A stretch of DNA of 64,000 nucleotides from an uncultured Chloroflexia bacterium (lineage in GTDB: Bacteria; Chloroflexota; Anaerolineae; CG2-30-64-16), in assembly GCA_963774265.1 (NCBI GenBank), contig CAVZDU010000001.1, forward strand, positions 736,001 to 800,000. Direction: 5' to 3'. A program made the position numbers and the translations under genes. The notes under the pieces were generated by a model. The model was not told the origin of the DNA. It worked only from the letters and a program-made list of their open reading frames with translations, and did not search any database. Positions 1-64,000 of this stretch are shown one piece after another (within the stretch, counting starts at the first letter, position 1; every line of letters begins with the position of its first letter).

Positions 1-649
1 TGTCCACGAGGCAACCGCGATCCTCAAGTTCCTGCAGTCGGCGCACGTCCGCATCCAGGATGGTGACATGCGCTCCCGCAGCCTTAAACATGCGGGCCGC
101 GTTTGCGCCCACGATGCCTGCGCCGAGGATGATCACTCTCGCGGGCGGAACACCGGGCACACCTCCCAGCAAGATGCCATGGCCGCCCTCATTATTTTGA
201 AGCAATTGGGCTGCGATTGAGGCGATCATGCGGCCGGCAATCTGGCTGGCCGCGGCCAGAACGGGCAGATGCCCTTGCCCATCCTGAATGGTCTCGTAAG
301 CAATCGCCGTGATCTTGCGCTCAAGCAACAATTCGACCTTGCGGGGGTGAGCGACTGCGAGGTGCAAAAATCCGCACAGCGTTTGTCCCGGGTGCAGCAG
401 CTCAAATTCGGGCAGCAGGGGGCGCGAGACAATAAGGATCATATCGGAGCGGCCGTACACCTCCTCGACAGAGTAGACGATTTGCGCGCCGGCGTTGCGG
501 TAACGCTCGTCGTCGAATCCGCTGCCTTGCCCGGCGTCGCGCTCGACATAGACGCGGTGGCCCTGGTGCGTCAGAATTTCCACCCCCATAGGCGTCAATC
601 CCGCGCGATAGTCAAAAGGTCGTTTTTGCTTGGGGATTCCGATGTCCAT
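1..649 (-). CDS. ald: Alanine dehydrogenase (N-terminal part; runs off the window start)
   Basis: Not in the ORF track; translated by hand from ATG at 649 (SD GAGGAGG): MDIGIPKQKRPFDYRAGLTP...AYETIQDGQGHLPVLAAASQIAGR...GILLGGVPGVPPARVIILGAGIVGANAA, typical AlaDH motifs. Confidence 0.9.
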   Translation of the reverse strand, partial: MDIGIPKQKRPFDYRAGLTPMGVEILTHQGHRVYVERDAGQGSGFDDERYRNAGAQIVYSVEEVYGRSDMILIVSRPLLPEFELLHPGQTLCGFLHLAVAHPRKVELLLERKITAIAYETIQDGQGHLPVLAAASQIAGRMIASIAAQLLQNNEGGHGILLGGVPGVPPARVIILGAGIVGANAARMFKAAGAHVTILDADVRRLQELEDRGCLVD

Positions 650-708
650 GAAGTGCCTCCTCTTTGAGGTGAGCGTCCTGTGGACCGGCCTTCAATTCGG
701 GGCCGGCA

Positions 709-2046
709 TCACCCATCCAGCCAGCGGCGGATCGCGTCTTTTACGGTTGTAGCTTCGGCGGGCAGTTCCACCGGTGGGTTGCGCTGCCGTGAAACGATGT
801 CAGCGAGCGTTCCTTCGTGGTAGCCTACTTTGAATTCGCTGAACTTCAGGCCGTGTGCTGTGGAGATGACCACCACGCGTTGTCCCGGTTCAATTACGCC
901 TTGCGCGGCGAGCTTGCGCGCGACCGCCAGAGCCACACCCGTGTGCGGATCGGCGAACAGTCCACGCCGGTCGGCCAGGGCGCAGGCGTCCGCCAGCTCG
1001 TCCTCGCTGGCCTGCTCCACGACGCCGCCGAAATCGCGTAAAGCGAGGACTGCCTTCTCATAACTGACAGGATTGCCGATCCGAATGGCAGATGCGGCGG
1101 TCGAGCCTGCCGTTATGGGTTCCAGCCGGTCAAACCCTCGCCGATACGCCAGATACAAGGGATTGGCGCGCTGCGCCTGCGCTGCAGCTAAGCGCGGCAA
1201 CCGGTCGATCAGGCCGAGCGCCTTCGCCATCGCCAGCCCCTTAGCCAGCGCTGAGATGTTGCCCAGGTTTCCGGACGGAAGGACGATCCAGTCGGGCGCG
1301 GACCAGTCGAGCTGTTGGATGATCTCAATGCCGACCGTCTTCTGGCCCTCGACGCGAAGCGAGTTCATCGAGTTAGCCAGGTAGATCGAATCGTCCTGCG
1401 TGACCTCCTGGACAATTCGCATGCAGCCATCGAAGTCCGTGTCCAGCGCCAGGACGCGCGCGCCGTGTGCGATGGGCTGGATGAGCTGCGCCGTGGTGAT
1501 CTTGCCCTTCGGCAGAAAAACAATGGTGGGGATGCCGGCCGCTGCGCCGTAGGCGGCCAGCGCGGCCGAGGTGTCGCCGGTCGATGCGCAGGCTACGGCG
1601 CGCACAGCCGTGTTTCCGGTCGCCATGATATGGTTGACCGCGCTGACCAGCACGGTCATGCCCAGGTCTTTGAACGAACCGGTATGGCTGATGCCGCACT
1701 GTTTGACCCACAGCTCGTCCAGTCCAAGATCGCCGGCCAGGCGCGGCACGGGCAGGAGCGGCGTCCACCCTTCGCCCAGCGTGACGATGCGATCCGTCTT
1801 GATCTGCGGCAGCACCCACTCCTGTTTCGCCCAGACGCCCGAAGCCCCGTGCCGCAAGTTGAACAGGGTGCGCCAAGCGCCACCATCGCGAGCGCTGGCC
1901 AGGGCGGCCTCATCGTGTGCTACTTCCAGAAGCCCGCCGCACTTGGGGCAGCGGTAGATCACGCTGAATACATCATAGTGGCCTGTGCAGCCGCGTACGC
2001 AGCGGTAGGAGGCCGTGAGTGGGCAGTGGTGTTCTGGCACGTTCAC
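709..2046 (-). CDS. thrC: Threonine synthase (PLP-dependent)
   Basis: [13 protein letters not shown]-lysine motif, [34 protein letters not shown]; N-terminal CxxC...CxxC. Start placed at GTG 2046 (approximate). Confidence 0.93.
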
Positions 2047-2170
2047 ATCCAACGATTGTTTGACGCTGAGTGTAGCACTAGCGGTCCGTTTGGGCAAAGC
2101 CCGTCCGTTCTTGTTAGCACAAATGAAATGGACTAGAATGATCCTGAGGAGTTGCGAAAGGCTACCCACC

Positions 2171-2659
2171 ATGGTCGATCCCCAACAGTCGCTACTGACA
2201 CCCACTGATCTGGCGCGGTTTATTGCCGAGCACCGGATCGATGCGCAGATTGTGCCCGTAGGGATGGAGACTCCTACCGTGCCCGCGGCCGCCGCGGCGC
2301 TCGGCGTCCAGGCAGCGCAGATCATCAAAACGCTCCTCTTCCTGGTCAAGGACGAGGCGGTCGTGGTGATTGCGAGCGGCGACACGATCGTGGATCGGCG
2401 GCCGCTGGCCGGCCGGTTCGGCGTGGGCAAGAAGCAGGTGAAGCTGGCCGATTCGCAAACCGTGATGCGCGTTACCGGCTATCCGGTCGGCGGCGTGCCC
2501 CCCTTCGGACACGCGATGTCAGCACCCGTGTTCCTGGATGAGCAGATCCGCATTTGGGGAGTGGTCTACGGCGGCGGCGGCGACGATCATACGCTGCTGC
2601 GGGTCCCGACCTCCGAATTGGCGCGCATCACGCTTGGGGAATGGATCGCATTATCATGA
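2171..2659 (+). CDS. YbaK/EbsC-family aminoacyl-tRNA deacylase
   Basis: IIKTLLF and [18 protein letters not shown] motifs; ATG at 2171. Confidence 0.88.
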
Positions 2660-2660
2660 T

Positions 2661-3867
2661 TCAGAACTGCCCCTGCATCGAACCAGCGTATCCGGTCAGT
2701 TCGACATAGCCATCGCCAGACACTGCCCGCGCACCCAGGGTTCCCGTGACCCGGACAGCACCCTCCCAGTACGAGTAGGACACATTCATTTCCTGGTCCT
2801 GAAGGTGCGGTGTGATTGTCAGGCTCAGCTCCGCAGAAGGGATATCCAGCCGCCAACCCGACGGATATTCTGCGTCGGTGTGTGGGCTGCGCCAGCGCCC
2901 CGTGGTTTGAAGTGAGAAGTAGGGGCGGCCCTCGCGGCCGCCCTCCTCCGTCGTCAGAGTCAGTGTCGCTCCGCTTGCGGCAATAAGCGTCCCGCTCGAG
3001 AAAGCATCGACGCTGCCATCATTGCGGCGCAATTGGAATACCATCAATTCAGTGTCGTTATCGAGCTGGATGCTAAACCAGTCCCACCCCACCTGCTCGC
3101 GACCCAGAGCGCTTGTGCTGTATTCGTGATCCATCCATCCCAGGCCGCTCACGGTGAGGGTCTTGCCCTGCACCGTCACCGTGCCCTCCGCCGCCATGCG
3201 CGTCAGGCTGTAGTAGATGGAGGCGTTGGTCGTCTCCTCTCCCTTTTGCGAGTACCCCTGGTCGCCCTGCAGGACGGGGCCCTTCATGTCCGTTAGCTCG
3301 AGATTGAGCTGGATATCACCCGCGGCCGCGGTCAGCCTTTGGGGCGCCATGCGATAGGGTAAACTCCGGCTTCCCAGGACTGCTTCGCCCGTCACCGACC
3401 AATCTTCCAGCCAGACGCGAAACGGCTCGGCCTGCGCGCCGGCAACGCCGCCTGCGCCCCGCGCCAACTTCTCAAAGGCGGTGTGCCTGCCACCCGCTAC
3501 GTCGGTGATTGCGAAGTGCGCCATATAGACCTGGTCTGCCGCCCAGTCAGAGGTGCGCGCCGCGCGTTGGTCCGGCGGTGTGAGCGCACGGCGAAAGAAC
3601 GTGAGTTGATACCCGAAGTGCTCGCCGTTTTCGCTCTGGAGATTGCCTGTGTAGTACCACCACTCGGTCTGGTAATCCTCGTGCGGCCCGTGATCCTGCG
3701 GGAACTGGGGTACGATTCCGGGCTGCGCCTGCGCAAACCCAGCCGTGTCCGCCGGAGCGGCCTCGGCCACCAGGCTCGCGCGCACCTCGCGTCCGTTCGC
3801 GCGGCCACACCGCCCAAGTCGCAGCCGCGACGGCCACTACCACCATTACAATCCAGATCCGTTTCAT
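2661..3867 (-). CDS. Secreted lipocalin-like AttH/CrtC-family protein (one frameshift near 3790)
   Basis: FPQDHGPHEDYQTEWWYYTGNL, WMDHEYS, GWDWFSIQL, YWEGAV, GYVELTGY. The hydrophobic N-terminus [13 protein letters not shown] lies in another frame; ATGA overlap with the permease. Confidence 0.85.
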
Positions 3868-6437
3868 TCGCCCCTCAATGCCTCGGCCGCAGCCATTCGG
3901 CCCAGCCGGAGCGCTGGATACGCGCCGGCTAACAACGCGGCCACTACTGCCAGGGCCAGCGCCTGGGCAAAGACCTTGGGATCCGCAAAGAGCTGCATCG
4001 TCCACCCGAACGAGCGCCGGTTGATGATGAAGATCAGCACGACCGCCAGGGCTAAGCCGGTCGGCATTGCCAGCAGCCCTGCCACTGTCCCCATCAGTCC
4101 GGTCTCCAGGAACACCAGCCCGCGCAACTGCCCTACGGTCAGCCCCACCGCGCGCAGCAGTCCCAGCTCGCGCGCCCGTTCGAGTTGCAGCGAAAGCAGC
4201 GCGGCCAGCACGCCGATGAACGCCACTACGGCGGCAAGCAACTGCAGCGCGCCCGTGATGGCGAACGCTCGATCAAACACGGCCAGCGCCTCGTCACGCA
4301 GCACCGCATTCGGCCGAACGATGACATCCTGCACGCCCGTCAGCGCACCGCGCAGGCCGTCCACCGTGCGATCAATATCCTCGCCGGGTTCCAGAACCAT
4401 GAAGCACCGCGGTGACCGCCGTGTCATTCCAGTTCGTCCGGTACAGATCGAGCCCCATCATGACGGTGCCCTGGCTGCTGGAATAGTCGCGATAGATGCC
4501 CGCGACAGGAAAGTCCTTGGGGCCGTGGTCGGTGAATAGGGTGACCCTCGCATCGCGGGCCGGCAAGTTGAGACGGTTGGCCAAAGGCTCGCTCGCCAGC
4601 ACTGCACCGTTCTTAACGGCCTGGCGCACATTTTCACGCGTTCCATCGGTCGATACGAAGATCCTTGGCGCCGTGAAGTCCTCATCGGATACGGCCGCAA
4701 TGCCGATCGGCCCTTCGGGCGACGACACATCCGTCGATCGCAGGACGTCCCACCGCGTGACGCCAGGCCATGTGCTCACCACTTCGCTGACGCGCGGGTC
4801 CAGCGGCGCCGGCGAGCGCGTGGCCGTCAGCGCGGGGGCTGACACGTATATGTCGCCCCACAGGGTTTGCCCCAGCCAGGCCTCGACCGTGGTGCGGAAG
4901 CTGCCGACCATCAAACCCACGCCGATTGTCACCGAAACCGCCACCATCAGGGCCGCCACCGCGACAGCGGTTCGGCTCAGCGCACCCGTCACGCTGCGTG
5001 GGGCCATCCGCCCTGTCACGCCGAAGAGCGCGTTGGTCAGCGGCAACACTCGGAGATTGAACACGAGCGTCGCCAGGGGCGCCAGGAACGCGAAACCGAT
5101 GGTGAGCAGGAAGATGCCGCCGAAACTCACAACGAGCGAGCGGGTCGGCAGCAGAAGCAGTACCGCGCCAAGGGCGATCGCCCCCAATCCGGCCAGGGAG
5201 ATGACCGGGATCAGCCGCCGTGCTTTGTCCTCCAGCCCCGAGCGGGTCAACGCCATGCGCGGTGGGACAGTCGATGCCTCCCACGCAGGCAGCGCTGCGG
5301 ATACCACCGTGGCGGTCACCCCCGCGAGCGCACCCTTAATGAGACTTTCCGGTGGGATGACAATACCGCGCACCGTTACCACGAAATAGAGGTCGTTGAT
5401 CGTTTGGGTGACCAACCGCACTGCACCCTGGCCGAGCAGGACGCCCAGTCCCAGGCCCAACGCAGAACCCAGCAACCCCACCAGGGCGGCCTCGCCCAGC
5501 ACCAGCCATGCCACCTCCTGCCGCGTGACGCCCAGGCAGCGCAAGGCGCCGAACAGCGGCCGCCGCTGCACGACCGAAAAGGTCATGGTGTTGTAGATGA
5601 GGAACATGCCGACCACCAGGGCCAGCAAGCTTAAGGCTGTCAGGTTGGTGCGGAATGCAGTCGTCATCTGTTCAACCGCGCCGGTGCGCGCGCGGAGACG
5701 GGGATGATGCGTGCATCGTCGGGCAACAGCGCACGGATCGCATCGAGGCTGGAAGCGTCACCGGGAGGGACGATGAGATCGATGTGGCTCAGCCTGCCCA
5801 CCTGCCCCAGCGTTTCCTGCGCGGTAGCGATATCCGCCAATACGATGCCTTCGAGCGCGCGGCGCGCCAGCCGGTCCTCGGGGCGCAGCAGTCCGGCGAT
5901 GAACCCCGTGGAGGGCCGACCGGCCGCGCTGAATTCGACTGTGTCGCCAAGGCCGAGATTGTAGTCCTCAGCCAGCCCCTCGGAGACAAGCAGCGCGCCG
6001 GGCCGCGTCAAAAATGTGACGAGCTGGCCGATCTCGGCCGGGCTGTTTGCCGAGCCAGCGCTCTCTGCCGCAAGATACGAGCGAAACGGGTCCTCTGCGA
6101 AGGGGTCTATGCCCAGCAATTGGATCGGCCGGTTGCCGAGCTGGGGGGAGATGATGTAATCCGTCACGACCGGCGCACTGGCGATGCCCGTGCCGGTGGT
6201 TCGCAGGCGGGCATAGATCGACTCGTCCAGCCCGGCCGGCCCGCCGATAATCTGGTGTGTCGCCTTGCCCGCGATCGTTTCGGTGCTCAGGTCGAACGCG
6301 CGGCTGGCTGCGCTGTTTGCAAGATCGATCGCCACCATGACGGCTACGCCCAGCGTGATGCCGATGATCATCAGCACAGTCTGCCAGGGATGACGCAGGA
6401 GATAACGCCATCCGACGTTGAAGAGCGCCTGGCTCAC
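3864..6437 (-). CDS. FtsX/MacB-family ABC permease (AttF/G-like), split into three ORFs by frameshifts near 5680 and 4420
   Basis: ORFs 5664-6437, 4372-5667 and 3864-4427 join into a two-FtsX-domain permease ([34 protein letters not shown]). Confidence 0.88.
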
Positions 6438-7360
6438 CGTCCCACTTCGCTCTCGCTTCGCGGATCCTGCCGCGCGGCAGTAGGGGCGGGTCTTGCACCC
6501 GCCCGGCTTGCACCCGCCTGGCTGGCACCCGCCCGGCTTGCACCCGCCCGGCTGGCACCCGCCCGGCTGGCACCCGCCCGGCTGGCACCCGCCCCTACGA
6601 CCGCAGTGGCGAAGCCGGGTTTTGAAGTGGGATCGAATTCCAGCTTTCCATCGCGTAAGTGGTACACACGGTCCGACCAGGCGGCCGATTCGGGGCTGTG
6701 GGTGACCATCAACAGATTTTTGCCCGCCTGCCGCGTCAGCCGGTCCAACAGCGCCAGCACTGACTCCCCGGTGTTCTCATCAAGGTTGCCGGTTGGCTCG
6801 TCGGCCAGCACAAGCTGGGGATCATGGACCAGGGCACGCGCGATGGCGATGCGCTGCTGCTCGCCACCCGAGAGTTTGTCGGGATACGCGCCCGCGCGAT
6901 CCAGCAACCCGACCGCCTGGAGCAATGGTTCGGCCTGTTGGCGCGCGGCTTTCGGCGTCGCGCCGTTTAGTTCGACCGGCAAGGTCACATTTTCAATGAC
7001 CGTCAGGGTGGGAATCAGGTTAAAGAACTGGAACACGAAGCCGATGTGCCGGCGGCGAAACAGGGTGCGATCCCGCTCGCTCATGGCAGTCAGCTCTTGA
7101 CCCCCTATCCACACCTGCCCGCCGTCGGGTCGATCGATCCCGCTTACGACGTTCAACAGCGTGCTTTTGCCGCTCCCGCTCCGGCCGACCAGCGCGACAA
7201 ACTCGCCCCGGCAAAACTCTGCCGATGCGTTCTGGAGCACAACCCGTCGCCGGTCGCCTTCCTGGTAGGCCTTGGAGAGGTTCAGGAGCCGCACGAACGG
7301 GACTCCCGCGTCCGCGGGCTCATTTCCGTTATTTTCGATGGATTTTGGCTGGCGATTCAT
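6434..7360 (-). CDS. ABC transporter ATP-binding protein (LolD/MacB-like) with a repetitive C-terminal tail
   Basis: Walker A GRSGSGKS, signature LSGGEQQR, Walker [17 protein letters not shown]; C-terminal (ASRAG)n. Confidence 0.93.
6480..6598. repeat. GTAG-ended REP-like inverted repeat enclosing a 15-bp tandem array (6 units plus a partial one), inside the ABC ATPase gene
   Basis: GTAGGGGCGGGT (6480-6491) ... ACCCGCCCCTAC (6587-6598); internal units GCACCCGCCYGGCTK from 6495. Confidence 0.9.
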
Positions 7361-7528
7361 GGCCCAAGCTTAACCGAATGTGGTCTTGCCGGCAGTAAGC
7401 CCACCACCGATTAGACAAAGCTTATACAAGTTCCTCCAAGGGCAGGAGCAAGATGCGCCCAAACATGAAGCCGCACAGGTGACTCTCACTTGTGCGGCCT
7501 CAATTGGCTGTCCTGAGTCAGCAGACAC

Positions 7529-8149
7529 TCATCCCACTGGCGTCGGCACCACCCTTCGGCCCGCCTCAAATGCCCTCCGGTTCAACTCCACGAATTTCGC
7601 CGGCACGCGTTCGGTGATCACCGCGAGCCACGCATCGGCCGTCAGTCCGGGCGCAAGGCCCTCGTGCTCAACCAGGGCAGACAGCGCGCCGAGCAGCACG
7701 ACGTTGGCGGCTTTGGCATTGCCCAGTTCGGCCGCGATCCGCTCGCCTTCTATGTACACGGCCTTGTCCGTGACCTGGCTGATCGCGTTGCGCACCCGTT
7801 CGTCGTCCGGGTAAGGCTGGCCGCCGGATGTCACGGTGATCGGCTCAATGGCCTGCAGATTGACCACAACCAGCGCGTCCCGGCGAAGCTGCCCCAGGCT
7901 GCGCAGCGCCTCCGCTTTTTCGAATGCCAGGTACACGTCCACCTCGCCCGCGCCCACCAGGGGCGAATAGACGACCTTGCCCCAGCGCACGAAACTCGTC
8001 ACGCTGCCCCCGCGCTGCGACATGCCGTGGACCTCGGCCTGCTTGGCCTGGAAGCCGGCCTGCAACCCGACATTCACCAGCACATCGCTCGCCAGGATCG
8101 TCCCCTGGCCTCCCACACCCGCGAGGAGGAAATTAACCGTATCCCTCAT
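7529..8149 (-). CDS. iorB: Indolepyruvate:ferredoxin oxidoreductase beta subunit
   Basis: [32 protein letters not shown]; adjacent to iorA. Confidence 0.92.
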   Translation of the reverse strand: MRDTVNFLLAGVGGQGTILASDVLVNVGLQAGFQAKQAEVHGMSQRGGSVTSFVRWGKVVYSPLVGAGEVDVYLAFEKAEALRSLGQLRRDALVVVNLQAIEPITVTSGGQPYPDDERVRNAISQVTDKAVYIEGERIAAELGNAKAANVVLLGALSALVEHEGLAPGLTADAWLAVITERVPAKFVELNRRAFEAGRRVVPTPVG

Positions 8150-8160
8150 CGTTGACCTCC

Positions 8161-9948
8161 TCAATTCGCCGACGGGCGGAATTTAATGGCGTCGCGCGGG
8201 CAGATCTGCGCACACACTTCGCAGCCGGTGCATGCCGCGGCATCGATCAACGCCTTCGGCCGGCCTGTCTTCTCGTCCAGCTCATCGCTCTTCAAGATCG
8301 CAGGACATCCTATGCGGAAACAAAGCGTGCAGCCGTTGCAGACGTCAGCCAGCACCTCCAGCGGCACCCAGCGTTTGCGTGCGGCGGGCAGCAACGCACA
8401 CTCTTCGCGGGTGATCAGCACGGTCGGCTCGTCGAGTTTCAGATACTCCTTGAGCGTCTTCTCGATCTCCTCGACAGCGTACGCGGGTACGGTTTTGACG
8501 TGCCGGATACCGCATGCGCGCACAAGCGGTTCGATTTCGATGACCGGCGCTTCCTGCCCTTGCAGCGTATGCCCGGTGCCCGGGTTCTCCTGATGGCCGG
8601 TCATGCCCGTCACCCGGTTGTCCATGATGATCGTGACGATCGGCGCCTGGTTGTATGCCGCGTTGATGAGCGCCGGGATGCCGGTGTGGAAGAAGGTCGA
8701 GTCGCCCAGCACGGCCACATGGTGCTCGGGGCTGCCGGCCTTGGCCGCGCCGTGCGCCACGCCGATGCTCGAACCCATTGCACCGCAAGTATGGATGGCG
8801 CTCAGCGGCGGGATCATGCCCAGGGTGTAGCAGCCGATGTCGCCGTTGACGGGCACTTTGAGCTTGTTCAGCACGTAAAATGCCCCGCGGTGCGGGCATC
8901 CGGGACACAGCACTGGCGGCCGAGCCGGCAGCTGGCCGACCTGAACGTCGACGAGGGGCACGTGCGCCCCTGCGGGCAACAGGCCTGCGTCGATCGCCGC
9001 TTCGCGCACCACGCGCGGATCGAACTCGCCGACGATCGGGAAAATGGACTTTCCTTCGCAAGGGATGCCCATGAGCCTGACCGCCTCTTCGATGAACGGG
9101 TCGAGCTCCTCGATGACGATCAACCGGTCCACCGATGCGGCGAAATCACGGATCAGCTTCTCGGGGAGCGGCCACGTCATCCCCAGCTTCAGCACCGAAG
9201 CGCCCGGGAAAACCTCTTTGGCGTACTGGTACGAAACGCCCGCGGTGATGATGCCCAGCGACCGGTCACCCGTCTCGATGCGGTTGAAGGGATAGCTCTC
9301 GGCAAAGAGCGCCACGTCCTTCATGCGCTGCTCGATCACCGGGTGGCGCGCTCGCGCGTGGGCCGGCAGCATGACGTACTTGGACAGGTTGCGGGGAAAC
9401 TTGCTGATAATGGCCGGGCGCTCCTGTCGCTCGCCCAACATCACCGCGCTTGCAGAGTGGCAGATGCGCGTGGTCATCCGGAGGAGCACAGGGGTGTCGA
9501 ACTGCTCGCTCAGATCGAACGCGGCCACCATGATGTCCTTGGCTTCCTGGCTGTCGCTCGGCTCCAGGCAGGGGATGCGCGCAAACTTCGCAAAGGTGCG
9601 GTTGTCCTGCTCGTTCTGGCTGGAGTGCATCGCCGGGTCATCGGCGGAGATGATGATCAGGCCCGCCTCCATGCCGGTCATGGACACGTACATGAACGCG
9701 TCCGCGGCGACGTTAAGTCCCACATGCTTCATGGATGCGAATGCGCGGCGGCCGGCATATGCCGCGCCGATCGCGACATCGAGCGCTACCTTTTCGTTCG
9801 TGGCCCACTCGGCATAGACATTGGGGAACCGGGCAAACTCTTCGAGAATTTCGGTGCTGGGGGTTCCAGGATAAGCGGAGGCGACAGCTACGCCCGCCTC
9901 CCACGCGCCGCGCGCTACGGCTTCATCGCCGGAGAGCAATCGGATCAC
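8161..9948 (-). CDS. iorA: Indolepyruvate:ferredoxin oxidoreductase alpha subunit
   Basis: SAYPGTPSTE, NEKVA, MKHVGLNVAAD, CPGCPHR, GDIGCY, GDSTFFHTG, C-terminal 2x[4Fe-4S] motifs. Confidence 0.95.
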   Translation of the reverse strand: MIRLLSGDEAVARGAWEAGVAVASAYPGTPSTEILEEFARFPNVYAEWATNEKVALDVAIGAAYAGRRAFASMKHVGLNVAADAFMYVSMTGMEAGLIIISADDPAMHSSQNEQDNRTFAKFARIPCLEPSDSQEAKDIMVAAFDLSEQFDTPVLLRMTTRICHSASAVMLGERQERPAIISKFPRNLSKYVMLPAHARARHPVIEQRMKDVALFAESYPFNRIETGDRSLGIITAGVSYQYAKEVFPGASVLKLGMTWPLPEKLIRDFAASVDRLIVIEELDPFIEEAVRLMGIPCEGKSIFPIVGEFDPRVVREAAIDAGLLPAGAHVPLVDVQVGQLPARPPVLCPGCPHRGAFYVLNKLKVPVNGDIGCYTLGMIPPLSAIHTCGAMGSSIGVAHGAAKAGSPEHHVAVLGDSTFFHTGIPALINAAYNQAPIVTIIMDNRVTGMTGHQENPGTGHTLQGQEAPVIEIEPLVRACGIRHVKTVPAYAVEEIEKTLKEYLKLDEPTVLITREECALLPAARKRWVPLEVLADVCNGCTLCFRIGCPAILKSDELDEKTGRPKALIDAAACTGCEVCAQICPRDAIKFRPSAN

Positions 9949-10052
9949 TTTTCAAACCTCCGTTGGTCATTCAACTGGCGGACTTTAGGATATACCCATT
10001 GGCCGCTTTCGGCCATGATTCTTGTCAGTATCCCGCAGAAAATGCGACAGGG

Positions 10053-11486
10053 TCACGCGATCTCCGTCCCACCAGACGGTTCCACGTGGATCACGACGCG
10101 GCCCAGGTTTGGCACCTGGTTGCGCAGCATGCTTTCAACGCGTTCGGTCATCGTGTGCGCCTCGATAATCGGCAGGGCCGAATCCATCGTGCAGTGGAAG
10201 GTCACCTGCATCTCGCCGCCGACGCGCCGTACGGTCACATCGTGCGGCTTGCAACCCAGGCTGTTTTCGGCGTCCATGTTGAGCAGGATCTCCCGCACCA
10301 GCTCTTCATCCGCCGAGCTGGCGTTCTTGCGCACCAATGCGTCGCCGGTCGGCTCGATATGCGTCATGACTTGATCGATCGCCGGCAGCATCTTGCGAAG
10401 CGCATCCTCGAAGGCCGTCGCCTGTTCGTGCGCCTCTTCCACGGTCAGCGTATCGCTGACCTCCAGGTGCAGCTCCAACAGGTGTCCCCCGCTCTGCAGA
10501 TCGTAAATTCGCACGCCGTGCGCGCCCATGCCGTGCTGCGCGGCCAGCATCCGTACACTGGTGAGCACCCCCTCATGGTCCGACTTGACCGGGTCCACCT
10601 GCACAACAACATCCGCCCCAGGCAGAATTTGGCGCACCGCCGCTTCGGCTGCCACCGCGATCTGATGCGTTCGTTCCAGCGGCGTATCGCGCGCAATCGT
10701 CAGGCGCACATCCGCGAAGCTCTCCGGCCCGCTGCGACGCACCCGCACCTGCTTAACTTCCAACACCCCCGGCACTCGCACGGCCCGCATGACGTCACTG
10801 CGCACCGATGTGGGCACACCATCGATCAGCGCAGCCACCGTGCGTCCACCGAGCTGCATGCTGACGTAGACTACGATACCCGCCACCATGAGTGCGGCCA
10901 TTGCATCGGCTTTCGCCAGCAGCGGGATGCCGAGCCGCGCTGACAGCCACACACAGGCCAGACCCACGATGACCACCGCCGACGACCAGATGTCCGTGGA
11001 GAAATGGAGCGCGTCGGCCTCCAGGGCCTGGCTGTCATATTTCTTGGCGGTCCGGTACAGAATTCGCGACCGCGTCCAGTCGATGGCAATCGCGATGATC
11101 ATAACGATAAATGCCCAGATACTCGCTTGGACGTGAACTTCCTCAAAGAAGAGGCGGCGAATGGCCTCGTAGATGATCCAGACACAGGTGCCGAGGAGCA
11201 GGAGGGTCTCGAATAGAGCGGAAAGGTTTTCGACCTTGCCGTGGCCGTAGTTGTGTTTTTCATCCGCGGGCCTGCCCGACACTCTCACCGCAAGCAGCGT
11301 CACGACGGCCGCGACGAGGTCCAACGCACTGTGGGCAACTTCCGCCAGGATGCCCAAACTGCCGGTCATGATGCCGACGATCAGCTTGAACAGGGTGAGA
11401 AAAATCGCTGCAACGACTGAACTGAGCGCGGCCCCGTGTTTTTCGCGCGTGGCCGTGGCCTCCTTACTCTCATAGACTGCGGTCAT
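10053..11486 (-). CDS. Cation diffusion facilitator (FieF-like) with three tandem C-terminal dimerisation domains
   Basis: HSALD, HNYGHGKVE, ADALHFSTD; three repeats ending VQVDP, THIEP and IHVEP. Confidence 0.9.
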   Translation of the reverse strand: MTAVYESKEATATREKHGAALSSVVAAIFLTLFKLIVGIMTGSLGILAEVAHSALDLVAAVVTLLAVRVSGRPADEKHNYGHGKVENLSALFETLLLLGTCVWIIYEAIRRLFFEEVHVQASIWAFIVMIIAIAIDWTRSRILYRTAKKYDSQALEADALHFSTDIWSSAVVIVGLACVWLSARLGIPLLAKADAMAALMVAGIVVYVSMQLGGRTVAALIDGVPTSVRSDVMRAVRVPGVLEVKQVRVRRSGPESFADVRLTIARDTPLERTHQIAVAAEAAVRQILPGADVVVQVDPVKSDHEGVLTSVRMLAAQHGMGAHGVRIYDLQSGGHLLELHLEVSDTLTVEEAHEQATAFEDALRKMLPAIDQVMTHIEPTGDALVRKNASSADEELVREILLNMDAENSLGCKPHDVTVRRVGGEMQVTFHCTMDSALPIIEAHTMTERVESMLRNQVPNLGRVVIHVEPSGGTEIA

Positions 11487-11582
11487 ACCTGCCTCAATCG
11501 CGTTTCGGTGAGCTGCAACTCACCCCACTCCGCTGTCGCTTCGAGGATGCGTCGAAGGGCGGCAATTTACACGGCGGTTGTT

Positions 11583-12308
11583 CTATTGCGGTGTGAGCTT
11601 GTCGGTCACGAGGCTGGCCAGGAATGTGCGCACAGAACCGTCCATAAAGCTGACGGTGATGTTCATGTCCTTGCCCTCAGGTGCGATTTCGGTAATCTGC
11701 CCTGGCCCGAACCGTTGGTGGTAAACGTCCATTCCCTGGCGAAACGCCGGCGGCGGCCCGCTCGCTTTTCTCGCGGCCGGCGTCTGAGACGACAGATTCG
11801 CCTGGCGTTCGTACCACATCTCCGCATACACGTTCAACCGCTCCGGCACCGTAAGCTTGGGGGTGAACTCACCCGCCCGGCGCCGCGCCTGGCTGAGCAG
11901 GGGCATCAACACCTGCTTGCGTGTTTGGGGCACTCCGGTATTCTGGGCGAGCTGCGCGGTGGCGCGCGAAAGCGCCGACTCCAAACGACGCAGCGGATTG
12001 CAGGGTTCATCATCCGCATCGATGCTGACCAGGATCACCCCATGCTCCCTGCACACGGTTTCTCTCGCATCCTCGCGCTCTTGCTCCTGCTCCACCTCCA
12101 GGTCACTTTTCCGGCGTTTTTTCTCGCGACCTTCCAGGCCCACGAAGCGGATCGCCACATTGATATCGCGATAGAGGTAATCCAGCTTCAGCTTCCGGTT
12201 GGTGTCAGGGTTGATCAGCCATTCGGGAGAAACATTCAGCTCCGCATCGAAGCCTTCGAAAACCCGCGCCAGAACTTCGCGCCAGCCGTTGACAAGGTTG
12301 GGTTGCAT
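11583..12308 (-). CDS. Hypothetical protein: degenerate endonuclease-like N-terminus plus PcrA/UvrD C-terminal Tudor-like domain
   Basis: WLINPDTNRKLKLDYLYRDINVAIRFVG ... VCREHGVILVSI; C-terminal FRQGMDVYHQRFGPGQI...ITVSFMDGSVRTF. Start ATG 12308. Confidence 0.6.
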   Translation of the reverse strand: MQPNLVNGWREVLARVFEGFDAELNVSPEWLINPDTNRKLKLDYLYRDINVAIRFVGLEGREKKRRKSDLEVEQEQEREDARETVCREHGVILVSIDADDEPCNPLRRLESALSRATAQLAQNTGVPQTRKQVLMPLLSQARRRAGEFTPKLTVPERLNVYAEMWYERQANLSSQTPAARKASGPPPAFRQGMDVYHQRFGPGQITEIAPEGKDMNITVSFMDGSVRTFLASLVTDKLTPQ

Positions 12309-12375
12309 GGTTGACTCACTGTGAATGAAATGAACGTGCGCCCCCCGGAAAGGGTTAGCGCACGTTTTCACCGAC

Positions 12376-12404
12376 ATAATATCACGGGAGACAGGCTCTG
12401 TCAA
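12376..12404 (-). promoter_or_regulatory. Sigma70-type promoter for the 12308 gene
   Basis: TTGACA-17 nt-TATTAT with TG extension on the minus strand. Confidence 0.7.
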
Positions 12405-12486
12405 AGCACCCACACGTTCGGGGGCGACGACGGTGGGAGGCGAGTCCGTTTCGCGCTTGGGCCAATGGCGTGAATCGGGCAGCGCT

Positions 12487-12515
12487 TTGACACGCACGTG
12501 CGGGAGAAGTATCAT
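12487..12515 (+). promoter_or_regulatory. Sigma70-type promoter (divergent) for the 12578 gene
   Basis: TTGACA-17 nt-TATCAT. Confidence 0.7.
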
Positions 12516-12577
12516 CAGTGGGGATTAGTGCTCATCTGTTCAAACCTAACTCGCATCGCCACAATAGGAGGCAAAGA

Positions 12578-13003
12578 ATGGGGTTCATCTGGGATCTGCA
12601 CGCAATCTGGCGTTGGGTGATGTTGGCCGCGGGGGTGATTGTTGTTCTCAAGGCGCTGATAGGCTGGTTGGGCAGGCGGCCGTGGACCAGGCTGGATGAT
12701 CAGCTGGGGATGATCTACACGATGGTGGTCGACGTGCAGTTCCTCATTGGTTTGATCTTGTGGTTCGTTGGCCCGTTCAACTTCCGCCAACTTGCGAGCG
12801 CCATGGGCAACCCGTTGCTGCGCTTCTATTTGCTGGAGCACCCGATCCTGATGCTCGTGGCGCTGGCCCTGGCGCACATCGGGCGGGGCCGCTCACGCAC
12901 CGCGGGAGCGGATGTCAGGAAGCATCGCATCGCGTTCATCTTCTACGGATTGAGCTTCCTGGTCATCGCCCTGATCTTTGTCATGCGATTGAGTATCCGT
13001 TAA
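12578..13003 (+). CDS. Four-TM membrane protein of unknown function (His-containing, cytochrome-b-like hypothetical)
   Basis: SD AGGAGG then ATG 12578; LHAIWRW, DVQFLIGL, EHPILMLVALALAHIG; four hydrophobic segments. Confidence 0.65.
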   Translation: MGFIWDLHAIWRWVMLAAGVIVVLKALIGWLGRRPWTRLDDQLGMIYTMVVDVQFLIGLILWFVGPFNFRQLASAMGNPLLRFYLLEHPILMLVALALAHIGRGRSRTAGADVRKHRIAFIFYGLSFLVIALIFVMRLSIR

Positions 13004-13013
13004 GGCTTCGGCC

Positions 13014-13922
13014 ATGGCCTTTGAGAATTACTACATCTACTGCGTGGCACTGTGGCTGATCCGCCGCTTGCCACGCGGTTTTGTCTACTATCTCGTCGGC
13101 GCTGCGGCGGAACTCAATTTCCACTTCAACGGCATAGGGCGTCGCGGCATATATGACAACCTGGCCCACGTTCTGCCGCCCGACACGAGCAGCTTTGTAC
13201 GCTGGCGCTGCGCCCGCGCCGCATTCCGCCATTTCGCCTACTCAATCGTCGATATTTTCCTGATCCCCGGCCTGACCCTGGACAACCTGCAGGACTACGT
13301 TGCTGAAGTCAAGGGCTTCGAGCAGTTCAATGCGTGCCGTACGGCGGGTCGAGGCGGCATCATCGTAACCCTACACATGGGAAGCTGGGAGCTTGCAGGC
13401 GTCGCGCTCGGGCTGATGGGCGTGCCCATCACCGCGGCCGTCTTGAAGCACGCGGATCCGCGCATCGACGAGATTTTTTCCGAGGTGCGCGGGCGGGGCG
13501 GAATAGAAGAGGTGTCTCTCGGAGGCGCGCTCGCCAGGCTGGAGGACGCGGTGGCGCGCGGTCGCTTCATCGCGCTGCTGGCCGACCGGGATGTGAAGGG
13601 CACCGGGATGAGGACGGAGTTCTTCGGTGACACGACCACCGTTCCGACAGGCCACGCCAGGATCGCGCTCCGCACCGGTGCGTGGATCTTCCCGGTAGTC
13701 ACTTACCGCGCGCCCGATCACCGGATCATCATCGACATCCGGCCGCCCATCATCCCTGATCCCCAGGTGGACACAGAGGAGAGCCTGGTGGTGCGCTGCC
13801 TGCGCATTCTTGAGGATTTCATCCGCGAGCACCCGGAACAGTGGTCATCGTTCTTTAACCTGTGGAGCAGGACCGAGCTGCCGGTTTGGCAGCGATACAG
13901 GAAGAAAAAACAGAAAGGGTAG
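13014..13922 (+). CDS. Lysophospholipid/lipid acyltransferase (HtrB/PatA family)
   Basis: HMGSWE, LLADRD, EFFG...PTG, IREHPEQW motifs. Confidence 0.88.
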   Translation: MAFENYYIYCVALWLIRRLPRGFVYYLVGAAAELNFHFNGIGRRGIYDNLAHVLPPDTSSFVRWRCARAAFRHFAYSIVDIFLIPGLTLDNLQDYVAEVKGFEQFNACRTAGRGGIIVTLHMGSWELAGVALGLMGVPITAAVLKHADPRIDEIFSEVRGRGGIEEVSLGGALARLEDAVARGRFIALLADRDVKGTGMRTEFFGDTTTVPTGHARIALRTGAWIFPVVTYRAPDHRIIIDIRPPIIPDPQVDTEESLVVRCLRILEDFIREHPEQWSSFFNLWSRTELPVWQRYRKKKQKG

Positions 13923-13964
13923 GCCGCGCGAGCCGCTGCTCGCGCGAGCCGCGCGACCTGCGCC

Positions 13965-15337
13965 CTATCCGAGGTGTGCGCGCAACATCGCGATCTGGCC
14001 GGAGACGGCGGCTCGCGCCGTGCCGCCTGTCACCGCACGCTGCTCGACTGACTGCTCGAAATTCCACACTTCCCGCGTGCCAGACAGCCGCGCATCGATT
14101 CTGTGTAGTTCGGCTTGGGGCAGATCGCGCAGCGCACAACCCAGCTCTTCGGCGCGCTTGACCACCCGGCCCACGATGTGATGGCTCTCGCGGAACGGCA
14201 CGCCGCGGCGCACCAGCACATCGGCCAGGTCGGTCGCCAGCAGCTCATCGCCCAAAGCAGCGGCCATCCGGTCGGGCCGGATGGCCAGCGTCTGAACCAC
14301 GCCTCTGTGATGGGCAGGGCTAGCTTCAGCGTGTCGACTGCATCGAACAGCGGCTCTTTGTCCTCCTGCAGATCCTTGTCGTACGCGCTGGGCAGCCCCT
14401 TGAGCAACGTCAACATGCCGGTCAGCCCGCCCACCAGCCGGCCGGCCTTCCCGCGCAACAGTTCCAGTGCGTCTGGGTTCTTCTTTTGCGGCATCAGGCT
14501 GGAGCCGGTGCTGTAGGCGTCGGCCAGCATGACAAAACCGAACTCGCGGCTGCTCCACAGGATGAGGTCCTCGGCCAAGCGGCTGAGATGCACGCCGGTC
14601 AGCGCGGCCCAGAAGAGGAACTCAGCGACGAAATCGCGGTCGCTCACTGCGTCGAGGCTGTTAGGGCTGATCGCGGCAAAGCCCAGGTCAACGGCCAGTG
14701 CGGATCGATCGATGGGAAACGGGCAGCCGGCCAACGCACCGGAGCCCAGCGGCATCACGTCGACGCGCTTGAGCAGATCGGTCAGGCGCTCCCGGTCGCG
14801 CTGCCAGGCCCAGGCGTGGCTCAGCAGCCAGTGGCTCCAGCGGACGGGTTGCGCGGGCTGCACGTGGGTGTAGCCGGGCATCAGCACGTCGATCTCAGCT
14901 TCAGCCCGATTCGCGGCGGCAGCGATGAGCGCATCGAGTTCTTCCGCAAGCAATCCGGCTTCTGCCTTCAGCCACAGCCGCACGTCGGTCGCCACCTGGT
15001 CGTTGCGGCTGCGGCCCGTGTGCAGCTTGCCGGCGACGGGGCCGATGGTCTCGGTCAGCCGTCGCTCGACGTAGCTGTGGATGTCCTCGTCCCGGGCGCC
15101 CGCGAAGGCTGCCGAGGGTGCAGCCGCGATCTCCGCGCGGAGATTCGCCAACCCAGCGATGATCCGTTCGCGTTCTTCCTGCGTCAGCAAACCCGCCAGA
15201 TGAATCGCCTTCGCCCAGGCGACCGAGCCGGCGATATCGGCGTCCCACAGGCGCCAGTCGAACGGTAGCGACGCGTTGAAGCGTGTCATGAGCGGGTCGA
15301 TCTGGCCGGTGAAGCGGCCGCCCCAGAGTTGTGCCAC
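13965..15337 (-). CDS. argH: Argininosuccinate lyase (frameshift near 14300)
   Basis: LWGGRF, LHTGRSRNDQV, MPGYTH, STGSSLMPQKKNPD; C-terminus ATDLADVLVRRGVPFRESH in ORF 13965-14558. Confidence 0.95.
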
Positions 15338-15340
15338 GGT

Positions 15341-16300
15341 CTACTCCCACCGCTCGCGTCGTTGAGCGCGTCCATCTCTTCCGCGGAAAGCCGTACGCCT
15401 GCCGCGCCCAGGCTCTCGTTCAGTTGCTCGACTCTGTTTGCGCCGATGATGGGCGACGTGATGACGGGCTGTGAGAGGAGCCAGGCCAGGGCCGTCTGTG
15501 TGGGGGTGAGGTTGCGGTTGCGGGCCACCTCCTCGAGTTCGGCCAGGATTCCCCAGCCACGGTCGTTGAAGTAGCGACTGCGGATGCCTTCCAGGCGCGC
15601 GCCCTGCGTTTCGGCGCCGCGCTCGATACTTGCCGGTGAGGAAACCAGCGGCGAGCGGGCTGTAAGGGATCACGCCGATACCTTGCTCCTCGCACAGCGG
15701 CTTGAGTTCACGCTCGAACTCGGCGCGGTGGGCAAGGTTATAGTGAGGCTGGAGTGAGTCGTGTCGCGTCAAATTGTGCTTATCACTGGCCCATAGGGCG
15801 CTCGTGAGCCGCCAGGCGTGGATGTTGGACGCGCCGATGTAGCGCACCTTGCCTGCATCGATCATATCATCGAGTGCTCGCAGCGTCTCGTCGAGCGGCG
15901 TGTCACGGTCGTCGGAGTGCGTCTGGTACAGGTCGATGGTGTCCGTCTGCAGTCGACGGAGCGAATCCTCGACCGCGCGGATCAGGTGTCCGCGGCTCAA
16001 CCCCTCGCCGTTTGGGCCTTCCCACATGCGGCCGCGGGCCTTAGTCGCCAATACGATGCCTTGCCGGTTGCCGCGCGCCTTCATCCACCGGCCGATGATC
16101 TGCTCTGAGACACCGCCCGGATTGCCTTCGACCCAACGGCTGTACACATCGGCCGTGTCGATGAAGTTGCCACCGGCTTCGACGAATGCGTCCATCACCG
16201 CGAAGCTCATCGCCTCGTCGGCGGTCCAGCCCCACTGCATTGTGCCCAGGCATAATTCAGACACCTTCAGGCCTGTCCGTCCCAACCTTCGATAGTCCAT
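15341..16300 (-). CDS. Aldo/keto reductase (Tas/YajO-like), frameshifted near 15610
   Basis: [59 protein letters not shown]; tail ALAWLL...PIIGA in another frame. Confidence 0.9.
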
Positions 16301-16340
16301 ACCGACACCCCTCTCAAATCCGTGCGGGTAGCCACCCGAT

Positions 16341-17540
16341 TCATGTACGATAGTGCCCGTTGATATCCACGTACGCATGGCTCAGGTCGCACGTCCATAC
16401 CGTGGCGCAACCTTCGCCGAGACCAAGAACGACTGAAACGGCGATTTCCGGACCGTTGAAGATGGCCGTCGCTTCTTCCTCGGCGTAGGCGAGTGGTCTG
16501 CCTTGGCCGACGAGCTGGACCCGGCCCGCGCTGGCGACCGCATTATCGGTGCCAGCCGCGATCCACAGGTCAGCTCGCATCGGGTCGACGTGCGCGCCGG
16601 AGTAGCCGACCGCGGCCAGGATGCGCCCCCAGTTGGCATCCCCACCGTAGATCGCGGTCTTCACCAGCGGCGAATTGGCCACGGCCTTGGCCGCAGCGCG
16701 TGCGTCCATTGCCGTCTCGGCGCCAGATATCCGGATCGTCACGAACTTCGTGGCGCCCTCGCCGTCACGCACGATCTGCTGGGCCAGGTCGGTGCACAGC
16801 TCAGTCAGCGCGGCAGAGAATACATCACCGTCCACCGTTCCCGCCGCGCCGTTCGCCAGGGCCAGCACGGTATCGTTGGTGCTCATGTCGCCGTCGATGC
16901 TGATGGAATTGAAGCTTCGATCTACGGCTGAGCGCAGCGCGGCATCCAGCGCGTTCGGCGACACGGCGGCATCGGTGACAATGACGCTGAGCATCGTGGC
17001 CATGTTCGGATGGATCATGCCCGCGCCCTTAGCCATGCCCCACAGCCGGGCGGCGCCGGCCTGCCGGTAGGCCACCTTGGGACGCGTGTCTGTGGTCATG
17101 ATCGCGGCTGCCGCAGCGTCAAATCCATCCACCGACAGCGCGCCCGCGGCAGCCCTTGCGCCCGCCGCGATGCGTTCCATCGGGAGTCGCGGCCCAATGA
17201 CGCCAGTGGACATCACTGCCACCGACCGGGCCGGCGTGCCGAACGCGGCCTCCGCAAGGCGCGCCATCTCCGCGGCGTCGGCCAATCCTTCCTCACCCGT
17301 ACATGCATTTGCGCAGCCGGAGTTGATGACCACGCCCTGCAGACCGGTGAGATTCCCGGCGAGCAACGCACGATCATAGAGCACTGGTGCGGCAGGAAAC
17401 GCGTTGCGCGTGAACATGCCCGCGGCCAAGCACGGTCGATCGCTGACGACCACCGCGAAATCGGCGGCACCGGTTCTCTTTATGCCGGCCGCAACACCCG
17501 CGAAGCGGTAACCTTGTGGGATGACGTTGACGTCGTTCAA
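16341..17540 (-). CDS. argJ: Ornithine acetyltransferase ArgJ
   Basis: [55 protein letters not shown]; TTG start after GGAGG. Confidence 0.95.
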
Positions 17541-17568
17541 ATCAACCTCCGCCGTGCGCCTGACTGTT

Positions 17569-17612
17569 GTAGAGACGTTGCATGCTAGAGACGTTGCATG
17601 CAACGTCTCTAC
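17569..17612. repeat. REP-like palindrome GTAGAGACGTTGCATGCAACGTCTCTAC with a duplicated left arm
   Basis: GTAGAGACGTTGCATGC-TAGAGACGTTGCATGC-AACGTCTCTAC between argG and argJ; same family as 52439-52466. Confidence 0.88.
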
Positions 17613-17626
17613 AGGAATGGATGTGC

Positions 17627-18895
17627 CTAATCTCGCTTGAACGCCGAGTAATCCGGGCCAACGTGTTTGCTTCGCCCCGTGCCTTCGACGTCGAGCATGG
17701 CTGCAACCTTCATCGGCAGGCCGAACAGCTTGATGAAGCCCTCGGCATCCTTCTGATTGTACACATCCTCCTCGCCGAACGTGGCGTAATCCTCGCGGTA
17801 CAGGCTGTAGGGCGACTTCCGGCCCACGAGGGTGACGTTGCCCTTGTACAGCTTTAGTCGGGACGTGCCGGTGACATGCTTCTGAGTGACATCGACGAAC
17901 GCGTCCAGTGCTTGCCGAAGCGGGGTAAACCATTGCCCGTTGTACACCAGCTCCGCGTATTTGAGGGCGAACATCTGTTTGTATTGCAGGGTCTGCTTGT
18001 CGAGGCAGATCTGTTCCAGACCATCGTGCGCTTCGTAGAGGATCGTGCCGCCGGGTGTCTCGTAGACGCCGTGCGATTTCATGCCGACCAGCCGGTTCTC
18101 AACGATATCGGTGCGGCCTACCCCGTGGACGCCGCCGATTTGGTTCAGCTTCTCGATCAGCTTGATGGGCCCCATTGCTTCGCCGTTGATGCGCTTGGGG
18201 ACGCCCTCTTCGAAGTATATTTCGACGAACTCGGCCTGATCCGGTGCGCTCTCTGGGCTTTGCGTAAGTTGGAACATCTCCTCTTTCGGCTCGTTCCAGG
18301 GATCTTCCAGTCCACCGCCCTCATGGCTGAGGTGCCAGAGGTTGCGATCGCGGCTGTAGATCGACTTGATGGTGGCTGTTACGGGCACGTTGTGCTCGGC
18401 CGCATACTTGAGCGCGTCCTCACGGCTGCGGATGTGCCATTCGCGCCACGGCGCAATGATCTTCAGCTTGGGGTTCAGCGCCATGACGGTTAGCTCGAAT
18501 CGCACCTGGTCGTTGCCCTTGCCAGTGGCGCCGTGGGAGATTGCATCTGCGCCCTCCATCTCCGCGATTTCGACCATGCGTTTGGCGATCAGGGGACGCG
18601 CGAAGGAGGTGCCCAGCAGGTAATCCCGTTCATAAATCGCGCCCGCCTTGAGGGTGGGGTAGATATACTCGGTGATGAACTCCTCGCGCAGGTCCTCGAT
18701 GTAGAGTTTGCTTGCACCCGAGGCGAGCGCCTTAGCCTCCAGGCCCGAAAGCTCCTCTTCCTGTCCGAGGTTAGCGCAGAAACAGATCACCTCGCAGCCG
18801 TAGTTCTCCACGAGCCACGGCACGATGCACGATGTGTCAAGCCCGCCAGAATAGGCGAGCACGACCTTTGAAGCGGACTTCTTTGCAGCTGACAT
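17627..18895 (-). CDS. argG: Argininosuccinate synthase
   Basis: [57 protein letters not shown]. Confidence 0.97.
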
Positions 18896-18924
18896 TGTGT
18901 TTTTAGCTCCTCATGAAAGCGGTT

Positions 18925-19950
18925 TTACCGGGAAAGGTTGATGACGTCGCGCAGCATCGCTCCTGCGGTCGGGATAGGCCCACGCTCATCCACCTTGAGT
19001 TGTTGCAAACCCATGATGTCGGTGTCGAAAACAATGCCCATCTCCCAGCCCGACACGCCGGCGAGAAAATCTCCCATTGGAAGCCACTGCGGCTCAACCG
19101 ACAGCCGGTAGCCGTCCCCGGCTCGCTCAGCCGTCGCCACGAGTTTCACCACTTCCCCCCGGCTCGCCCCTTCCAGGATTTGTTCGGGCGTGATGTCCGT
19201 GATGCCGGTCACCGGGTGGACGTCCCGGAGCGTCGCAGGCATCCCCAAGATGCTGTTGGCGATGATCACCAGCTTGTTGGCCGTGTCCCACCCGCCTACA
19301 TCCAGGGTGGGATCTGCCTCCATGATGCCGTCGAGTTGCGCCTGCCTGAGCGCCTGGCTGTAGCTTCCACCCAGGCCCATGGCCGCGAGAATTGAGTTGC
19401 TGGTCGAATTGAAGATGCCGCGGACACTGCGGATGTCGCAGCCGACCAGGTCGCGCTGACCGATGTTGACGACTGGCAGCGCACCGCAGACGGTCGCGCT
19501 GTAAGCGAAACCAACGCCGGCTGATTGCGCTGCGGCGGTGAGATCGACGTAAGCATGAACCAGCGGCCCCTTGTTTGCCAGGACTACGCCCATACCCCGG
19601 CCAATGGCCGTGCGGACGCAGTCCAACCCGGGCTGGCCGGTCTTGAGATTGACGGGAGAGGCTTCAAGCACCAGATCGGCTGGGGCCCGCGCAATCACGT
19701 CGGGGCCCGATAATCCTGCTTCGCCGCCCTCGAACAGCCCCACGCCGCGGCCGCTCTGCTTGTGGCTGAGCAGCGCCGCGGGGTCAATGCCTGTTCCATC
19801 GATGAGGCCGCCCGAAGAGTCCGCAGCCGCGGTCAGGGCTAGCGATAGTCCGTAGCGCTCCCGCAGCAGCACTTCCTTGTCAATCATCAGCTGCAGAAAC
19901 GCTTTTCCAACATTTCCCAGCCCAATCAGCGCTAATTTCACCTGTCGCAT
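18925..19950 (-). CDS. Homoserine dehydrogenase-family protein (no ACT domain) inside the arg operon
   Basis: GLGNVG, ANKGPL, ATVCGALP, GIFNSTSN, EADPTLDVGGWDTANK. Confidence 0.85.
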   Translation of the reverse strand: MRQVKLALIGLGNVGKAFLQLMIDKEVLLRERYGLSLALTAAADSSGGLIDGTGIDPAALLSHKQSGRGVGLFEGGEAGLSGPDVIARAPADLVLEASPVNLKTGQPGLDCVRTAIGRGMGVVLANKGPLVHAYVDLTAAAQSAGVGFAYSATVCGALPVVNIGQRDLVGCDIRSVRGIFNSTSNSILAAMGLGGSYSQALRQAQLDGIMEADPTLDVGGWDTANKLVIIANSILGMPATLRDVHPVTGITDITPEQILEGASRGEVVKLVATAERAGDGYRLSVEPQWLPMGDFLAGVSGWEMGIVFDTDIMGLQQLKVDERGPIPTAGAMLRDVINLSR

Positions 19951-20007
19951 GTATGCCTCACTAGATGCCCAGCACTGAAGCCGCCGGGCGGTGGTTGGAC
20001 GACCGGA

Positions 20008-20550
20008 TTATGAACCCCAGGCATGCCTGGCGAAAGCAGGCCGCAGTGAGATGGCGCCCCGGGTTTCGGTCACCACGGCGGGTTCGCGCAGGTTAAGCAA
20101 CACGGCAATCTCATCGCATGCATCGAACTTCTGGCAGTAGATGCATTCCTGCCAGATCTTCGGGGTGATGGTCCAGCGATCTACGGTGGTGAACCCGCAC
20201 TTGTTGAAGAATTCCTCGCTGAGCGTGAGCGCACAGATGCGATCGTAGCCCGCATCGCGCGCCATCACAACCAGCACTTCGACCAGCCGCCGGCCTAGCC
20301 CCGTGCCGCGCGCCTCAGGTGCGACTGCCAACGAACGCAGCTCGGCGAGGCGGGGGGTCAGGGGCACGTTCGATCCGCACCCCACCACTTTGCTCCCCGC
20401 CTCGGCTACGATGAACCCAGGCAGCGCGCGCTTGATCTGTTCCTCAGTGCGGAAAAGCATCAGATTCTGAGCTGCGTAGCCGTTCACCACGCTGAGAATG
20501 CCGTCGATGTCGCTCTCTTTGGCAGTGCGTATTTTGATGTCCATGTCCAT
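20008..20550 (-). CDS. argA: Short GNAT N-acetylglutamate synthase (ArgA-like)
   Basis: AELRSLAV, RGTGLGRRLV, ALT...FFNKCGF, KIWQECIYCQKFDACDEIA; located in the arg operon. Confidence 0.82.
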   Translation of the reverse strand: MDMDIKIRTAKESDIDGILSVVNGYAAQNLMLFRTEEQIKRALPGFIVAEAGSKVVGCGSNVPLTPRLAELRSLAVAPEARGTGLGRRLVEVLVVMARDAGYDRICALTLSEEFFNKCGFTTVDRWTITPKIWQECIYCQKFDACDEIAVLLNLREPAVVTETRGAISLRPAFARHAWGS

Positions 20551-20561
20551 TCCCCGTTGTG

Positions 20562-21749
20562 TCATAGTTCGGCGAGGATCGCTGTCAGCCTCTCGATCAG
20601 CAGATCGATCTCTTCGCGGCTGATGGTCAGTGGCGGCACGAGCCGCAACGTGTTCGGTCCGGCATTGATGAGCAGCAACCCATGCTGGTAGCCCGCCTGA
20701 ATCACGTCGTTGGCTGGGATCGTAAGATCTGCGGCTACCATCAGCCCGACCCCCCGCACGTCGGTGATGCACGGCGAATTGATCTCTTGCAGCCGTTCCA
20801 AGAGGTATGCGCCCTTCTGTGCGACCTCGGTCAGGAATTCCGGTTGATTGACCAACTTCAGCACGGCATTAGCTACCGAGGCGACCAGCGGCGAGGCTGC
20901 GAAGGTGCTGCCGTGGTCGCCCGGATGCATGACATCCGCGACCGCCTGGGTCATCAAGACTGCGGCCATCGGTAGCCCACCGGCCAGCGGCTTTGCGGTG
21001 GTGAGAAGATCGGGCGTCACGCCATATTGCTGGTGCGCCCACAGCGTTCCTGTCCGCCCCAGGCCGCACTGCACCTCGTCGAAAATCAGCAGAGCATTGT
21101 GGGCATCGCAGAGGGCGCGCAGTTCTGCAAGGAAGGCCTGCGTGGCGGGATGGATGCCGCCCTCGCCCTGCACCGGCTCCACGATCACCGCGCACACGTC
21201 GTCATCAATGGCCTGTGCCGCGGCCTGCGGATCGTTGAATTCCGCAAAGCGAACACCGGGTAGGAGCGGCCGGAAGGGCGCCTGGTACTTCTCGCGCGGG
21301 GTGGCTGCCAGCGCACCAAAGGTGCGGCCATGGAACACGTTGGTGAACGCGACAATTGCGTGTTTTTGGGGGCCGAAACGATCGTGCGCCCACTTGCGGC
21401 TGAACTTGAATGCAGCTTCGTTTGCCTCCGCGCCCGAGTTGCAGAAGAAGACGCGCTCGGCGAAGCTGCTCGCGCACAGCGCGGCGGCCAGGTGGGCTTG
21501 CGGCGCGGTGTGATAGAGATTGGAGACGTGCCACAGCTTGCCCGCCTGCTCATTGAGAGCGGCGACGAGATCCGGGTGTGCGTGCCCCAGCGCGTTTACC
21601 GCGATGCCGGCAGCACAATCCAGGTAGCCGTTTCCCTCGGAGTCATACACCCAGGAGCCCTTCCCGTGGTCCAACACAAAGGGGGGGCGGGCATAGGTCT
21701 GGAGGACGAAGTTCTGTTCGAGGTCAATTGCTTCGTTTGTCGTAGTCAT
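20562..21749 (-). CDS. argD: Acetylornithine aminotransferase
   Basis: FFCNSGAEANEAA, FHGRT, EPVQGEGG, FDEVQCGLGRTG, AKPLAGG, HGSTF. Confidence 0.95.
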   Translation of the reverse strand: MTTTNEAIDLEQNFVLQTYARPPFVLDHGKGSWVYDSEGNGYLDCAAGIAVNALGHAHPDLVAALNEQAGKLWHVSNLYHTAPQAHLAAALCASSFAERVFFCNSGAEANEAAFKFSRKWAHDRFGPQKHAIVAFTNVFHGRTFGALAATPREKYQAPFRPLLPGVRFAEFNDPQAAAQAIDDDVCAVIVEPVQGEGGIHPATQAFLAELRALCDAHNALLIFDEVQCGLGRTGTLWAHQQYGVTPDLLTTAKPLAGGLPMAAVLMTQAVADVMHPGDHGSTFAASPLVASVANAVLKLVNQPEFLTEVAQKGAYLLERLQEINSPCITDVRGVGLMVAADLTIPANDVIQAGYQHGLLLINAGPNTLRLVPPLTISREEIDLLIERLTAILAEL

Positions 21750-21756
21750 CAGTATT

Positions 21757-22521
21757 CTATCCTTTGATGATAGCCGTGCCGCCGTCGTTCGCCAGCCCGG
21801 CCAGGTCCGTAATGACAGCCTGGTACACGCCGCTCAGCACTGCTTCGGTTGCAGAGCGCACTTTCGGGATCATGCCGCCGGTGATGTGACCGTCCGCGAT
21901 CAAGCCCTCGATCTGCTTGACGGTCAGCGCGCGCATCGTCCTGCCGGTTACCTGCACACCCGGTACGTTGCTGACGAACACCAGCCGCGCCGCCTCGACG
22001 GCTTTTGCGACCCCGGCGGCCACGTGGTCCGCATTGACGTTATATGCCAACCCATCCTCACCCAGCGAGACGGGCGAAATGACCGGGGTCACGCCGAGGT
22101 CGAGCACTTGCAGGAGCGCCTCGCCGTTCACATGTTGCACCGCACCCACCCGGCCCAGGCTGCGGCCGTTGACCGACAACGGCGTGACGCGCACCAGGCC
22201 CATGTCCACTCCTGAAAGGCCCACCGCATCCACACCACCGTTCACCAGGGAGCGCACCAGTCGCGTGTTGACGACCCCGTTCAGCACCATCTCCACTAGC
22301 CGCAGGCTTTCCTCCGACGTGGCGCGCAGCCCCTCGACGGTCTCGAAGCTCACTCCGAGCTGATCGTGAAGCGCCGCAATCTCCTTGCCCCCGCCGTGGA
22401 CGATGATGACAGCGTGGTCGACGAAGAGTCCCTTGACCGCCTGGACAAAGCCGAAGAGAAAGTCCTCATCCTCGACCTGGTTGCCGCCGATCTTGAGCAC
22501 CAGCACGCTCTTCTCGTTCAT
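21757..22521 (-). CDS. argB: Acetylglutamate kinase
   Basis: LKIGGN, VHGGG, GLRAT, NVNAD, GGMIPKV. Confidence 0.95.
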   Translation of the reverse strand: MNEKSVLVLKIGGNQVEDEDFLFGFVQAVKGLFVDHAVIIVHGGGKEIAALHDQLGVSFETVEGLRATSEESLRLVEMVLNGVVNTRLVRSLVNGGVDAVGLSGVDMGLVRVTPLSVNGRSLGRVGAVQHVNGEALLQVLDLGVTPVISPVSLGEDGLAYNVNADHVAAGVAKAVEAARLVFVSNVPGVQVTGRTMRALTVKQIEGLIADGHITGGMIPKVRSATEAVLSGVYQAVITDLAGLANDGGTAIIKG

Positions 22522-23555
22522 CAGAGCAGCCCCATCCTCTCGTCCAGGCCCAACATGATGTTCATGTTCTGCACTGCCTGGCCGGATGCACCCTTGATCA
22601 GGTTGTCGAGGGTGGCGGTCACGATCAGCAGATCGGTCCCCGGCACGAAGGTCAAACCGAGCGCACAGAAATTGGTGTAGACCGTATGCGCCAGGGTGGC
22701 AACCTGGCCCGGCTTCAGCAGGTGGATGAACGGCTCGTTCGCGTAGGCTTCCTCGTAAGACGCTCTGACGACGGCTTCGCTGATGCCGGACGGGAGTGTC
22801 ACGTAGAGGGTCGAGAGAATGCCGCGGTTCGTAGGGAGAAGGTGGGGCGAGAAGATCAGTTGGAGCGGGGCCTGGCCGTTGGTGAGTTGGCTGAGGGCGT
22901 GTAATTCCTGCTCCATCTCGACCAGGTGCCGGTGTGTCCGGCCGATGCTGTACGGGCTCATGTTCTCATTCGTTTCGACAAAGTGCGTCTTGAGGGAGAG
23001 ACCCCGGCCCGCGCCTGATACGCCCGACTTGCTGTCCGCGATGACTGCGCCCTGGAGCCAACCGGCGCTGGCCAGCGGCGCCAGGCCCAGGATGATGCTG
23101 GTCGCGTAGCAGCCTGGGTTGGCGACGAGGTGTGTCGCTTTGATCTCCGCGCGATGGAGCTCGGGCAGCCCGTAAACGGCTTCAGCCAGCCAGGTCGGTT
23201 CGTTGTGTGGGTGACCGTACCAGGTTTCGTAGGCTGCGGCGTCATGAATCCGGTAATCCGCACTGAGATCGACAACCCGTGCGCCGGCCCGCCGCGCGGC
23301 GGCCACCGGCGCCTGCGCCGTTGCGTGCGGAAGGCAGCAGAACACTACGTCCGCCGTTGCCAAGTCCGCATCAGCTGCTTTGACCAGGACCGTGTCGCCG
23401 ATGAAGGGCGGAACTGGGAAGACATCGCCGAACCGTTGGCCTGCCGAGTTCTCCGATGTCAGCCAGGCGATCTCCGCCAGGGGATGCCGCGCCAGGATCT
23501 TGAGCAACTCCAACCCGGTGTATCCGGTTGCGCCGATAATGCCGATTTTGATCAT
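22521..23555 (-). CDS. argC: N-acetyl-gamma-glutamyl-phosphate reductase
   Basis: GATGYTG, DLSADYR, YGLPE, ANPGCY, KSGVSGAGR, DNLIKGASGQAVQNMN. Confidence 0.96.
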   Translation of the reverse strand: MIKIGIIGATGYTGLELLKILARHPLAEIAWLTSENSAGQRFGDVFPVPPFIGDTVLVKAADADLATADVVFCCLPHATAQAPVAAARRAGARVVDLSADYRIHDAAAYETWYGHPHNEPTWLAEAVYGLPELHRAEIKATHLVANPGCYATSIILGLAPLASAGWLQGAVIADSKSGVSGAGRGLSLKTHFVETNENMSPYSIGRTHRHLVEMEQELHALSQLTNGQAPLQLIFSPHLLPTNRGILSTLYVTLPSGISEAVVRASYEEAYANEPFIHLLKPGQVATLAHTVYTNFCALGLTFVPGTDLLIVTATLDNLIKGASGQAVQNMNIMLGLDERMGLL

Positions 23556-23590
23556 TCTTCACCCCATGCTTCTGCATGCACTGGACCAAC

Positions 23591-23623
23591 AAAAAAACCA
23601 GCACCCGGGTCTGGGTGCTGGTT
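23591..23623 (-). terminator. Intrinsic terminator in the argC leader (putative attenuator)
   Basis: Minus strand AACCAGCACCC-loop-GGGTGCTGGTT ending in a T7 tract, about 35 nt upstream of the argC ATG and downstream of the promoter. Confidence 0.85.
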
Positions 23624-23676
23624 CGCCACGTTTCTGTCTTAGACGTTCGGCTCGCGCGAGCTCCTGCGACCGGGTG

Positions 23677-23787
23677 CTAACCCGTTCTCCTGGTGCTACG
23701 ACGACGAGGGAAGCGAAGGCTAAAAGCCAATGTATCTCCGAACGTTGGGATATGCTTCTGGTGCAACAACTCTCTGCTGCTGCCCAT
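23677..23787 (-). CDS. Putative Arg-rich leader peptide (36 aa from ATG 23787, or 17 aa from TTG 23730)
   Basis: MGSSRELLHQKHIPTFGDT-LAFSLRFPRRRSTRRTG*; Arg codons CGC, CGT CGT CGT, AGG AGA near the end; GGAG 5 nt before the TTG. Confidence 0.72.
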   Translation of the reverse strand: MGSSRELLHQKHIPTFGDTLAFSLRFPRRRSTRRTG

Positions 23788-23802
23788 CTTTTGACGGGCG
23801 AG

Positions 23803-23831
23803 AGTGTAGCACAGGTCTCAGATGGTGTCAA
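23803..23831 (-). promoter_or_regulatory. Sigma70-type promoter of the arg operon
   Basis: TTGACA (23831-23826)-17 nt-TACACT (23808-23803) with TGn extension. Confidence 0.82.
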
Positions 23832-23931
23832 ACTACCGGACCCCGCGGCTTGCGAGGCGCCGGGCACTTCAACGATCCGCAGGATCGCAAGTGCAGGGCG
23901 CCTGAGCCTCGATGCGCTTCTCTGGACAGCC

Positions 23932-24006
23932 ATGAAAACGTACAAGAACCTGTATCCACGGATTTGTGATTTCGCCAACCTGTACGCGGCGTATCGTCGG
24001 GCCGCT
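23932..24006 (+). pseudogene. N-terminal remnant of a reverse transcriptase (DGR/group II-like)
   Basis: MKTYKNLYPRICDFANLYAAYRRAA resembles the N-terminus of bacterial RTs ('LY.I..F.NL..AY..A'); similarity stops after about 25 codons and there is no YxDD. Confidence 0.6.
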
Positions 24007-24149
24007 GGCGCTGCTGCCTCTTGGGGTGATCATGTTGTTGTTGCCCGTGTTTCCGCCCTTGACTGCGCACTGAATCGGTTTCTGGCGGGCCCGCGCGAGT
24101 TGTGGCATACTTGTGTCATGGCCCGTTGCCGTGCACATGGAGGACTCGG

Positions 24150-24602
24150 ATGGTTGGCCTTGAAGCGCTACGGAAAAGCGACCTCTTTGAGGGTCTGAGC
24201 GACGACGAGCTGGCCGCCATCGCGAAAATGGCGCGCGAGGAGACCTACGATGTGGGAGCGATTATTTTTCGCGAAAACGACCCCGCGAAAAGCGTCTACA
24301 TCGTCCGTGAGGGCCGGGTCGCGATCCTGATCGACATCGGCCGGGGCAAGCAGACCGTGATCGACACGATATGTCGCAACGGCTCCTTCGGCTGGTCCGC
24401 GATGGTGCCGCCGTACATCCTGACCGGCACCGCCAAGACGATGGAGCGGACTCGGGTCATCGTCCTTACCGGCCAGGACTTGCGCGAGCTGTGCCGGATG
24501 AGCTGCAGCACCTGCTACACCATCATGGAAAAGCTGGCGACCATCATCTCCAGCCGGCTCAAGGACACCCGTTTGCAGTTGATCAGCCTGGTGTACGGTT
24601 GA
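24150..24602 (+). CDS. Stand-alone cyclic-nucleotide-binding (Crp effector) domain protein, no HTH
   Basis: LRKSDLFEGLSDDEL, IFRENDPA..VYIVREGRV, FGWSAM; 150 aa; SD GGAGG. Confidence 0.85.
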   Translation: MVGLEALRKSDLFEGLSDDELAAIAKMAREETYDVGAIIFRENDPAKSVYIVREGRVAILIDIGRGKQTVIDTICRNGSFGWSAMVPPYILTGTAKTMERTRVIVLTGQDLRELCRMSCSTCYTIMEKLATIISSRLKDTRLQLISLVYG

Positions 24603-24777
24603 TCCAAGACCGGACCTAGTGGCCGGCGTTGGCATTCCAGGCATGATAACCCACTGAAAACCTGCTTTCCTGGTGAACGCAGGTTTTTTTATGGTGTTTT
24701 TGGGTACGTCTTTGTTTACGAATTTCGTTTGTTTGCAGCGTATTTGTCACGAAAATAGGTAGCTTTTTGCTTGTCTG

Positions 24778-24806
24778 TTGACACTTGTCTGCGAACGTTA
24801 GATAAT
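24778..24806 (+). promoter_or_regulatory. Sigma70-type promoter preceded by an AT-rich tract
   Basis: TTGACA-17 nt-GATAAT, 18 nt upstream of the Lrp ATG; T-rich region 24680-24780. Confidence 0.75.
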
Positions 24807-24824
24807 TCACAACTGGAGGGACTC

Positions 24825-25364
24825 ATGGTTCACACCCTGGACGAGTGCGATCGCCAGATCATCAGCCTGCTGCAAAAGGATGGACGCGCATCGAATGTCG
24901 AGATCGCCCGGTCCTTGGGTCTGGCTGAGGGTACGGTCCGCAAGCGCCTGGAACGGCTGTTTGACCAGGGGATCATCCGCATGATGGCCGTGGCAGATCC
25001 AGCCAGGCTGGGGCTGACCGCGTCGGTTTTCATCGGCATCCAGGCCGAACTGGGCCAGTTGAACGAGGTCGCGCAAAGGTTGGCAGCTATCCCTGAGGTG
25101 CGTTGCGTCAACATCGTGACCGGCGCGTATGACATGATGATCGAAGCCGTCTTGCCCTCGGGTGAACATCTGCTTTCCTTCCTGATTGACAAGGTCTCGA
25201 CCATTCCGGGCATCAAACGGACGGAGACGAGCCATGTGATGCAGGTGGTCAAGCAGGCGTGCGATTGGGCTGTGCCGGAATTGACTACTGCACCCGCCAG
25301 CTCCGGTCGCGGTGCGACGCCGTCGGCCACTCAGGTCATGCCCGGCGCAATCGTGGTTTCCTGA
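24825..25364 (+). CDS. Lrp/AsnC-family transcriptional regulator
   Basis: LDECDRQIISLLQKDGRASNVEIARSLGLAEGTVRKRLERL HTH; VTGAYD; IPGIKRTETS. Confidence 0.93.
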   Translation: MVHTLDECDRQIISLLQKDGRASNVEIARSLGLAEGTVRKRLERLFDQGIIRMMAVADPARLGLTASVFIGIQAELGQLNEVAQRLAAIPEVRCVNIVTGAYDMMIEAVLPSGEHLLSFLIDKVSTIPGIKRTETSHVMQVVKQACDWAVPELTTAPASSGRGATPSATQVMPGAIVVS

Positions 25365-25377
25365 GGGGATACGAGCC

Positions 25378-25719
25378 ATGAACACATCTGAACGCGCCAG
25401 GCAGATCGCCACGGCGATCGAGCAGGCCAGGCACGGGTGGCCCATCGGCGCCGCGTTCACGGTGATCGTGCGCGGCGGCTGCGCCGCCTGTGACCCCGGC
25501 GCATGCCGCGAGTGCGGCCATCTGTTCACCGGCGAGATCTATACGATCGAGCACCTGACGCGGGGCAAACGAGTGCTCTGCGATAGAACTGTGCATTACC
25601 TGACCCACGGTGTCACCCGCTATGAAACCGGCTACGTCGTTCATGGCGAGGTGGTGGCCGTAGAGATTGATGTGGAGGAATTAGCGGCCTACCTGGATTT
25701 GCAGGTTGGCGTTATGTGA
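25378..25719 (+). CDS. Small hypothetical Cys/His-rich protein
   Basis: 113 aa, CAACDPGACRECGH ... CDRTVHYLTHG; SD-like GAGGGG; co-oriented between lrp and hdrC. Confidence 0.6.
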   Translation: MNTSERARQIATAIEQARHGWPIGAAFTVIVRGGCAACDPGACRECGHLFTGEIYTIEHLTRGKRVLCDRTVHYLTHGVTRYETGYVVHGEVVAVEIDVEELAAYLDLQVGVM

Positions 25720-25759
25720 TGTGTCATCGTGCGCTTTTGGATGCACGAAGAGGTGTGCC

Positions 25760-26368
25760 ATGCCGGAAAAAGCGTTCAACCTCACCCGTGAGATGCTCGA
25801 CCACTCCTTCGCCGAGACGGTCGCACCCGACCGGGAAAAACTGCTGACCTGCATCCAGTGCGGCACCTGCACCGCCTCGTGCCCCACGGCCTACGCCATG
25901 GACTACACCCCCCGCCAGTTATGGCGCCTGGTGCAGGTGGGCCTGCGCGATGAGGCGCTTCACAGCCGCACCTTCTGGCTCTGCACCAACTGTTATTCCT
26001 GTACCATCCGTTGTCCCCGCGGCATCGCCCTCACCGAGACGATGGCGGCCCTCAAACGCCTGGCTATCGCCGAGAACGTGGAGCGGCAAGGAGAAGGAGC
26101 ACGTCTCCCGCTTCTACCGGGCCTTCATGGACACCGTGCGCCGTCACGGGCGCAACTACGAACCCGAGCTGCTGCTCCGCTACTTCTTCAGCACCAATCC
26201 CCTGAGCCTGGTCGGTCAGGCGCCCCTGGGTCTGACCATGTGGCGCCACGGGCGCCTCTCGCTCGACGCCGAAGCCGAATCGGGCCCAGACCGACGTGGA
26301 GGCTATCTTCCGCAAGGCTCTTGAGGTAGATGCCCGCGCAACGCGGAGAGGAGGAGGCGCACGCATGA
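25760..26368 (+). CDS. hdrC: Heterodisulfide reductase subunit C, copy 1 (frameshifts)
   Basis: CIQCGTCTASCP and WLCTNCYSCTIRCPRGI; continuation FYRAFMDTVRRHGRNYE in another frame. Confidence 0.88.
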
Positions 26369-27245
26369 AGTACACCTATTTCCCCGGCTGTTCCCTGGAA
26401 AGCACCGCTCACGACTACGACGTCTCGGCCCGCGCGGTCATGAAGCGCGCTGGACAACGAGCTGGTCGAGCTGCCCGATTGGAACTGCTGCGGCGCGACC
26501 GGCGCCGAGGTGCTCAGCCATCTGCTCTCCGTGGCCCTGCCGGCGCGCAACCTGGCCAAGGCGCAGGCGCTGGGCGATCAGATCGTCACCACGTGCAGCT
26601 CGTGCTATTTCAACCTCTTCCGGGTCAACGCGCTCCTGGCCGCCGACCCTAACTTGCAGCACGACCTGGACGTCGTGCTCGGCGAGGTGGGTCTGCACTA
26701 CGACGGCAAGCTGCGGGTGCGCCATCTGCTCGAGCTGCTGGTGACGGACGTCGGGGTGAAGGCCATCGCCCGGCGGGCGCAGCGGCGGCTCGGCGGCATC
26801 CGCGTGGCGCCCTACTACGGCTGCCTGGTCGTCCGCCCCTACGCCGAGTTCGACGGCCCTGACCTGCCGATCTCGATGGATCGCCTGCTGACCGCGCTGG
26901 GCGCGTCGGTCGTTCCCTACGCCATGAAGACCCGCTGCTGCGGCGGCGTGCTGATGACCACACAGCCGGATATAGCCCTGAAGCTGGTGGGCGATCTGCT
27001 CGCGCCGATTCGCGACGTGGACTGCGTCGTGACCGTGTGCCCGCTGTGCCAGCTCAATCTGGAGGCCTACCAGCGCGAGGTGGCGAGATCGGCTCGGCAC
27101 GTCCGTTCACGTGCCGATCCTTTACTTCACCCAACTGCTTGGCCTGGCGTTCGCCCTGCCGGAGGAAGACTTGGAACTGAAGGCCAATCTGGGTGGAGCG
27201 GAGAAGCTGATGAAGCGGTTGGCGCAGTTAAGCGTGTGGGTCTGA
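26365..27245 (+). CDS. hdrB: Heterodisulfide reductase subunit B, copy 1 (frameshifts)
   Basis: YFPGCSL, DWNCCGA, CSSCY, YYGCL, CCGG, CPLCQLNLE, PILYFTQL. Confidence 0.9.
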
Positions 27246-27257
27246 GGAAGGTGCCGC

Positions 27258-30200
27258 ATGAGTAAAGACACTCCTGTCCGTATCGGCGTCTACGTCTGCC
27301 ACTGCGGCTCCAACATCGCCGGCACGGTGGATGTCTTCGACGCGGCCGCGTACGCGGCCACGCTGCCGAACGTTGTCGTTGCGCGCGAGTACAAATACAT
27401 GTGCTCCTCCACCGGCCAGGACGTGATCAAGCGCGACATCGCGGAGTTCGGCCTGAACCGGGTAGTCGTGGCCTCGTGTTCCCCGCGCATGCACGAGCCG
27501 ACATTCCGCGCTGCGCTGGCAGAGGCCGGCCTCAACCCCTACTTGCTGGCGATGGCCAACATCCGCGAGCACTGCTCCTGGATCACCAAGAACAAGGCGG
27601 TAGGCACGGCCAAGGCCAAGACTCTGATCTCCGGCGCGGTGCACCGCGTGGCCTGGCAGGAGCCGCTGACCGAGCGCGAGGTGCCTGTGACGCCGGTTTC
27701 GCTGGTCGTGGGCGGCGGCATCGCCGGCATCCAGGCCGCGCTGACCATTGCCGACGCTGGCTACCACGTCTTCCTGGTGGAGAAAGATACGTCCATCGGC
27801 GGGCGCATGGCCCAATTGGATAAGACCTTCCCCACCCTGGACTGCTCGGCCTGCATCTTGACGCCCAAGATGGTGCAGGTGGCCCGCCATCCCAACATCA
27901 CCCTGCTGACCAACGCTGAGGTGACGGATGTGTCGGGCTACGTCGGCAATTTCCAGGTCAAGGTGAAGCAGAAGCCGCGCTACGTGGACGTGAGCAAGTG
28001 CTCCGGCTGCGGCGAGTGCACGGTCGTCTGCCCGGTGTCAGTGCCCCACGAGTTCGACCAGCTCCTCTCCCGCCGCAAGGCGATCTACCGGCTCTTCCCG
28101 CAGGCGGTGCCGGGCGCGTTCGCCATCGACAAGCGGGGCGTCCCGCCCTGCCGCGCGGCCTGCCCGGCCGGCGTCAACGTCCAGGGCTACGTGGCGCTGA
28201 TCGGCGCCGGCAAGTACGCCGAGGCGTTGGAGCTGATCCGGCGCGAGCTGCCCTTTCCCGGCATCTGCGGCCGCGGTCTGTCCGCACCCGTGCGAGGCCG
28301 CGTGCAGTCGGGCGCAGGCCGAAGGGGCCGTGTCCATCATGGCGCTGAAGCGGTTCGTCGCCGACTGGGAACGTGAGGAGAGGCGGAGAGGTGAAGCCCC
28401 TGCAGGGGAGCAGGGGGGCGCTTCGCGCGGGCAGAGGCGCACAGGAACGAAGGGGTTATGGAGCGGGTCGCGGTGGTCGGGGCTGGACCGGCCGGGCTGG
28501 CCTGCGCCTACCAGCTTGCCAAGAAGGGCTACGGCGTCACCGTCTTTGAGGCAATGCCGGTGGCCGGCGGCATGATGGCGGTGGGCATTCCGGAATACCG
28601 CCTGCCACGCGACGTGTTGGAGTACGAGATCGAGGGCATCCGGAGGCTGAGCGTCGATATCGTCACGAACAGCGCCCTGGGCCGGAACTTCACGCTGGAC
28701 GATCTGTTCCGCCAAGGCTTCCGCGCCGTTTCCTGGGCATCGGCGCCCACCGGGGGCAGAAGCTGAAGGTGCCGGGCGAGGATCTGCCGGGCGTGGTCGA
28801 CGGGATCACTTTCCTGCGCGAGATCAGCCTGGGCCGCCAGCGCAACGGTGGGCAACGCTTGGCCAAGGTGGCCGTCATCGGTGGCGGCAACACGGCTGTG
28901 GATGCGGCCCGCTCCGCGCTACGGCTGGGCGCTGAGAAAGTGACCGTCATCTACCGGCGCAGCCGGGCCGAGATGCCCGTCAGCCCGTGGGAGCTGGCAG
29001 ATGCGGAGGCTGAAGGGGTCAAGATCGAGTACCTGGCTGCCCCGGCCCGCATCATTGGAGGCACGGGCGTCCGGGCGCTTGAGTGCATCCGCATGGAGTT
29101 AGGCGAACCGGATGAGACCGGCCGCCGCCGGCCAATGCCGATCCTCGGCAGTGAGTTCACGATCCTGGTTGACACTGTGATCACCGCAATCGGCCAGTTG
29201 CCAGAGACGAGCGCCATCGGTGGCGTGGAGCTAACCCCCTGGGGCACCATCGCAGCCGATGCAGAGACTGGTGAGACTTCCCAGCCCGGCGTCTTCGCGG
29301 GCGGTGATGCTGTGGGCGGCGCGCCAGCGACGGTCATTGATGCGGTTGCCGCGGGCAACCGGGCGGCCGAGTCCATCAGCCGCTATCTCAATGGGATGGA
29401 CTTGCGTGAGGGTCGGGTCTTTGGCGTCCAGCCGGAGCGGATCGCCAAGAAGGAAGTCAGCGAGGAGATGGCCTTCTGCCTGCGTTCCGAGATGCCGGCC
29501 GCTGCCGCCGGTTGACCGCGTACGGCAGCTTCGCCGAGGTCGAGCTGGGCCTGGACGAGGCCAGCGCGCGCCGCGAGGCCGAGCGCTGCCTGGACTGCGC
29601 CGTCTGCTCGGAGTGCCTGGAGTGCGTCAAGGCGTGCAGCCCCGCGGCCATCAATCATCGGATGCAAGAGGAGACGCTCGAGCTGGATGTTGGCACGATC
29701 ATCCTGGCGACCGGACACAAGTTCTTCGACCCTGCCGCGGTTGCAGCAGTATCACTACGGCCGCTTCCCGAACATCCTTGACAGCATGGAGTTCGAGCGC
29801 ATGTGCAATGCTTCGGGCCCCACCGGCGGCGAGATCCTGACGACCGACGGCCGGACGCCGGAGAGCATGGTCTTCATCCACTGCGTCGGCTCGCGCGACT
29901 CGCACGCCAACACCTACTGCTCACGGCTGTGCTGCATGCACGCCATGAAGCAGGCCCACCTGGCCAAGGAGCGCACTGGCGCCGATGTATATGAGCTGTA
30001 CATCGACATCCGCGCCGCAGGCAAGGGCTACGAAGAGTTCTACGAGCGGGTGCAGCGCGAGGGGGTGATCTTCATCCGCGGCCGCGGGGCCGAGGTAATC
30101 CCCATGGAAGGCAAGCTGGTGGTAAAGGCCGAGGATACCGGCCTCGGGCGTCCCATCATCTTGCCGGTGGACATCGTGGTGCTGGTGACCGGCATGGAGC

Positions 30201-30664
30201 CGCAGGCCGATACCGACCAGGTCGCGAAGACATTCCACGTGACACGGGACAAAGACGGCTTCTTTCTGGAAGCGCACCCCAAGTTGCGACCGTTCAACAC
30301 CAACACCGACGGCATCTTTCTGGCTGGCACCTGTCAGGCCCCGCGCGATATCCCCGACACCGTGGCACACGCTAACGCGGCCGCGGCCGAGGCGATGTCG
30401 CTGATGGGCCGGGGCAGGGTGGTCATCGAGCCGACCATCGCCGTGATCGACGCCGAGCTGTGCAGCGGCTGCCGCATCTGCAACAACCTGTGCGCCTACG
30501 CGGCCATCTCGTTCGACCCGGTGCGTGGCGTCAGCGAGATCAACCCCGCACTATGCAAGGGCTGCGGCACCTGCGTCGCTGCCTGCCCCTCCGGCGCGGC
30601 CCAGGCGTGTCACTACAACGATCAGCAGATCTTTGCAGAGATCGAGGGCATTCTGGCGGGATAG
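27258..30664 (+). CDS. hdrA: HdrA with an inserted GltD-like FAD/NAD(P)-binding Fe-S module (HdrL type), several frameshifts
   Basis: [40 protein letters not shown]; insert PCRAACPAG...CGR, GAGPAG, GIPEYRLP, GGGNTAVD, YRRSRAEMP, EAERCLDCAVCSEC; then HCVGSRD, CSRLCC, EAHPKLRP and a terminal ferredoxin domain. Confidence 0.88.
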
Positions 30665-30673
30665 GGGGCAACC

Positions 30674-31123
30674 ATGTCCAAGGACGGCTTCGAGCCTTGC
30701 ATCGTGGGCTTTCTCTGCAACTGGTGCAGCTATCAGGGGGCCGATATGGCCGGCACAGCGCGGGTGCAGTATCCGACCAACGTGCACGTCATCCGGGTGA
30801 ACTGCTCCGGCCGAGTGGACCCCAGCTTCATCCTCAAAGCGTTCCGCGAGGGCGCCGATGGGGTGCTAGTGGCCGGATGCCACCCCGGCGATTGCCACTA
30901 TACATCCGGCAACTACAAGGCCATGCGCCGCATGCCGCTCCTGGAACGCCTCCTGATCGACTTCGGCATCGAGCCGGCCCGCTTCCGGTTGGAGTGGGTT
31001 TCGGCCGCTGAAGGCGCTCGGTGGGCGCGAGTCGTGAGTGAGATGACGGATCAGGTGCGGCAGCTCGGCCCGCTGGGCTGGACGGTGGACGGATTGTCAA
31101 GCAAACAAGGAGAAAGACCGTGA
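30674..31123 (+). CDS. mvhD: MvhD/FlpD [2Fe-2S] subunit, copy 1
   Basis: FLCNWCSYQGAD, CSGRVDP, GCHPGDCHY, WVSAAEG. Confidence 0.95.
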   Translation: MSKDGFEPCIVGFLCNWCSYQGADMAGTARVQYPTNVHVIRVNCSGRVDPSFILKAFREGADGVLVAGCHPGDCHYTSGNYKAMRRMPLLERLLIDFGIEPARFRLEWVSAAEGARWARVVSEMTDQVRQLGPLGWTVDGLSSKQGERP

Positions 31124-31317
31124 ACAGGCCTGCTCATCTCCTGTGCCGCGTGCACATCGATTCCCCCGGCCGCGTTCCGACGCCAGCACCGACGACGGCG
31201 AAAATGATCAACACCAGGTGAAATCACCGTCCATGATTTCGGGAAACTGGGAGACGATTCCTTTGATGAAATCAGTACCTATACATTCGACACCATTTCA
31301 GAGTAGGAGGGATTAAG

Positions 31318-31545
31318 ATGCGTGCCTATGTCCTGGTCCACGTGCGTTCGGGTGAGGAGCGCGAGGTTGTGACGCTGTTGAAGGGCGTGCCGGGCATCCT
31401 GCGCGCCGATTTCACGTTCGGCCCGTACGATGTGATCTCGGAGATCGAGGTGGCGGATCTAAAGTCAGTCGGCAACCTGGTCTCTGGGACGATCCGCGCC
31501 GCGCCGGGCGTCGTCGACACGTTGACCTGCCTGGCCGTGGAGTAG
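31318..31545 (+). CDS. Stand-alone Lrp/AsnC ligand-binding (RAM) domain protein
   Basis: 75 aa MRAYVLV...TFGPYDVI...IRAAPGVVDTLTC; SD AGGAGG. Confidence 0.85.
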   Translation: MRAYVLVHVRSGEEREVVTLLKGVPGILRADFTFGPYDVISEIEVADLKSVGNLVSGTIRAAPGVVDTLTCLAVE

Positions 31546-31597
31546 CCGACCGGGTCTGGAGACAAGACCGTCGATAGCAGTGAGCCATGCGCAGACC

Positions 31598-31632
31598 CTA
31601 TACCCTAAGGGCCTCAGGCCCTTAGGGTATAG
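31598..31632. repeat. Perfect 35-bp inverted repeat (REP-like element or terminator)
   Basis: CTATACCCTAAGGGCCT-C-AGGCCCTTAGGGTATAG between the two hdr modules. Confidence 0.85.
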
Positions 31633-31653
31633 CTGTTCGGGGAGTAGGGAGTA

Positions 31654-31716
31654 TTGACAATCGCTATCTTTTGCGTAATGATTTATGATATAGTAGCTGT
31701 TTATATTCCTTACAAT
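31654..31716 (+). promoter_or_regulatory. Probable promoter region of the second hdr/mvh module
   Basis: TTGACA at 31654 in an AT-rich island with several -10-like hexamers (TATGAT, TACAAT); exact pairing ambiguous. Confidence 0.5.
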
Positions 31717-31764
31717 ACGATCACCCACTGTGGGGATGCCTGACCTGCACGAAGGAGTTGCGCC

Positions 31765-32344
31765 ATGGCAGAAACCCCGACGCCTGCGCCTGAATCGTTC
31801 ACTTTCCTGGACGAAGTTGAAGCCCTGACACCGGGTGGGTCACGGCTACTGATGTGCATCCAGTGCGGCACGTGCGGCGGCTCGTGTCCCTCCGGCGCCG
31901 ACATGCAGCATACGCCCCGTCACATCTTCGCCATGATCCGCGCCGATATGCGCGAGGAGGTCCTCAGCAGCAACACCCCCTGGTACTGCGTGTCGTGCTA
32001 CTACTGCACGGTCCGCTGCCCCCAAGACGTCCACATCACCGACATCATGTATACGCTCAAACGCATGGCCGTCGCAAGGCCAGTTGTATGACCACCCGGC
32101 CGCGCCCGATTTCTCCAAGGTGTTCATCAACTGGGTTGAGAACTACGGCCGCGCCTTCGAGCTGGGGTTGATGTCGCAGCACATGTTGCGGCACAACCCG
32201 CTGGGCGTGTTCAAGATCGCAGACATGGGCCTCGGCATGGTCAGTAAGGGGCGCATGGCGTTCACACCCAAGCGCATCCGGGGCATCCAGGGCCTGAAGG
32301 CGATCATCGCCAAGGCCAAAGAGCTGGAGGTGGTGCATGAGTAG
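31765..32344 (+). CDS. hdrC: Heterodisulfide reductase subunit C, copy 2 (frameshift near 32075)
   Basis: CIQCGTCGGSCP, WYCVSCYYCTVRCPQ; C-terminal half in ORF 32084-32344. Confidence 0.9.
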
Positions 32345-33354
32345 CTTCGCTACAGCTACTTCCCAGGCTGCTCGCTGGAGCGCAATGCCGAGGCCTACCA
32401 GCGTTCGACGCTGGCCATTGCCGGGCCGCTGGGCATCGAGTTCGCCGAGATCGATGACTGGAACTGCTGTGGGGCGACGGAGTACATCTCGCTGAACATG
32501 CTGGCCTCTTACGCGCTGATTGCCCGCAACCTGGCGCTGACGGCCCGGCGCATGCCGGACAGCGGGCAGCACGAACTGGTTGCCCCGTGCAGCGCCTGCT
32601 ACCTCAACCTGAGCAAGTGCGACAAGTACATGCGCAGCGACGCGGACCTGGCCGAGAAGGTGAACCAGGCGCTGGCGGCGGGCGGCCTGCAGCTACACGC
32701 CCGGCTCCGTCAAGGTGCGCCATCTGCTGGATGTCATCGTGAACGATGTCGGCTGCCGTAACCGTCAAGGCCGCAGGTCACGCGGCCGCTGTCGGGGTTG
32801 CGCGTGGCGCCCTACTACGGCTGCCTGATCTCTCGCCCCGGCCTGCGCACCGACGCGCATGATCCCGAATACCCCACGTCCCTGGACGAACTGCTGAGCT
32901 GCCTGGGCGCCGACGTGGTCGACTTTCCACTGAAGACTCACTGCTGCGGCGGGCACATGACGCAGATCTCCGAGGGCGACCGGCTTCGAGCTGATCCGCC
33001 GGCTGGTGAAGGGTGCGGCCGACTATCACGCCGACGTGATCGTCACCGTCTGTCCCATGTGCCAGCTCAACCTGGACGCTTTCCAGGGAGCTATGAATCG
33101 CTACTTCAAGAGCAGCTACCACATGCCGGTGCTCTACTTCACCCAGATGATGGGCCTGGCCTTCGGCCAGGACGCCGCAGCGCTGGGCATCGGCGCCGAG
33201 CTCGTGGATGCGCGGCCGGCGCTGGCCAAGATCGGCGTCGAGCTGCCGCCGCCGGTGACCGAGGGTGCGCCCAAGCGCAAACGGGACGACAAGTCGCTGC
33301 CGATGCCGAAGATGTCCAAGCGCGAACCCGCGGGGCGAGGAGGCGGCGCCATGA
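32337..33354 (+). CDS. hdrB: Heterodisulfide reductase subunit B, copy 2 (frameshifts)
   Basis: [49 protein letters not shown]. Confidence 0.9.
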
Positions 33355-35353
33355 AAGACCAGGCACGGATCGGCGTCTACGTCTGCCACTGCGGCAGCAA
33401 CATCGCCGGCATGGTGGATGTGGAAGATGTGGCCACGTGGGCCGGCGCAGCTCTGCCCAACGTGGTGGTCGCCCGCGACTACAAGTTCATGTGCTCCAGC
33501 CTGGGCCAGGAGTTGATCGAGAAGGACATCAAGGAGCAGGGGCTGAACCGTGTGGTGGTGGCGGCCTGCTCGCCGCATCTGCACGAGGCGACCTTCCGCA
33601 ACGCGTGCCAGCGCGCCGGTCTGAATCCCTACCTGTTCGACATGGTCTCGATCCGCGAGCAGGTTTCCTGGGTCACCACCGACCGGGCGATCGCCACCGA
33701 GAAGGCCAAGGCGCTGATCTCCGGCGGGGTGCACCGCGTGGTCGCACAATGAGCCGCTGGAGCCGATCCTGGTGGACATCAACCCGAACGTGCTGGTGGT
33801 GGGCGGCGGCATCGCCGGCATCCAGGCCGCGCTGGAGATCGCCGACAGCGGCAGCCACGTCTACCTGGTGGAGCGCGAGCCGTCGATCGGCGGGCACATG
33901 GCCCAGTTCGACAAGACCTTCCCCACCCTGGACTGCTCGGCCTGCATCCTGACCCCCAAGATGTTCACCGCGGGCAACCACAAGAACATCACCCTGCTGA
34001 CCTAGAGCGAGGTTGAGAAGGTCGACGGCTTCATCGGCAACTTCACGGTCACGATCCGCCAGCGGGCCCGCAAGGTCAAGACCGAGCTGTGCACCGGCTG
34101 CGGCGTCTGCGAGGAGAAGTGCCCGAAGAAGGTGGTCGACGACGTCTTCGAGGCCGGGCTGGGCTATCGCAAGGCGATCTACCGGCCGTTCCCGCAGGCC
34201 GTGCCCAAGTACCCGGTGATCGACGTCGAGAACTGCACCTACTTCCAGCGCGGCACCTGCAAGGCCTGCGAGAAGTTCTGCCCGACCGGCGCGATCGACT
34301 TCAAGCACAGCAGGACGAGATCACTCACCGTCCAGGTGGGCAACATCATCCTGGCCACCGGCTTCGACCTGTTCGACTGCCGGCGCATCCCGCAGTACGG
34401 CTACGGCCGGCTGGCCAACGTCTTCACCAGCCTGGAGTTCGAGCGCCTGTCCAACGCGGCCGGGCCGACCGGCGGCAAGGTGGTGCTGCGCGATGGCGTC
34501 ACCGTGCCGCAGCAGCGTGGCGATCGTCCACTGCGTGGGCAGCCGCGACCGCAACTACAACAACTACTGCTCGGCCATCTGCTGCATGCAGTCGCTGAAG
34601 TTCGCCCACCTGGTCAAGGAGCGCACCGGCGCGCGCGTCTACAACTTCTACATCGACATCCGCACCCCGGCCAAGGCGTACGACGAGTTCTACCAGCACA
34701 TCCTCGAGGAGGGGATCATCTTCGTCCGCGGCAAGGTGGCCGAGGTCACCGATGCCGCCCGGCTGCCCGGCGAAGAGGGCAAGCTGATCATCCAGGTCGA
34801 GGACACCCTGGTCGGCAAGCAGCGCCGCATCCCGGTGGACATGGTGATCCTCTCGGCCGGGCTGGAGCCGCGCGCCGACGCCAAGGAGATCGCGCAAGAA
34901 GTTCGGCATCTCGTGCAGCATGGACGGCTGGTTCATCGAGCGCCATCCCAAGCTCGACCCCGTGGCGACCATGACCGACGGCATCTTCATCGCCGGCGTC
35001 GTGCCAGGGGCCGAAGGACATCCCGGCCTCGGTGTCGCAAGGGCGCCGCGGCGGCCGCGCGCGTGCTGGGCCTCATCAGCCAGCGGCAGATCAGCCTGGA
35101 ACCGGTGCGCGCCAGCGTGGACGCCGACAAGTGCTCCGGCTGCCGCATCTGCAACACCATGTGCCCGTTCAACGCCATCACCTTCCTCGAGGACCGCCAG
35201 GTGACCGAGATCAACCCGGCGCTGTGCCAGGGCTGCGGCACCTGCGTGTCGGCCTGCCCGGCCGGCGCCATCACCGGCACGCACTTCAGCAACGAGCAGA
35301 TCATGGCGCAGATCGAGGGCGTGATGTTGATGCTCAGCGAGCATGCCGCGTAG
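33351..35353 (+). CDS. hdrA: Heterodisulfide reductase subunit A, canonical length (frameshifts and one in-frame TAG)
   Basis: [61 protein letters not shown], terminal 2x[4Fe-4S]. Confidence 0.92.
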
Positions 35354-35413
35354 CCAGTGCGCGGCCGAGCTTGCTGCCTGCGTAGGAGGGGAGAGGACAC
35401 ACTATGCCTGGCA

Positions 35414-35833
35414 ATGGCATTCGAACCCGTCATCGTCGGTTTCACCTGCAACTGGTGCTCCTACCGCGCGGCCGACACGGCCGGGATGGCCCGCATCAAG
35501 TACGCGCCCAACGTGCGCCTGATCCGCCTGATGTGCTCCGGCCGGCTGGACCCGCAGTTCGTGCTCAAGGCGCTGGCCGAGGGCGCCGACGGCGTGCTGA
35601 TCAGCGGCTGCCATCCGGGCGACTGCCACTACATCGAGCAGAACTACAAGACCATGCGCCGCTTCGAGCTGCTGAAGAAGACGCTGGCCAGCCTGGGCAT
35701 CGAGGACGGCCGCGTCAAGCTGGTGTGGGCCTCGGCCGCCGAAGGCGCTATCCTGGCCGAGGAGATCGACAAGATGGTCGCGGAGGTCAAGGCGCTGGGA
35801 CCGCTGAATTGGAAGCGCGAGCCTGGCTTCTGA
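35414..35833 (+). CDS. mvhD: MvhD [2Fe-2S] subunit, copy 2
   Basis: FTCNWCSYRAAD, MCSGRLDP, GCHPGDCHY, WASAAEG. Confidence 0.95.
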   Translation: MAFEPVIVGFTCNWCSYRAADTAGMARIKYAPNVRLIRLMCSGRLDPQFVLKALAEGADGVLISGCHPGDCHYIEQNYKTMRRFELLKKTLASLGIEDGRVKLVWASAAEGAILAEEIDKMVAEVKALGPLNWKREPGF

Positions 35834-35848
35834 CGACCGGAGGCACCG

Positions 35849-36898
35849 ATGGCGCAAGAAACGGCAGACAGCCAACGCAAACCCAAGTTCGCCATGTACT
35901 GGGCCGCGTCGTGCGGCGGCTGCGAGATCGCCGTGCTGAACATCCACGAGGGGATCCTGGACGTGGACGCCAACTTCGACGTGGTCTTCTGGCCGGTGGC
36001 GATGGACGCCAAGTACAAGGACGTCGAGGCGATGGAGGACGGCAGCATCACCCTCTGCCTGTTCAACGGCGCCATCCGCAACGAGCGAGAACGAGGAGAT
36101 GGCCCACCTGCTGCGCCGCAAGTCCAAGATCCTGGTGGCCTTCGGCTCGTGCGCCTGCGAGGGCTGCATCCCCGGCCTGGCCAACCTCTACTCCAAACAG
36201 GCGCTGCTGGACACCGCATTTCAGCACCGTCTCCACCGACAACCCGGACGGTCATCCGTCCGCAGATCGCCTACCAGATGCCGCGAAGGCGAGCTCCACA
36301 TCCCGTTCCTGTACGAGACCGTGACGACCCTCGACCAGGTGGTGCCGGTGGACTACTACATGCCCGGCTGCCCGCCCGAGAGCGGCCAGATCGCAGCCGT
36401 CATCGGGCTGGTGATCAAGGCGCTGAAGGGCGAGGCCGCAGCTGCCGCCCGCCGGGCTCGGTGCATCGGCGCGGGGAACAGCACCGTGTGCGACGAATGC
36501 CCGCGCAAGCGCGAGGAGAAGACCATCAGCGAGTTCCGGCGCATGGCGACCTTCCAGCCCAACCCGACCGACTGCCTGCTGGAGCAGGGCATCCTCTGCT
36601 GCGGGGCTGGCGACGCGCAGCGGCTGTCAGGCGCGCTGCCCAAGCGCCAACATGCCCTGCATCGGCTGCTACGGCCCCGCGCCGGACGTGGTCGACCAGG
36701 GCGCGCGCATGATGAGCGCGGTCGCCTCGGTGATCGACAGCAACGACCCCAAGGAGATCGCGCAAGATCCTGGACGGCATCGCGGATCCGGCCGGCACGT
36801 TCTACCGGTTCAGCTTGCCGGCGTCGCTGCTGCAGCAGCACGTAGCCGCCGGAATCGCGATGACACGATGCTGCGAACTTGCCGAGACCTTCCTCTGA
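35849..36898 (+). CDS. mvhG: [NiFe]-hydrogenase small subunit MvhG (frameshifts; end approximate)
   Basis: YWAASCGGCE, AFGSCACEGCIPGLAN, MPGCPPE, VCDECPR, CLLEQG, PCIGCYGP. Confidence 0.9.
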
Positions 36899-36926
36899 AT
36901 TCGTGAGTGTGAGGGAGGAGTGTACG

Positions 36927-38403
36927 ATGCAGCGCATCACCATCGATCCGATCACCCGCCTGGAAGGCCACGGCAAGATCGAGATCTTCCTGGACGAGCG
37001 AGGGCAACGTCGCCAACACCTACTTCCAGATCCCGGAGCTGCGCGGCTTCGAGCAGTTTGCGTCGGCCGGCCGGTCGAGGAGATGGCGGTCATCACCAAC
37101 CGCATCTGCGGCGTGTGCCCCGAGGCGCACCACATGGCCGCGGCCAAGGCCGCCGACGCCGTCTACCACGTCGACCCGCCGCGGCCGGCCAAGATGCTGC
37201 GCGAGCTGCTCTACAGCGCCTTCTACTGCACCGACCACACCACCCACTTCTACGCGCTGGGCGGGCCGGACTTCGTCATGGGGCCGGACGCGCCGGTGGC
37301 CGAGCGCAACATCCTGGGCGTGATCCACAAGGTGGGGCTGGAGATCGGCGGCAAGGTCATCCAGATGCGCAAGTACGGCCACACCGTCATCGAGATGATC
37401 GGCGGGCGCAAGGTGCATCCCTGCACCTCCATCCCCGGCGGCATGAGCCACGGCATCACCGAAGAGCAGCGCGCCGAGATCGAGAGGATGGGCCGCTGGG
37501 CGATCGAGTTCGCCCAGTTCAGCCTGAAGCTGTTCAACGACATCGTGCTGGGCAACGAGCGCCTACCGCGACCTGATCCTGGGCGACACCTACTACCACC
37601 GCACCTACTCCATCGGCCTGGTGGACGAGACCAACAAGGTCAACTTCTACGACGGCAAGGTCAGCGTGGTCGACCCGGACGGCAAGCGCATCGGCAAGTA
37701 CGCGCCGGCCGAGTACACCGACTGGATCGCCGAGCACGTCGAGCCGTGGACCTACCTGAAGTTCCCCTACCTGAAGAAGGTCGGCTGGAAGGGCTTTGTG
37801 GACGGCACGGACTCCGGCGTCTACATGGCGACGCCGCTGTCGCGGCTGAACGCCGTCCGACGGCATGGCGACCCCGCTGGCCCAGGCGGAGTACGAGAAG
37901 TTCTACGCGGCGCTGGGCGGCAAGCCGGTGCACCACCGCCTGGCCATCCACTGGGCGCGGCTGATCGAGCTGCTCTACGCGGCCGAGCGCTGGGTGGAGC
38001 TGGCGACCGATCCCGGAGATCACCTCGGACAACTTCCGCACCGTGCCGACCGCGACGCCGACCGAAGGGGTCGGCATCGTCGAGGCGCCGCGCGGCACCC
38101 TGACCCATCACTACTGGACCGACGAGCGCGGGCATCGTCACCAAGGCCAACCTGATCGTCGGCACGACCAACAACTATGCGCCGATCTCCATGTCGATCA
38201 GCAAGGCGGCCCGGATCGTTCATCAAGCAGGGCACGGTGGTCACCGAAGGGCTGCTGAACCGGGTCGAGATGGCCTTCCGCGCCTACGATCCCTGCTTCG
38301 GCTGCGCCACCCACAGCCCTGCCCGGCCAGATGCCGCTGGAGGTCACGGTGCGGGACGCGGCGAGGCCAGGTCGTGACGGTGTTGCGGCAGTATGTGGAT
38401 TGA
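36927..38403 (+). CDS. mvhA: [NiFe]-hydrogenase large subunit MvhA (group 3c), frameshifts
   Basis: [13 protein letters not shown]1 [23 protein letters not shown]2 [13 protein letters not shown], plus a cleavable C-terminal extension. Confidence 0.93.
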
Positions 38404-38968
38404 CGGCGGCCCTGCTCCGATCCCCCGTCGGACCCTGGTCGTCGGCCTGGGCAACCCGATCCTGGGCGATGATGGGGTGGGGTGGCGGGTGGTGGAGGAA
38501 GCCGCGGCAGCTTGCAGAGACGCGGTTCCCGGGCGGATCCGGTCTCTGCGATCCATGTGTCTCTGTGGTGAAAAGTGGTCTCGAGTTCGACTGCGTTTCC
38601 CTGGGCGGCCTGGCGCTGATGGAACGGCTGGTGGGCTACGATCGGGCCATCCTCGTGGATGCGATCCAGACTCCGGGCGGCGTGCCTGGGACGATCTACC
38701 GGCTGACCTGGACGATCTGCCCACCCTCCACGCCGATTCGGCCCACGATGCGTCGCTCACGGCCGCGCTGGCGTTGGGGCGGCGGTTGGGGGCGCACTTG
38801 CCTGCGTCGCAGGAGATCACCATCGTAGCGGTGGAGGCCGAGAACGTGCTGGATTTCGGTGAAGACCTCTCGCCCTCTGTGGCTGCCAGCGTGGGGCGAG
38901 CAGCGGAGCTGGTCCTGGCAGAATTTGGTCGCCGGCAGGCGCCAGGCCCTGCAATTGCCCATCCATGA
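38393..38968 (+). CDS. Hydrogenase maturation protease (frameshifts)
   Basis: VVGLGNPILGDDGVG, GYDRAILVDA, SAHD, FGEDLSPSV. Confidence 0.88.
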   Translation: MWIDGGPAPIPRRTLVVGLGNPILGDDGVGWRVVEEAAAACRDAVPGRIRSLRSMCLCGEKWSRVRLRFPGRPGADGTAGGLRSGHPRGCDPDSGRRAWDDLPADLDDLPTLHADSAHDASLTAALALGRRLGAHLPASQEITIVAVEAENVLDFGEDLSPSVAASVGRAAELVLAEFGRRQAPGPAIAHP

Positions 38969-38978
38969 GGAGGACGCC

Positions 38979-39434
38979 ATGGTCTCACCCGAGCTGCTGC
39001 GCCGTTATCCTTTTTTTGGCGGGTTGACCGACGAGGAGTTGGCCGGCATCGCCATGATTGCCGAAGAGGTGGGATTCCCGGACCGCGCCATTGTTTTTCG
39101 GGAAGGGGAAGTTGCCACGAAGATCTATGTGTTGAGTGCGGGCATGGTGGAGCTGATCTTTGAAATTCACCGGCCGACCGGCACAGACACTTCCTATGTC
39201 GGGGCCATCGCCCAGGGCGAGCCATTCGGCCTGTCGGCCTTCTTGGAGAACCATGAATTGACCGCGACCACAGGCGCGACGGGTCCGATCAGGGCCATCG
39301 CCATCGACGCCCCCGGACTGCGCGCCATGTCGGAGGTGGACTGCCACCTGGGCTACACCCTCATGCGCCAGATCGCCCGCGCGCTGGCCGAGCGGCTCAA
39401 CTTCGCCCGCGTGCAGTTGGCGGCCTGCGCGTAG
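38979..39434 (+). CDS. Second stand-alone cyclic-nucleotide-binding domain protein
   Basis: LRRYPFFGGLTDEEL, VFREGEVA..IYVL..GMVEL, GEPFGLSA; SD GAGGAGG; no HTH. Confidence 0.85.
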   Translation: MVSPELLRRYPFFGGLTDEELAGIAMIAEEVGFPDRAIVFREGEVATKIYVLSAGMVELIFEIHRPTGTDTSYVGAIAQGEPFGLSAFLENHELTATTGATGPIRAIAIDAPGLRAMSEVDCHLGYTLMRQIARALAERLNFARVQLAACA

Positions 39435-39495
39435 GCGGGGTAGGGACGGGGTGGCATCGCGGTCCCCGCACGGCGCGCCCCCCGTCCTACCCGCC
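39434..39495. repeat. GTAG-type REP-like hairpin
   Basis: GGCGGGGTAGGGACGGGG ... CCCCGTCCTACCCGCC. Confidence 0.7.
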
Positions 39496-39501
39496 AACGT
39501 C

Positions 39502-39572
39502 CTTGAGCGTGTGCTGGCTGAACTCAGGCATTTGTCGAGGAACAGCACACCCCGGTGCGCCATGCTGACACC
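39502..39572 (-). pseudogene. Short comM/yifB (Mg-chelatase-like ATPase) Walker-B fragment
   Basis: Minus strand GVSMAHRGVLFLD, then after a 1-nt shift MPEFSQHTL, matching the YifB motif SLAHRGVLFLDELPEF; flanking domains absent. Confidence 0.65.
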
Positions 39573-39718
39573 TGCCCCACAGTAGGTGCGGGTCTCTCCT
39601 GGCCGTAACCACTGCGCACCAGGGGTATACTTGAATCGTGGCCGCCGATTCAAGAAGCAGACCCCGATCATCAAGCAGATCTTCAGCGCGAACGACAAGG
39701 CTTGAAGTTGAAGGTTGC

Positions 39719-42219
39719 ATGAAGGAAACCGCAGACCGGCAGCCTGTCCCTGGCAACTTGCAGCGCCTGCGCGTCGAGATCCACGGCGCGGTGCAGGGCG
39801 TCGGCTTCCGGCCGTTCGTCTACCGCCTGGCGACCGAGCTGGCGCTGACCGGCTGGGTCATCAACGACACGCAGGGCGTTTTCATCGAGGTCGAAGGGCC
39901 CGACGACGACCCTGCAGCGCTTCCTCGAACGCCTGCCCGCCGAGGCTCCGCCGCGCGCCATCGTCCAGTACGCTCGAGCAGCGCCTGGCTGGAGCCGGTC
40001 GGCTATCGAGCGCTTCGAGATCCGCCACAGCGACAACACCGGCGCCAAGACCGTGCTCGTCCTGCCCGACATCGCCACCTGCCCCGATTGCCTGGCCGAG
40101 GTGCTCGATCCGGCCGACCGCCGCTACCGCTACCCCTTCACCAACTGCACCAACTGCGGCCCGCGCTTCAGCATCATCGAGGCGCTGCCCTACGACCGGC
40201 CCAACACGACCATGCGCCGGTTCACCATGTGCCCGGCCTGCCAGCGCCGAGTACGAGAACCCGCTCGACCGGCGCTTCCATGCGCAGCCGAACGCCTGCC
40301 CGGTCTGCGGGCCGCGGCTGGCGCTGTACGGACGATGGACGACGCGACGACGTGGACGACGGATCGCAGCAGGCGCTGGCGATCGACGCTGCCGCTCGTG
40401 CAGGCGCGCGGCCGAGCGCGCTGCGCTGCGCGGGCCGGATCGTCGCGGTCAAAGGGCTGGGCGGGTTCCACCTGATGGCCGACGCGGGCAACGACGCGGC
40501 GATCGGCCGGCTGCGCGAGCGCAAGCCGCGCCGCGACAAGCCGTTCGCCATCATGGCGCCGCGATCTGGCCCAGGTGCAGGCGCTCTGCTGAGTCCCGCC
40601 CGCAGCCGAGGCGCTGCTGACCTCGCCGAAGCGCCGATCGTGCTGCTGGAGCGTCGGCAGAGGCGGACCAATCGGGTCAGCTGATCAGCGGCGCAGGACA
40701 GGCGGCATCGATCGTCCGTCGTCCAGCCGAGGTCGCGCCCGGCAACCCGAATCTGGGCGTCATGCTGCCCTACACGCCGCTGCACCACCTGCTGCTGCGC
40801 GAGATGGGCTTCCCGGTCGTCGCCACCAGCGGCAACCTGACCGACGAGCCGATCTGCACCGACGAGCGTCGAGGCCTTGCAGCGGCTCGGCCACATCGCC
40901 GACGTCTTCCTGGTGCACGACCGGCCCATCGCCCGCCACGTCGATGACAGCGTGGCGTGGATCGTGCGCTGGCGTGCCGCGCCTGCTGCGCCGGGCGCGC
41001 GGCTATGCGCCGCTGCCGGTCGCTGCTGAAGGACGACGTCCCGCCCATCCTGGCCGTCGGCGCGCACCTGAAGAACACGGTCGCGCTGAGCGTCGGCCGG
41101 CAGGTCTTCATCAGCCAGCACATCGGCGACCTGGAGACGCCGGAGGCGATGGCCGCCTTCGAGCGCGTCATCGCCGATTTCCTGCGCCTGTACGAGGCGC
41201 AGCCGGTCGCCATCGCCCACGATCTGCACCCGGACTATCTCTCGACGCAGTGGGCGAGGAGATTGGGACGATCGGACGAGTGACAAGGACGATTCGCCGT
41301 CCGCCATCCACGTCGCTCGCATCTCGTCGCCGTGCAGCACCACCATGCGCACCTGGCGGCCTGCCTGGCCGAGAACGCGGTCGACGGCCCGGCGCTGGGC
41401 GTGACCTGGGATGGCACGGGCTACGGCACCGACGGGACGATCTGGGGCGGCGAGTTCCTGCTGGGCGACGCGTCCGGCTTCGAGCGCGTGGCGCACCTGC
41501 GGCCGTTCCGCCTGCCGGGCGGCGACGCGGCCGTGCACGAGCCGCGGCGCGTGGCGCTGGCGCTGCTGTGGGAGATGTACGGCGAGGCGGCGCTGGAGAG
41601 GGACGACCTGGCGCCGGTCCGCGCCTTCTGCGCCCGACCGAGCGCAAGCTGCTGGCGCAGATGCTCGCCACGGGCGTCAACGCGCCGGTCACGACCAGCG
41701 CCGGACGGCTGTTCGACGGCGTCGCGGCGCTGCTCGGGCTGCACCAGCAGGTCAGCTTCGAGGGCCAGGCGGCGATGGCGCTGGAGTTCGCGGCGGACCG
41801 GCGCGAGCACGGGGCGTATCCGATTGGCCTCGCTGCCGGACTGCGTAGGCTGCCGGACGACGGTGCAGACCGGGACGACCGCTCGAGCGTCAGCCTGCCG
41901 CCTGCGTTCTCGACTGGCAGCCGCTGCTCGAGGCCGTGCTGGCCGACTTGCGGCGCGGCGTCGCCGACGGGTATCATGGCCGCGCGATTCCACAACGCGC
42001 TGGTGGAGGCGATCGTGGCGGTGGCGCAGGCCGTCGGCGAGCAGCGGGTGGCGCTGACCGGCGGCTGCTTCCAGAATCGCCTGCTGACCGAGCGCGCCGC
42101 CGAGCGGCTGGAGCGCGCCGGCTTCGAGGTGCTTGCTGCACCGCCAGGTGCCGCCGAACGATGGCGGCATCAGCCTGGGGCAGGTGGCGGTGGCGGCGGC
42201 ACGGCTGAGCGAGACGTGA
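39719..42219 (+). CDS. hypF: Carbamoyltransferase HypF (many frameshifts)
   Basis: [20 protein letters not shown]...[73 protein letters not shown]. Confidence 0.93.
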
Positions 42220-42285
42220 GCAGAATGCAGTAGTCGGGTCACTGATCGGCAGTCTGCACTACTGCATCTGAGACGGAGGCTGATC

Positions 42286-42538
42286 ATGTGTCTGGGTGTT
42301 CCGGGAAAAGTGCTGAGCATTGAGCCGAATTCGCGTGGGCATGACGATGGGCAAGGTCAGCTTCGGCGGCATGGCCAAGGAAGTGTGCCTGGCCTACGTG
42401 CCCGAAGCTGAGGTCGGCGACTACGTCATCGTCCACGCCGGCTTCGCGCTCAACAAGCTGGACGAGGAAGAGGCGAAGGAGGTGTTCGAGCTGCTGAGGC
42501 AGATGGGCGAGGTTGAGGAGTTACAGGTTGACGGCTGA
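42286..42538 (+). CDS. hypC: HypC chaperone (frameshift near 42335)
   Basis: MCLGVPGKV, VGDYVIVHAGFA. Confidence 0.93.
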
Positions 42539-42594
42539 AGTCGAAGGTGAAGCGCCTTTGACTCGAACCCTCGACCTTGAATCAGGGAGTTCCT

Positions 42595-43688
42595 ATGCGC
42601 TTCATTGACGAGTATCGGAACGAAGCGGACGCCCAGAAGCTCCTCCACGCCATCGAGCGCTCGGTGACGCGCGCCTGGGTCGATCATGGAGATCTGCGGC
42701 GGGCAGACGCACACGCTGATCAAGTCCGGCATCGACCGGATGCTGCCGCCGCAGGTGACGCTGGTCCACGGGCCGGGCTGCCCGGTCTGCGTCACGCCGC
42801 TGGAGCTGATCGACCAGGCCATCGCCATCGCGCGCCGGCCCGAGGTGATCTTCACCTCGTTCGGCGACATGCTGCGCGTGCCCGGCTCCGGCGTCGACCT
42901 GCTGAGCGTGAAGGCGCAGGGCGGCGACGTGCGCATGGTCTACTCGCCGCTCGATGCCGTCAAGCTGGCGCAGAAGCACCCCGACCGCCAGGTGGTCTTC
43001 TTCGCCGTCGGCTTCGAGACGACCGCGCCCGGCAACGCGATGGCCGTGTGGCAGGCGCAGCAGCTGGGGCTGACCAACTTCTCGATCCTCTGCTCGCACG
43101 TGCTGGTGCCGCCGGCGATGGAGGCGATCCTCGGCGCGCCCGACAACCAGGTGCAGGGCTTCCTGGCCGCCGGCCATGTCTGCACGGTGATGGGCTACTG
43201 GGAGTACGAGCCGATCGCCGCGCGCTACCGCGTGCCGATCGTCGTCACCGGTTTCGAGCCGCTGGACCTGCTGCAGGGCATCTACATGACGGTCAAGGCG
43301 CTGGAGGAAGGCCGCTGGGGCGTGGAGAACCAGTACACCCGCGCCGTGACGCGCGAGGGCAACCTGCCCGCGCAGAAGCTCCTCGCGCAGGTCTTCGAGG
43401 TCGTGCGACCGGCAGTGGCGCGGCATCGGCACTGATCCCAGCGAGCGGCTACCGCCTGCGGCCCGAGTTCGCCGCCTTCGACGCCGAGCAGCGCTTCGGC
43501 GTGGCGGGCGTCACAGCCGAGGAATCGCCGCTCTGCATCGCCGGGCAGATCCTGCAGGGGCTGAAGAAGCCGCACGAGTGCACCGCCTTCGGCACGCAGT
43601 GCACGCCCGAGCACCCGCTGGGCGCGCCGATGGTGTCGCAGCGAAGGCGCCTGCGCCGCCTACTATCAGCTACGGACGGGCCGCATGA
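42595..43688 (+). CDS. hypD: HypD (frameshifts)
   Basis: [45 protein letters not shown]. Confidence 0.94.
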
Positions 43689-44783
43689 CCGACAACCTTC
43701 AATCTCAGACCTTCAACCTGCACTGCCCCATCCCGATCAGCGACTACCCGACCGTCACGCTGGCGCACGGCGGCGGCGGGCGGCTTGACGCAGATGCTGA
43801 TCGAGCGCATGTTTCGTGCCGGCCTTCCGCAACGCGACCTGGAGGTGCTGCACGACGGCGCGGTCTTGGATTTGCCTGCCCCGCCCGCCTCCCTGCAGGG
43901 GCGGGGTCGCGTCTGGCCTTCTCCACCGACTCGTTCGTCGTCAGCCCGCTCTTCTTCCCCGGCGGCGACATCGGCTCGCTGGCGGTGCACGGCACGGTCA
44001 ACGACCTGGCCATGTGCGGCGCGCGCCCGCTGGCGCTCTCGGCCGGGTTCATCCTGGAAGAAGGCCTGCCGATGGACGAGCTGTGGCGCATCGTCCGCTC
44101 GCTGAGCCGGCTGCGGCGCAGGCCGTGGGCGTGCCGATCGTCACCGGCGACACGAAGGTGGTCGACCGGGGCAAGGGGGACGGCGTCTTCATCAACACGG
44201 CGGGCATCGGCGTGATCCCGCCGGGCGTCGACATCTCGCCGCGCGCGCGTGCGCCCGGCGACGTGGTGCTGATCAACGGCGCGATCGCCGCGCATGGCAT
44301 CGCCATCATGTCGGTGCGCGAAGGGCTGGAGTTCGAGACGGCATTGCGAGAGCGACTCGGCGCCGCTGCACGACCTGGTGGCCGGCGTTCTGGCCGCGGC
44401 CGGCGAGCAGGTGCACGTGCTGCGCGATCCCACGCGCGGCGGCGTGTCCAGCACGCTCAACGAGATCGCCGGCCAGGCGCAGGTCGGCATCCGCCTGAAC
44501 GAAGCCAGCATCCCGATCGGCGACGCAGGTGCGCGGCGCCTGCGAGATCCTGGGGCTCGATCCGCTCTACGTGGCGAACGAGGGCAAGTGCCTGGTGATC
44601 GTGGCGCGCGAGGCGGCCGAGGCGGTGCTGGCGGCCATGCGCGCCCATCCCTTGGGCCGCGAGGCGGCGATCATCGGCGAGGTGGTGGCCGATCACCCGC
44701 GCAAGGTGATCCTGCGCAGCCGCATCGGCGGCCTGCGCGTCGTCGACATGCTCAGCGGCGAGCAGTTGCCGCGCATTTGCTGA
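43685..44783 (+). CDS. hypE: HypE (frameshifts)
   Basis: [51 protein letters not shown]-terminal GEQLPRIC. Confidence 0.95.
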
Positions 44784-44924
44784 AAGAATCTTGATGGCGG
44801 CCAATTACAGTGTTGCCAACTGCAGCAGGGTGATACTCAACTACTCATTGCCGGAGACGCAACCAACAACCCGGGGATTGGTGCCTAGCACCCGGCTGCG
44901 CGTTCGCGCGAATGCAGGCGCACA

Positions 44925-45563
44925 TCACGCCTCTCCAATTGCCTCGCGGTCCAACTGATCGAAGAACTGGCGCATGAACGCGCGGCGGTCTTGGGCGATC
45001 GACCTGGCCGTCGTGGTGTATAGTCGTTCGGGGATGCGGTCGAGCTTGTAGACGAACTCGTGCACGGGGGTATAGCCTTCGCCCAGCTCGGCGGGCGCTT
45101 TGGCTGCATCGCCGCCCTGTCCCGCGATCTCGCGCCACGGCCCCCGCCAGAGCGCCGTGCCCGCCGCGCCCGCGTAGGCGAACGCCCGCGCGACGCCGAT
45201 CGCGCCGATGGCGTCGAGCTTGTCGGCATCGGACAGCACTTGCGCCTCGAGCGTGCGGGGCGCGGCGCGTGCGCGGAAGCGGTGCGCCTCGATGGCGTGC
45301 GCCACCGCGTCGACGAACGCCGCCGGCTGGTCCGCGAGGATGTCACGCGCCCGCTGTGCACCCAGCAGGTGATGGCGTTCCCGGTCCTACGTTCTCGCCA
45401 CATCGTGCAGCAGCGCGGCGGTGCGGACGATGGCGAGGTCCGCGCCCTCGGCCTGCGCGATGCGCTCCGCCAGCGCCGTCACCCGCAGCACGTGATCGAA
45501 GTCGTGCCCGCCGCCGCCCGCCTCGTACAACGCGCGCGCGGTGTCAATATCTATAGTCGTCAT
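44925..45563 (-). CDS. HD-domain metal-dependent phosphohydrolase (YedJ-like), frameshifted
   Basis: [41 protein letters not shown]. Confidence 0.85.
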
Positions 45564-45599
45564 GAAACACCTAATAATCCGGCACTCTGAGTCGTGAGT

Positions 45600-46572
45600 C
45601 TATTGTCCGGCCGCGGCAGGCGGCTCGCCGTTTCCCAGGAGCCAGAGAACGCCGCCGGGCAGGCTGCCGAGAAGCATGACGGCCTGCATCAGCAGCGACA
45701 CGGCGAGCGCATGATCTGCGGGCACGCCGGCCAGGCCGAAGAAGAACGGGTAAGCCGTCTGGTTGACGCCGATGCCGCCGATGGATATCGGGACCATCAG
45801 CACGAGCGCGATCAGCGGGTTGAAGAGGAAGATGGCTGGCAGCGACATCAGGCCGCCCATCGACTGCGAAAGCACCAGTTGACGAAGGTCGTGCAGGCGA
45901 TGCCGACCAGCGCGACGCCGAAGGCAGCGCCAGCGGCCAGTAGCGGAAGCGATAGGCGTTGAACGCCTCGGAGATGCGCCCCAGAGCGGCGCCAGCGGCG
46001 CCAGCAAGCGCCAGCTGGAAGATGCGAGCTATCAGCATCGCGCAACCGCCGGCTGAGCAGCACGCCGAAGCCGAGCGCCAGCACTGCCAGCGCAACAATG
46101 GCGACCCACTCCACCTGTTGCAGGTCAGCATGTCCGGTGAAGTTCACCGCGACGATGGCGGCGACGACGGCGGTGCTCATGTAGGCCATCAGACCGATCG
46201 ATGCGATCCACGATGACGGAGACGGCTGCGTCTGCGGTGCGGTCGGTGTAGCGCGCCAGGCCGTAGCCGCGCATCACGTCGCCGCCGACGTTGGCCGGCA
46301 GGAAGTTGTTGAAGAAGAAGCCGACGAAGAGGAACCGGCAGCACCGCGCCGAACGGCACGTGCACGCCCTGGGCGCGCGAGCAGCACCTGCCACTTGACG
46401 CCGTTGACGGTGATGGCCAACATGTAGAGCGGCCAGCGCCAGCAGGAACGTACAGCGGTCGGGCCGGCGAGCTGGGCGGCCACCCGGCGCAAATCAACCC
46501 GGCAGAAGGCCGAGCGACGATCAGGCCGAGGCTGATGACGATCTTGAGGAGGGTGAGCAGTTTATCGCGCAC
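45600..46572 (-). CDS. UPF0104/LPG-synthase-TM flippase-like membrane protein (frameshifts)
   Basis: LKIVISLGLI, FFNNFLPANVGGDVMR, VDR, PISIGGIGV. Confidence 0.82.
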
Positions 46573-47538
46573 GGGGGCTCCGCCACCGCCGTACGGCGCG
46601 CACATCGTCGGTGGCCTCGGTTTGCGCCCGCTCGGCCTCCACGTCGGCCTTCTGCGACCAGGCCATGTCCCACACGACGTGCCGGTCCTTCTTGATGGCG
46701 AAGTCGTACCAGCCCGAGGAGTCGGGCCCAGGCCTCCAGCACGGCCAGCAGGAACAGCGTCCACACCAGCCGGATCGCGCCCCAGATCTCCTTGAGGGCC
46801 ACCTTGGCCACGCGGGTGTTCTGGATGCTGGAGACCGCGTAGCCGTACTTGGACTTCAGGTAGAGATGGCCGGCGTGGTTGCGCCGCCGCTGGCGCACGA
46901 AGTCCTTGATCGTGTCCGGCCCGGTGTTGTAGACGACGGCATCGGGCGCGTAGCGCACCTGCATGCCGCGCTGGACGACCAGCGCCTCGACGAACGCCTC
47001 GTCCATCGCCACGTCGGGCGGGATGCGGTCGAACACCTTGCGGAAGGCGATCATCTCGCCCAGCCGCGGGATCTCCAGGCACAGCTGGTGCTCCAGCCGC
47101 AGCCGCAGGTGCGTGAACAGGCCCGACCAGGTGATCGGGCGTGTTGACGGGGATCTTGTGCGCGCCGGTCATGCCGACGGTCGGATCGGCGAACATGCGC
47201 ACCAGGTGCTCGACCGCGTCTTCGTGCGGCAGCGTGTCGCCGCTCTCCAGCACGCAGATGTCTTCCCTGGCGTTGCCCAGGAAGATATTGATGGCCGCGG
47301 TCTTGCCCTCGCGCTTCGGTTGGATGAAGAGCTTGATGCGTGGATCGCGCGCGACGAACGATTCGACGATCGGGACGGTGTTGTCGGTGCAGCCGCTGGC
47401 GACGACGATGATCTCGCTGATCTCGACGTCGCGTAGATGTTGGGTCAGCAGCGCATCCAGCAGCCGGCCGATGTTGGCCTCTTCGTTGTAGGCCGTGACG
47501 CCGACGCTGCAGCGCAACTGGGGCTGAATTTGATCCAA
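46562..47538 (-). CDS. Glycosyltransferase family 2 (frameshifts; end approximate)
   Basis: AYNEEANI, ASGCTDNT, GKTAAIN, GEMIAFR, DEA, RQRRRNHAGH (QxxRW-like). Confidence 0.85.
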
Positions 47539-47606
47539 CAGTTCCTCCGGGGATGCTGATATTGCGATTATACCAGCATCCCATCGCGCGCGCTAATGGC
47601 GCCGCT

Positions 47607-48742
47607 CTAGCAGCGGGCGATCTCGATACCCTGGCCGACGACATGCGTTGGGGTGCGGTGGAGCGGCAGATAGCCTTGGGCGGCAAGCGGGGGCAAGGGC
47701 GAAGTGGCTTCGTCGGGCTTGTCGGACAGGGCTACCATCAGGCAGCCGCGCTCTTTGAGCCATTGACATGCCTCCAGGACCTCGCGCGTGATGCAGATCT
47801 CCTCGACGAGCCGTTGGCCCAGGGGCGTGCCCTCCGGCAGGTGGCCCATGCGTTCGACGGTCTCCTGGAATTCCCGGCGCCGGAATGCCTTGAAGGGCGT
47901 CAGGTCGCCGGCAATGCGTACGCGCATAGATGTCATCGTGCAGGGCCCGTACCTCCGGCGTCAGTTCAGACCGCATGCCGTCGATGTGTGCCATGAACTG
48001 ACGGAAGTCGGTCAACTCCAGGGCATCGATCTGGGAGAGCACGGTCTCCAGATCGACAACGCCTGCGCTGAGCATCAGGCAGATGTAGGCGACGTTGTCC
48101 TGGTTATCAGCCGTGAACGAATGATACCTCGGAGCGTTGAGCACTGCGTATACCTGCAGGAACTCGTCGTGCTTGAACACAGATCCGACGGCCTCACTCA
48201 AAGTCGCGTCGATGGCCGCGAGGCGCGCCCGGTCGATGGATTTGTCGTTGCGGCCCCGGGCGCCCAGAGCGGTCTTGTCGATGTCGACGATCGCGACGGT
48301 GCGCCGGTCAATGCTGGCGCCCTCGGCTTGCGCCCGTTCCAGGAAATCGGCCAGAGCCGTCCACCGATTCGCCTGGTAAAGCCCGTCCTGTCCGGTGATT
48401 TGCAGCGTCTGATCTCTTTCGGACCCGATGAAGCACCATCCAGGCCAACCGGTGAGTGTGCGTAGATTCTGGAAAGCGCCGCCGTCGTTCAGGAGCGTAT
48501 CGCCAAAATAGAGGATCTCGCTCGAGCGCGGGTCTGCCCGGATCTACGGTCGTCTGGGCTTGCACCAACAGCCATGCCAATGCCTGCGCGTAGGCCATGT
48601 CCAGTTTGCGCGGCGGGATTCGTCCCTCCATGCCCATTTCATGCCATGCCTCGCCGTAGCGGGGCAACCGCGTATCCATCGCGTTCAGATCCCGATAGAT
48701 CACCAGATCGCCGAAGACATCGGATAACGCACATAGTTCCAT
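47607..48742 (-). CDS. Uncharacterised HAD-like protein with apparently permuted motif order (two frameshifts)
   Basis: Reconstructed from three frames: PPRKLD ... ILYFGDTLLNDG ... AIVDIDKT ... DNQD ... VALSDKPDEA; its ATG lies 1 nt after the asd stop. Confidence 0.65.
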
Positions 48743-48743
48743 A

Positions 48744-49831
48744 TTAGAGCCAACCTTGTGCGAATAATAGTTCCGCGTTCAGCAACGCGCCACCGGCCGC
48801 GCCCCGGATCGTATTGTGTCCCAGCACCAGGAACTTGTAATCAAACAGCGGGTCGGCGCGCAGCCGGCCCACGCTCGTCGCCATGCCCTTGCCTGCCAGC
48901 CGGTCGAGCCGCGGCTGCGGCCGGTCGGGTGCGGTGTGCAGGATGATCGCCGGGTCAGGTGCGGAAGGCAGCCCCAGGCGTTGGGGTTCTCCCCGATAGG
49001 ACGTGAACGCCTCGGCCATCTCTTCCAGCGTTGCGGTTTGTCGCAGCTTCACGCTGACGGCCTCCAGGTGTCCGTTGCGGACTGCAACCCGGTTGCCTGC
49101 GCGCTGATGATGAGATCGGCCCAATGGATGCTCTCGCCTTCCAGCACACCCAAGAGCTTGCGCGGCTCAGTCTCGATCTTCTCCTCCTCGCCGCCGATGT
49201 AGGGCATCACGTTGTCGAGGATGTCCATGGACGGAACGCCGGGATAACCCGCGCCCGAAAGGGCCTGCATGGTCACAACGTTTACGGCGGCCAGTCCGAA
49301 CGCGTCGTGCAGCGGCTTGAGCGCACACACCAGATGCGTGCTGGAGCAGTTCGGGTTGGTGACGATGAAGCCAACCTGTTTACCCGACGCGCGCCGCCGG
49401 CGTTGCTGGCCCCGGATCAACGCGGTGTGTTCCGGGTTGACGTCTGGAATCAGCAGCGGCACATCGAGATCCATGCGATGCGCGGATGCGTTGGAGCAGA
49501 CCGCAAAACCCGCGTCGGCCAGTTCCTCTTCCAGCACGCCCGCGGCGTCGCCCGGGATGGCCGAAAACAACAGTCGTATGTCTCGGTCGATGGCGCCGGG
49601 TCCGGTGGGGGTGACGACTCTATCGGCCACCGCATCCGGCATGCCTCCGCGGAGCAGCCATTTGGTCGCCTCGCGATATGACTTACCCACCGAGCGGTCG
49701 GATGCAGTCAGAGCAGCGATCTCGAACCAGGGATGGTCCGCCAACAGGTGGACGAAGCGCTGGCCGACCGCGCCGGTCGCGCCCAGCACGCCCACCTTGA
49801 TCTTGTCTTGAGGCGGTGTAACACCGTTCAT
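48744..49831 (-). CDS. asd: Aspartate-semialdehyde dehydrogenase (archaeal/fungal-type), frameshift near 49095
   Basis: GATGAVGQRF, SNASAHRM, TNPNCS, MQALSGAGYPG, EEKIETE, PQPRLDR, HNTIRGAAG. Confidence 0.95.
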
Positions 49832-49832
49832 T

Positions 49833-50912
49833 TCATCCCTCCCCGTATTGTGCGAGCGCGACGATGTCGGCGTGTACGCCTGCCGCGGCGGCCTCGACGC
49901 CCGCGCCCCGGCCTTGCAGCACGAGCGGGGTGTCGGGGTAGTAGCGCGTCTGGAATGCAACCAGGTTATCGTTTCCTTTGAGTTGCCCTAACGCCGAGTC
50001 GGCCGGCACGGCCCGCATGCCTACCGCAGCGCGGCCATCTTCGATCTCCGCAACATAGCGCAATACCTGCCCTTGCGCAGCGGCCGCGGCGACCTGGGTC
50101 GCGAAGCCGGCATCCAATTCGGGCAGGCGAGCCAGGCAGTCGGCCAGGGAGAGATCTACGTAGTCGGCTGGCAGCAGCCCGGCTACTTGCACGGCGCTCA
50201 ACTCCAGATTCCACCCCAAGGTGCGCGCCAGGATCAGTGCTTTGCGGGCCACATCCATGCCGCCCAGGTCGATGCGCGGGTCCGGCTCGGTGTAGCCGCG
50301 CTGCATGGCCTCGGCCACCAGGCTGGAGAAGGGTTGGCCCGCCTGCAACCCGGTGCACAAGAATCCCAATGTGCCGCTTAGCGCGCCCTGCACCGCATCG
50401 ACCCGGTCGGCGGCACGCATCAGGCCGAGCGTGGCCTCGATCACGGGAACGGCCGAGCCGACGGTGGTTTCGTAGCGGAACCGTTTGCTGGCGGTTAAGC
50501 CATCAAACACTGCCTGCGGCCCGACCAGCGGTATCTTGTTCGCCGTGGCCACGCGGTAACCGCTCTGCAGCGCAAACTCGAGCGCCGGCACTGTCGCGTG
50601 TGATGCGGTCACATCGGCCACAATGCAGTCTCTCATGCCGGCGACCTCCACGATGGCGCTAAGATCTGGCTCATAGGTAGGCTGGCTCAGGGGGAAAGGC
50701 GCGCCGGCAGCCTTGGCGTCTGCAATCGCCTGCAAATCTTGGTCGCTGAGGCCGCCTGCATCCGCAGCCGCGCCGTCGATATCGCACCAGGCGACGATTC
50801 GAAATGCAAGACCGTCGCGTTCGGTGTGGAGCTGCCGCGCTTCGGTCAGTTGTCGCACCAGCGCCCGCCCCACCTTGCCGGCGCCGAAGATGATGAGTGG
50901 AACTCGTTTCAT
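49833..50912 (-). CDS. hom: Homoserine dehydrogenase (ThrA C-domain-like)
   Basis: GAGKVG, TANKIP, YETTVGSAVP, SGTLGF, GYTEPDPRIDLGGMDVARKALILAR, GRGAG. Confidence 0.92.
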   Translation of the reverse strand: MKRVPLIIFGAGKVGRALVRQLTEARQLHTERDGLAFRIVAWCDIDGAAADAGGLSDQDLQAIADAKAAGAPFPLSQPTYEPDLSAIVEVAGMRDCIVADVTASHATVPALEFALQSGYRVATANKIPLVGPQAVFDGLTASKRFRYETTVGSAVPVIEATLGLMRAADRVDAVQGALSGTLGFLCTGLQAGQPFSSLVAEAMQRGYTEPDPRIDLGGMDVARKALILARTLGWNLELSAVQVAGLLPADYVDLSLADCLARLPELDAGFATQVAAAAAQGQVLRYVAEIEDGRAAVGMRAVPADSALGQLKGNDNLVAFQTRYYPDTPLVLQGRGAGVEAAAAGVHADIVALAQYGEG

Positions 50913-52319
50913 GCTTCACCCAACCCAAATGCACTGTGAATGTACCGGATGCCTGCATCCGCATCGGCCGCGCCGAGCACCAGCGAGATGTTCGTCTCAG
51001 AGGACCCCTGGGCGACTGCGATGACGTTAACGCTGTTTTCACCGAGCGCAGAGAACAGGCGAGCTGCAATGCCCGGCGTGCCCCGCATTCCTTCGCCCAC
51101 CACCGCCACGATGACCACGTCAGGCTCGATGCTCACGCGATCGATCAACCGGCGCTTAATCTCTTCTCCGAACGATCCCTCCAACGCCGCGCCCACCGGC
51201 TGCGCGTCGGATTCGGGCACGACGAAGCAGATGCTCTGCTCGGAGGAGGCCTGCGAGATCATCAGCACACTTGCCCCGCGCTGAGCAACTGTTGCGAAAG
51301 TGCGGGCCGCGATGCCGGGCACGCCCATCATGCCGCGCCCTGCCACGGTGACCAGTGCCAGTCCGCGGATCACGGTCAGCGCCTTGACCGTGCCGCCGTT
51401 GGACGACTTCGGAACGACGCGCGTGCCGGGGAAAGCCGGGTTGAAGGTGTTGCGCACACTGATCGGGATGCCGCGATCGATGGCCGGCAGCATGGTCTTC
51501 GGGTGCAGCACTTTCGCGCCGAAGTAAGCCAGCTCCGCGGCCTCACTGTAGGTCAGCTCGGGCAGCGGTCGCGCGCCCTTGACGATGCGGGGGTCGGCCG
51601 TCAGCACGCCGTCTACATCCGTCCAGATCTGGATTTCGTCCGCATCCAAAGCGGCGCCGAGGATCGCAGCCGAATAGTCCGAGCCGCCCCGGCCCAGGAC
51701 GGTGGGGACGCCCTCGGGGGTGGCCGCAACGAAGCCGGTGACCACTGGCATGACGCCCTTTTCGAGCAGCGGCAGCAACCGGCCGCGCGTCGCGGTGCGG
51801 GTCGCCGCCATGTCGGGCGCAGCCGAGGCGTAGTTGTCGTCGGTGACGATTAATTCGCCGGCATCGACTAACTCGGTCTCGACGCCGCGTGCCGCGCATG
51901 GCCGCGGCCAGGATGGGAGCCATCAGGCGTTCGCCCAGCCCGGAGATGACCGCCAGCCCGCGGTCGGTCAACTCGCCGAGGATCGCGACCGCCATGCAGA
52001 GTCGCTCGAACTCGCGCACCCGCTCGTCCGTCTGTGCCTGGATCGCGGCCAGATCGTCCAGGTCATCGACCAGCGCTTCGGCCGCGTCCCGGTGCCGCGC
52101 GATGAGCGTCAGGCGCGCGTCGCGATAAGCCTGCCGGTCGCCCCTGGCTGCGGCGTTGGCCGAGTCGATCAGAAGGTCGGTGACGCCGCGCATGGCCGAG
52201 GTGACGACCACGATCTGGCGGTCGGTGCGCAACTGGTCGGAAACGATGGACGCGACCTGGGAAATCGCCTTGGCGTCGTTGACGGAGGTGCCGCCAAACT
52301 TCAGAACTTGCATGATCAT
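50909..52319 (-). CDS. lysC: Aspartokinase with two ACT domains (frameshift near 51890)
   Basis: LKFGGTSV, VTSAMRGVTD, GERL, LGRGGSDYSA, WTDVDGVLTADP, FGAKVLHP, QASSE, QGSSE. Confidence 0.95.
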
Positions 52320-52367
52320 ACTCCTGCTGTGCATGCGGGTGCTGAGCAGATGCGGTGTGCTGAGCAC

Positions 52368-52685
52368 AAAAAAGCCCCTCGCCGTTGGGGCGAGGGGCTT
52401 CGCGGTTCCACCCAATATCAGCCATCCCGCCTTTGTGTGTAGAGACGTAGCATGCTACGTCTCTACACACAAAGGCGAGAAGACTATCTTTGTCGGCCGT
52501 AACGAGGCCAGGCGGAGCGCCATACACTCCCCGGTCGGCCCTGCATCATGAGGTGGCCGGCGGCCGGATTTGAGACGCTCACTCTCGGGGGGTTTTCAGC
52601 GGGCTGATGGCGGGGCAGGCTCACAGCCGATGACCTGCCTTCTCTGGCACCTAAGCGTCGCCTACTCGTCCCGATCAACGTTTTG
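52368..52685 (-). ncRNA. T-box riboswitch, Thr specifier (ACC)
   Basis: Stem I motifs AGTA, CAGAGA, GCTGTGA and GAAA-ACC (specifier 52593-52591); antiterminator TTGGG-TGGAACC-GCG...CGC-CCCAA; terminator AAGCCCCTCGCC-CCAAC-GGCGAGGGGCTT-TTTT upstream of lysC. Confidence 0.92.
52428..52477. repeat. Perfect 50-bp palindrome with a GTAGAGACG REP core, inside the T-box
   Basis: CGCCTTTGTGTGTAGAGACGTAGCA|TGCTACGTCTCTACACACAAAGGCG. Confidence 0.92.
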
Positions 52686-52704
52686 CGTATTTCAGGTGAC
52701 GCCG

Positions 52705-52732
52705 ATTATAACCGGTGGTTCGCATATGTCAA
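52705..52732 (-). promoter_or_regulatory. Consensus sigma70 promoter of the T-box/thr operon
   Basis: TTGACA-16 nt-TATAAT immediately upstream of T-box stem I. Confidence 0.88.
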
Positions 52733-52790
52733 ATTGCGTTTCAGTTGAGGGCTATATCACCGGCTCCACGAGCCGGCTGTTGCGCAGCAT

Positions 52791-53768
52791 TCAGGTCTTA
52801 ACGAGATTCACCCAGTAGTCGATCACCTCGAACCCGCGGCGGCGGAAGAGTGAAAATGCCTCAGGATTGTCTTTCGCGTGAACGTGCACCTCTACGGAAA
52901 GGTAACCCCGGTTCGTCATCTCCGCCAGGCCGCGGTCCAGCACGTAGGACCCGAAGCGTAGGCCGCGGTACTGCCGATCCAGGCCGATCCAGGCGAGCGC
53001 TGCGATCGTCGGGTCGGGCATGGGGTACCACACCACGCTGCCCACCGCGCGGGTGCCATCCGCCACGACCAATCCCTGGTACTTGCGTCCGCCGTTGTAG
53101 CCCCAGGCGCGCAGTTGATACACGGGCTCGTCGCCCTGCCAGGGTGAACGTTCATCGATCGGGACCAGGCGCAGATTGCGTGCTTCCAGGCCCGGATTCA
53201 CGGGCTGTTCCCGGCCATGTAACGATGCAGACATGGTGACATCGCCAGGACTGCTGACCTGGTACCCGCGCTTGCCCAGCCAGGCCACCAGTTCCTTATC
53301 GTTGACAGCGCTGATCGCCATGCTCTCGGTGGAGCCGTACCAGGGCGCCCACAACCGTTCCATGATGCCGTAGAAAGGCGCATTCTGGGCCGCAAAGTGA
53401 ATGGGACAGTAGTAGAGGTGGTTTTCCGCCGCGCTCAGCAGGCGGGAGCCGAGGCGAGCCTTTCGAAAATCGGGATCGACCGCAAGCCAGGCGATGTGAT
53501 GTCGGAGTTCGGCCGAACGAGTGGCCGGGACAATGGCCGGCGGCTTAATGGCATGAACTGCCCCGGCAACCCGATCTCCGTCTGTGGCCAGGATCAGGCC
53601 GCGGGCATCGAACTCGGGCCGCACCAACACACGTTCGGCGAATTCCGCTTCGGTAATGGGCGCGTAGTGGCGGTGTCCGGCAAAGGAGCAGTTTAGGAAG
53701 GCCGTCAGTGCGGGCAGATAGGGCGCGGTGAAGTGGCGCAGGACTACCGTCGGCGCTTCGCCCACCAT
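52791..53768 (-). CDS. Tandem-GNAT acetyltransferase
   Basis: Two acetyl-CoA motifs: AVDPDFRKARLGSRLL and GLDRQYRGLRFGSYVL...NPEAFSLFRRRGF. Confidence 0.8.
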   Translation of the reverse strand: MVGEAPTVVLRHFTAPYLPALTAFLNCSFAGHRHYAPITEAEFAERVLVRPEFDARGLILATDGDRVAGAVHAIKPPAIVPATRSAELRHHIAWLAVDPDFRKARLGSRLLSAAENHLYYCPIHFAAQNAPFYGIMERLWAPWYGSTESMAISAVNDKELVAWLGKRGYQVSSPGDVTMSASLHGREQPVNPGLEARNLRLVPIDERSPWQGDEPVYQLRAWGYNGGRKYQGLVVADGTRAVGSVVWYPMPDPTIAALAWIGLDRQYRGLRFGSYVLDRGLAEMTNRGYLSVEVHVHAKDNPEAFSLFRRRGFEVIDYWVNLVKT

Positions 53769-53771
53769 GTC

Positions 53772-54809
53772 TCACATCCCCACGTAGCGCGCATATAAGG
53801 TGGCGGCCTCGGCCTCGTCATGCACACCTTTGATGATCGCGCGGCCATCTCCGAATACGGTGAACTCGCGGCCATCCAGGGTGACGCGCAGCAGGAAGGG
53901 AGTCTGGCGCACATCCGTGGCTCCGCCGAGTCGCAATCGATCGGCCAACGCTGCGAGCGAGAGCGCGTCATCCTCCGCGCCTGCTACGCTCACCTGCACC
54001 GCATCGCGGCCACACAGCGACGTCGTCCGCGCGCCGGCCGACGCTTCGAGGAATTCGAAGTGGTGCAGCGCACACGCGGGGCAGTCAGACCGGGGTTCGC
54101 CGAGCTCGAAACGGTCGAAGGTCCCGTCCCAAAGGTCCACGTGGATCATCCCATCGTTGAGCGTCCCATCGCCGACGAGCAGCTTGATGGCCTCCGCGGC
54201 CACGATTGAGCCCATGAGCGAGACGATCGGGCCGATGATGCCCGCGGTGTCGCACGTTGCGACCGTCCCGGGCGCGGGCATTTCGCCCATGGTGCAGCGC
54301 AGGCACGGTGAGACGCCTGGCCGCACAGTGTGGGTCATACCGTAGGTAGCGAGAACGCCGCAGTAGACCCACGGCTTCCCCAGCTTGACGCAAGCGTCGT
54401 TTAACGAGTATCGCGTCGAGAAGTTGTCCGTGCCGTCGAGCACCACATCGGCGTCGGCGATGAAGGAGAGGATGTTGCCGGGGTTGACGTCTGCGACGAC
54501 CCCTTCGATGGCGATGGTGCTGTTGATCCGGCGCAGCTTGGCCGCAGCGGCAACCGCCTTGGGCAACACCTCCCTGACGTCGTCTTCGTCGTAGAGCAAT
54601 TGCCGCTGGAGGTTGTTTAGTTCGACGAAGTCGCGATCGACTAAACGCAGGTGGCCTACGCCCGCGCGGGCCAGGTGGTTGGCCAGCACCGACCCCGTTG
54701 CGCCCACCCCAATGATGGTTATGTGCGCGTCGAGGAGCCGGCGCTGACCCGCTGCGCCAATGCCGGGATAGATGGTTTGCCGCGCGTATCGTGCTAGGTC
54801 TGCTTGCAT
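53772..54809 (-). CDS. ThiF/MoeB-family adenylyltransferase
   Basis: RYARQ, GVGATG, DRDFVELNNLQRQ, DGTDNF, CLRC, CDTAG, CPAC, LCGRDAVQ. Confidence 0.92.
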   Translation of the reverse strand: MQADLARYARQTIYPGIGAAGQRRLLDAHITIIGVGATGSVLANHLARAGVGHLRLVDRDFVELNNLQRQLLYDEDDVREVLPKAVAAAAKLRRINSTIAIEGVVADVNPGNILSFIADADVVLDGTDNFSTRYSLNDACVKLGKPWVYCGVLATYGMTHTVRPGVSPCLRCTMGEMPAPGTVATCDTAGIIGPIVSLMGSIVAAEAIKLLVGDGTLNDGMIHVDLWDGTFDRFELGEPRSDCPACALHHFEFLEASAGARTTSLCGRDAVQVSVAGAEDDALSLAALADRLRLGGATDVRQTPFLLRVTLDGREFTVFGDGRAIIKGVHDEAEAATLYARYVGM

Positions 54810-54827
54810 GATGTATTCCTCTGCCAC

Positions 54828-54860
54828 AAGTGCCCGGCACTTTCGAAGTGCCGGGCACTT
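54828..54860. repeat. REP-like palindrome AAGTGCCCGGCACTT-TCG-AAGTGCCGGGCACTT
   Basis: Read directly; a degenerate half (GCGCCGGGCACTT) occurs near 23857-23869. Confidence 0.85.
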
Positions 54861-54888
54861 AGGGGGCACTTAGGATTTCGGCGCACTG

Positions 54889-55062
54889 TCACTTCCCTGT
54901 CACTTCCTCTGCTTCGCGCAGCTTGGTCGCCAGCGTGCGCAGTAGATCAGATTCGGTCACGATGCCGATGACGCTGGCCTTCTCGTCTACCACGGGCAGG
55001 CCGGCGATTTTTTTTCGGTCATTCTCGACCACGGGCAGATGACGGATGTGACGTTCCTTCAT
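54889..55062 (-). pseudogene. Internally deleted CBS-pair remnant (57 aa)
   Basis: MKERHIRHLPVVEND-RKKIAGLPVVDEKASVIGIVTESDLLR: start of CBS1 joined to the end of CBS2. Not in the ORF track. Confidence 0.65.
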
Positions 55063-55063
55063 G

Positions 55064-56343
55064 TCAGGCCGGCACCTTGTCCGGCACGCTGTGTATCCGA
55101 TCGTGTTCGGCGACCTTAGCCTGCAGCAACACGCCGAGGCGGCGGATGCCCTCCTCGATCTGTTCGGGCAGCGCGTTCGAGAAGTTGAGGCGCATGTTGT
55201 TCCGTCCGCGTGTCATGTCCGCATAGAACGCAAAGCCAGGCACGAAGGCGACCTTCGCCTGTACGGCCTCCTGCAGCAGCGGCTCGGTATCGATCCATTC
55301 CGGCACCCGGGCCCACAGGAATAGCCCACCTTCGGGCTGCGTCCACGAACAGCCCTCGGGGAAGTAGCGTCTCCATCGCAGCCAGCATGACGTTGCGCCG
55401 CTCGCTATACACCCGGCGGATCAGTTGGATGTGCTCGTCCAGGAAGCCGTTCTTGACCATTTCCTATGCCAGCATCTGGTCAAAGGTCGATGATGTGCAG
55501 GTCGGTGCCCTGCTTGGCCATGACCAGCTGATCGATCACCTCCACCGGGGCCACCACCCAGCCAAGACGCAGCCCGGGCGCCAGCGTCTTCGAGAAGGTG
55601 CCCAGGTAGATGACGTTGCCTTCCATGTAGCCGTGGCCGTTCAACCCGGCGTCTGCCTGAAAGTCAGCATCCAGCGCCACCAGCGGCGGCAGATGTTCGC
55701 CCTCAAAGCGCAGGGCGCCGTACGGATCATCTTCGACGATCGGGATGCCGTACTTGTTCGACAGACGCACAAGTTCCAGGCGCCGGTCCAACGACAGTGT
55801 CGTGCCGCCCGGATTTTGGAAGTTCGGCAGCACATACATGAACTTCGGTCCGACTCGCAGAGCGGCTTCCAGTAGCTCGGTGCGCAGCCCGTGATCGTCG
55901 ATCGGCACCCCGACGTATTCGGCCTGATAGGCATTCCAGGCCTGCAGCGCCCCCAGGTAGGTCGGTTCTTCGACCAGGATTCGGTCGCCGGGGTTGATCA
56001 GCAGCTTGCCGATCAGGTCCAGCGCCTGCTGCGAGCCGTTCGTGATGAACACGTTGTCGGCCTCTGCCTGGATGCCATAACGCGCCATGCGTTCGCAGAT
56101 GAAGTGCCGCAGCGGCACGAATCCCTCGGTCGGGCCGTATTGCAGCGCCTTCTCGCCCTGCTCTGTCAAGAGCCGGCAGGCCGCCTCCTGCGCCTGTTGC
56201 TTCGGAAACAGCTCAGGCGCGGGCAGGCCGCCGGCAAAGGAGATGATGTCGGGCTGCTGCGCGTACTTCAGCAGTTCGCGAATGATCGAACGCCCCATGC
56301 GCTGGTTGCGCTGGGCGTAGCGACTTTTCCAGAGTGTCGCCAT
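55064..56343 (-). CDS. PLP-dependent class I aminotransferase (LysN/ARO8-like), frameshifts near 55490 and 55350
   Basis: ISFAGGLPAPELFP, LQYGPTEG, PNFQNPGG, EDDPY, GTFSKTLAPGLRLGW, MRLNFS. Confidence 0.9.
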
Positions 56344-56372
56344 TACTCAACCTCCTTGTTGAGCTTCACGTG

Positions 56373-56927
56373 CTAACATGACAGGTTCTCGCTGCGCGCA
56401 CTCTGCGCCGCGCCGCAGGGCTTCCTTGTTAGCTGGCCAGGAATTTGCGCTGACGCTCGCCCAGGTGGCGATCCAGGGCGGTCTCCACCGCCTCCGACGG
56501 CAGCATGTTCGTGGCAACCAGGTAGGCGCCGAGCAGGACGACGTTCGCCTGTCGCACGTTGCCGAGCTCCTCCGCGATGTCGTTGGCCGGCACCGGCGAC
56601 GAAGCGGATGTCAGGCCGCGACGGCTCCACCGGTACGAGCGACTATTGTACACCAGGAGCCCGCCCGGCTTGACCAACGGCTCGTATTTCTCGAACGAAG
56701 GCAGGTTCAGGGCAACGACCGATTGGGGGCCGGCGCACCAGCGGCGAGCCGATCGGCTCATCTGAGACGACTACGGTGCAGTGCGCGGTGCCGCCGCGCA
56801 TTTCCGGCCCATAAGACGGAATCCAGGTGACGTGCAGACCTGAGTCGAGCGCAGCGTAGGCCAGCAACTGGCCGGCGAAGAGCGCGCCCTGCCCGCCAAA
56901 GCCGGAGAAGATGATCTCCTCGTGCAT
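56373..56927 (-). CDS. 2-oxoacid:ferredoxin oxidoreductase gamma subunit (frameshifts)
   Basis: [27 protein letters not shown]. Confidence 0.88.
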
Positions 56928-56938
56928 GGTAGGCTCCT

Positions 56939-57743
56939 TCAACCCAACGCCTTGACTTCGTCCGACACTTTGAAGTCGCCCAGCGGGAAGTACGGGACCA
57001 TGGTGTCGCGGATCCAGGCCAGGGCGTCGGGCGGCGACATGTGCCAGTTGGTCGGGCAGCTCGACAGAAACTCGACCATGCTCAGCCCCAGGCCGGCCAG
57101 CTGCGCTTTGAACGCCGTCACGACGGCCTTCTTGGCCTGGCGGATGGTGCGCGCGTCGTAGACCGAGCGGCGCACCACGTAGGACGCGCCCGGCAGCCCG
57201 GCGATGATCTCGGCCATGCGCATCGGGATAGCCGTGCAGCTTCGCGTTCGCGGCCCATCGGCGAGGAGGTGGTGACCTGACCCGATCAGGCTGGTCGGCG
57301 CCATCTGGCCGCTGGTCATGCCGTAGACTGCGTTGTTGACAAAGAAGACGGTGATGTTTTCCCCGCGATTGGCCGCGTGCAGGATTTCCGCCGCGCCGAT
57401 CGATGCCAGGTCGCCGTCACCCTGGTAGGTGAATACCATCTTGTCGGGCTGCGTGCGCTTCAGCCCGGTCGCCATCGCAGGCGCCCGACCGTGCGCGGCC
57501 TCCACCGCATCTACGTCGAAGTAGTAGTACATCAAGCACCGAGCAGCCCACCGGCGCCACCATGATCGTCCTGTCCTTGATCCCCAATTCGTCGATCGCC
57601 TCGCCGATCAGGCGGTGGATGATGCCGTGGGTGCAGCCGGGGCAGTAGTGCGTCAAGGCGTCGGAGAGTGCGTCCGGTCGCTGATATACGACTTGCCCAT
57701 GCTCCATGATCTCAATGGGTGAAAGCTGGTTTTCGTCTGACAT
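56939..57743 (-). CDS. 2-oxoacid:ferredoxin oxidoreductase beta (TPP-binding) subunit, Vor-like
   Basis: [48 protein letters not shown]. Confidence 0.9.
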
Positions 57744-57751
57744 CTTTCCCC

Positions 57752-58855
57752 CTACCAATACCGCGCTTCGACGCCGGCTTCCCGCGGGCGGTTCGTGAAC
57801 GCGACGCCGCGCAAGGCTTCAAGGATTTCGTCCGGCAGCGGCATCACGCCGCCCATTCGTCCGTAGAACTCGACTGGGCACGCGGTCATGCAACGCGCCA
57901 GCCGCACATCTTCCAGCATCTGGCCGGCGCTCATCTCGACCACCAGGATGGCCCGCTTGCCCTCCGCGGCCCTCGCCAGGTGCGTCATAGGGAAACGGCC
58001 ACAGGCTGATGGGCCGGAAGAGGCCGGCCGTCAGGCCCTGCGTGCGCGCTTCCTTGACCACCGTCTTGCAGGTGCGCGCCAACGGTGCCGTACGCCACCA
58101 GCAGGTACTCGGCGTCCTCGGTCTGGTACTCTTCCCAGCGCTGCTCGTGCCTCGCGGATGGCCTGGAGCTTGGCCTGCAGGCGGTGGTTGAGCGCTTCAA
58201 GCTCTTCTTCCTTGAGGAACAGCGAGGTGATGATGCGCTTCTCGCGGCCCGTCTGCCCCGCGCACAGCCCAATCGCCGCGTTCTGCCTCGGTCAGCAGCG
58301 GACGCATGGGCGGCATCTCGGCCGGCTCCATCATCTGACCGAGCGAGCCATCGGCCGCAATGATGACGATCGTGCGATACTTTTCGGCCAGGGGGAAAGA
58401 CTCGTATATGAGATCGACAGCTTCCTGGATGGTCGACGGGGCCAGCACGATCGGGTGGAAGTCGCCGTGGCCCGCCGAGCGGGTCATCTGGAAGTAGTCG
58501 GACTGGCTGGGCTGGATGTTGCCCAGGCCGGGACCGCCGCGCATGATATCCACCAGCACCGCGGGCACTTCGGATGCGGCGATGTAGGACAGACCCTCCT
58601 GCATCAGGCTGATGCCGGGGCTGGAGGAGGAGGTCATGGCACGCGCGCCACCGCAGGCCGCGCCGTAGACCATGTTGATCGAGGCTACCTCGCTCTCGGC
58701 CTGAAGGAAGGTGCGGCCTAGCTCGGGCATGCGCACTGACATGTATTCGAGCAGCTCGGTTTGTGGGGTGATGGGGTAGCCGAAGAAAGCTTCAACCCCG
58801 CCCGGATGGCGGCCTCTGCGATGGCCTCATTGCCTTCCCAGAGCTCCTTTGCCAT
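57752..58855 (-). CDS. 2-oxoacid:ferredoxin oxidoreductase alpha subunit (VorB-like), frameshifts
   Basis: [62 protein letters not shown]. Confidence 0.9.
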
Positions 58856-58870
58856 GGAAAAAGCCTCCGT

Positions 58871-59119
58871 TTATGCAAGCACCTTACGTGAATCGTACCG
58901 GTAGACGGTCAGCACGACGTCGGGGCACATCAATGCGCAGAGCGCGCAGCCAGTGCATTTGCCTTCCGGGTCGACCAACTCGACGGGCCGGTAGCCGCGC
59001 GCGTTGAACGTCGCGCGACTCATGTGGAGGATGTCCTGTGGGCACACCTTCGTGCACAGCTCACATCCCTTGCAGCGGTCGGTCTCGATGGCAACAGTTC
59101 CTCGGACCATACCTGTCAC
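58871..59119 (-). CDS. 2x[4Fe-4S] ferredoxin (oxidoreductase delta subunit)
   Basis: CKGCELCTKVCP, FNARGY, CTGCALCALMCPD. Confidence 0.9.
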   Translation of the reverse strand: MTGMVRGTVAIETDRCKGCELCTKVCPQDILHMSRATFNARGYRPVELVDPEGKCTGCALCALMCPDVVLTVYRYDSRKVLA

Positions 59120-60927
59120 CTCCTTGGGACAGTATTGTATGCTATTCGTTTTCGGCAGGCGCCGCTGGCCGGAATGGCGCGATCAGCGCGCGGCCGAGCA
59201 CCTGCCGCGGCGTCCTTGACTATCATATGCGCAACCTGCCCGTAATTCAACTTTGGGCCCTTGACATCCAGATTGAGCTCCCGTTTGTCGCACACGGTGG
59301 ACATATTGGCCTGTTCGATTTCGGGGCGCAGCCGGGCCATTTCTCGCTGGAATTCCTCTTCGGTCGTGCTTATGATCAACCGGTCGATCTCCGCGATCAG
59401 GCTGACGGCCCAGTCGATGCGCTGTTCAGTGGCCGCGGCCTGCGTCTGAGGGATCAGGCCATACTCTGCCTTGATCTGGTTGAGTCGCTTGCCGGCAGCA
59501 TAGGTGGCATCCACCAGTTGGTGGCGATTCATCCACTCCGTCTCGTAGTTCAGCACATACTTCCAGCTCGGCGCGACCAGCAGCCGGCGGTGCTCTTCCA
59601 GCGTCCGCGCAAACATCTTGTAGCCGTGCTCGTGCGGTTTCTCGAAGCCCCGGCTGCCGGGATCCAGGAATGGCGCCAGCGGCGAGATGAACGGGGCAAG
59701 ACGGCCATCTTTGCCGAACCGGCGGAGCAGCTCCTCGCAGTAGTCGATGGTGCCCAGCACAGATTCGGCCGTTTGTTGGGGCAGGCCTGCCATGAAGAAG
59801 ACATCGAGCCGCTTCGCACCCACGTCCAGGGCGTCGGCGATGGTGCGTTCGATCGGCTCGTTGCCGTAATGCTTGCCGAACGCGTAGCGCACGACCGGAT
59901 CGTGGCTCTCCAGCGAGACTTCCAGGGTGAAATTGGGCATGGCATTTGCCATGTCGGCCAGAAACTCGCGTGAGGCGGGCGAGAAGAGCTCGGTGATGAT
60001 CGGGCCGTTGAAGCCGTGCATGGCGTCGAAAAAGCGCCGAGCGTAGTCGCGGCCCGCTTGGCGCAGGTCACCCAGGATAAAAACCGGACCGCCGCTCATG
60101 CGTGCGATGCGACGCACATCTGCGGCCAGCATGTCAGGATCGCGGAACGCGGGCTTGTCGCGGCCGTGCATCTTCTTGAACGCCGCGCTTGAGCCGCCGC
60201 AGATCACGCAGCTCTGGGTGCAGCCCCGGCACGACAGAGCCGCCATGATCGGGTAGTCCAACCAGTCCTTGAAGGGGACATAGTTGCTCAGATCCATGTC
60301 GCGCACGGCCGCGCGCACCACGTAGCGATAATCGAGCATGACGTGGTCGAGCTTGTCGGGCCGGTAGGTGTGTTCGTTGACGTGGACCTCGCCGCTGCGA
60401 TCCTTCCAGGTGAGGTTGGGGATTTCGCGCAATGCGCGGGCCTTGGGCGCACCGGTCAGGTGATCCATGAGCTGGCGGAGCGGCTCTTCGGCCGAATCAC
60501 CGCGGATCACATAGTCCACGAACGGATAACGGATCAGCTCCTCGTGGAAGTAGGTGGAGGAGAAGCCTCCGAAGATGATCGGGGTGTTGGGATGATGCTT
60601 TTTGACCATCTCGGCTACGGCCAGTGCGCCGTGCGCGTGAGGCAGCCAGTGCAGGTCGATGCCAAACGCGACCGGGTTAAGCCCCTTCACCAGGGCTTCC
60701 GGATCAAAGTTGTCGTCCTTCAGCATGCGCACGGCCAGGTTGACGATGCGCACCCGCAGCCCATGCCGTTCGAGGTACTCGGCCATCGTAGTAAAACCGA
60801 TAGGATACATCTCGAACACTGGGGTTGATGGCACCAGGTCGCTCACAGGCCCGTAGAGGATCGAGTGCTTGCGGAAGTCGTATACGCTGGGGGCGTGCAG
60901 GAAGATCAAATCAGCGCGACTAAACAT
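59116..60927 (-). CDS. B12-binding domain/radical SAM protein (resembles the Ta0216/TIGR04190 family)
   Basis: LHAPSVYDFR...FEMYPIGF, IDLHWLPHAHG, CTQSCVIC (CxxxCxxC), PLAPFLDPGS. Family name is from recall, not from a search. Confidence 0.8.
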   Translation of the reverse strand: MFSRADLIFLHAPSVYDFRKHSILYGPVSDLVPSTPVFEMYPIGFTTMAEYLERHGLRVRIVNLAVRMLKDDNFDPEALVKGLNPVAFGIDLHWLPHAHGALAVAEMVKKHHPNTPIIFGGFSSTYFHEELIRYPFVDYVIRGDSAEEPLRQLMDHLTGAPKARALREIPNLTWKDRSGEVHVNEHTYRPDKLDHVMLDYRYVVRAAVRDMDLSNYVPFKDWLDYPIMAALSCRGCTQSCVICGGSSAAFKKMHGRDKPAFRDPDMLAADVRRIARMSGGPVFILGDLRQAGRDYARRFFDAMHGFNGPIITELFSPASREFLADMANAMPNFTLEVSLESHDPVVRYAFGKHYGNEPIERTIADALDVGAKRLDVFFMAGLPQQTAESVLGTIDYCEELLRRFGKDGRLAPFISPLAPFLDPGSRGFEKPHEHGYKMFARTLEEHRRLLVAPSWKYVLNYETEWMNRHQLVDATYAAGKRLNQIKAEYGLIPQTQAAATEQRIDWAVSLIAEIDRLIISTTEEEFQREMARLRPEIEQANMSTVCDKRELNLDVKGPKLNYGQVAHMIVKDAAAGARPRADRAIPASGACRKRIAYNTVPRR

Positions 60928-61009
60928 AATATGTTGTTTTCCTAAACACGAACAGGCACCTGCGTATGGGCGCAGGCGCTGGTGAGCATGGCTGGCTTCT
61001 GGACGAGAC

Positions 61010-61447
61010 TTAGGCTGGCACAGCTTCGCTGCTGAGTATCTCGATCAGGAAGTCGAGCAAATCAGTCTCAGTGATGATGCCCGTCAGTTGTCCGTCGATG
61101 ACCACGGGCAGGCCGCCGATTTTGTGGTCCCGCATCGTGCGGGCGGCCTCAGCAATGGTTGCCGACGGCTCGATGGTAAGCGGGTTCGGGGTCATGCAGG
61201 AACCCACTTCGATGTGATCCAGGATGAAGTTATCATACCACTGCTCGCGCACCACGAAGGGCGAGTTTGCAGCGCGGCGCAAATCCCGATCGGTGATGAT
61301 GCCGACGAGGCGGCCGCGATCGATCACTGGCAGTCGTCGATAACCACCCTCGCGCATCAGGTTGATCGCAGTGCGGATGGCGTTCCGAGGCGTCACTGAC
61401 ACCGGATTGGGAGTCATAATATCAGCCACCAGGCGCTTGGCGGGCAT
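61010..61447 (-). CDS. CBS-pair protein (AcuB-like)
   Basis: MTPNP...RRLPVI...GIITDRD; MTPNP...KIGGLPVV...GIITETD. Confidence 0.9.
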   Translation of the reverse strand: MPAKRLVADIMTPNPVSVTPRNAIRTAINLMREGGYRRLPVIDRGRLVGIITDRDLRRAANSPFVVREQWYDNFILDHIEVGSCMTPNPLTIEPSATIAEAARTMRDHKIGGLPVVIDGQLTGIITETDLLDFLIEILSSEAVPA

Positions 61448-61608
61448 AGCAGTTCTCCGTGTCGTGGTTGACGGTGGCGCCAACCCTAGAGACTAGACGG
61501 CATTGGCCCAGCCATCACGACCGGTCAACGCCTCTGGCATTGCCTGTATTGTAGCACCTGGTGATGATAGACTGTATGATGCGGGTCATGTCATGGGAAA
61601 TGCTAATG

Positions 61609-61695
61609 GTAGTAACGACTTCCGCCGCCGGCCCAGGGCGAGACGGCTTTAGTCGTCACGAAGTCAACCGGCGAGACGACTAAAGCCGTTACCAC
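61609..61695. repeat. REP-like composite inverted repeat downstream of rex
   Basis: GTAGTAACGACTT ... ACGGCTTTAGTCGTC / GACGACTAAAGCCGT-TACCAC. Confidence 0.7.
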
Positions 61696-61708
61696 GGCAT
61701 GAGGCCAG

Positions 61709-62332
61709 TTAGAGGTAATAAGTCATCCGCTGCAAGCCAACCACCGGGTCAATGTACTGGACGCGGACGTTGCTGGGCACCGTCAGGGTGATGGGCGCGT
61801 AGTTCAAGATGGCCTTGACGCCGGCCTCGACCATCGTGCGGGCAATTCCTTGCGCCTCTTCTGCCGGCGTAGCAATGATGCCGACCGTGATGCCCCGGGA
61901 CTTGATGGTCTCCCCGAGCTCGGTGACCGGCTGCACCGTCACGTTGTCAATGCCCATGGGTTTGCCGATCTTGTCTTCCTTATTGTCAAAGATCGCCTTG
62001 ATGGCGAAACCCTTGCCCTTGAACCCGTCGTAGTCCGCGATGGCTTTGCCCAGGTTGCCTGCGCCGACCAGCGCCACATCCCACATCGAATTGACTTTCA
62101 GGATCGTGCGCAGTTGTTCGTGCAGGAAATTGATATCATACCCGGTGCCTTGCTTGCCGAATTCACCGAAGTGCGACAAGTCCTTGCGGATCTGGGCGGA
62201 TGAAATGCCCAGGCGGTCCCCCAACTCCTGCGACGACGTAATCTGCCGGCCCTCGGCGATCAGGAACCCCAACGCGCGCAGGTAAACAGGCAGCCGACCA
62301 ATCACGATATCGGGAATCACCCTCTTCGCCAT
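61709..62332 (-). CDS. rex: Redox-sensing transcriptional repressor Rex
   Basis: RLPVYLR, SSQELG, QIRKDLSHFGEFGKQGTGY, VGAGNLGKA, AILNYAP. Confidence 0.97.
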   Translation of the reverse strand: MAKRVIPDIVIGRLPVYLRALGFLIAEGRQITSSQELGDRLGISSAQIRKDLSHFGEFGKQGTGYDINFLHEQLRTILKVNSMWDVALVGAGNLGKAIADYDGFKGKGFAIKAIFDNKEDKIGKPMGIDNVTVQPVTELGETIKSRGITVGIIATPAEEAQGIARTMVEAGVKAILNYAPITLTVPSNVRVQYIDPVVGLQRMTYYL

Positions 62333-62430
62333 GTTACTCTCCTTGCTGCAGGCATGCCGCCTGCCACCCTACCACGCGGTCGCACGTGTTCTGTAGCTGG
62401 CTCGTGTGCCGTTTGTGATCTGTATAGTTT

Positions 62431-62469
62431 ATTCTAGCACACGTGCAATTGTTGTGCAACTCTTGACAA
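62431..62469 (-). promoter_or_regulatory. rex promoter overlapped by a putative Rex operator
   Basis: TTGCAC-17 nt-TAGAAT (with TG extension) on the minus strand; TTGTGCAACTCTTGACAA (62452-62469) has 2 mismatches to TTGTGAA-N4-TTCACAA. Confidence 0.7.
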
Positions 62470-62623
62470 GGCCGTAAAGCTTGTCACAAGGCGCCCCTGT
62501 GGGCGCCACTGTGCGATGATGGGGCTGGGTGTGGCCCAGGCTGAATAGATGACTCAATGTGGCGCCGGCGATTTTCCGCAAGTCACGTCGGGGCTGTTTG
62601 GCGACATTCTCGCTGCCTCTTGG

Positions 62624-63961
62624 CTAGGGACTGTTGCGGAGCACCATGGGCAGGCGCAGCATGTACTGCAGGAGCAGCCCGTGGATATCGCGGTTGCCTC
62701 CGCTGTCCCGCTGGTGCTCCCAGGCGACCAGAAAGCCGGCCCGACCGCCCGCCACGGCAGGGTATTCGCGATCGGTTGTTGATCCCGGGAGCTTCACCAG
62801 GAAAGGCGGAGGTAGATTTTCGTTAGGCCATGCGCTGCGCGCCCAGATTGCGTAGTGTATAGGATTGGCGTAGCGGGTCTGCCAGGCCAGCAGATATCGG
62901 TCCCCCGCCCAATTGCAGTCGACGTCCACGTTCACCTCCGGTGAGGTCGTGTCGTCTATCTCGTACACGTTGCCGGGCACGGCGTCGCCGTTGAGGTAGC
63001 GGGCATAGATCGCATAGTTCTTCTCGGCCGGCGCTTGATCGGACTGCCAGGCGACCAGGTACTGATCGGCCGCCGCGCAGGCGGCCACCGCAGGCGCCGC
63101 CTCAAAGGAGGGCCAGCCGGCGATGACAAATTCACCGGTGACCGTGGGGCTGCCGCCGGTCAGCGGGACGCCGTCGCCCCGCAGACGCATCCCCCAAATG
63201 TCGATGTTGCTGGCGCTAAGCTCCAGATCCCAGGTGACCAGGTACTCGTTACGATGCAGGTTGTACGCCACGTCAGGGAAGTCGCGGATCTGGGCCCCGC
63301 TGGAGATCGTGAAGCCGTCGCCACCCGGAAAGCCGCCCGTCGCGGCAGTGATCCGCACCGCGCTAATGTAGCCGGGGACATTGATGGTCTCGCTCTTCCA
63401 CACCACCAGGAATTCTTCCTGAGCGCGGCCGTACGCCACCGCAGGGTGCCCCTGGTTGCTGGGCCATGAGCAGATCGGAAAATCCGTCGGATCAGGTGGT
63501 CCGTTCCAGGGGACAAAGCGCCCGTACACATCCCAATTGCTGCCGTTTCCGGAGATGTCGTCGGCCCACACAACCAGATAGCGGTCGTTGACCGGATCGT
63601 AGGCCACCGCCGGGTTCGTCTGGCTATGACCGGACGCGAGGGCAAACCAGCTCAAAAGCCGCCCGTCGCCGGAGATGCGCTGGGCATAAATGTCGTGGTA
63701 GCCACCGCCCCAATCGTTCTCCCAAACCACGAGATACTGGTTGTGGAGCGAGTTGTAGGCAATTGCTGGGCTGTACTCCGCGCTGTCGCGCTCCGAGATA
63801 ATGATCTCGCTGCTGAGGTTCGATGCGGCGACAGATTCAAGGGTCAGATGGCTGTCGCCACGTGGGTCGACGGGAGCTTCGGGGGGTGTCCATGCTACCG
63901 ACGCGACCGCCAGGAGCAGGGCCAGGCTGGCCCAGATGCGCAAGGGGTTTCGGGCGAACAT
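62624..63961 (-). CDS. Secreted repeat protein (probable beta-propeller) with a C-terminal LPMVLR motif
   Basis: Signal peptide MFARNPLRIWASLALLLAVASVA; about 7 repeats of PAVAY...YLVVW...DIYG; ends YMLRLPMVLRNSP; SD GGAAGGAGG. Confidence 0.78.
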   Translation of the reverse strand: MFARNPLRIWASLALLLAVASVAWTPPEAPVDPRGDSHLTLESVAASNLSSEIIISERDSAEYSPAIAYNSLHNQYLVVWENDWGGGYHDIYAQRISGDGRLLSWFALASGHSQTNPAVAYDPVNDRYLVVWADDISGNGSNWDVYGRFVPWNGPPDPTDFPICSWPSNQGHPAVAYGRAQEEFLVVWKSETINVPGYISAVRITAATGGFPGGDGFTISSGAQIRDFPDVAYNLHRNEYLVTWDLELSASNIDIWGMRLRGDGVPLTGGSPTVTGEFVIAGWPSFEAAPAVAACAAADQYLVAWQSDQAPAEKNYAIYARYLNGDAVPGNVYEIDDTTSPEVNVDVDCNWAGDRYLLAWQTRYANPIHYAIWARSAWPNENLPPPFLVKLPGSTTDREYPAVAGGRAGFLVAWEHQRDSGGNRDIHGLLLQYMLRLPMVLRNSP

Positions 63962-64000
63962 TGGCGGCCCTCCTTCCGCGAAACGGAACAAGTCGGCCTG

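Follow-up and report, generated by a model that had tools for sequence, protein, structure and literature searches.

The leader that precedes argC in the window (the whole stretch of DNA analysed here, 64,000 nucleotides from an uncultured Chloroflexota genome) is, in our judgement, very probably a ribosome-mediated transcription attenuator of the trp/his type, in which the supply of charged tRNA-Arg serves as the measure of arginine. This reading was put forward in a first-pass annotation of the same DNA, and it is supported by the conservation of an arginine-rich upstream ORF, by covarying helices in the terminated-state RNA and by searches in which no argR was found. On this reading the mechanism is a textbook one, but its specificity for arginine is new and the RNA family that carries it is unrecorded.

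All components of the locus lie on the minus strand. The promoter (23803..23831) consists of a -35 element TTGACA, a 17-nt spacer and an extended -10 element TGcTACACT; it matches the consensus at 10 of 12 positions, the TG is present, and the -35 and -10 elements are aligned in all 24 family loci. Downstream of a conserved 5' module, to which we return below, lies the Shine-Dalgarno (SD) region ACGUUCGGAG (23736..23745), with an invariant GGAG at 23739..23736, which also supplies the 5' strand of a long-range closing helix. The leader ORF (23677..23730) begins with TTG at 23730, comprises the 17 codons MAFSLRFPRRRSTRRTG and ends with TAG at 23679..23677. Arginine accounts for six of its last 12 codons (CGC, three CGT, AGG and AGA), and region 1 is made up of the regulatory codons CGC UUC CCU CGU CGU CGU (R F P R R R; 23698..23715). 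The stop codon sits in the loop of hairpin P3 (GA-CGGGU / ACCCG-GUC; 23668..23688). Region 2, the candidate antiterminator proposed from conserved pairing potential, is UUAGCACCCGGUC-GCAGGAGCUCGCG (23655..23680), and the 3' strand of the closed domain (23643..23661) contains GCUCGCGCGAG, which pairs with the Arg codons, and CCGAACGU, which pairs with the SD flank. A spacer hairpin, P4 (UCU-AAGAC-AGA; 23633..23643), is paired in 86% of cells and shows one compensatory pair. The intrinsic terminator, regions 3 and 4, reads GAACCAGCACCC-AGACCC-GGGUGCUGGUUU plus a T tract (23591..23624): 12 pairs, seven of them G-C, close a loop of six at 23624..23595, with T7 at 23597..23591 and a hairpin energy of about -20 kcal/mol. 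Across 49 distinct sequences this stem is paired in 97.8% of cells.

The ATG of argC (TIGR01850, E 7e-114) is at 23555. NCBIfam and Pfam scans place it at the head of a minus-strand cluster (14030..23555) in which it is followed by argB, argD, an N-acetyltransferase gene, a homoserine-dehydrogenase-like gene, argG, argJ, an aldo/keto reductase gene and a Lyase_1 gene likely to be argH; from spacing and strand, the cluster would be read as one transcript. A search for expression data listed no RNA run for this genome; two runs contain a small share of it as contigs, which align in short pieces only, at 90-95% similarity, and do not show transcript ends. The order of parts given in the first-pass annotation, a near-consensus promoter, an Arg-rich ORF, a hairpin with T7 and then argC, is thus what the locus contains. 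The two competing pairings that it listed are likewise present: ACGTTCGG (23745..23738), in the SD flank, is complementary to the downstream strand CCGAACGT (23650..23643), and AGCACCCGG (23678..23670), at the leader stop, is complementary to CCGGGTGCT in the 3' arm of the terminator.

The 5' module (23751..23792) consists of AAAAGAUGG, a variable hairpin and then CCAGAAGCAUA, and can be read in the alignments of about 20 of 24 loci. A search for pairing partners of 23792..23751 returned none that was consistent, and the module has no place in the attenuator model. It is missing from L014, L020 and L026, in which the rest of the leader is kept. The AUG that it carries upstream was considered as an alternative start and rejected as unfit, since its frame does not agree with that of the leader ORF in all loci.

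Taken as a single sequence, the argC leader has no significance over chance. The genome has a G+C content of 62.6%; a 9-kb scan of the region found two promoter-like sites where shuffled sequences lead one to expect 1.9, and five terminator-like sites against an expected 6.5. A crude whole-genome scan, for a short ORF with an amino-acid run accompanied by a terminator and a long ORF downstream, gave 137 candidates, many of them with Arg runs. The caution in the first-pass annotation that Arg codons are common by chance in GC-rich DNA was therefore well placed. Ten of the 137 were checked; nine proved spurious and one, upstream of pheA, plausible. Since Arg-rich mini-ORFs arise so frequently by chance at this base composition, the case for regulation rests on conservation.

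For comparison, argC loci were taken from 40 relatives. The window's family is represented by 25 genomes, of which 24 have a homologous leader ahead of argC; in the remaining one (G003) argC is not assembled. A covariance model of the part from the ORF to the terminator (R1) finds exactly one copy in the window's genome and a full-length match in 34 of the 37 genomes of the order, which consists of this one family; all 16 high-quality genomes are among the 34, and the three genomes without a match are 63-76% complete. In a class sample of 150 genomes, R1 gave only four weak matches outside the family, and each of these proved on inspection to be some other, unrelated terminator or attenuator. 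A pattern for class-wide use, TTYCCNCGTCGTCGT, matched in 68 of 401 genomes; all 20 of the matches retrieved from outside the family lie in unrelated contexts and lack a terminator, and we therefore regard them as due to chance.

The cleanest test came from metagenomes, which were scanned with a pattern that describes the 3' part of the RNA only and includes no Arg codons. This returned 34 loci, 25 of them distinct, and an ORF encoding R-F-P-R-(R/P)-R is present in every one of the 23 distinct loci with sufficient upstream DNA; wherever the displayed downstream DNA extends to the following gene, an argC start comes next. A separate search of contigs with a pattern that took in the Arg codons was too loose to be of use, with true leaders making up 12 of the 80 loci retrieved and GC-rich coding DNA, mostly actinobacterial, the others. 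The sister family f14 has a leader reading ..RFPRIRRPE.. together with a different downstream RNA and terminator, so that the R-F-P-R motif is common to families f1 and f14, whose downstream RNAs differ.

The leader ORF carries a coding signature and is predicted from it to be translated. R-F-P-R-x-R is kept in all 28 aligned argC leaders; with the 23 metagenome loci found without reference to the ORF, this bears out the conserved Arg-codon uORF for which the first-pass annotation had suggested aligning related leaders. An ATG, GTG or TTG lies 5-10 nt past the invariant GGAG in 28 of 28 loci (16 GTG, six TTG and six ATG, never CTG), and all 28 have an in-frame stop (TAG, TAA or TGA). Five leaders carry insertions, of 1, 5, 10, 10 and 15 extra codons; as these are all whole codons, the frame is always kept. 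Over the R-F-P-R-x-R codons of the 28 leaders, codon positions 1 and 2 are nearly fixed (mean column entropy 0.04 and 0.08), while position 3 is free to change (0.70). Three of the 28 loci have Pro or Ala in place of the middle Arg of the triplet, and the three CGU codons are otherwise fixed, with the third changed to CGC in one metagenome locus and one genome. Of the tandem Arg codons singled out by the first-pass annotation, then, CGT CGT CGT is nearly fixed, but AGG AGA is restricted to the genus, and the conserved core is R-F-P-R-x-R. The residues past the Arg run and the length of the ORF vary among the 28 loci, and in 19 of 24 loci the Arg triplet opens 24-27 nt ahead of the stop.

The fold of the terminated state was derived with RNAalifold and with separate counts of pairs, and its significance was assessed against 500 shuffles. 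The set of 24 sequences has 92.1% of its cells paired and 10 compensatory pairs; in 49 distinct sequences, the values are 91.8% and nine. None of the 500 shuffles reached the observed number of compensatory pairs in either set. The closing helix, in which the SD flank pairs with CCGAACGU (columns 113-119 with 259-265), is paired in 95% of cells, with compensatory changes at five of its seven pairs. Within the domain, the CCN-CGU-CGU codons of region 1 pair with CGCGCGAG (partner 23661..23651), and this region 1:2 helix (columns 20-26 with 75-81) is paired in 93.5% of cells. At the wobble position of the Pro codon, the base covaries with the one it faces in region 2 (UA in 24 sequences, CG in 10 and UG in 8), which argues that the regulatory codons sit in a real helix, as they do in classical attenuators. 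We attribute the retention of Phe-Pro (UUCCC) to the same pairing, which sequesters the G-run of region 2. The stop-codon hairpin P3 (helix 2) shows compensatory changes in five of its seven pairs.

The antiterminator is the weak point of the model, and is put forward as a candidate from conserved pairing potential. In 22 of 24 loci the best upstream duplex partner of the terminator begins at the stop codon, going by a reading of the printed positions. The candidate duplex comprises UUAGCACCCGG with the 3' arm of the terminator, GGUC with GACC in the terminator loop, and the next G-run with the CCC nearest the loop in the 5' arm. Its predicted energy, -20 to -38 kcal/mol, compares with -16 to -29 kcal/mol for the hairpin, and the potential for pairing between region 2 and the terminator is conserved: 84% of cells can pair in one analysis and 86.9% in a second, where strands slid relative to one another give 19-56% over both analyses and 36-56% in the second. 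In L019, GGUC and the loop GACC have changed together, to GAUC and GAUC. The covariation envisaged by the first-pass annotation is thus found in the terminated-state helices but not in the antiterminator, where it stands at the level of shuffled sequences: there is a single compensatory pair, and 230 of 500 shuffles in one analysis and 330 of 500 in the other do as well. Against composition-matched shuffles, the whole duplex is clearly better (at most 5 of 300) in 8 of 28 loci only, and the GGUC/GGG nucleus is better (at most 15 of 300) in 9 of 28.

Folding with and without a ribosome footprint, also suggested in the first-pass annotation, distinguished the states in part, and in the direction that the model requires. 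Equilibrium energies computed with ribosome masks do not separate the three states, the terminator being favoured by about 10 kcal/mol throughout (means 11.1, 10.2 and 11.8). When transcripts are cut before the 3' arm, however, pairing between region 2 and the terminator is predicted in the stalled state in about 10 of 24 loci and is close to zero with no ribosome or with the ribosome at the stop codon, L004 and L005 excepted. The ensembles of cut transcripts from about 14 of the 24 loci have no such pairing in any state. A partner for the whole 5' arm of the terminator was sought in the truncated folds and none was found. A ribosome stalled on the Arg codons stops short of the 5' strand of P3, and part of region 2 would therefore stay paired until displaced. 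In f14, folding of the stalled state at the later cut predicts a 2:3 antiterminator of the classical kind, of about 11-20 expected pairs, in each of the 12 loci that could be evaluated, and this lends indirect support to an antiterminator in the argC leader. Where the first-pass annotation could not assign a classical 2:3 antiterminator by eye, there is now a candidate that runs from the stop codon onward, but it is one of conserved pairing potential for which support against shuffles is not robust.

We propose that the element works as follows. Transcription would start at the conserved promoter, and a ribosome would load at GGAG-N5-TTG and translate the 17-codon leader. With no ribosome on the leader, or once the ribosome has been released, the RNA would fold into one closed domain, with the SD flank paired to CCGAACGU and the Phe-Pro-Arg codons paired to the AGG.../CGCGCGAG strand; the stop codon would then lie in the apical hairpin, and the terminator would form and halt transcription before argC, leaving the operon off. 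With ample Arg-tRNA, the ribosome would reach the stop codon and cover the start of region 2, again giving termination, with the operon off. With scarce Arg-tRNA, it would stall on CGU CGU CGU, its E and P sites occupied by UUC CCU, so masking region 1 and freeing region 2. The freed strand could then pair through GGUC with the loop GACC, through its G run with the CCC atop the 5' arm, and through AGCACCC(GG) with the 3' arm; as these three pairings would block nucleation of the terminator, RNA polymerase would read on into argC. The stall, the antiterminator pairing and the response to arginine are inferred.

The genomic setting is consistent with such a device. The C-terminal domain of ArgR (PF02863) was found in none of 41 class genomes (the window's and 40 relatives), in a search whose control was positive in 8 of 14 reference genomes, and a whole-ArgR model (TIGR01529) found nothing in the window's genome. 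The first-pass annotation had advised checking the genome for argR, and it was found neither there nor in the 40 class relatives; as the window's genome is 84% complete, the repressor is described as not found, which falls short of absent. An Rfam search of the region at E values up to 10 gave only a chance match to a miRNA, at E 5.1, and no T-box; when the loci of four relatives were included, none of 4227 Rfam families, the His, Trp, Leu, Thr and other leaders among them, matched at gathering scores.

The 50 tRNAs of the genome include tRNA-Arg with the anticodons GCG, UCG, CCG, UCU and CCU (the last in two copies), and none is tRNA-Arg(ACG). Of 16 family genomes searched, 15 have the gene for tRNA-Arg(GCG), as part of a Ser-Ser-Arg tRNA cluster that is conserved among them. 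CGC is the commonest Arg codon, at 43% of usage, and CGU accounts for 13%. Given that GCG is present and ACG was not found, CGU would be read through a G:U wobble by the tRNA of the commonest Arg codon, and the near-invariant CGU of the leader may have been chosen for this property. A wobble-read codon of the major isoacceptor would, we infer, make a sensitive gauge.

Attenuation by leader peptides seems to be employed generally in the class. In the window's own genome, a leader with FYYYF and a terminator precedes a gene for chorismate mutase/prephenate dehydratase. Elsewhere, a Leu-rich leader with a terminator lies before leuA (L254), and a Pro-rich leader with a terminator before proS (L252).

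Other readings of the leader have to be weighed against the attenuator. The peptide itself could be the sensor. Nascent-peptide arrest from the exit tunnel operates in SpeFL, TnaC and the fungal arginine attenuator peptide, and R-F-P-R-x-R might similarly arrest the ribosome in response to free arginine or ornithine, the Arg codons then mattering as residues. The occurrence of R-F-P-R in both f1 and f14 despite their different downstream RNAs, and the persistence of the residues under synonymous changes, would both fit. Arrest at high arginine, however, would need the ribosome to lie over region 2, and since the fold without a ribosome already terminates, arrest would add no ON switch at low arginine. 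The UUCCC of the Phe-Pro codons is explained at the RNA level, since it pairs with the G-run of region 2, and the Pro wobble base covaries with its partner; the residues past the Arg run and the ORF length vary, and the middle Arg gives way to Pro or Ala in three of 28 loci. We consider a pure nascent-peptide sensor quite improbable. The conservation of R-F-P-R-x-R in two families with diverged downstream RNA also suggests a hybrid sensor, in which these residues act inside the ribosome, through the Pro in the P site or through a tunnel contact like those of the fungal peptide and SpeFL, and sharpen or gate the stall at the wobble-read CGU, so that arginine synthesis is set by the charging of tRNA-Arg(GCG) and the nascent chain together. 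This is unlikely.

Alternatively, the leader could be a structured RNA under a trans-acting factor, such as an arginine-binding RNA-binding protein, or a small-molecule riboswitch, with the ORF incidental or an aid to folding. The closed leader domain is well conserved, as is the 5' module (AAAAGAUGG, hairpin, CCAGAAGCAUA), and the RNA-only antiterminator is weak. Yet the three-base periodicity, the whole-codon indels, the restriction of starts to ATG, GTG and TTG and the spacing of 5-10 nt from GGAG all favour translation, the 5' module is dispensed with in three loci that retain everything else, and no Rfam family was matched; we regard this explanation as highly improbable. Least credible, to the point of being hardly tenable, is the absence of any regulation, with a leaky constitutive terminator, or an insulator after upstream transcription, and an Arg-rich ORF that is a by-product of GC content. 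It is true that mini-ORFs with Arg runs beside terminators are frequent by chance, as the 137 crude candidates attest, and that promoter-like and terminator-like sites in the region are no more numerous than in shuffled sequence. Chance does not, however, account for a single copy before argC conserved in 34 of 37 genomes of the order, with its own conserved promoter, a coding signature and covarying helices that include the codons themselves.

If the attenuator reading is true, arginine joins the amino acids sensed through ribosome stalling, and it becomes clear how these uncultured, environmentally abundant bacteria, an order of Chloroflexota for which the ArgR searches came back empty, regulate arginine synthesis, with a conserved attenuator ahead of their main arg operon. 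The neighbouring family would then have a diverged version with the same peptide core. The argC leader, with its CGU and the G:U wobble that would read it, would also allow a clean test of how codons are chosen in attenuators, and it marks a small ORF and a regulatory RNA that annotation pipelines and Rfam have overlooked.

Textbook leader-peptide attenuation concerns His, Trp, Leu, Thr, Phe and Ile/Val, with the enterobacterial attenuators trpL, hisL, leuL, thrL, pheL and ilvL as its examples. Arginine synthesis is usually controlled by ArgR, and by T-boxes in some Firmicutes. Our full-text literature searches found no leader-peptide attenuator of a bacterial arginine-biosynthesis operon; most subscription journals lie outside their coverage, and a report elsewhere is possible. 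Leader-peptide attenuation systems in general are treated in PMC2965389 and PMC1262725, as far as the accessible portions of the two papers extend. The accessible portion of PMC2965389 does not mention arginine, that of PMC1262725 describes arginine as controlled by T-boxes elsewhere and gives no RNA element for it in Actinobacteria, and that of PMC8632094 has no arginine leader among its uORF motifs.

Several known systems share part of the proposed behaviour. Control by ArgR/AhrC and ARG boxes has in common with it the arginine-dependent shut-off of arg genes, but is exerted by a protein repressor at the promoter. Arginine T-boxes are RNA-level devices that respond to the charging of tRNA-Arg and act on a terminator; they differ in binding uncharged tRNA directly, with no need for translation, and no T-box match was obtained at the locus. 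In fungi, the arginine attenuator peptide (arg-2/CPA1) senses free arginine as a nascent chain and blocks scanning or translation. There too arginine acts by way of an upstream ORF on the expression of a gene of the arginine pathway, but the system is eukaryotic, involves no terminator and does not gauge tRNA supply.

Among bacterial leaders, orf34 of Salmonella speF provides the nearest case among the papers examined in that, according to the accessible portion of PMC6386406, the ribosome pauses at two consecutive Arg codons when arginine is low and the downstream mRNA refolds, much as pausing at consecutive Arg codons is proposed to change the downstream fold of the argC leader. In contrast to the argC leader, as the same portion of that paper describes it, orf34 controls ornithine decarboxylase, and hence polyamine synthesis, by way of Rho-dependent termination, unfolding of the ribosome-binding site and decay by RNase G, with no intrinsic terminator before arginine-synthesis genes (PMC6386406). 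In architecture there is a resemblance to the trpL/hisL class, with which the argC leader shares a short promoter-proximal ORF with clustered codons for the end product, a terminator before the first structural gene, regulatory codons in a region 1 that pairs with region 2, and a stop codon just before or within region 2. It departs from that class in its amino acid, arginine, and in matching no Rfam family; in a candidate antiterminator that would be directed chiefly at the terminator's loop, its 3' arm and the top of its 5' arm, as opposed to the whole 5' arm; and in having its SD flank in a long-range closing helix, together with an extra conserved module at the 5' end.

The genome that carries the argC leader (G000) also holds a candidate Phe/Tyr leader-peptide attenuator, on the minus strand at G000:C7:436519-438009 (L217). 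Here a short open reading frame, bearing a Shine-Dalgarno sequence and having F-Y-Y-Y-F within its product, is followed by a terminator (-23 kcal/mol) that lies 40 nt upstream of a gene for a fused chorismate mutase/prephenate dehydratase. Amino acid-rich leaders were also seen in other families of the class, where, with gene names assigned from the translations by eye, leuA is preceded by a Leu-rich leader (MSKLLLNLVLALSLLLGLKELL...) and a terminator (L254, G086:C7), and a prolyl-tRNA synthetase gene by a Pro-rich leader (MPAIRPPSLPAPEHRT) and a terminator (L252, G126:C11).

The 50 tRNAs of G000 (genes at C2:3216-3291, C3:507716-507789, C1:1350666-1350738 and elsewhere) include tRNA-Arg with anticodons GCG, UCG, CCG, UCU and CCU, the last in two copies, and no tRNA-Arg gene with anticodon ACG is among them. 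The usual reader of CGU and CGC is an inosine tRNA; given the lack of an ACG gene, both codons appear in G000 to be decoded by a G34 tRNA instead. In the relatives' loci (L181-L200), the GCG gene sits in a Ser-Ser-Arg tRNA cluster that is kept across the window's family, and one relative from the class (L199) has both ACG and GCG genes. ARAGORN further predicts in G000 one tRNA-Sec (UCA), with selA present at C1:1423526-1424866 (L212), and one tRNA with anticodon CUA, labelled 'Pyl'; the CUA prediction may represent a suppressor tRNA or a tRNA for pyrrolysine, or may simply be spurious.

Approximately 0.9 kb upstream of the arg promoter, and divergent from it, is a gene for an Lrp/AsnC-family regulator (window 24771..25364, plus strand; best NCBIfam match LysM-type, under its cut-off) with a near-consensus promoter-like site at 24778..24806. 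A dedicated role for this regulator is doubtful, because the neighbourhood is not the same in a relative from the same genus (L002). Embedded among the arg genes of the cluster, on the minus strand, are a homoserine-dehydrogenase-like gene (18925..19950) and an aldo/keto reductase gene (15341..16378).

At L003 (G007), a 17-nt insertion in the terminator loop of the argC leader repeats the AGCACCCGG motif, making the terminator longer and branched. In the neighbouring family f14 (L030, L256-L268), argC is preceded by a diverged arginine leader, ..RFPRIRRPE(T/A)LPGIGSGAGRR.., and a terminator of the C6/G6 type; the R-F-P-R core is common to f14 and the window's family, whereas the downstream RNA is not shared.

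What the first reader, a model, noticed from the sequence alone, without database searches (positions are those of the whole stretch)
47607..48742. Circularly permuted HAD protein closes the Thr T-box operon: candidate new homoserine phosphotransferase replacing ThrB
Seen: the gene starts 1 nt after the asd stop in a lysC-hom-asd unit under a Thr T-box. thrC is at 709-2046 and no thrB is in the window. The reconstructed protein has HAD-like motifs in non-canonical order: motif III-like K (PPRKLD) and motif IV (YFGDTLLND) come before motif I (IVDIDKT) and motif II (LSDKP), with a large helical insert between I and II. Known: the canonical order is I-II-III-IV, and Pseudomonas ThrH is a HAD-fold phosphoserine:homoserine phosphotransferase that can substitute for ThrB. 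Inference: a permuted HAD supplies O-phosphohomoserine, the step missing between Hom and ThrC.
Basis: partly seen in the sequence, partly recalled or inferred. Interest (0 to 1): 0.8.

Follow-up and report, generated by a model that had tools for sequence, protein, structure and literature searches.

The report
Permuted HAD enzyme replacing homoserine kinase
The gene after asd encodes an unannotated, widespread Chloroflexota protein that looks like a rearranged HAD phosphotransferase and most likely makes the O-phosphohomoserine that these bacteria, which lack every known homoserine kinase, need for threonine.

Summary
On the minus strand, a sigma-70-like promoter and a Thr T-box precede lysC-hom-asd. 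A fourth gene, X (47607-48742), starts 1 nt after the asd stop.

X is broken by two single-base frameshifts. lysC, asd and the next gene are broken too, and a near-identical public contig lacks the extra base at 48524. The breaks therefore look like assembly errors. Orthologues are intact at about 375 aa.

X belongs to a large Chloroflexota family with no Pfam or NCBIfam model. It was found in at least 581 of 599 candidate stretches of species genomes. Its invariant residues are the four HAD motifs in the order III-IV-I-II, with a 150-residue helical cap after motif I. Weak Pfam and PDB matches fall exactly where a circular permutation predicts. Structure searches were inconclusive (Z below 8).

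- **Linkage:** X follows asd, lysC or hom in most loci and sits between asd and thrC in some.
- **Complementarity:** 0 of 33 and 0 of 24 X-bearing genomes have thrB, against 5 of 8 and 215 of 277 X-less ones.
- **Other known types:** HomK and the Desulfovibrio-type kinase never pass their cut-offs in any X-bearing genome tested. The APH-type kinase and ThrH, tested in only 11 of them, leave sub-cut-off look-alikes in four.

I read X as a new ThrB substitute that works like ThrH. No activity is shown and the phosphate donor is unknown.

The parts
52705..52732 (-). Sigma-70-type promoter-like site (TTGACA, 16 nt, TATAAT) just upstream of the leader
   Evidence: 12 of 12 consensus matches. It is the only promoter-like site in 46000-53000, where shuffles give a mean of 1.1.
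52383..52687 (-). T-box leader with specifier ACC (Thr) at about 52591-52593 and a UGGA bulge
   Evidence: RF00230, 58.1 bits, E 2.6e-11, full model 1-219, below gathering score 93; tRNA-Thr GGU, UGU and CGU all carry U73, while tRNA-Asn carries G73; the same GAA-A-ACC-C loop and UGGA bulge occur in another genus (L024, 71 bits).
52371..52401 (-). Intrinsic terminator hairpin of the T-box (13-bp stem, U tract)
50909..52313 (-). lysC (aspartokinase with two ACT domains), split by a frameshift near 51811-51870; the start is approximate
   Evidence: AA_kinase 1.5e-35 and ACT_9 6.6e-42 on the C-terminal part; the N-terminal part (MQVLKFGGTS...) is in another frame.
49833..50912 (-). hom (homoserine dehydrogenase), intact; its ATG overlaps the lysC stop (ATGA)
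   Evidence: Homoserine_dh, 5.5e-44.
48744..49831 (-). asd (aspartate-semialdehyde dehydrogenase), split by a frameshift at about 49049-49124; it starts 1 nt after the hom stop
   Evidence: The intact orthologue L010:166-1299 is shown.
47607..48742 (-). X: the permuted HAD-like protein, about 377 aa if read through. There are two single-base frame breaks, at about 48524 and about 47916.

Motifs in the numbering of the closest intact orthologue, L002:
- motif III-like: K46
- motif IV-like: G80-D81...D86
- motif I: D153-x-D155-K-T157
- cap: residues 166-313
- motif II: S339-D340-K-P-D-E-A
   Evidence: -: sequence and conservation.
- the model.
- a near-identical contig lacks base 48524. That restores ...PALSEILYFGDT..., as in the orthologues.
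- intact orthologues.
46189..47538 (-). GT2-type glycosyltransferase gene 68 nt downstream on the same strand, frameshifted here. It is syntenic within the home family only and probably not part of the pathway.
   Evidence: In one search GT2 lies within 400 nt downstream in 18 of 70 loci. One search finds no terminator-like site between X and this gene.
709..2046 (-). thrC (threonine synthase), unlinked copy 46 kb away
   Evidence: G000:C1:736844-737815, 229.7 bits, cut-off 167.1; open frame on the minus strand.

Best explanation
X is the organism's source of O-phosphohomoserine. It is a non-orthologous replacement of homoserine kinase ThrB, built on a circularly permuted HAD (haloacid-dehalogenase-like) phosphotransferase core.

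**Shown.**
- X is the fourth gene of a Thr-T-box-controlled lysC-hom-asd-X unit and is translationally coupled to asd.
- It belongs to a large, conserved, unannotated Chloroflexota family.
- Its invariant residues are the four HAD motifs, each at the right kind of secondary-structure element, but in the order III-IV-I-II. A 150-residue helical cap is inserted after motif I.
- The family is nearly always next to asd, lysC, hom or thrC.
- It occurs only in genomes without thrB.

**Inferred.**
- As in ThrH of Pseudomonas, Asp153 takes a phosphoryl group from a donor to form an aspartyl-phosphate. Mg2+ is held by D81/D86 and D155. S339 and K46 bind the phosphate.
- The enzyme passes the phosphoryl group to the gamma-hydroxyl of homoserine. 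The invariant Arg, Asp and Glu residues of the cap (R164, R173, D212, N213, D215, R287, E290) hold the homoserine.
- ThrC then pulls the reaction.
- The donor is unknown. Phosphoserine (as for ThrH) or an acyl phosphate seems more likely than ATP, because the cap has no recognisable nucleotide-binding domain.
- The two frameshifts in the window are assembly errors, not decay.
For: **1. Context in the window.** The unit is promoter, Thr T-box, terminator, lysC, hom, asd, X, with 1-nt or overlapping gene junctions.

**2. Family.**
- 1640 proteins with E <= 1e-3 among the 8000 candidates scored. All 120 listed lack a Pfam domain, and any source name is 'hypothetical protein'.
- 420 clusters at 50% identity.
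- No Pfam, NCBIfam or PDB sequence hit for intact orthologues, even at E <= 10.

**3. HAD motifs.**
- In 72 diverse members, G80, D340, P342, R17, W127 and R287 are invariant.
- K46, D81, D86, D153, D155, T157 and S339 are conserved in at least 90%.
- In the model (pLDDT 95.5, pTM 0.91) the motifs sit as follows: K46 precedes helix 49-66; strand 75-80 ends in G-D; strand 148-153 ends in DxDxT; strand 334-338 is followed by S-D-K-P.

**4. Permutation signature.**
- P0204 matches Pfam PF00702 at 26.6 bits (gathering score 26.4), E 9.4e-6. Protein residues 145-353 align to profile positions 3-142 of 191.
- P0222 matches HAD_2 with residues 54-86 on profile 139-171 of 178, and PF00702 with residues 247-327 on profile 44-127.
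- In all, 7 of 71 members give HAD-type hits, and all are placed this way (tallies).
- A profile search of PDB puts a HAD-like hydrolase (2hcf_A, E 0.13) first, with three stretches in permuted order: X 148-174 to chain 3-29, X 310-339 to chain 85-114, X 62-98 to chain 157-193.
- In the protein atlas, every named family shown after X's own clusters is HAD_2 or Hydrolase, at scores of 0.76-0.77.
- The HAD phosphatase 6iah_A aligns to model 148-367 with chain 1-165 (Z 5.6, 149 residues, rmsd 4.1).

**5. Gene linkage.**
- asd is directly upstream in 21 of 26 loci, lysC in 2 and hom in 1.
- asd is directly upstream in 9 of 11 loci from other classes and families.
- asd or lysC lies within 400 nt upstream in 63 of the 76 loci with enough upstream DNA, out of 80 fetched.
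- thrC follows X on the same strand in 15 of the 80 loci.
- P0124 is an aspartokinase-X fusion.

**6. Complementarity with thrB.**
- Among the 41 relatives (G000 included), X is in 33 and thrB over cut-off in 5. All 5 are X-less.
- thrC matches in 41 of 41.
- In the phylum sample of 301 genomes (all but G000 at least 90% complete), X is in 24 and thrB (E <= 1e-30) in 215, with an overlap of 0.

**7. Other known types.**
- HomK (TIGR02535) is over cut-off in 0 of 41.
- The genome's ApgM-like protein is the PRK04135 phosphoglycerate mutase: 548 bits against 174 for HomK.
- It is 52-54% identical to the non-HomK paralogue of two small genomes, and only 29-30% identical to their true HomK (577 and 516 bits), which sits next to lysC.
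- 18 of 33 X-bearing relatives have no ApgM-like gene at all.
- NF040667 is over cut-off in 0 of 41.
- thrB_alt and ThrH give no hit in G000 or in five high-quality X-bearing genomes.

**8. The frameshifts look like assembly errors.**
- lysC, asd and GT2 are also split.
- A 163-nt contig with 2 mismatches leaves out base 48524.
- Orthologues are intact.

**9. Precedent.** ThrH is a HAD enzyme that transfers phosphate from phosphoserine to homoserine (passage read in PMC1079889).
Against: - **No biochemical or genetic data.** There is none for any member of the family.
- **HAD membership rests on weak signals.** Only 1 of 71 members reaches Pfam's gathering score, and by 0.2 bits. My own hhalign runs gave P values of only 0.004-0.07 per motif-bearing segment. 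Foldseek found nothing at E <= 1e-3.
- **Structure searches are below noise.** All VIA-align matches have Z below 8. Those over the core are generic alpha/beta domains, and the best are cap matches to lysozyme-like helices.
- **The active site was not measured.** I could not check whether the six motif residues meet in one site.
- **Related genomes are not independent.** The X and thrB distributions may reflect a few ancient events.
- **Some genomes remain unexplained.** 3 of 41 relatives (G029, G035, G039) and 62 of 301 phylum genomes have neither X nor thrB, so further unknown routes exist.
- **A possible rival kinase.** Three complete or near-complete X-bearing genomes of another class carry an APH-type kinase at 83-96 bits to thrB_alt (cut-off 255.9).
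- **Co-occurrence with a ThrH-like gene.** One X-bearing genome (G126) also has a ThrH-like gene at 210 bits (cut-off 223.4).
- **Weak thr-specific linkage.** asd and lysC also serve lysine and methionine. Linkage to thrC itself is seen in only 15 of 80 loci.
- **Incomplete assembly.** G000 is only 84% complete.
Confidence: 0.65

Rival explanations
1. X is a HAD-type phosphatase or transferase with another job in the aspartate or serine families. It could be a phosphoserine phosphatase replacing SerB, or a phosphatase acting on aspartyl phosphate or O-phosphohomoserine. In that case homoserine is phosphorylated by a still unrecognised kinase.
For: - HAD enzymes are mostly phosphatases.
- The cap carries charged residues suited to an amino-acid phosphate.
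- No canonical SerB is over cut-off in any of the 41 relatives.
- ThrH itself is also a phosphoserine phosphatase.
- APH-type kinases below the thrB_alt cut-off exist in some X-bearing genomes.
- 62 of 301 phylum genomes lack both X and thrB, so unknown routes exist.
Against: - SerB is missing whether or not X is present, so X does not track the serine gap. It does track the thrB gap exactly.
- A phosphatase of O-phosphohomoserine would be expected together with thrB, not instead of it.
- The operon is under a Thr T-box.
- X sits between asd and thrC in a sizeable minority of loci.
Confidence: 0.17
2. In this genome the ApgM-like protein (G000 contig 1, 367466-368587) is a HomK-type homoserine phosphotransferase, like the diverged HomK of Dehalococcoides. 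It fills the gap, which leaves X without that role.
For: - The GapMind 2026 preprint (passages and Appendix 3 read) shows that a Dehalococcoides protein classed as apgM complements thrB.
- G000 has one ApgM-like gene.
- Its metal-binding His of the DxxGH motif is replaced by Glu, so it is not a textbook mutase.
Against: - It scores 548 bits to the PGM equivalog NF003160 and only 174 to HomK.
- The same orthologue (50-80% identical) occurs in thrB-bearing genomes and is never next to hom, lysC, asd or thrC.
- It is 52-54% identical to the non-HomK paralogue of two genomes, and 29-30% identical to their true HomK, which scores 516-577 bits.
- 18 of 33 X-bearing relatives and 4 of 5 X-bearing genomes outside the home family lack any ApgM-like gene.
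- I could not place the E299 specificity residue, because I had no BT2402 sequence.
Confidence: 0.05
3. X is a decaying pseudogene in this organism. The two frameshifts are real.
For: There are two frame breaks in 1.1 kb. No sequencing run holds more than 0.17 of the sampled words, so the second break (about 47916) could not be checked.
Against: - lysC, asd and GT2 in the same 6 kb are also broken while conserving full-length similarity.
- The assembly has 10 contigs but only 84% completeness, as error-rich long-read assemblies often do (my inference).
- A near-identical contig lacks base 48524, which restores the orthologous reading.
- Each piece keeps 100% of the family motifs.
Confidence: 0.05
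4. The protein is not derived from a HAD enzyme. It is a flavodoxin/CheY-like alpha/beta domain with a helical insert that acquired HAD-like motifs by convergence. This rival concerns origin, not function.
For: - A HAD core that begins at strand 4 has the strand order 2-1-3-4-5 of flavodoxin-like folds (my inference).
- The best core matches are generic domains of that kind at Z about 5.
- No HAD stands out structurally.
Against: - The DxDxT motif carries the Asp+2 residue.
- The cap is inserted exactly at the HAD C1 position.
- There is an SDKPxE motif II and a GDxxxxD motif IV.
- The only families hit repeatedly are HAD families, on both halves of the protein.
- No Response_reg or flavodoxin family is hit, even at E <= 10.
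Confidence: 0.1

Closest known systems
ThrH of Pseudomonas aeruginosa (NCBIfam TIGR02137, HSK-PSP): a HAD-fold phosphoserine:homoserine phosphotransferase and phosphoserine phosphatase
   Same: - HAD-type motifs with a nucleophilic Asp in DxDxT.
- A cap after motif I.
- It can stand in for ThrB without being an ATP kinase (passage read in PMC1079889).
- This is the mechanism I propose for X.
   Different: - There is no detectable sequence relation: no NCBIfam hit for X at E <= 10.
- X is about 375 aa, against a 203-position model for ThrH.
- The motif order is III-IV-I-II, not I-II-III-IV.
- X has a much larger all-helical cap of about 150 residues.
- X is the sole candidate for the step and is embedded in the lysC-hom-asd operon. 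As I recall, ThrH is an accessory isozyme; I did not read this here.
HomK / ThrB2 / TIGR02535 (BT2402 of Bacteroides thetaiotaomicron; a diverged form in Dehalococcoides)
   Same: - A non-kinase-fold replacement of ThrB found by gene context and complementary occurrence.
- It is thought to use a donor other than ATP (preprint 10.1101/2024.10.14.618325, passages and Appendix 3 read).
- In two small Chloroflexota genomes the true HomK lies next to lysC, as X does.
   Different: - It has an unrelated fold: alkaline-phosphatase-like phosphoglycerate mutase with a phospho-serine intermediate.
- HomK is confirmed by complementation. X is not.
ThrB, GHMP-family homoserine kinase (TIGR00191)
   Same: The same predicted product, O-phosphohomoserine, and the same operon slot. 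In thrB-bearing relatives thrB lies beside thrC (coordinates).
   Different: - It is an ATP-dependent GHMP kinase with no relation in sequence or fold.
- It never co-occurs with X in the 342 genomes tabulated. One genome besides G000 is in both samples.
Desulfovibrio-type shikimate-kinase-fold homoserine kinase (NCBIfam NF040667)
   Same: Another non-orthologous ThrB replacement.
   Different: - It is a P-loop kinase.
- It is not over cut-off in any of the 41 relatives, nor in five X-bearing genomes outside the home family.
- Only one or two aroK-like hits per genome are seen, none over cut-off.
Canonical C1-capped HAD phosphatases and mutases (Pfam PF00702, PF13419, PF12710; for example PDB 2hcf and 6iah)
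   Same: All four motifs are present, the cap sits at the C1 position, and weak HMM matches fall on both halves.
   Different: The order is circularly permuted. My searches found no paper describing a permuted HAD: 3 papers held 'circularly permuted' plus 'haloacid dehalogenase', and the one I opened used the phrase only for a software feature.

Membership tests
HAD superfamily (Pfam clan of PF00702, PF13419, PF12710) | Motif I, DxDx(T/V), at the C-terminal end of a core beta strand | tested here: met
   D153-x-D155-K-T157 directly follows strand 148-153. D153, D155 and T157 are conserved in at least 90% of 72 members.
HAD superfamily (Pfam clan of PF00702, PF13419, PF12710) | Motif II: Ser or Thr at the end of the next core strand | tested here: met
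   S339 (at least 90%) follows strand 334-338. D340 and P342 are invariant.
HAD superfamily (Pfam clan of PF00702, PF13419, PF12710) | Motif III Lys before a helix, and motif IV acidic residues (GDxxxD-like) after the following strand | tested here: met
   P44-R45-K46 precedes helix 49-66. G80-D81...D86 follows strand 75-80. All are conserved in at least 90% of members. The spacing is GDxxxxD.
HAD superfamily (Pfam clan of PF00702, PF13419, PF12710) | Canonical order of motifs I-II-III-IV along the chain | tested here: not met
   The order is III-IV-I-II in all 24 and all 72 aligned members. HMM and PDB matches are placed accordingly. This is the permutation.
HAD superfamily (Pfam clan of PF00702, PF13419, PF12710) | Match to a curated family model at its gathering score | tested here: inconclusive
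   - 0 of 2 close orthologues match at E <= 10.
- 1 of 71 diverse members reaches PF00702's cut-off: 26.6 against 26.4 bits.
- 6 further members give sub-threshold HAD-type hits.
HAD superfamily (Pfam clan of PF00702, PF13419, PF12710) | Rossmannoid core that superposes on solved HAD structures with the motif residues in one site | tested here: inconclusive
   - Foldseek: no match at E <= 1e-3.
- VIA-align: HAD phosphatase 6iah_A at Z 5.6, 149 residues, rmsd 4.1, below the noise bar of Z 8.
- These aligners keep sequence order.
ThrH / HSK-PSP (TIGR02137) | Sequence membership in the family model | tested here: not met
   X gives no NCBIfam hit at E <= 10. The model finds nothing in G000.
ThrH / HSK-PSP (TIGR02137) | Phosphoserine-dependent phosphorylation of homoserine through a phospho-enzyme | not testable with these tools
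   This needs an enzyme assay. It is proposed here by analogy only.
HomK (TIGR02535) | ApgM-like fold with a catalytic Ser and two metal sites | tested here: not met
   X has no NCBIfam hit and a different predicted fold.
ThrB GHMP kinase (TIGR00191) | Sequence membership | tested here: not met
   X has no NCBIfam hit. The best genome hit to the model is 31 bits, at another locus.
T-box leader (Rfam RF00230) | Match to the covariance model at the gathering score | tested here: not met
   58.1 bits against a gathering score of 93. Still, E is 2.6e-11 over the full model length.
T-box leader (Rfam RF00230) | Conserved T-box sequence with a UGGN bulge, a terminator/antiterminator, and a specifier codon matching a tRNA whose discriminator base pairs with N | tested here: met
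   The leader has GGGUGGAACCGCG, a 13-bp terminator, an ACC specifier and a UGGA bulge that pairs with U73 of tRNA-Thr. All are conserved in another genus.

The most novel reading that the evidence does not exclude
X founds a fifth, previously unrecognised kind of homoserine-phosphorylating enzyme. It would also be the first natural circularly permuted HAD enzyme, and its permutation restores the CheY/flavodoxin strand order.

It would work through an aspartyl-phosphate intermediate with a non-ATP donor: phosphoserine, or the aspartyl phosphate made by the LysC encoded next to it (and in one case fused to it).

It would fill the thrB gap in threonine synthesis across hundreds of Chloroflexota species, including complete genomes of a second class.
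Probability: 0.5. Interest if true: 0.85.

Novelty: new variant of a known kind. Interest (0 to 1): 0.78.

Why it matters

**What X offers.**
- It is a concrete, testable candidate for a whole phylum that is abundant in soils, sediments and bioreactors.
- It would stop these genomes being scored as threonine auxotrophs.

**Structural interest.** X would add a circular permutation to the HAD superfamily. It would also be a second, independent case, after ThrH, of HAD chemistry taking over a kinase step.

**How to test it.** One cloning experiment is enough: rescue of an E. coli thrB deletion.

Tried and rejected
**Searches that found nothing or were below noise.**
- Rfam at gathering threshold found nothing in the window. 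The T-box appears only with the E-value threshold.
- Pfam on the three frame pieces gave no hit. Pfam, NCBIfam and PDB sequence searches on intact orthologues gave no credible hit: the only PDB rows were retroviral capsid fragments at E 0.14 or more.
- Foldseek against PDB gave no match at E <= 1e-3.
- VIA-align wide and second-look searches gave a best Z of 6.3 and 5.3, below the tool's own noise bar. The top rows are lysozyme/chitosanase-like helices on the cap and generic alpha/beta domains on the core. I take no fold assignment from them.

**hhalign in the script box.**
- I compared X profiles with two HAD alignments, 19 SerB-like and 119 HAD-IA sequences.
- The runs gave only short hits at the motif strands, with P values of 0.004-0.07.
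- A column-permuted copy of the X alignment did not give one long alignment (score 26.7), probably because of the 150-residue cap.

**Phyletic and context checks that did not discriminate.**
- SerB profiling was uninformative, at 0 of 41 over cut-off.
- The neighbourhoods of the two X loci without asd (L069, L070) hold unrelated genes.
- T-box leaders were found upstream of lysC in only 1 of 5 further loci scanned.

**Sequencing runs.**
- No RNA holder was listed, and no run holds more than 0.17 of the sampled words.
- The second frameshift site was not covered.

**Earlier notes of this scan.** There were none on this family.

**Not completed.**
- I could not place the E299 residue of HomK on the ApgM-like protein, for lack of a BT2402 sequence.

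**Literature.**
- Seven searches ran. None returned a paper on this family, on a HAD-type ThrB replacement in Chloroflexota or on a permuted HAD.
The list of the 16 prototrophs without thrB in the GapMind 2026 preprint could therefore not be checked for Chloroflexota. The main text has no occurrence of 'Chloroflex'.
Full report
**What is in the window**

Everything below lies on the minus strand.
- A perfect sigma-70-type promoter-like site (52732-52705, 12 of 12 consensus positions) precedes a T-box leader at 52687-52383. The leader scores 58.1 bits to RF00230, E 2.6e-11, over the full model. That is below Rfam's gathering score of 93, so the default scan missed it.
- A 13-bp terminator hairpin with a U tract follows at 52401-52371.
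- Four tightly packed genes come next:
  - lysC, about 52313-50909;
  - hom, 50912-49833, whose ATG overlaps the lysC stop;
  - asd, 49831-48744, starting 1 nt after the hom stop;
  - X, 48742-47607, starting 1 nt after the asd stop.
- A GT2 glycosyltransferase gene starts 68 nt further on, on the same strand. No terminator-like site lies in between. X is therefore not shown to close the operon.
- thrC lies 46 kb away at 709-2046.

**The T-box senses threonine**

By the alignment to the model, the specifier loop reads GAA-A-ACC-C. The antiterminator bulge reads UGGA, whose last base must pair with the tRNA's discriminator base. In this genome tRNA-Thr(GGU), (UGU) and (CGU) all have U73, while tRNA-Asn(GUU) has G73. 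So ACC is read as Thr, not AAC as Asn. The same loop and bulge recur in a 71-bit T-box upstream of lysC in another genus (L024). Four other loci scanned had no T-box at E <= 0.001.

**The frameshifts**

X is in three frame pieces. Read against the orthologues, each break is one extra base: one between ...PAL and SEILYFGDT... at about 48524, the other between ...IYART and IAGDLTPFK... at about 47916.
- lysC, asd and the GT2 gene in the same 6 kb are also split, yet keep full-length similarity.
- The assembly has 10 contigs but only 84% completeness.
- No public run holds more than 0.17 of the sampled words.
- One 163-nt contig from a soil metagenome (48493-48656, 2 mismatches) leaves out exactly one base at 48524. 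That restores the orthologous reading.
- The second site was not covered.

I take both breaks as assembly errors. Real decay is a minor rival.

**The family**

*Spread among close relatives.*
- A search of 41 related genomes with the middle piece found X in 33. That is 24 of 24 genomes of the home family and 8 of 16 other families of the class.
- The open frames are 375-400 aa.

*Annotation.*
- Intact orthologues (L010:1303-2424, 374 aa; L002:1291-2421, 377 aa) have no Pfam or NCBIfam hit even at E <= 10, and no credible PDB sequence hit.

*Size.*
- 1640 proteins reached E <= 1e-3 among the 8000 candidates scored. All 120 listed lack a Pfam domain, and any source name is 'hypothetical protein'.
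- There are 420 clusters at 50% identity.
The best 80 are labelled Anaerolineae, Anaerolineales, Caldilineales, Thermoflexales/Thermoflexus, Chloroflexia, Chloroflexota/Chloroflexi or, in one case, 'uncultured bacterium'.
- In a phylum-wide sample of 301 genomes (all but G000 at least 90% complete), X occurs in 24, including all 18 genomes of a family in another class.

**A permuted HAD**

*Conserved residues.* Across 24 orthologues (A1) and 72 diverse members (A2, mean column identity 34%), the best-conserved residues are:
- P44-R45-K46;
- G80-D81...D86;
- D153-x-D155-K-T157, followed by G-A-R-G-R-N-D;
- T210-x-D-N-Q-D215;
- T281-P-F-K-x-F-R287-x-x-E290;
- S339-D340-K-P342-D-E344-A.

*The model.* An AlphaFold model of the L002 protein is very confident (pLDDT 95.5, pTM 0.91). 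Its elements run in this order:
- K46, then helix 49-66;
- strand 75-80, ending in G-D;
- a helix, strand 101-106, a hairpin and a helix;
- strand 148-153, ending in DxDxT;
- an all-helical block, 166-313;
- a helix, then strand 334-338, followed by S-D;
- a helix, then strand 365-368.

In textbook HAD terms this reads helix(K)-S4(motif IV)-S5-S1(motif I)-C1 cap-S2(motif II)-S3. That is the canonical chain cut between S3 and the motif III helix.

*Independent weak signals that agree.*
- P0204 hits PF00702 at 26.6 bits (gathering score 26.4), E 9.4e-6, with residues 145-353 on profile positions 3-142 of 191.
- P0222 hits HAD_2 with residues 54-86 on profile 139-171 of 178, and PF00702 with residues 247-327 on profile 44-127.
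- Five further members give sub-threshold hits to PF00702, PF12710, HAD_PNKP, Acid_phosphat_B or DUF2608, all placed the same way (7 of 71 members). I recall DUF2608 as a member of the HAD clan but did not check.
- In the family tallies, the HAD families and DUF2608 lead the lists.
- A profile of A2 against PDB sequences ranks a HAD-like hydrolase (2hcf_A) first. Its E-value of 0.13 is not significant, but its three stretches are in permuted order.
- In the protein atlas, every named family shown after X's own clusters is HAD_2 or Hydrolase, at 0.76-0.77.

*Signals against a firm assignment.*
- Foldseek gave nothing.
- VIA-align stayed below Z 8. The one HAD in its list, 6iah_A, has Z 5.6 with model 148-367 on chain 1-165.
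- My hhalign runs gave only P values of 0.004-0.07 per motif segment.

*A side observation (inference).* A HAD core that starts at S4 has the strand order 2-1-3-4-5 of flavodoxin/CheY-like domains. That would explain why the core's best structural neighbours are periplasmic-binding-protein-like and other generic alpha/beta domains. It would also put the catalytic residues in the same order as in CheY.

**Link to threonine synthesis: context**
- In the 26 loci of the close and class-level relatives, asd is directly upstream of X in 21, lysC in 2 and hom in 1. The other two loci start at a contig edge.
- Two of these loci read lysC-asd-X-thrC and thrC-lysC-asd-X.
- In 11 loci from other families and classes, asd is directly upstream in 9. 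The other two have unrelated neighbours.
- Among 80 named species loci, which partly overlap the sets above:
  - asd precedes X in 67 and lysC in 3;
  - by the strict rule of at most 400 nt, asd or lysC precedes X in 63 of the 76 loci with enough upstream DNA;
  - thrC follows X on the same strand in 15.
- One cluster (P0124, 841 aa) is an aspartokinase-ACT-X fusion.

**Link to threonine synthesis: occurrence**
- Among the 41 relatives, thrC is found in all: 40 over cut-off and one partial hit in a fragmented assembly.
- thrB is over cut-off in only five genomes (G025, G027, G033, G036, G037). These are five of the eight that lack X.
- In the phylum sample, thrB (E <= 1e-30) is in 215 of 301 genomes and X in 24, with no overlap. 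62 genomes have neither.
- Five of the 215 (G200, G066, G302, G197, G293) are flagged as unpublished. Without them the count is 210 of 296.
- Related genomes are not independent, so I give no P value. X-bearing lineages span at least two classes.

**The other known ways to make O-phosphohomoserine**

*HomK (TIGR02535).*
- It is never over cut-off in the 41 relatives.
- The GapMind 2026 preprint warns that a diverged HomK of Dehalococcoides scores as apgM, so I examined the ApgM-like protein of G000.
- It is the PRK04135 phosphoglycerate-mutase equivalog: 548 bits, against 174 for HomK.
- Its orthologues, 50-80% identical, occur alike in thrB-bearing, X-bearing and 'neither' genomes. They are never beside hom, lysC, asd or thrC.
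- Two small genomes of the phylum carry both a true HomK (577 and 516 bits, beside lysC) and a second paralogue (176 bits). The G000 protein is 52-54% identical to the second paralogue and 29-30% identical to HomK.
- 18 of 33 X-bearing relatives have no ApgM-like gene, ten of them at least 95% complete. Neither do 4 of 5 X-bearing genomes outside the home family.

*Desulfovibrio-type kinase (NF040667).* I took this lead from earlier notes of this scan. It is over cut-off in 0 of 41 relatives and 0 of 5 X-bearing genomes outside the home family. At most one or two aroK-like hits are seen per genome, none over cut-off.

*thrB_alt and ThrH.* Both are absent from G000 and from five high-quality X-bearing genomes.

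*Caveats.*
- Three X-bearing genomes of the other class have an APH-type kinase at 83-96 bits (cut-off 255.9).
- One X-bearing genome has a ThrH-like gene at 210 bits (cut-off 223.4).
- Three relatives (G029, G035, G039) have none of X, thrB or HomK.

**Mechanism**

*Shown:* the motifs, the context and the occurrence pattern.

*Inferred:* X acts like ThrH, a HAD enzyme that takes phosphate from phosphoserine onto an enzyme group and passes it to homoserine, with no ATP-dependent activity (passage in PMC1079889).
- D153 would be the nucleophile and D155 the acid/base.
- D81 and D86 would hold Mg2+.
- S339 and K46 would bind phosphate.
- The invariant charged cap residues would bind the amino-acid substrate or substrates.

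The donor is open. SerB is below cut-off in all 41 relatives whether or not X is present, so the data neither support nor exclude phosphoserine. The adjacency to LysC, and the one fusion with it, keep aspartyl phosphate as a speculative donor.

**Novelty**

None of my seven literature searches returned a paper on this family, on a HAD-type ThrB replacement in Chloroflexota or on a circularly permuted HAD.
- The gut-microbiome reconstruction (PMC9026213, passages read) and the GapMind 2026 preprint (passages and Appendix 3 read) describe only the HomK/ThrB2 replacement.
- The preprint still lists thrB as missing in 16 of 208 prototrophs.

The function (making O-phosphohomoserine), the chemistry (HAD phosphotransfer) and the ThrH precedent are all known. 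The family, its permuted architecture and its role as the sole candidate in a whole phylum are new. Hence I rate it a 'new variant of a known kind'.

**Verdict**

My confidence that X supplies O-phosphohomoserine is about 0.65. My confidence that it is a permuted HAD derivative is about 0.8. The decisive test is rescue of an E. coli thrB deletion by an intact orthologue and its loss in a D153N mutant.

Noticed in passing
window 40944-52313, minus and plus strands: Many genes in this stretch are split between reading frames while keeping full-length similarity: lysC (about 51811-51870), asd (about 49049-49124), the GT2 gene (46189-47538) and, by eye, the hydrogenase-maturation-like genes at 40944-44800. 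This looks like an indel-rich assembly. Gene calls from this genome will under-report intact genes.
   Followed up: partly
G000 contig 1, 367466-368587 (L029:1465-2622, minus strand); outside the window: The PRK04135-type ApgM-like 'phosphoglycerate mutase' has Glu where the solved Pyrococcus enzyme (2zkt) has the metal-binding His of its DAAGH motif. Here it reads DTAGE. Whether this whole Chloroflexota orthologue group shares the change, and what it does to activity, was not examined.
   Followed up: no
proteins P0124, P0141, P0205, P0213, P0216, P0219, P0223, P0241: Fused forms of the family exist: aspartokinase-ACT-X (P0124) and X with a C-terminal JAB/MPN domain (P0141). More diverged members carry N-terminal extensions of about 205-245 aa (P0213, P0216, P0219, P0223, P0241) or about 430 aa (P0205), with no Pfam hit at E <= 0.001. 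In three of these whose sequences I read, motif I reads DLDQT.
   Followed up: partly
L176 (G061:C1:104943-109121) and L177 (G048:C2:29957-34129): In two 1.5-Mb genomes of the phylum, the true HomK (577 and 516 bits to TIGR02535) lies beside an aspartokinase-like gene. That is the same kind of slot X occupies elsewhere.
   Followed up: partly
genomes G029, G035, G039 (relatives) and 62 of 301 genomes of the phylum sample: These genomes have thrC but none of X, thrB or a HomK over cut-off. At least one further way of making O-phosphohomoserine may await discovery in this phylum.
   Followed up: no
G126:C1:1605716-1606291: A ThrH-like gene (210.3 bits, just under the 223.4 cut-off of TIGR02137) coexists with X and an ApgM gene in one complete genome of the class.
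   Followed up: no
window 46189-47538 and loci L002, L005-L010, L021, L022, L024-L026: A GT2 glycosyltransferase gene is conserved directly downstream of X on the same strand within the home family. By the strict 400-nt rule it is there in 18 of 70 species loci. No link to threonine synthesis is apparent.
   Followed up: no
thrC hits: thrB-bearing relatives have a ThrC scoring 308-325 bits beside or near thrB. Most X-bearing genomes have a longer ThrC type scoring about 210-235 bits, and often a second thrC-like gene. The two threonine synthase types may track the two ways of making the substrate.
   Followed up: no
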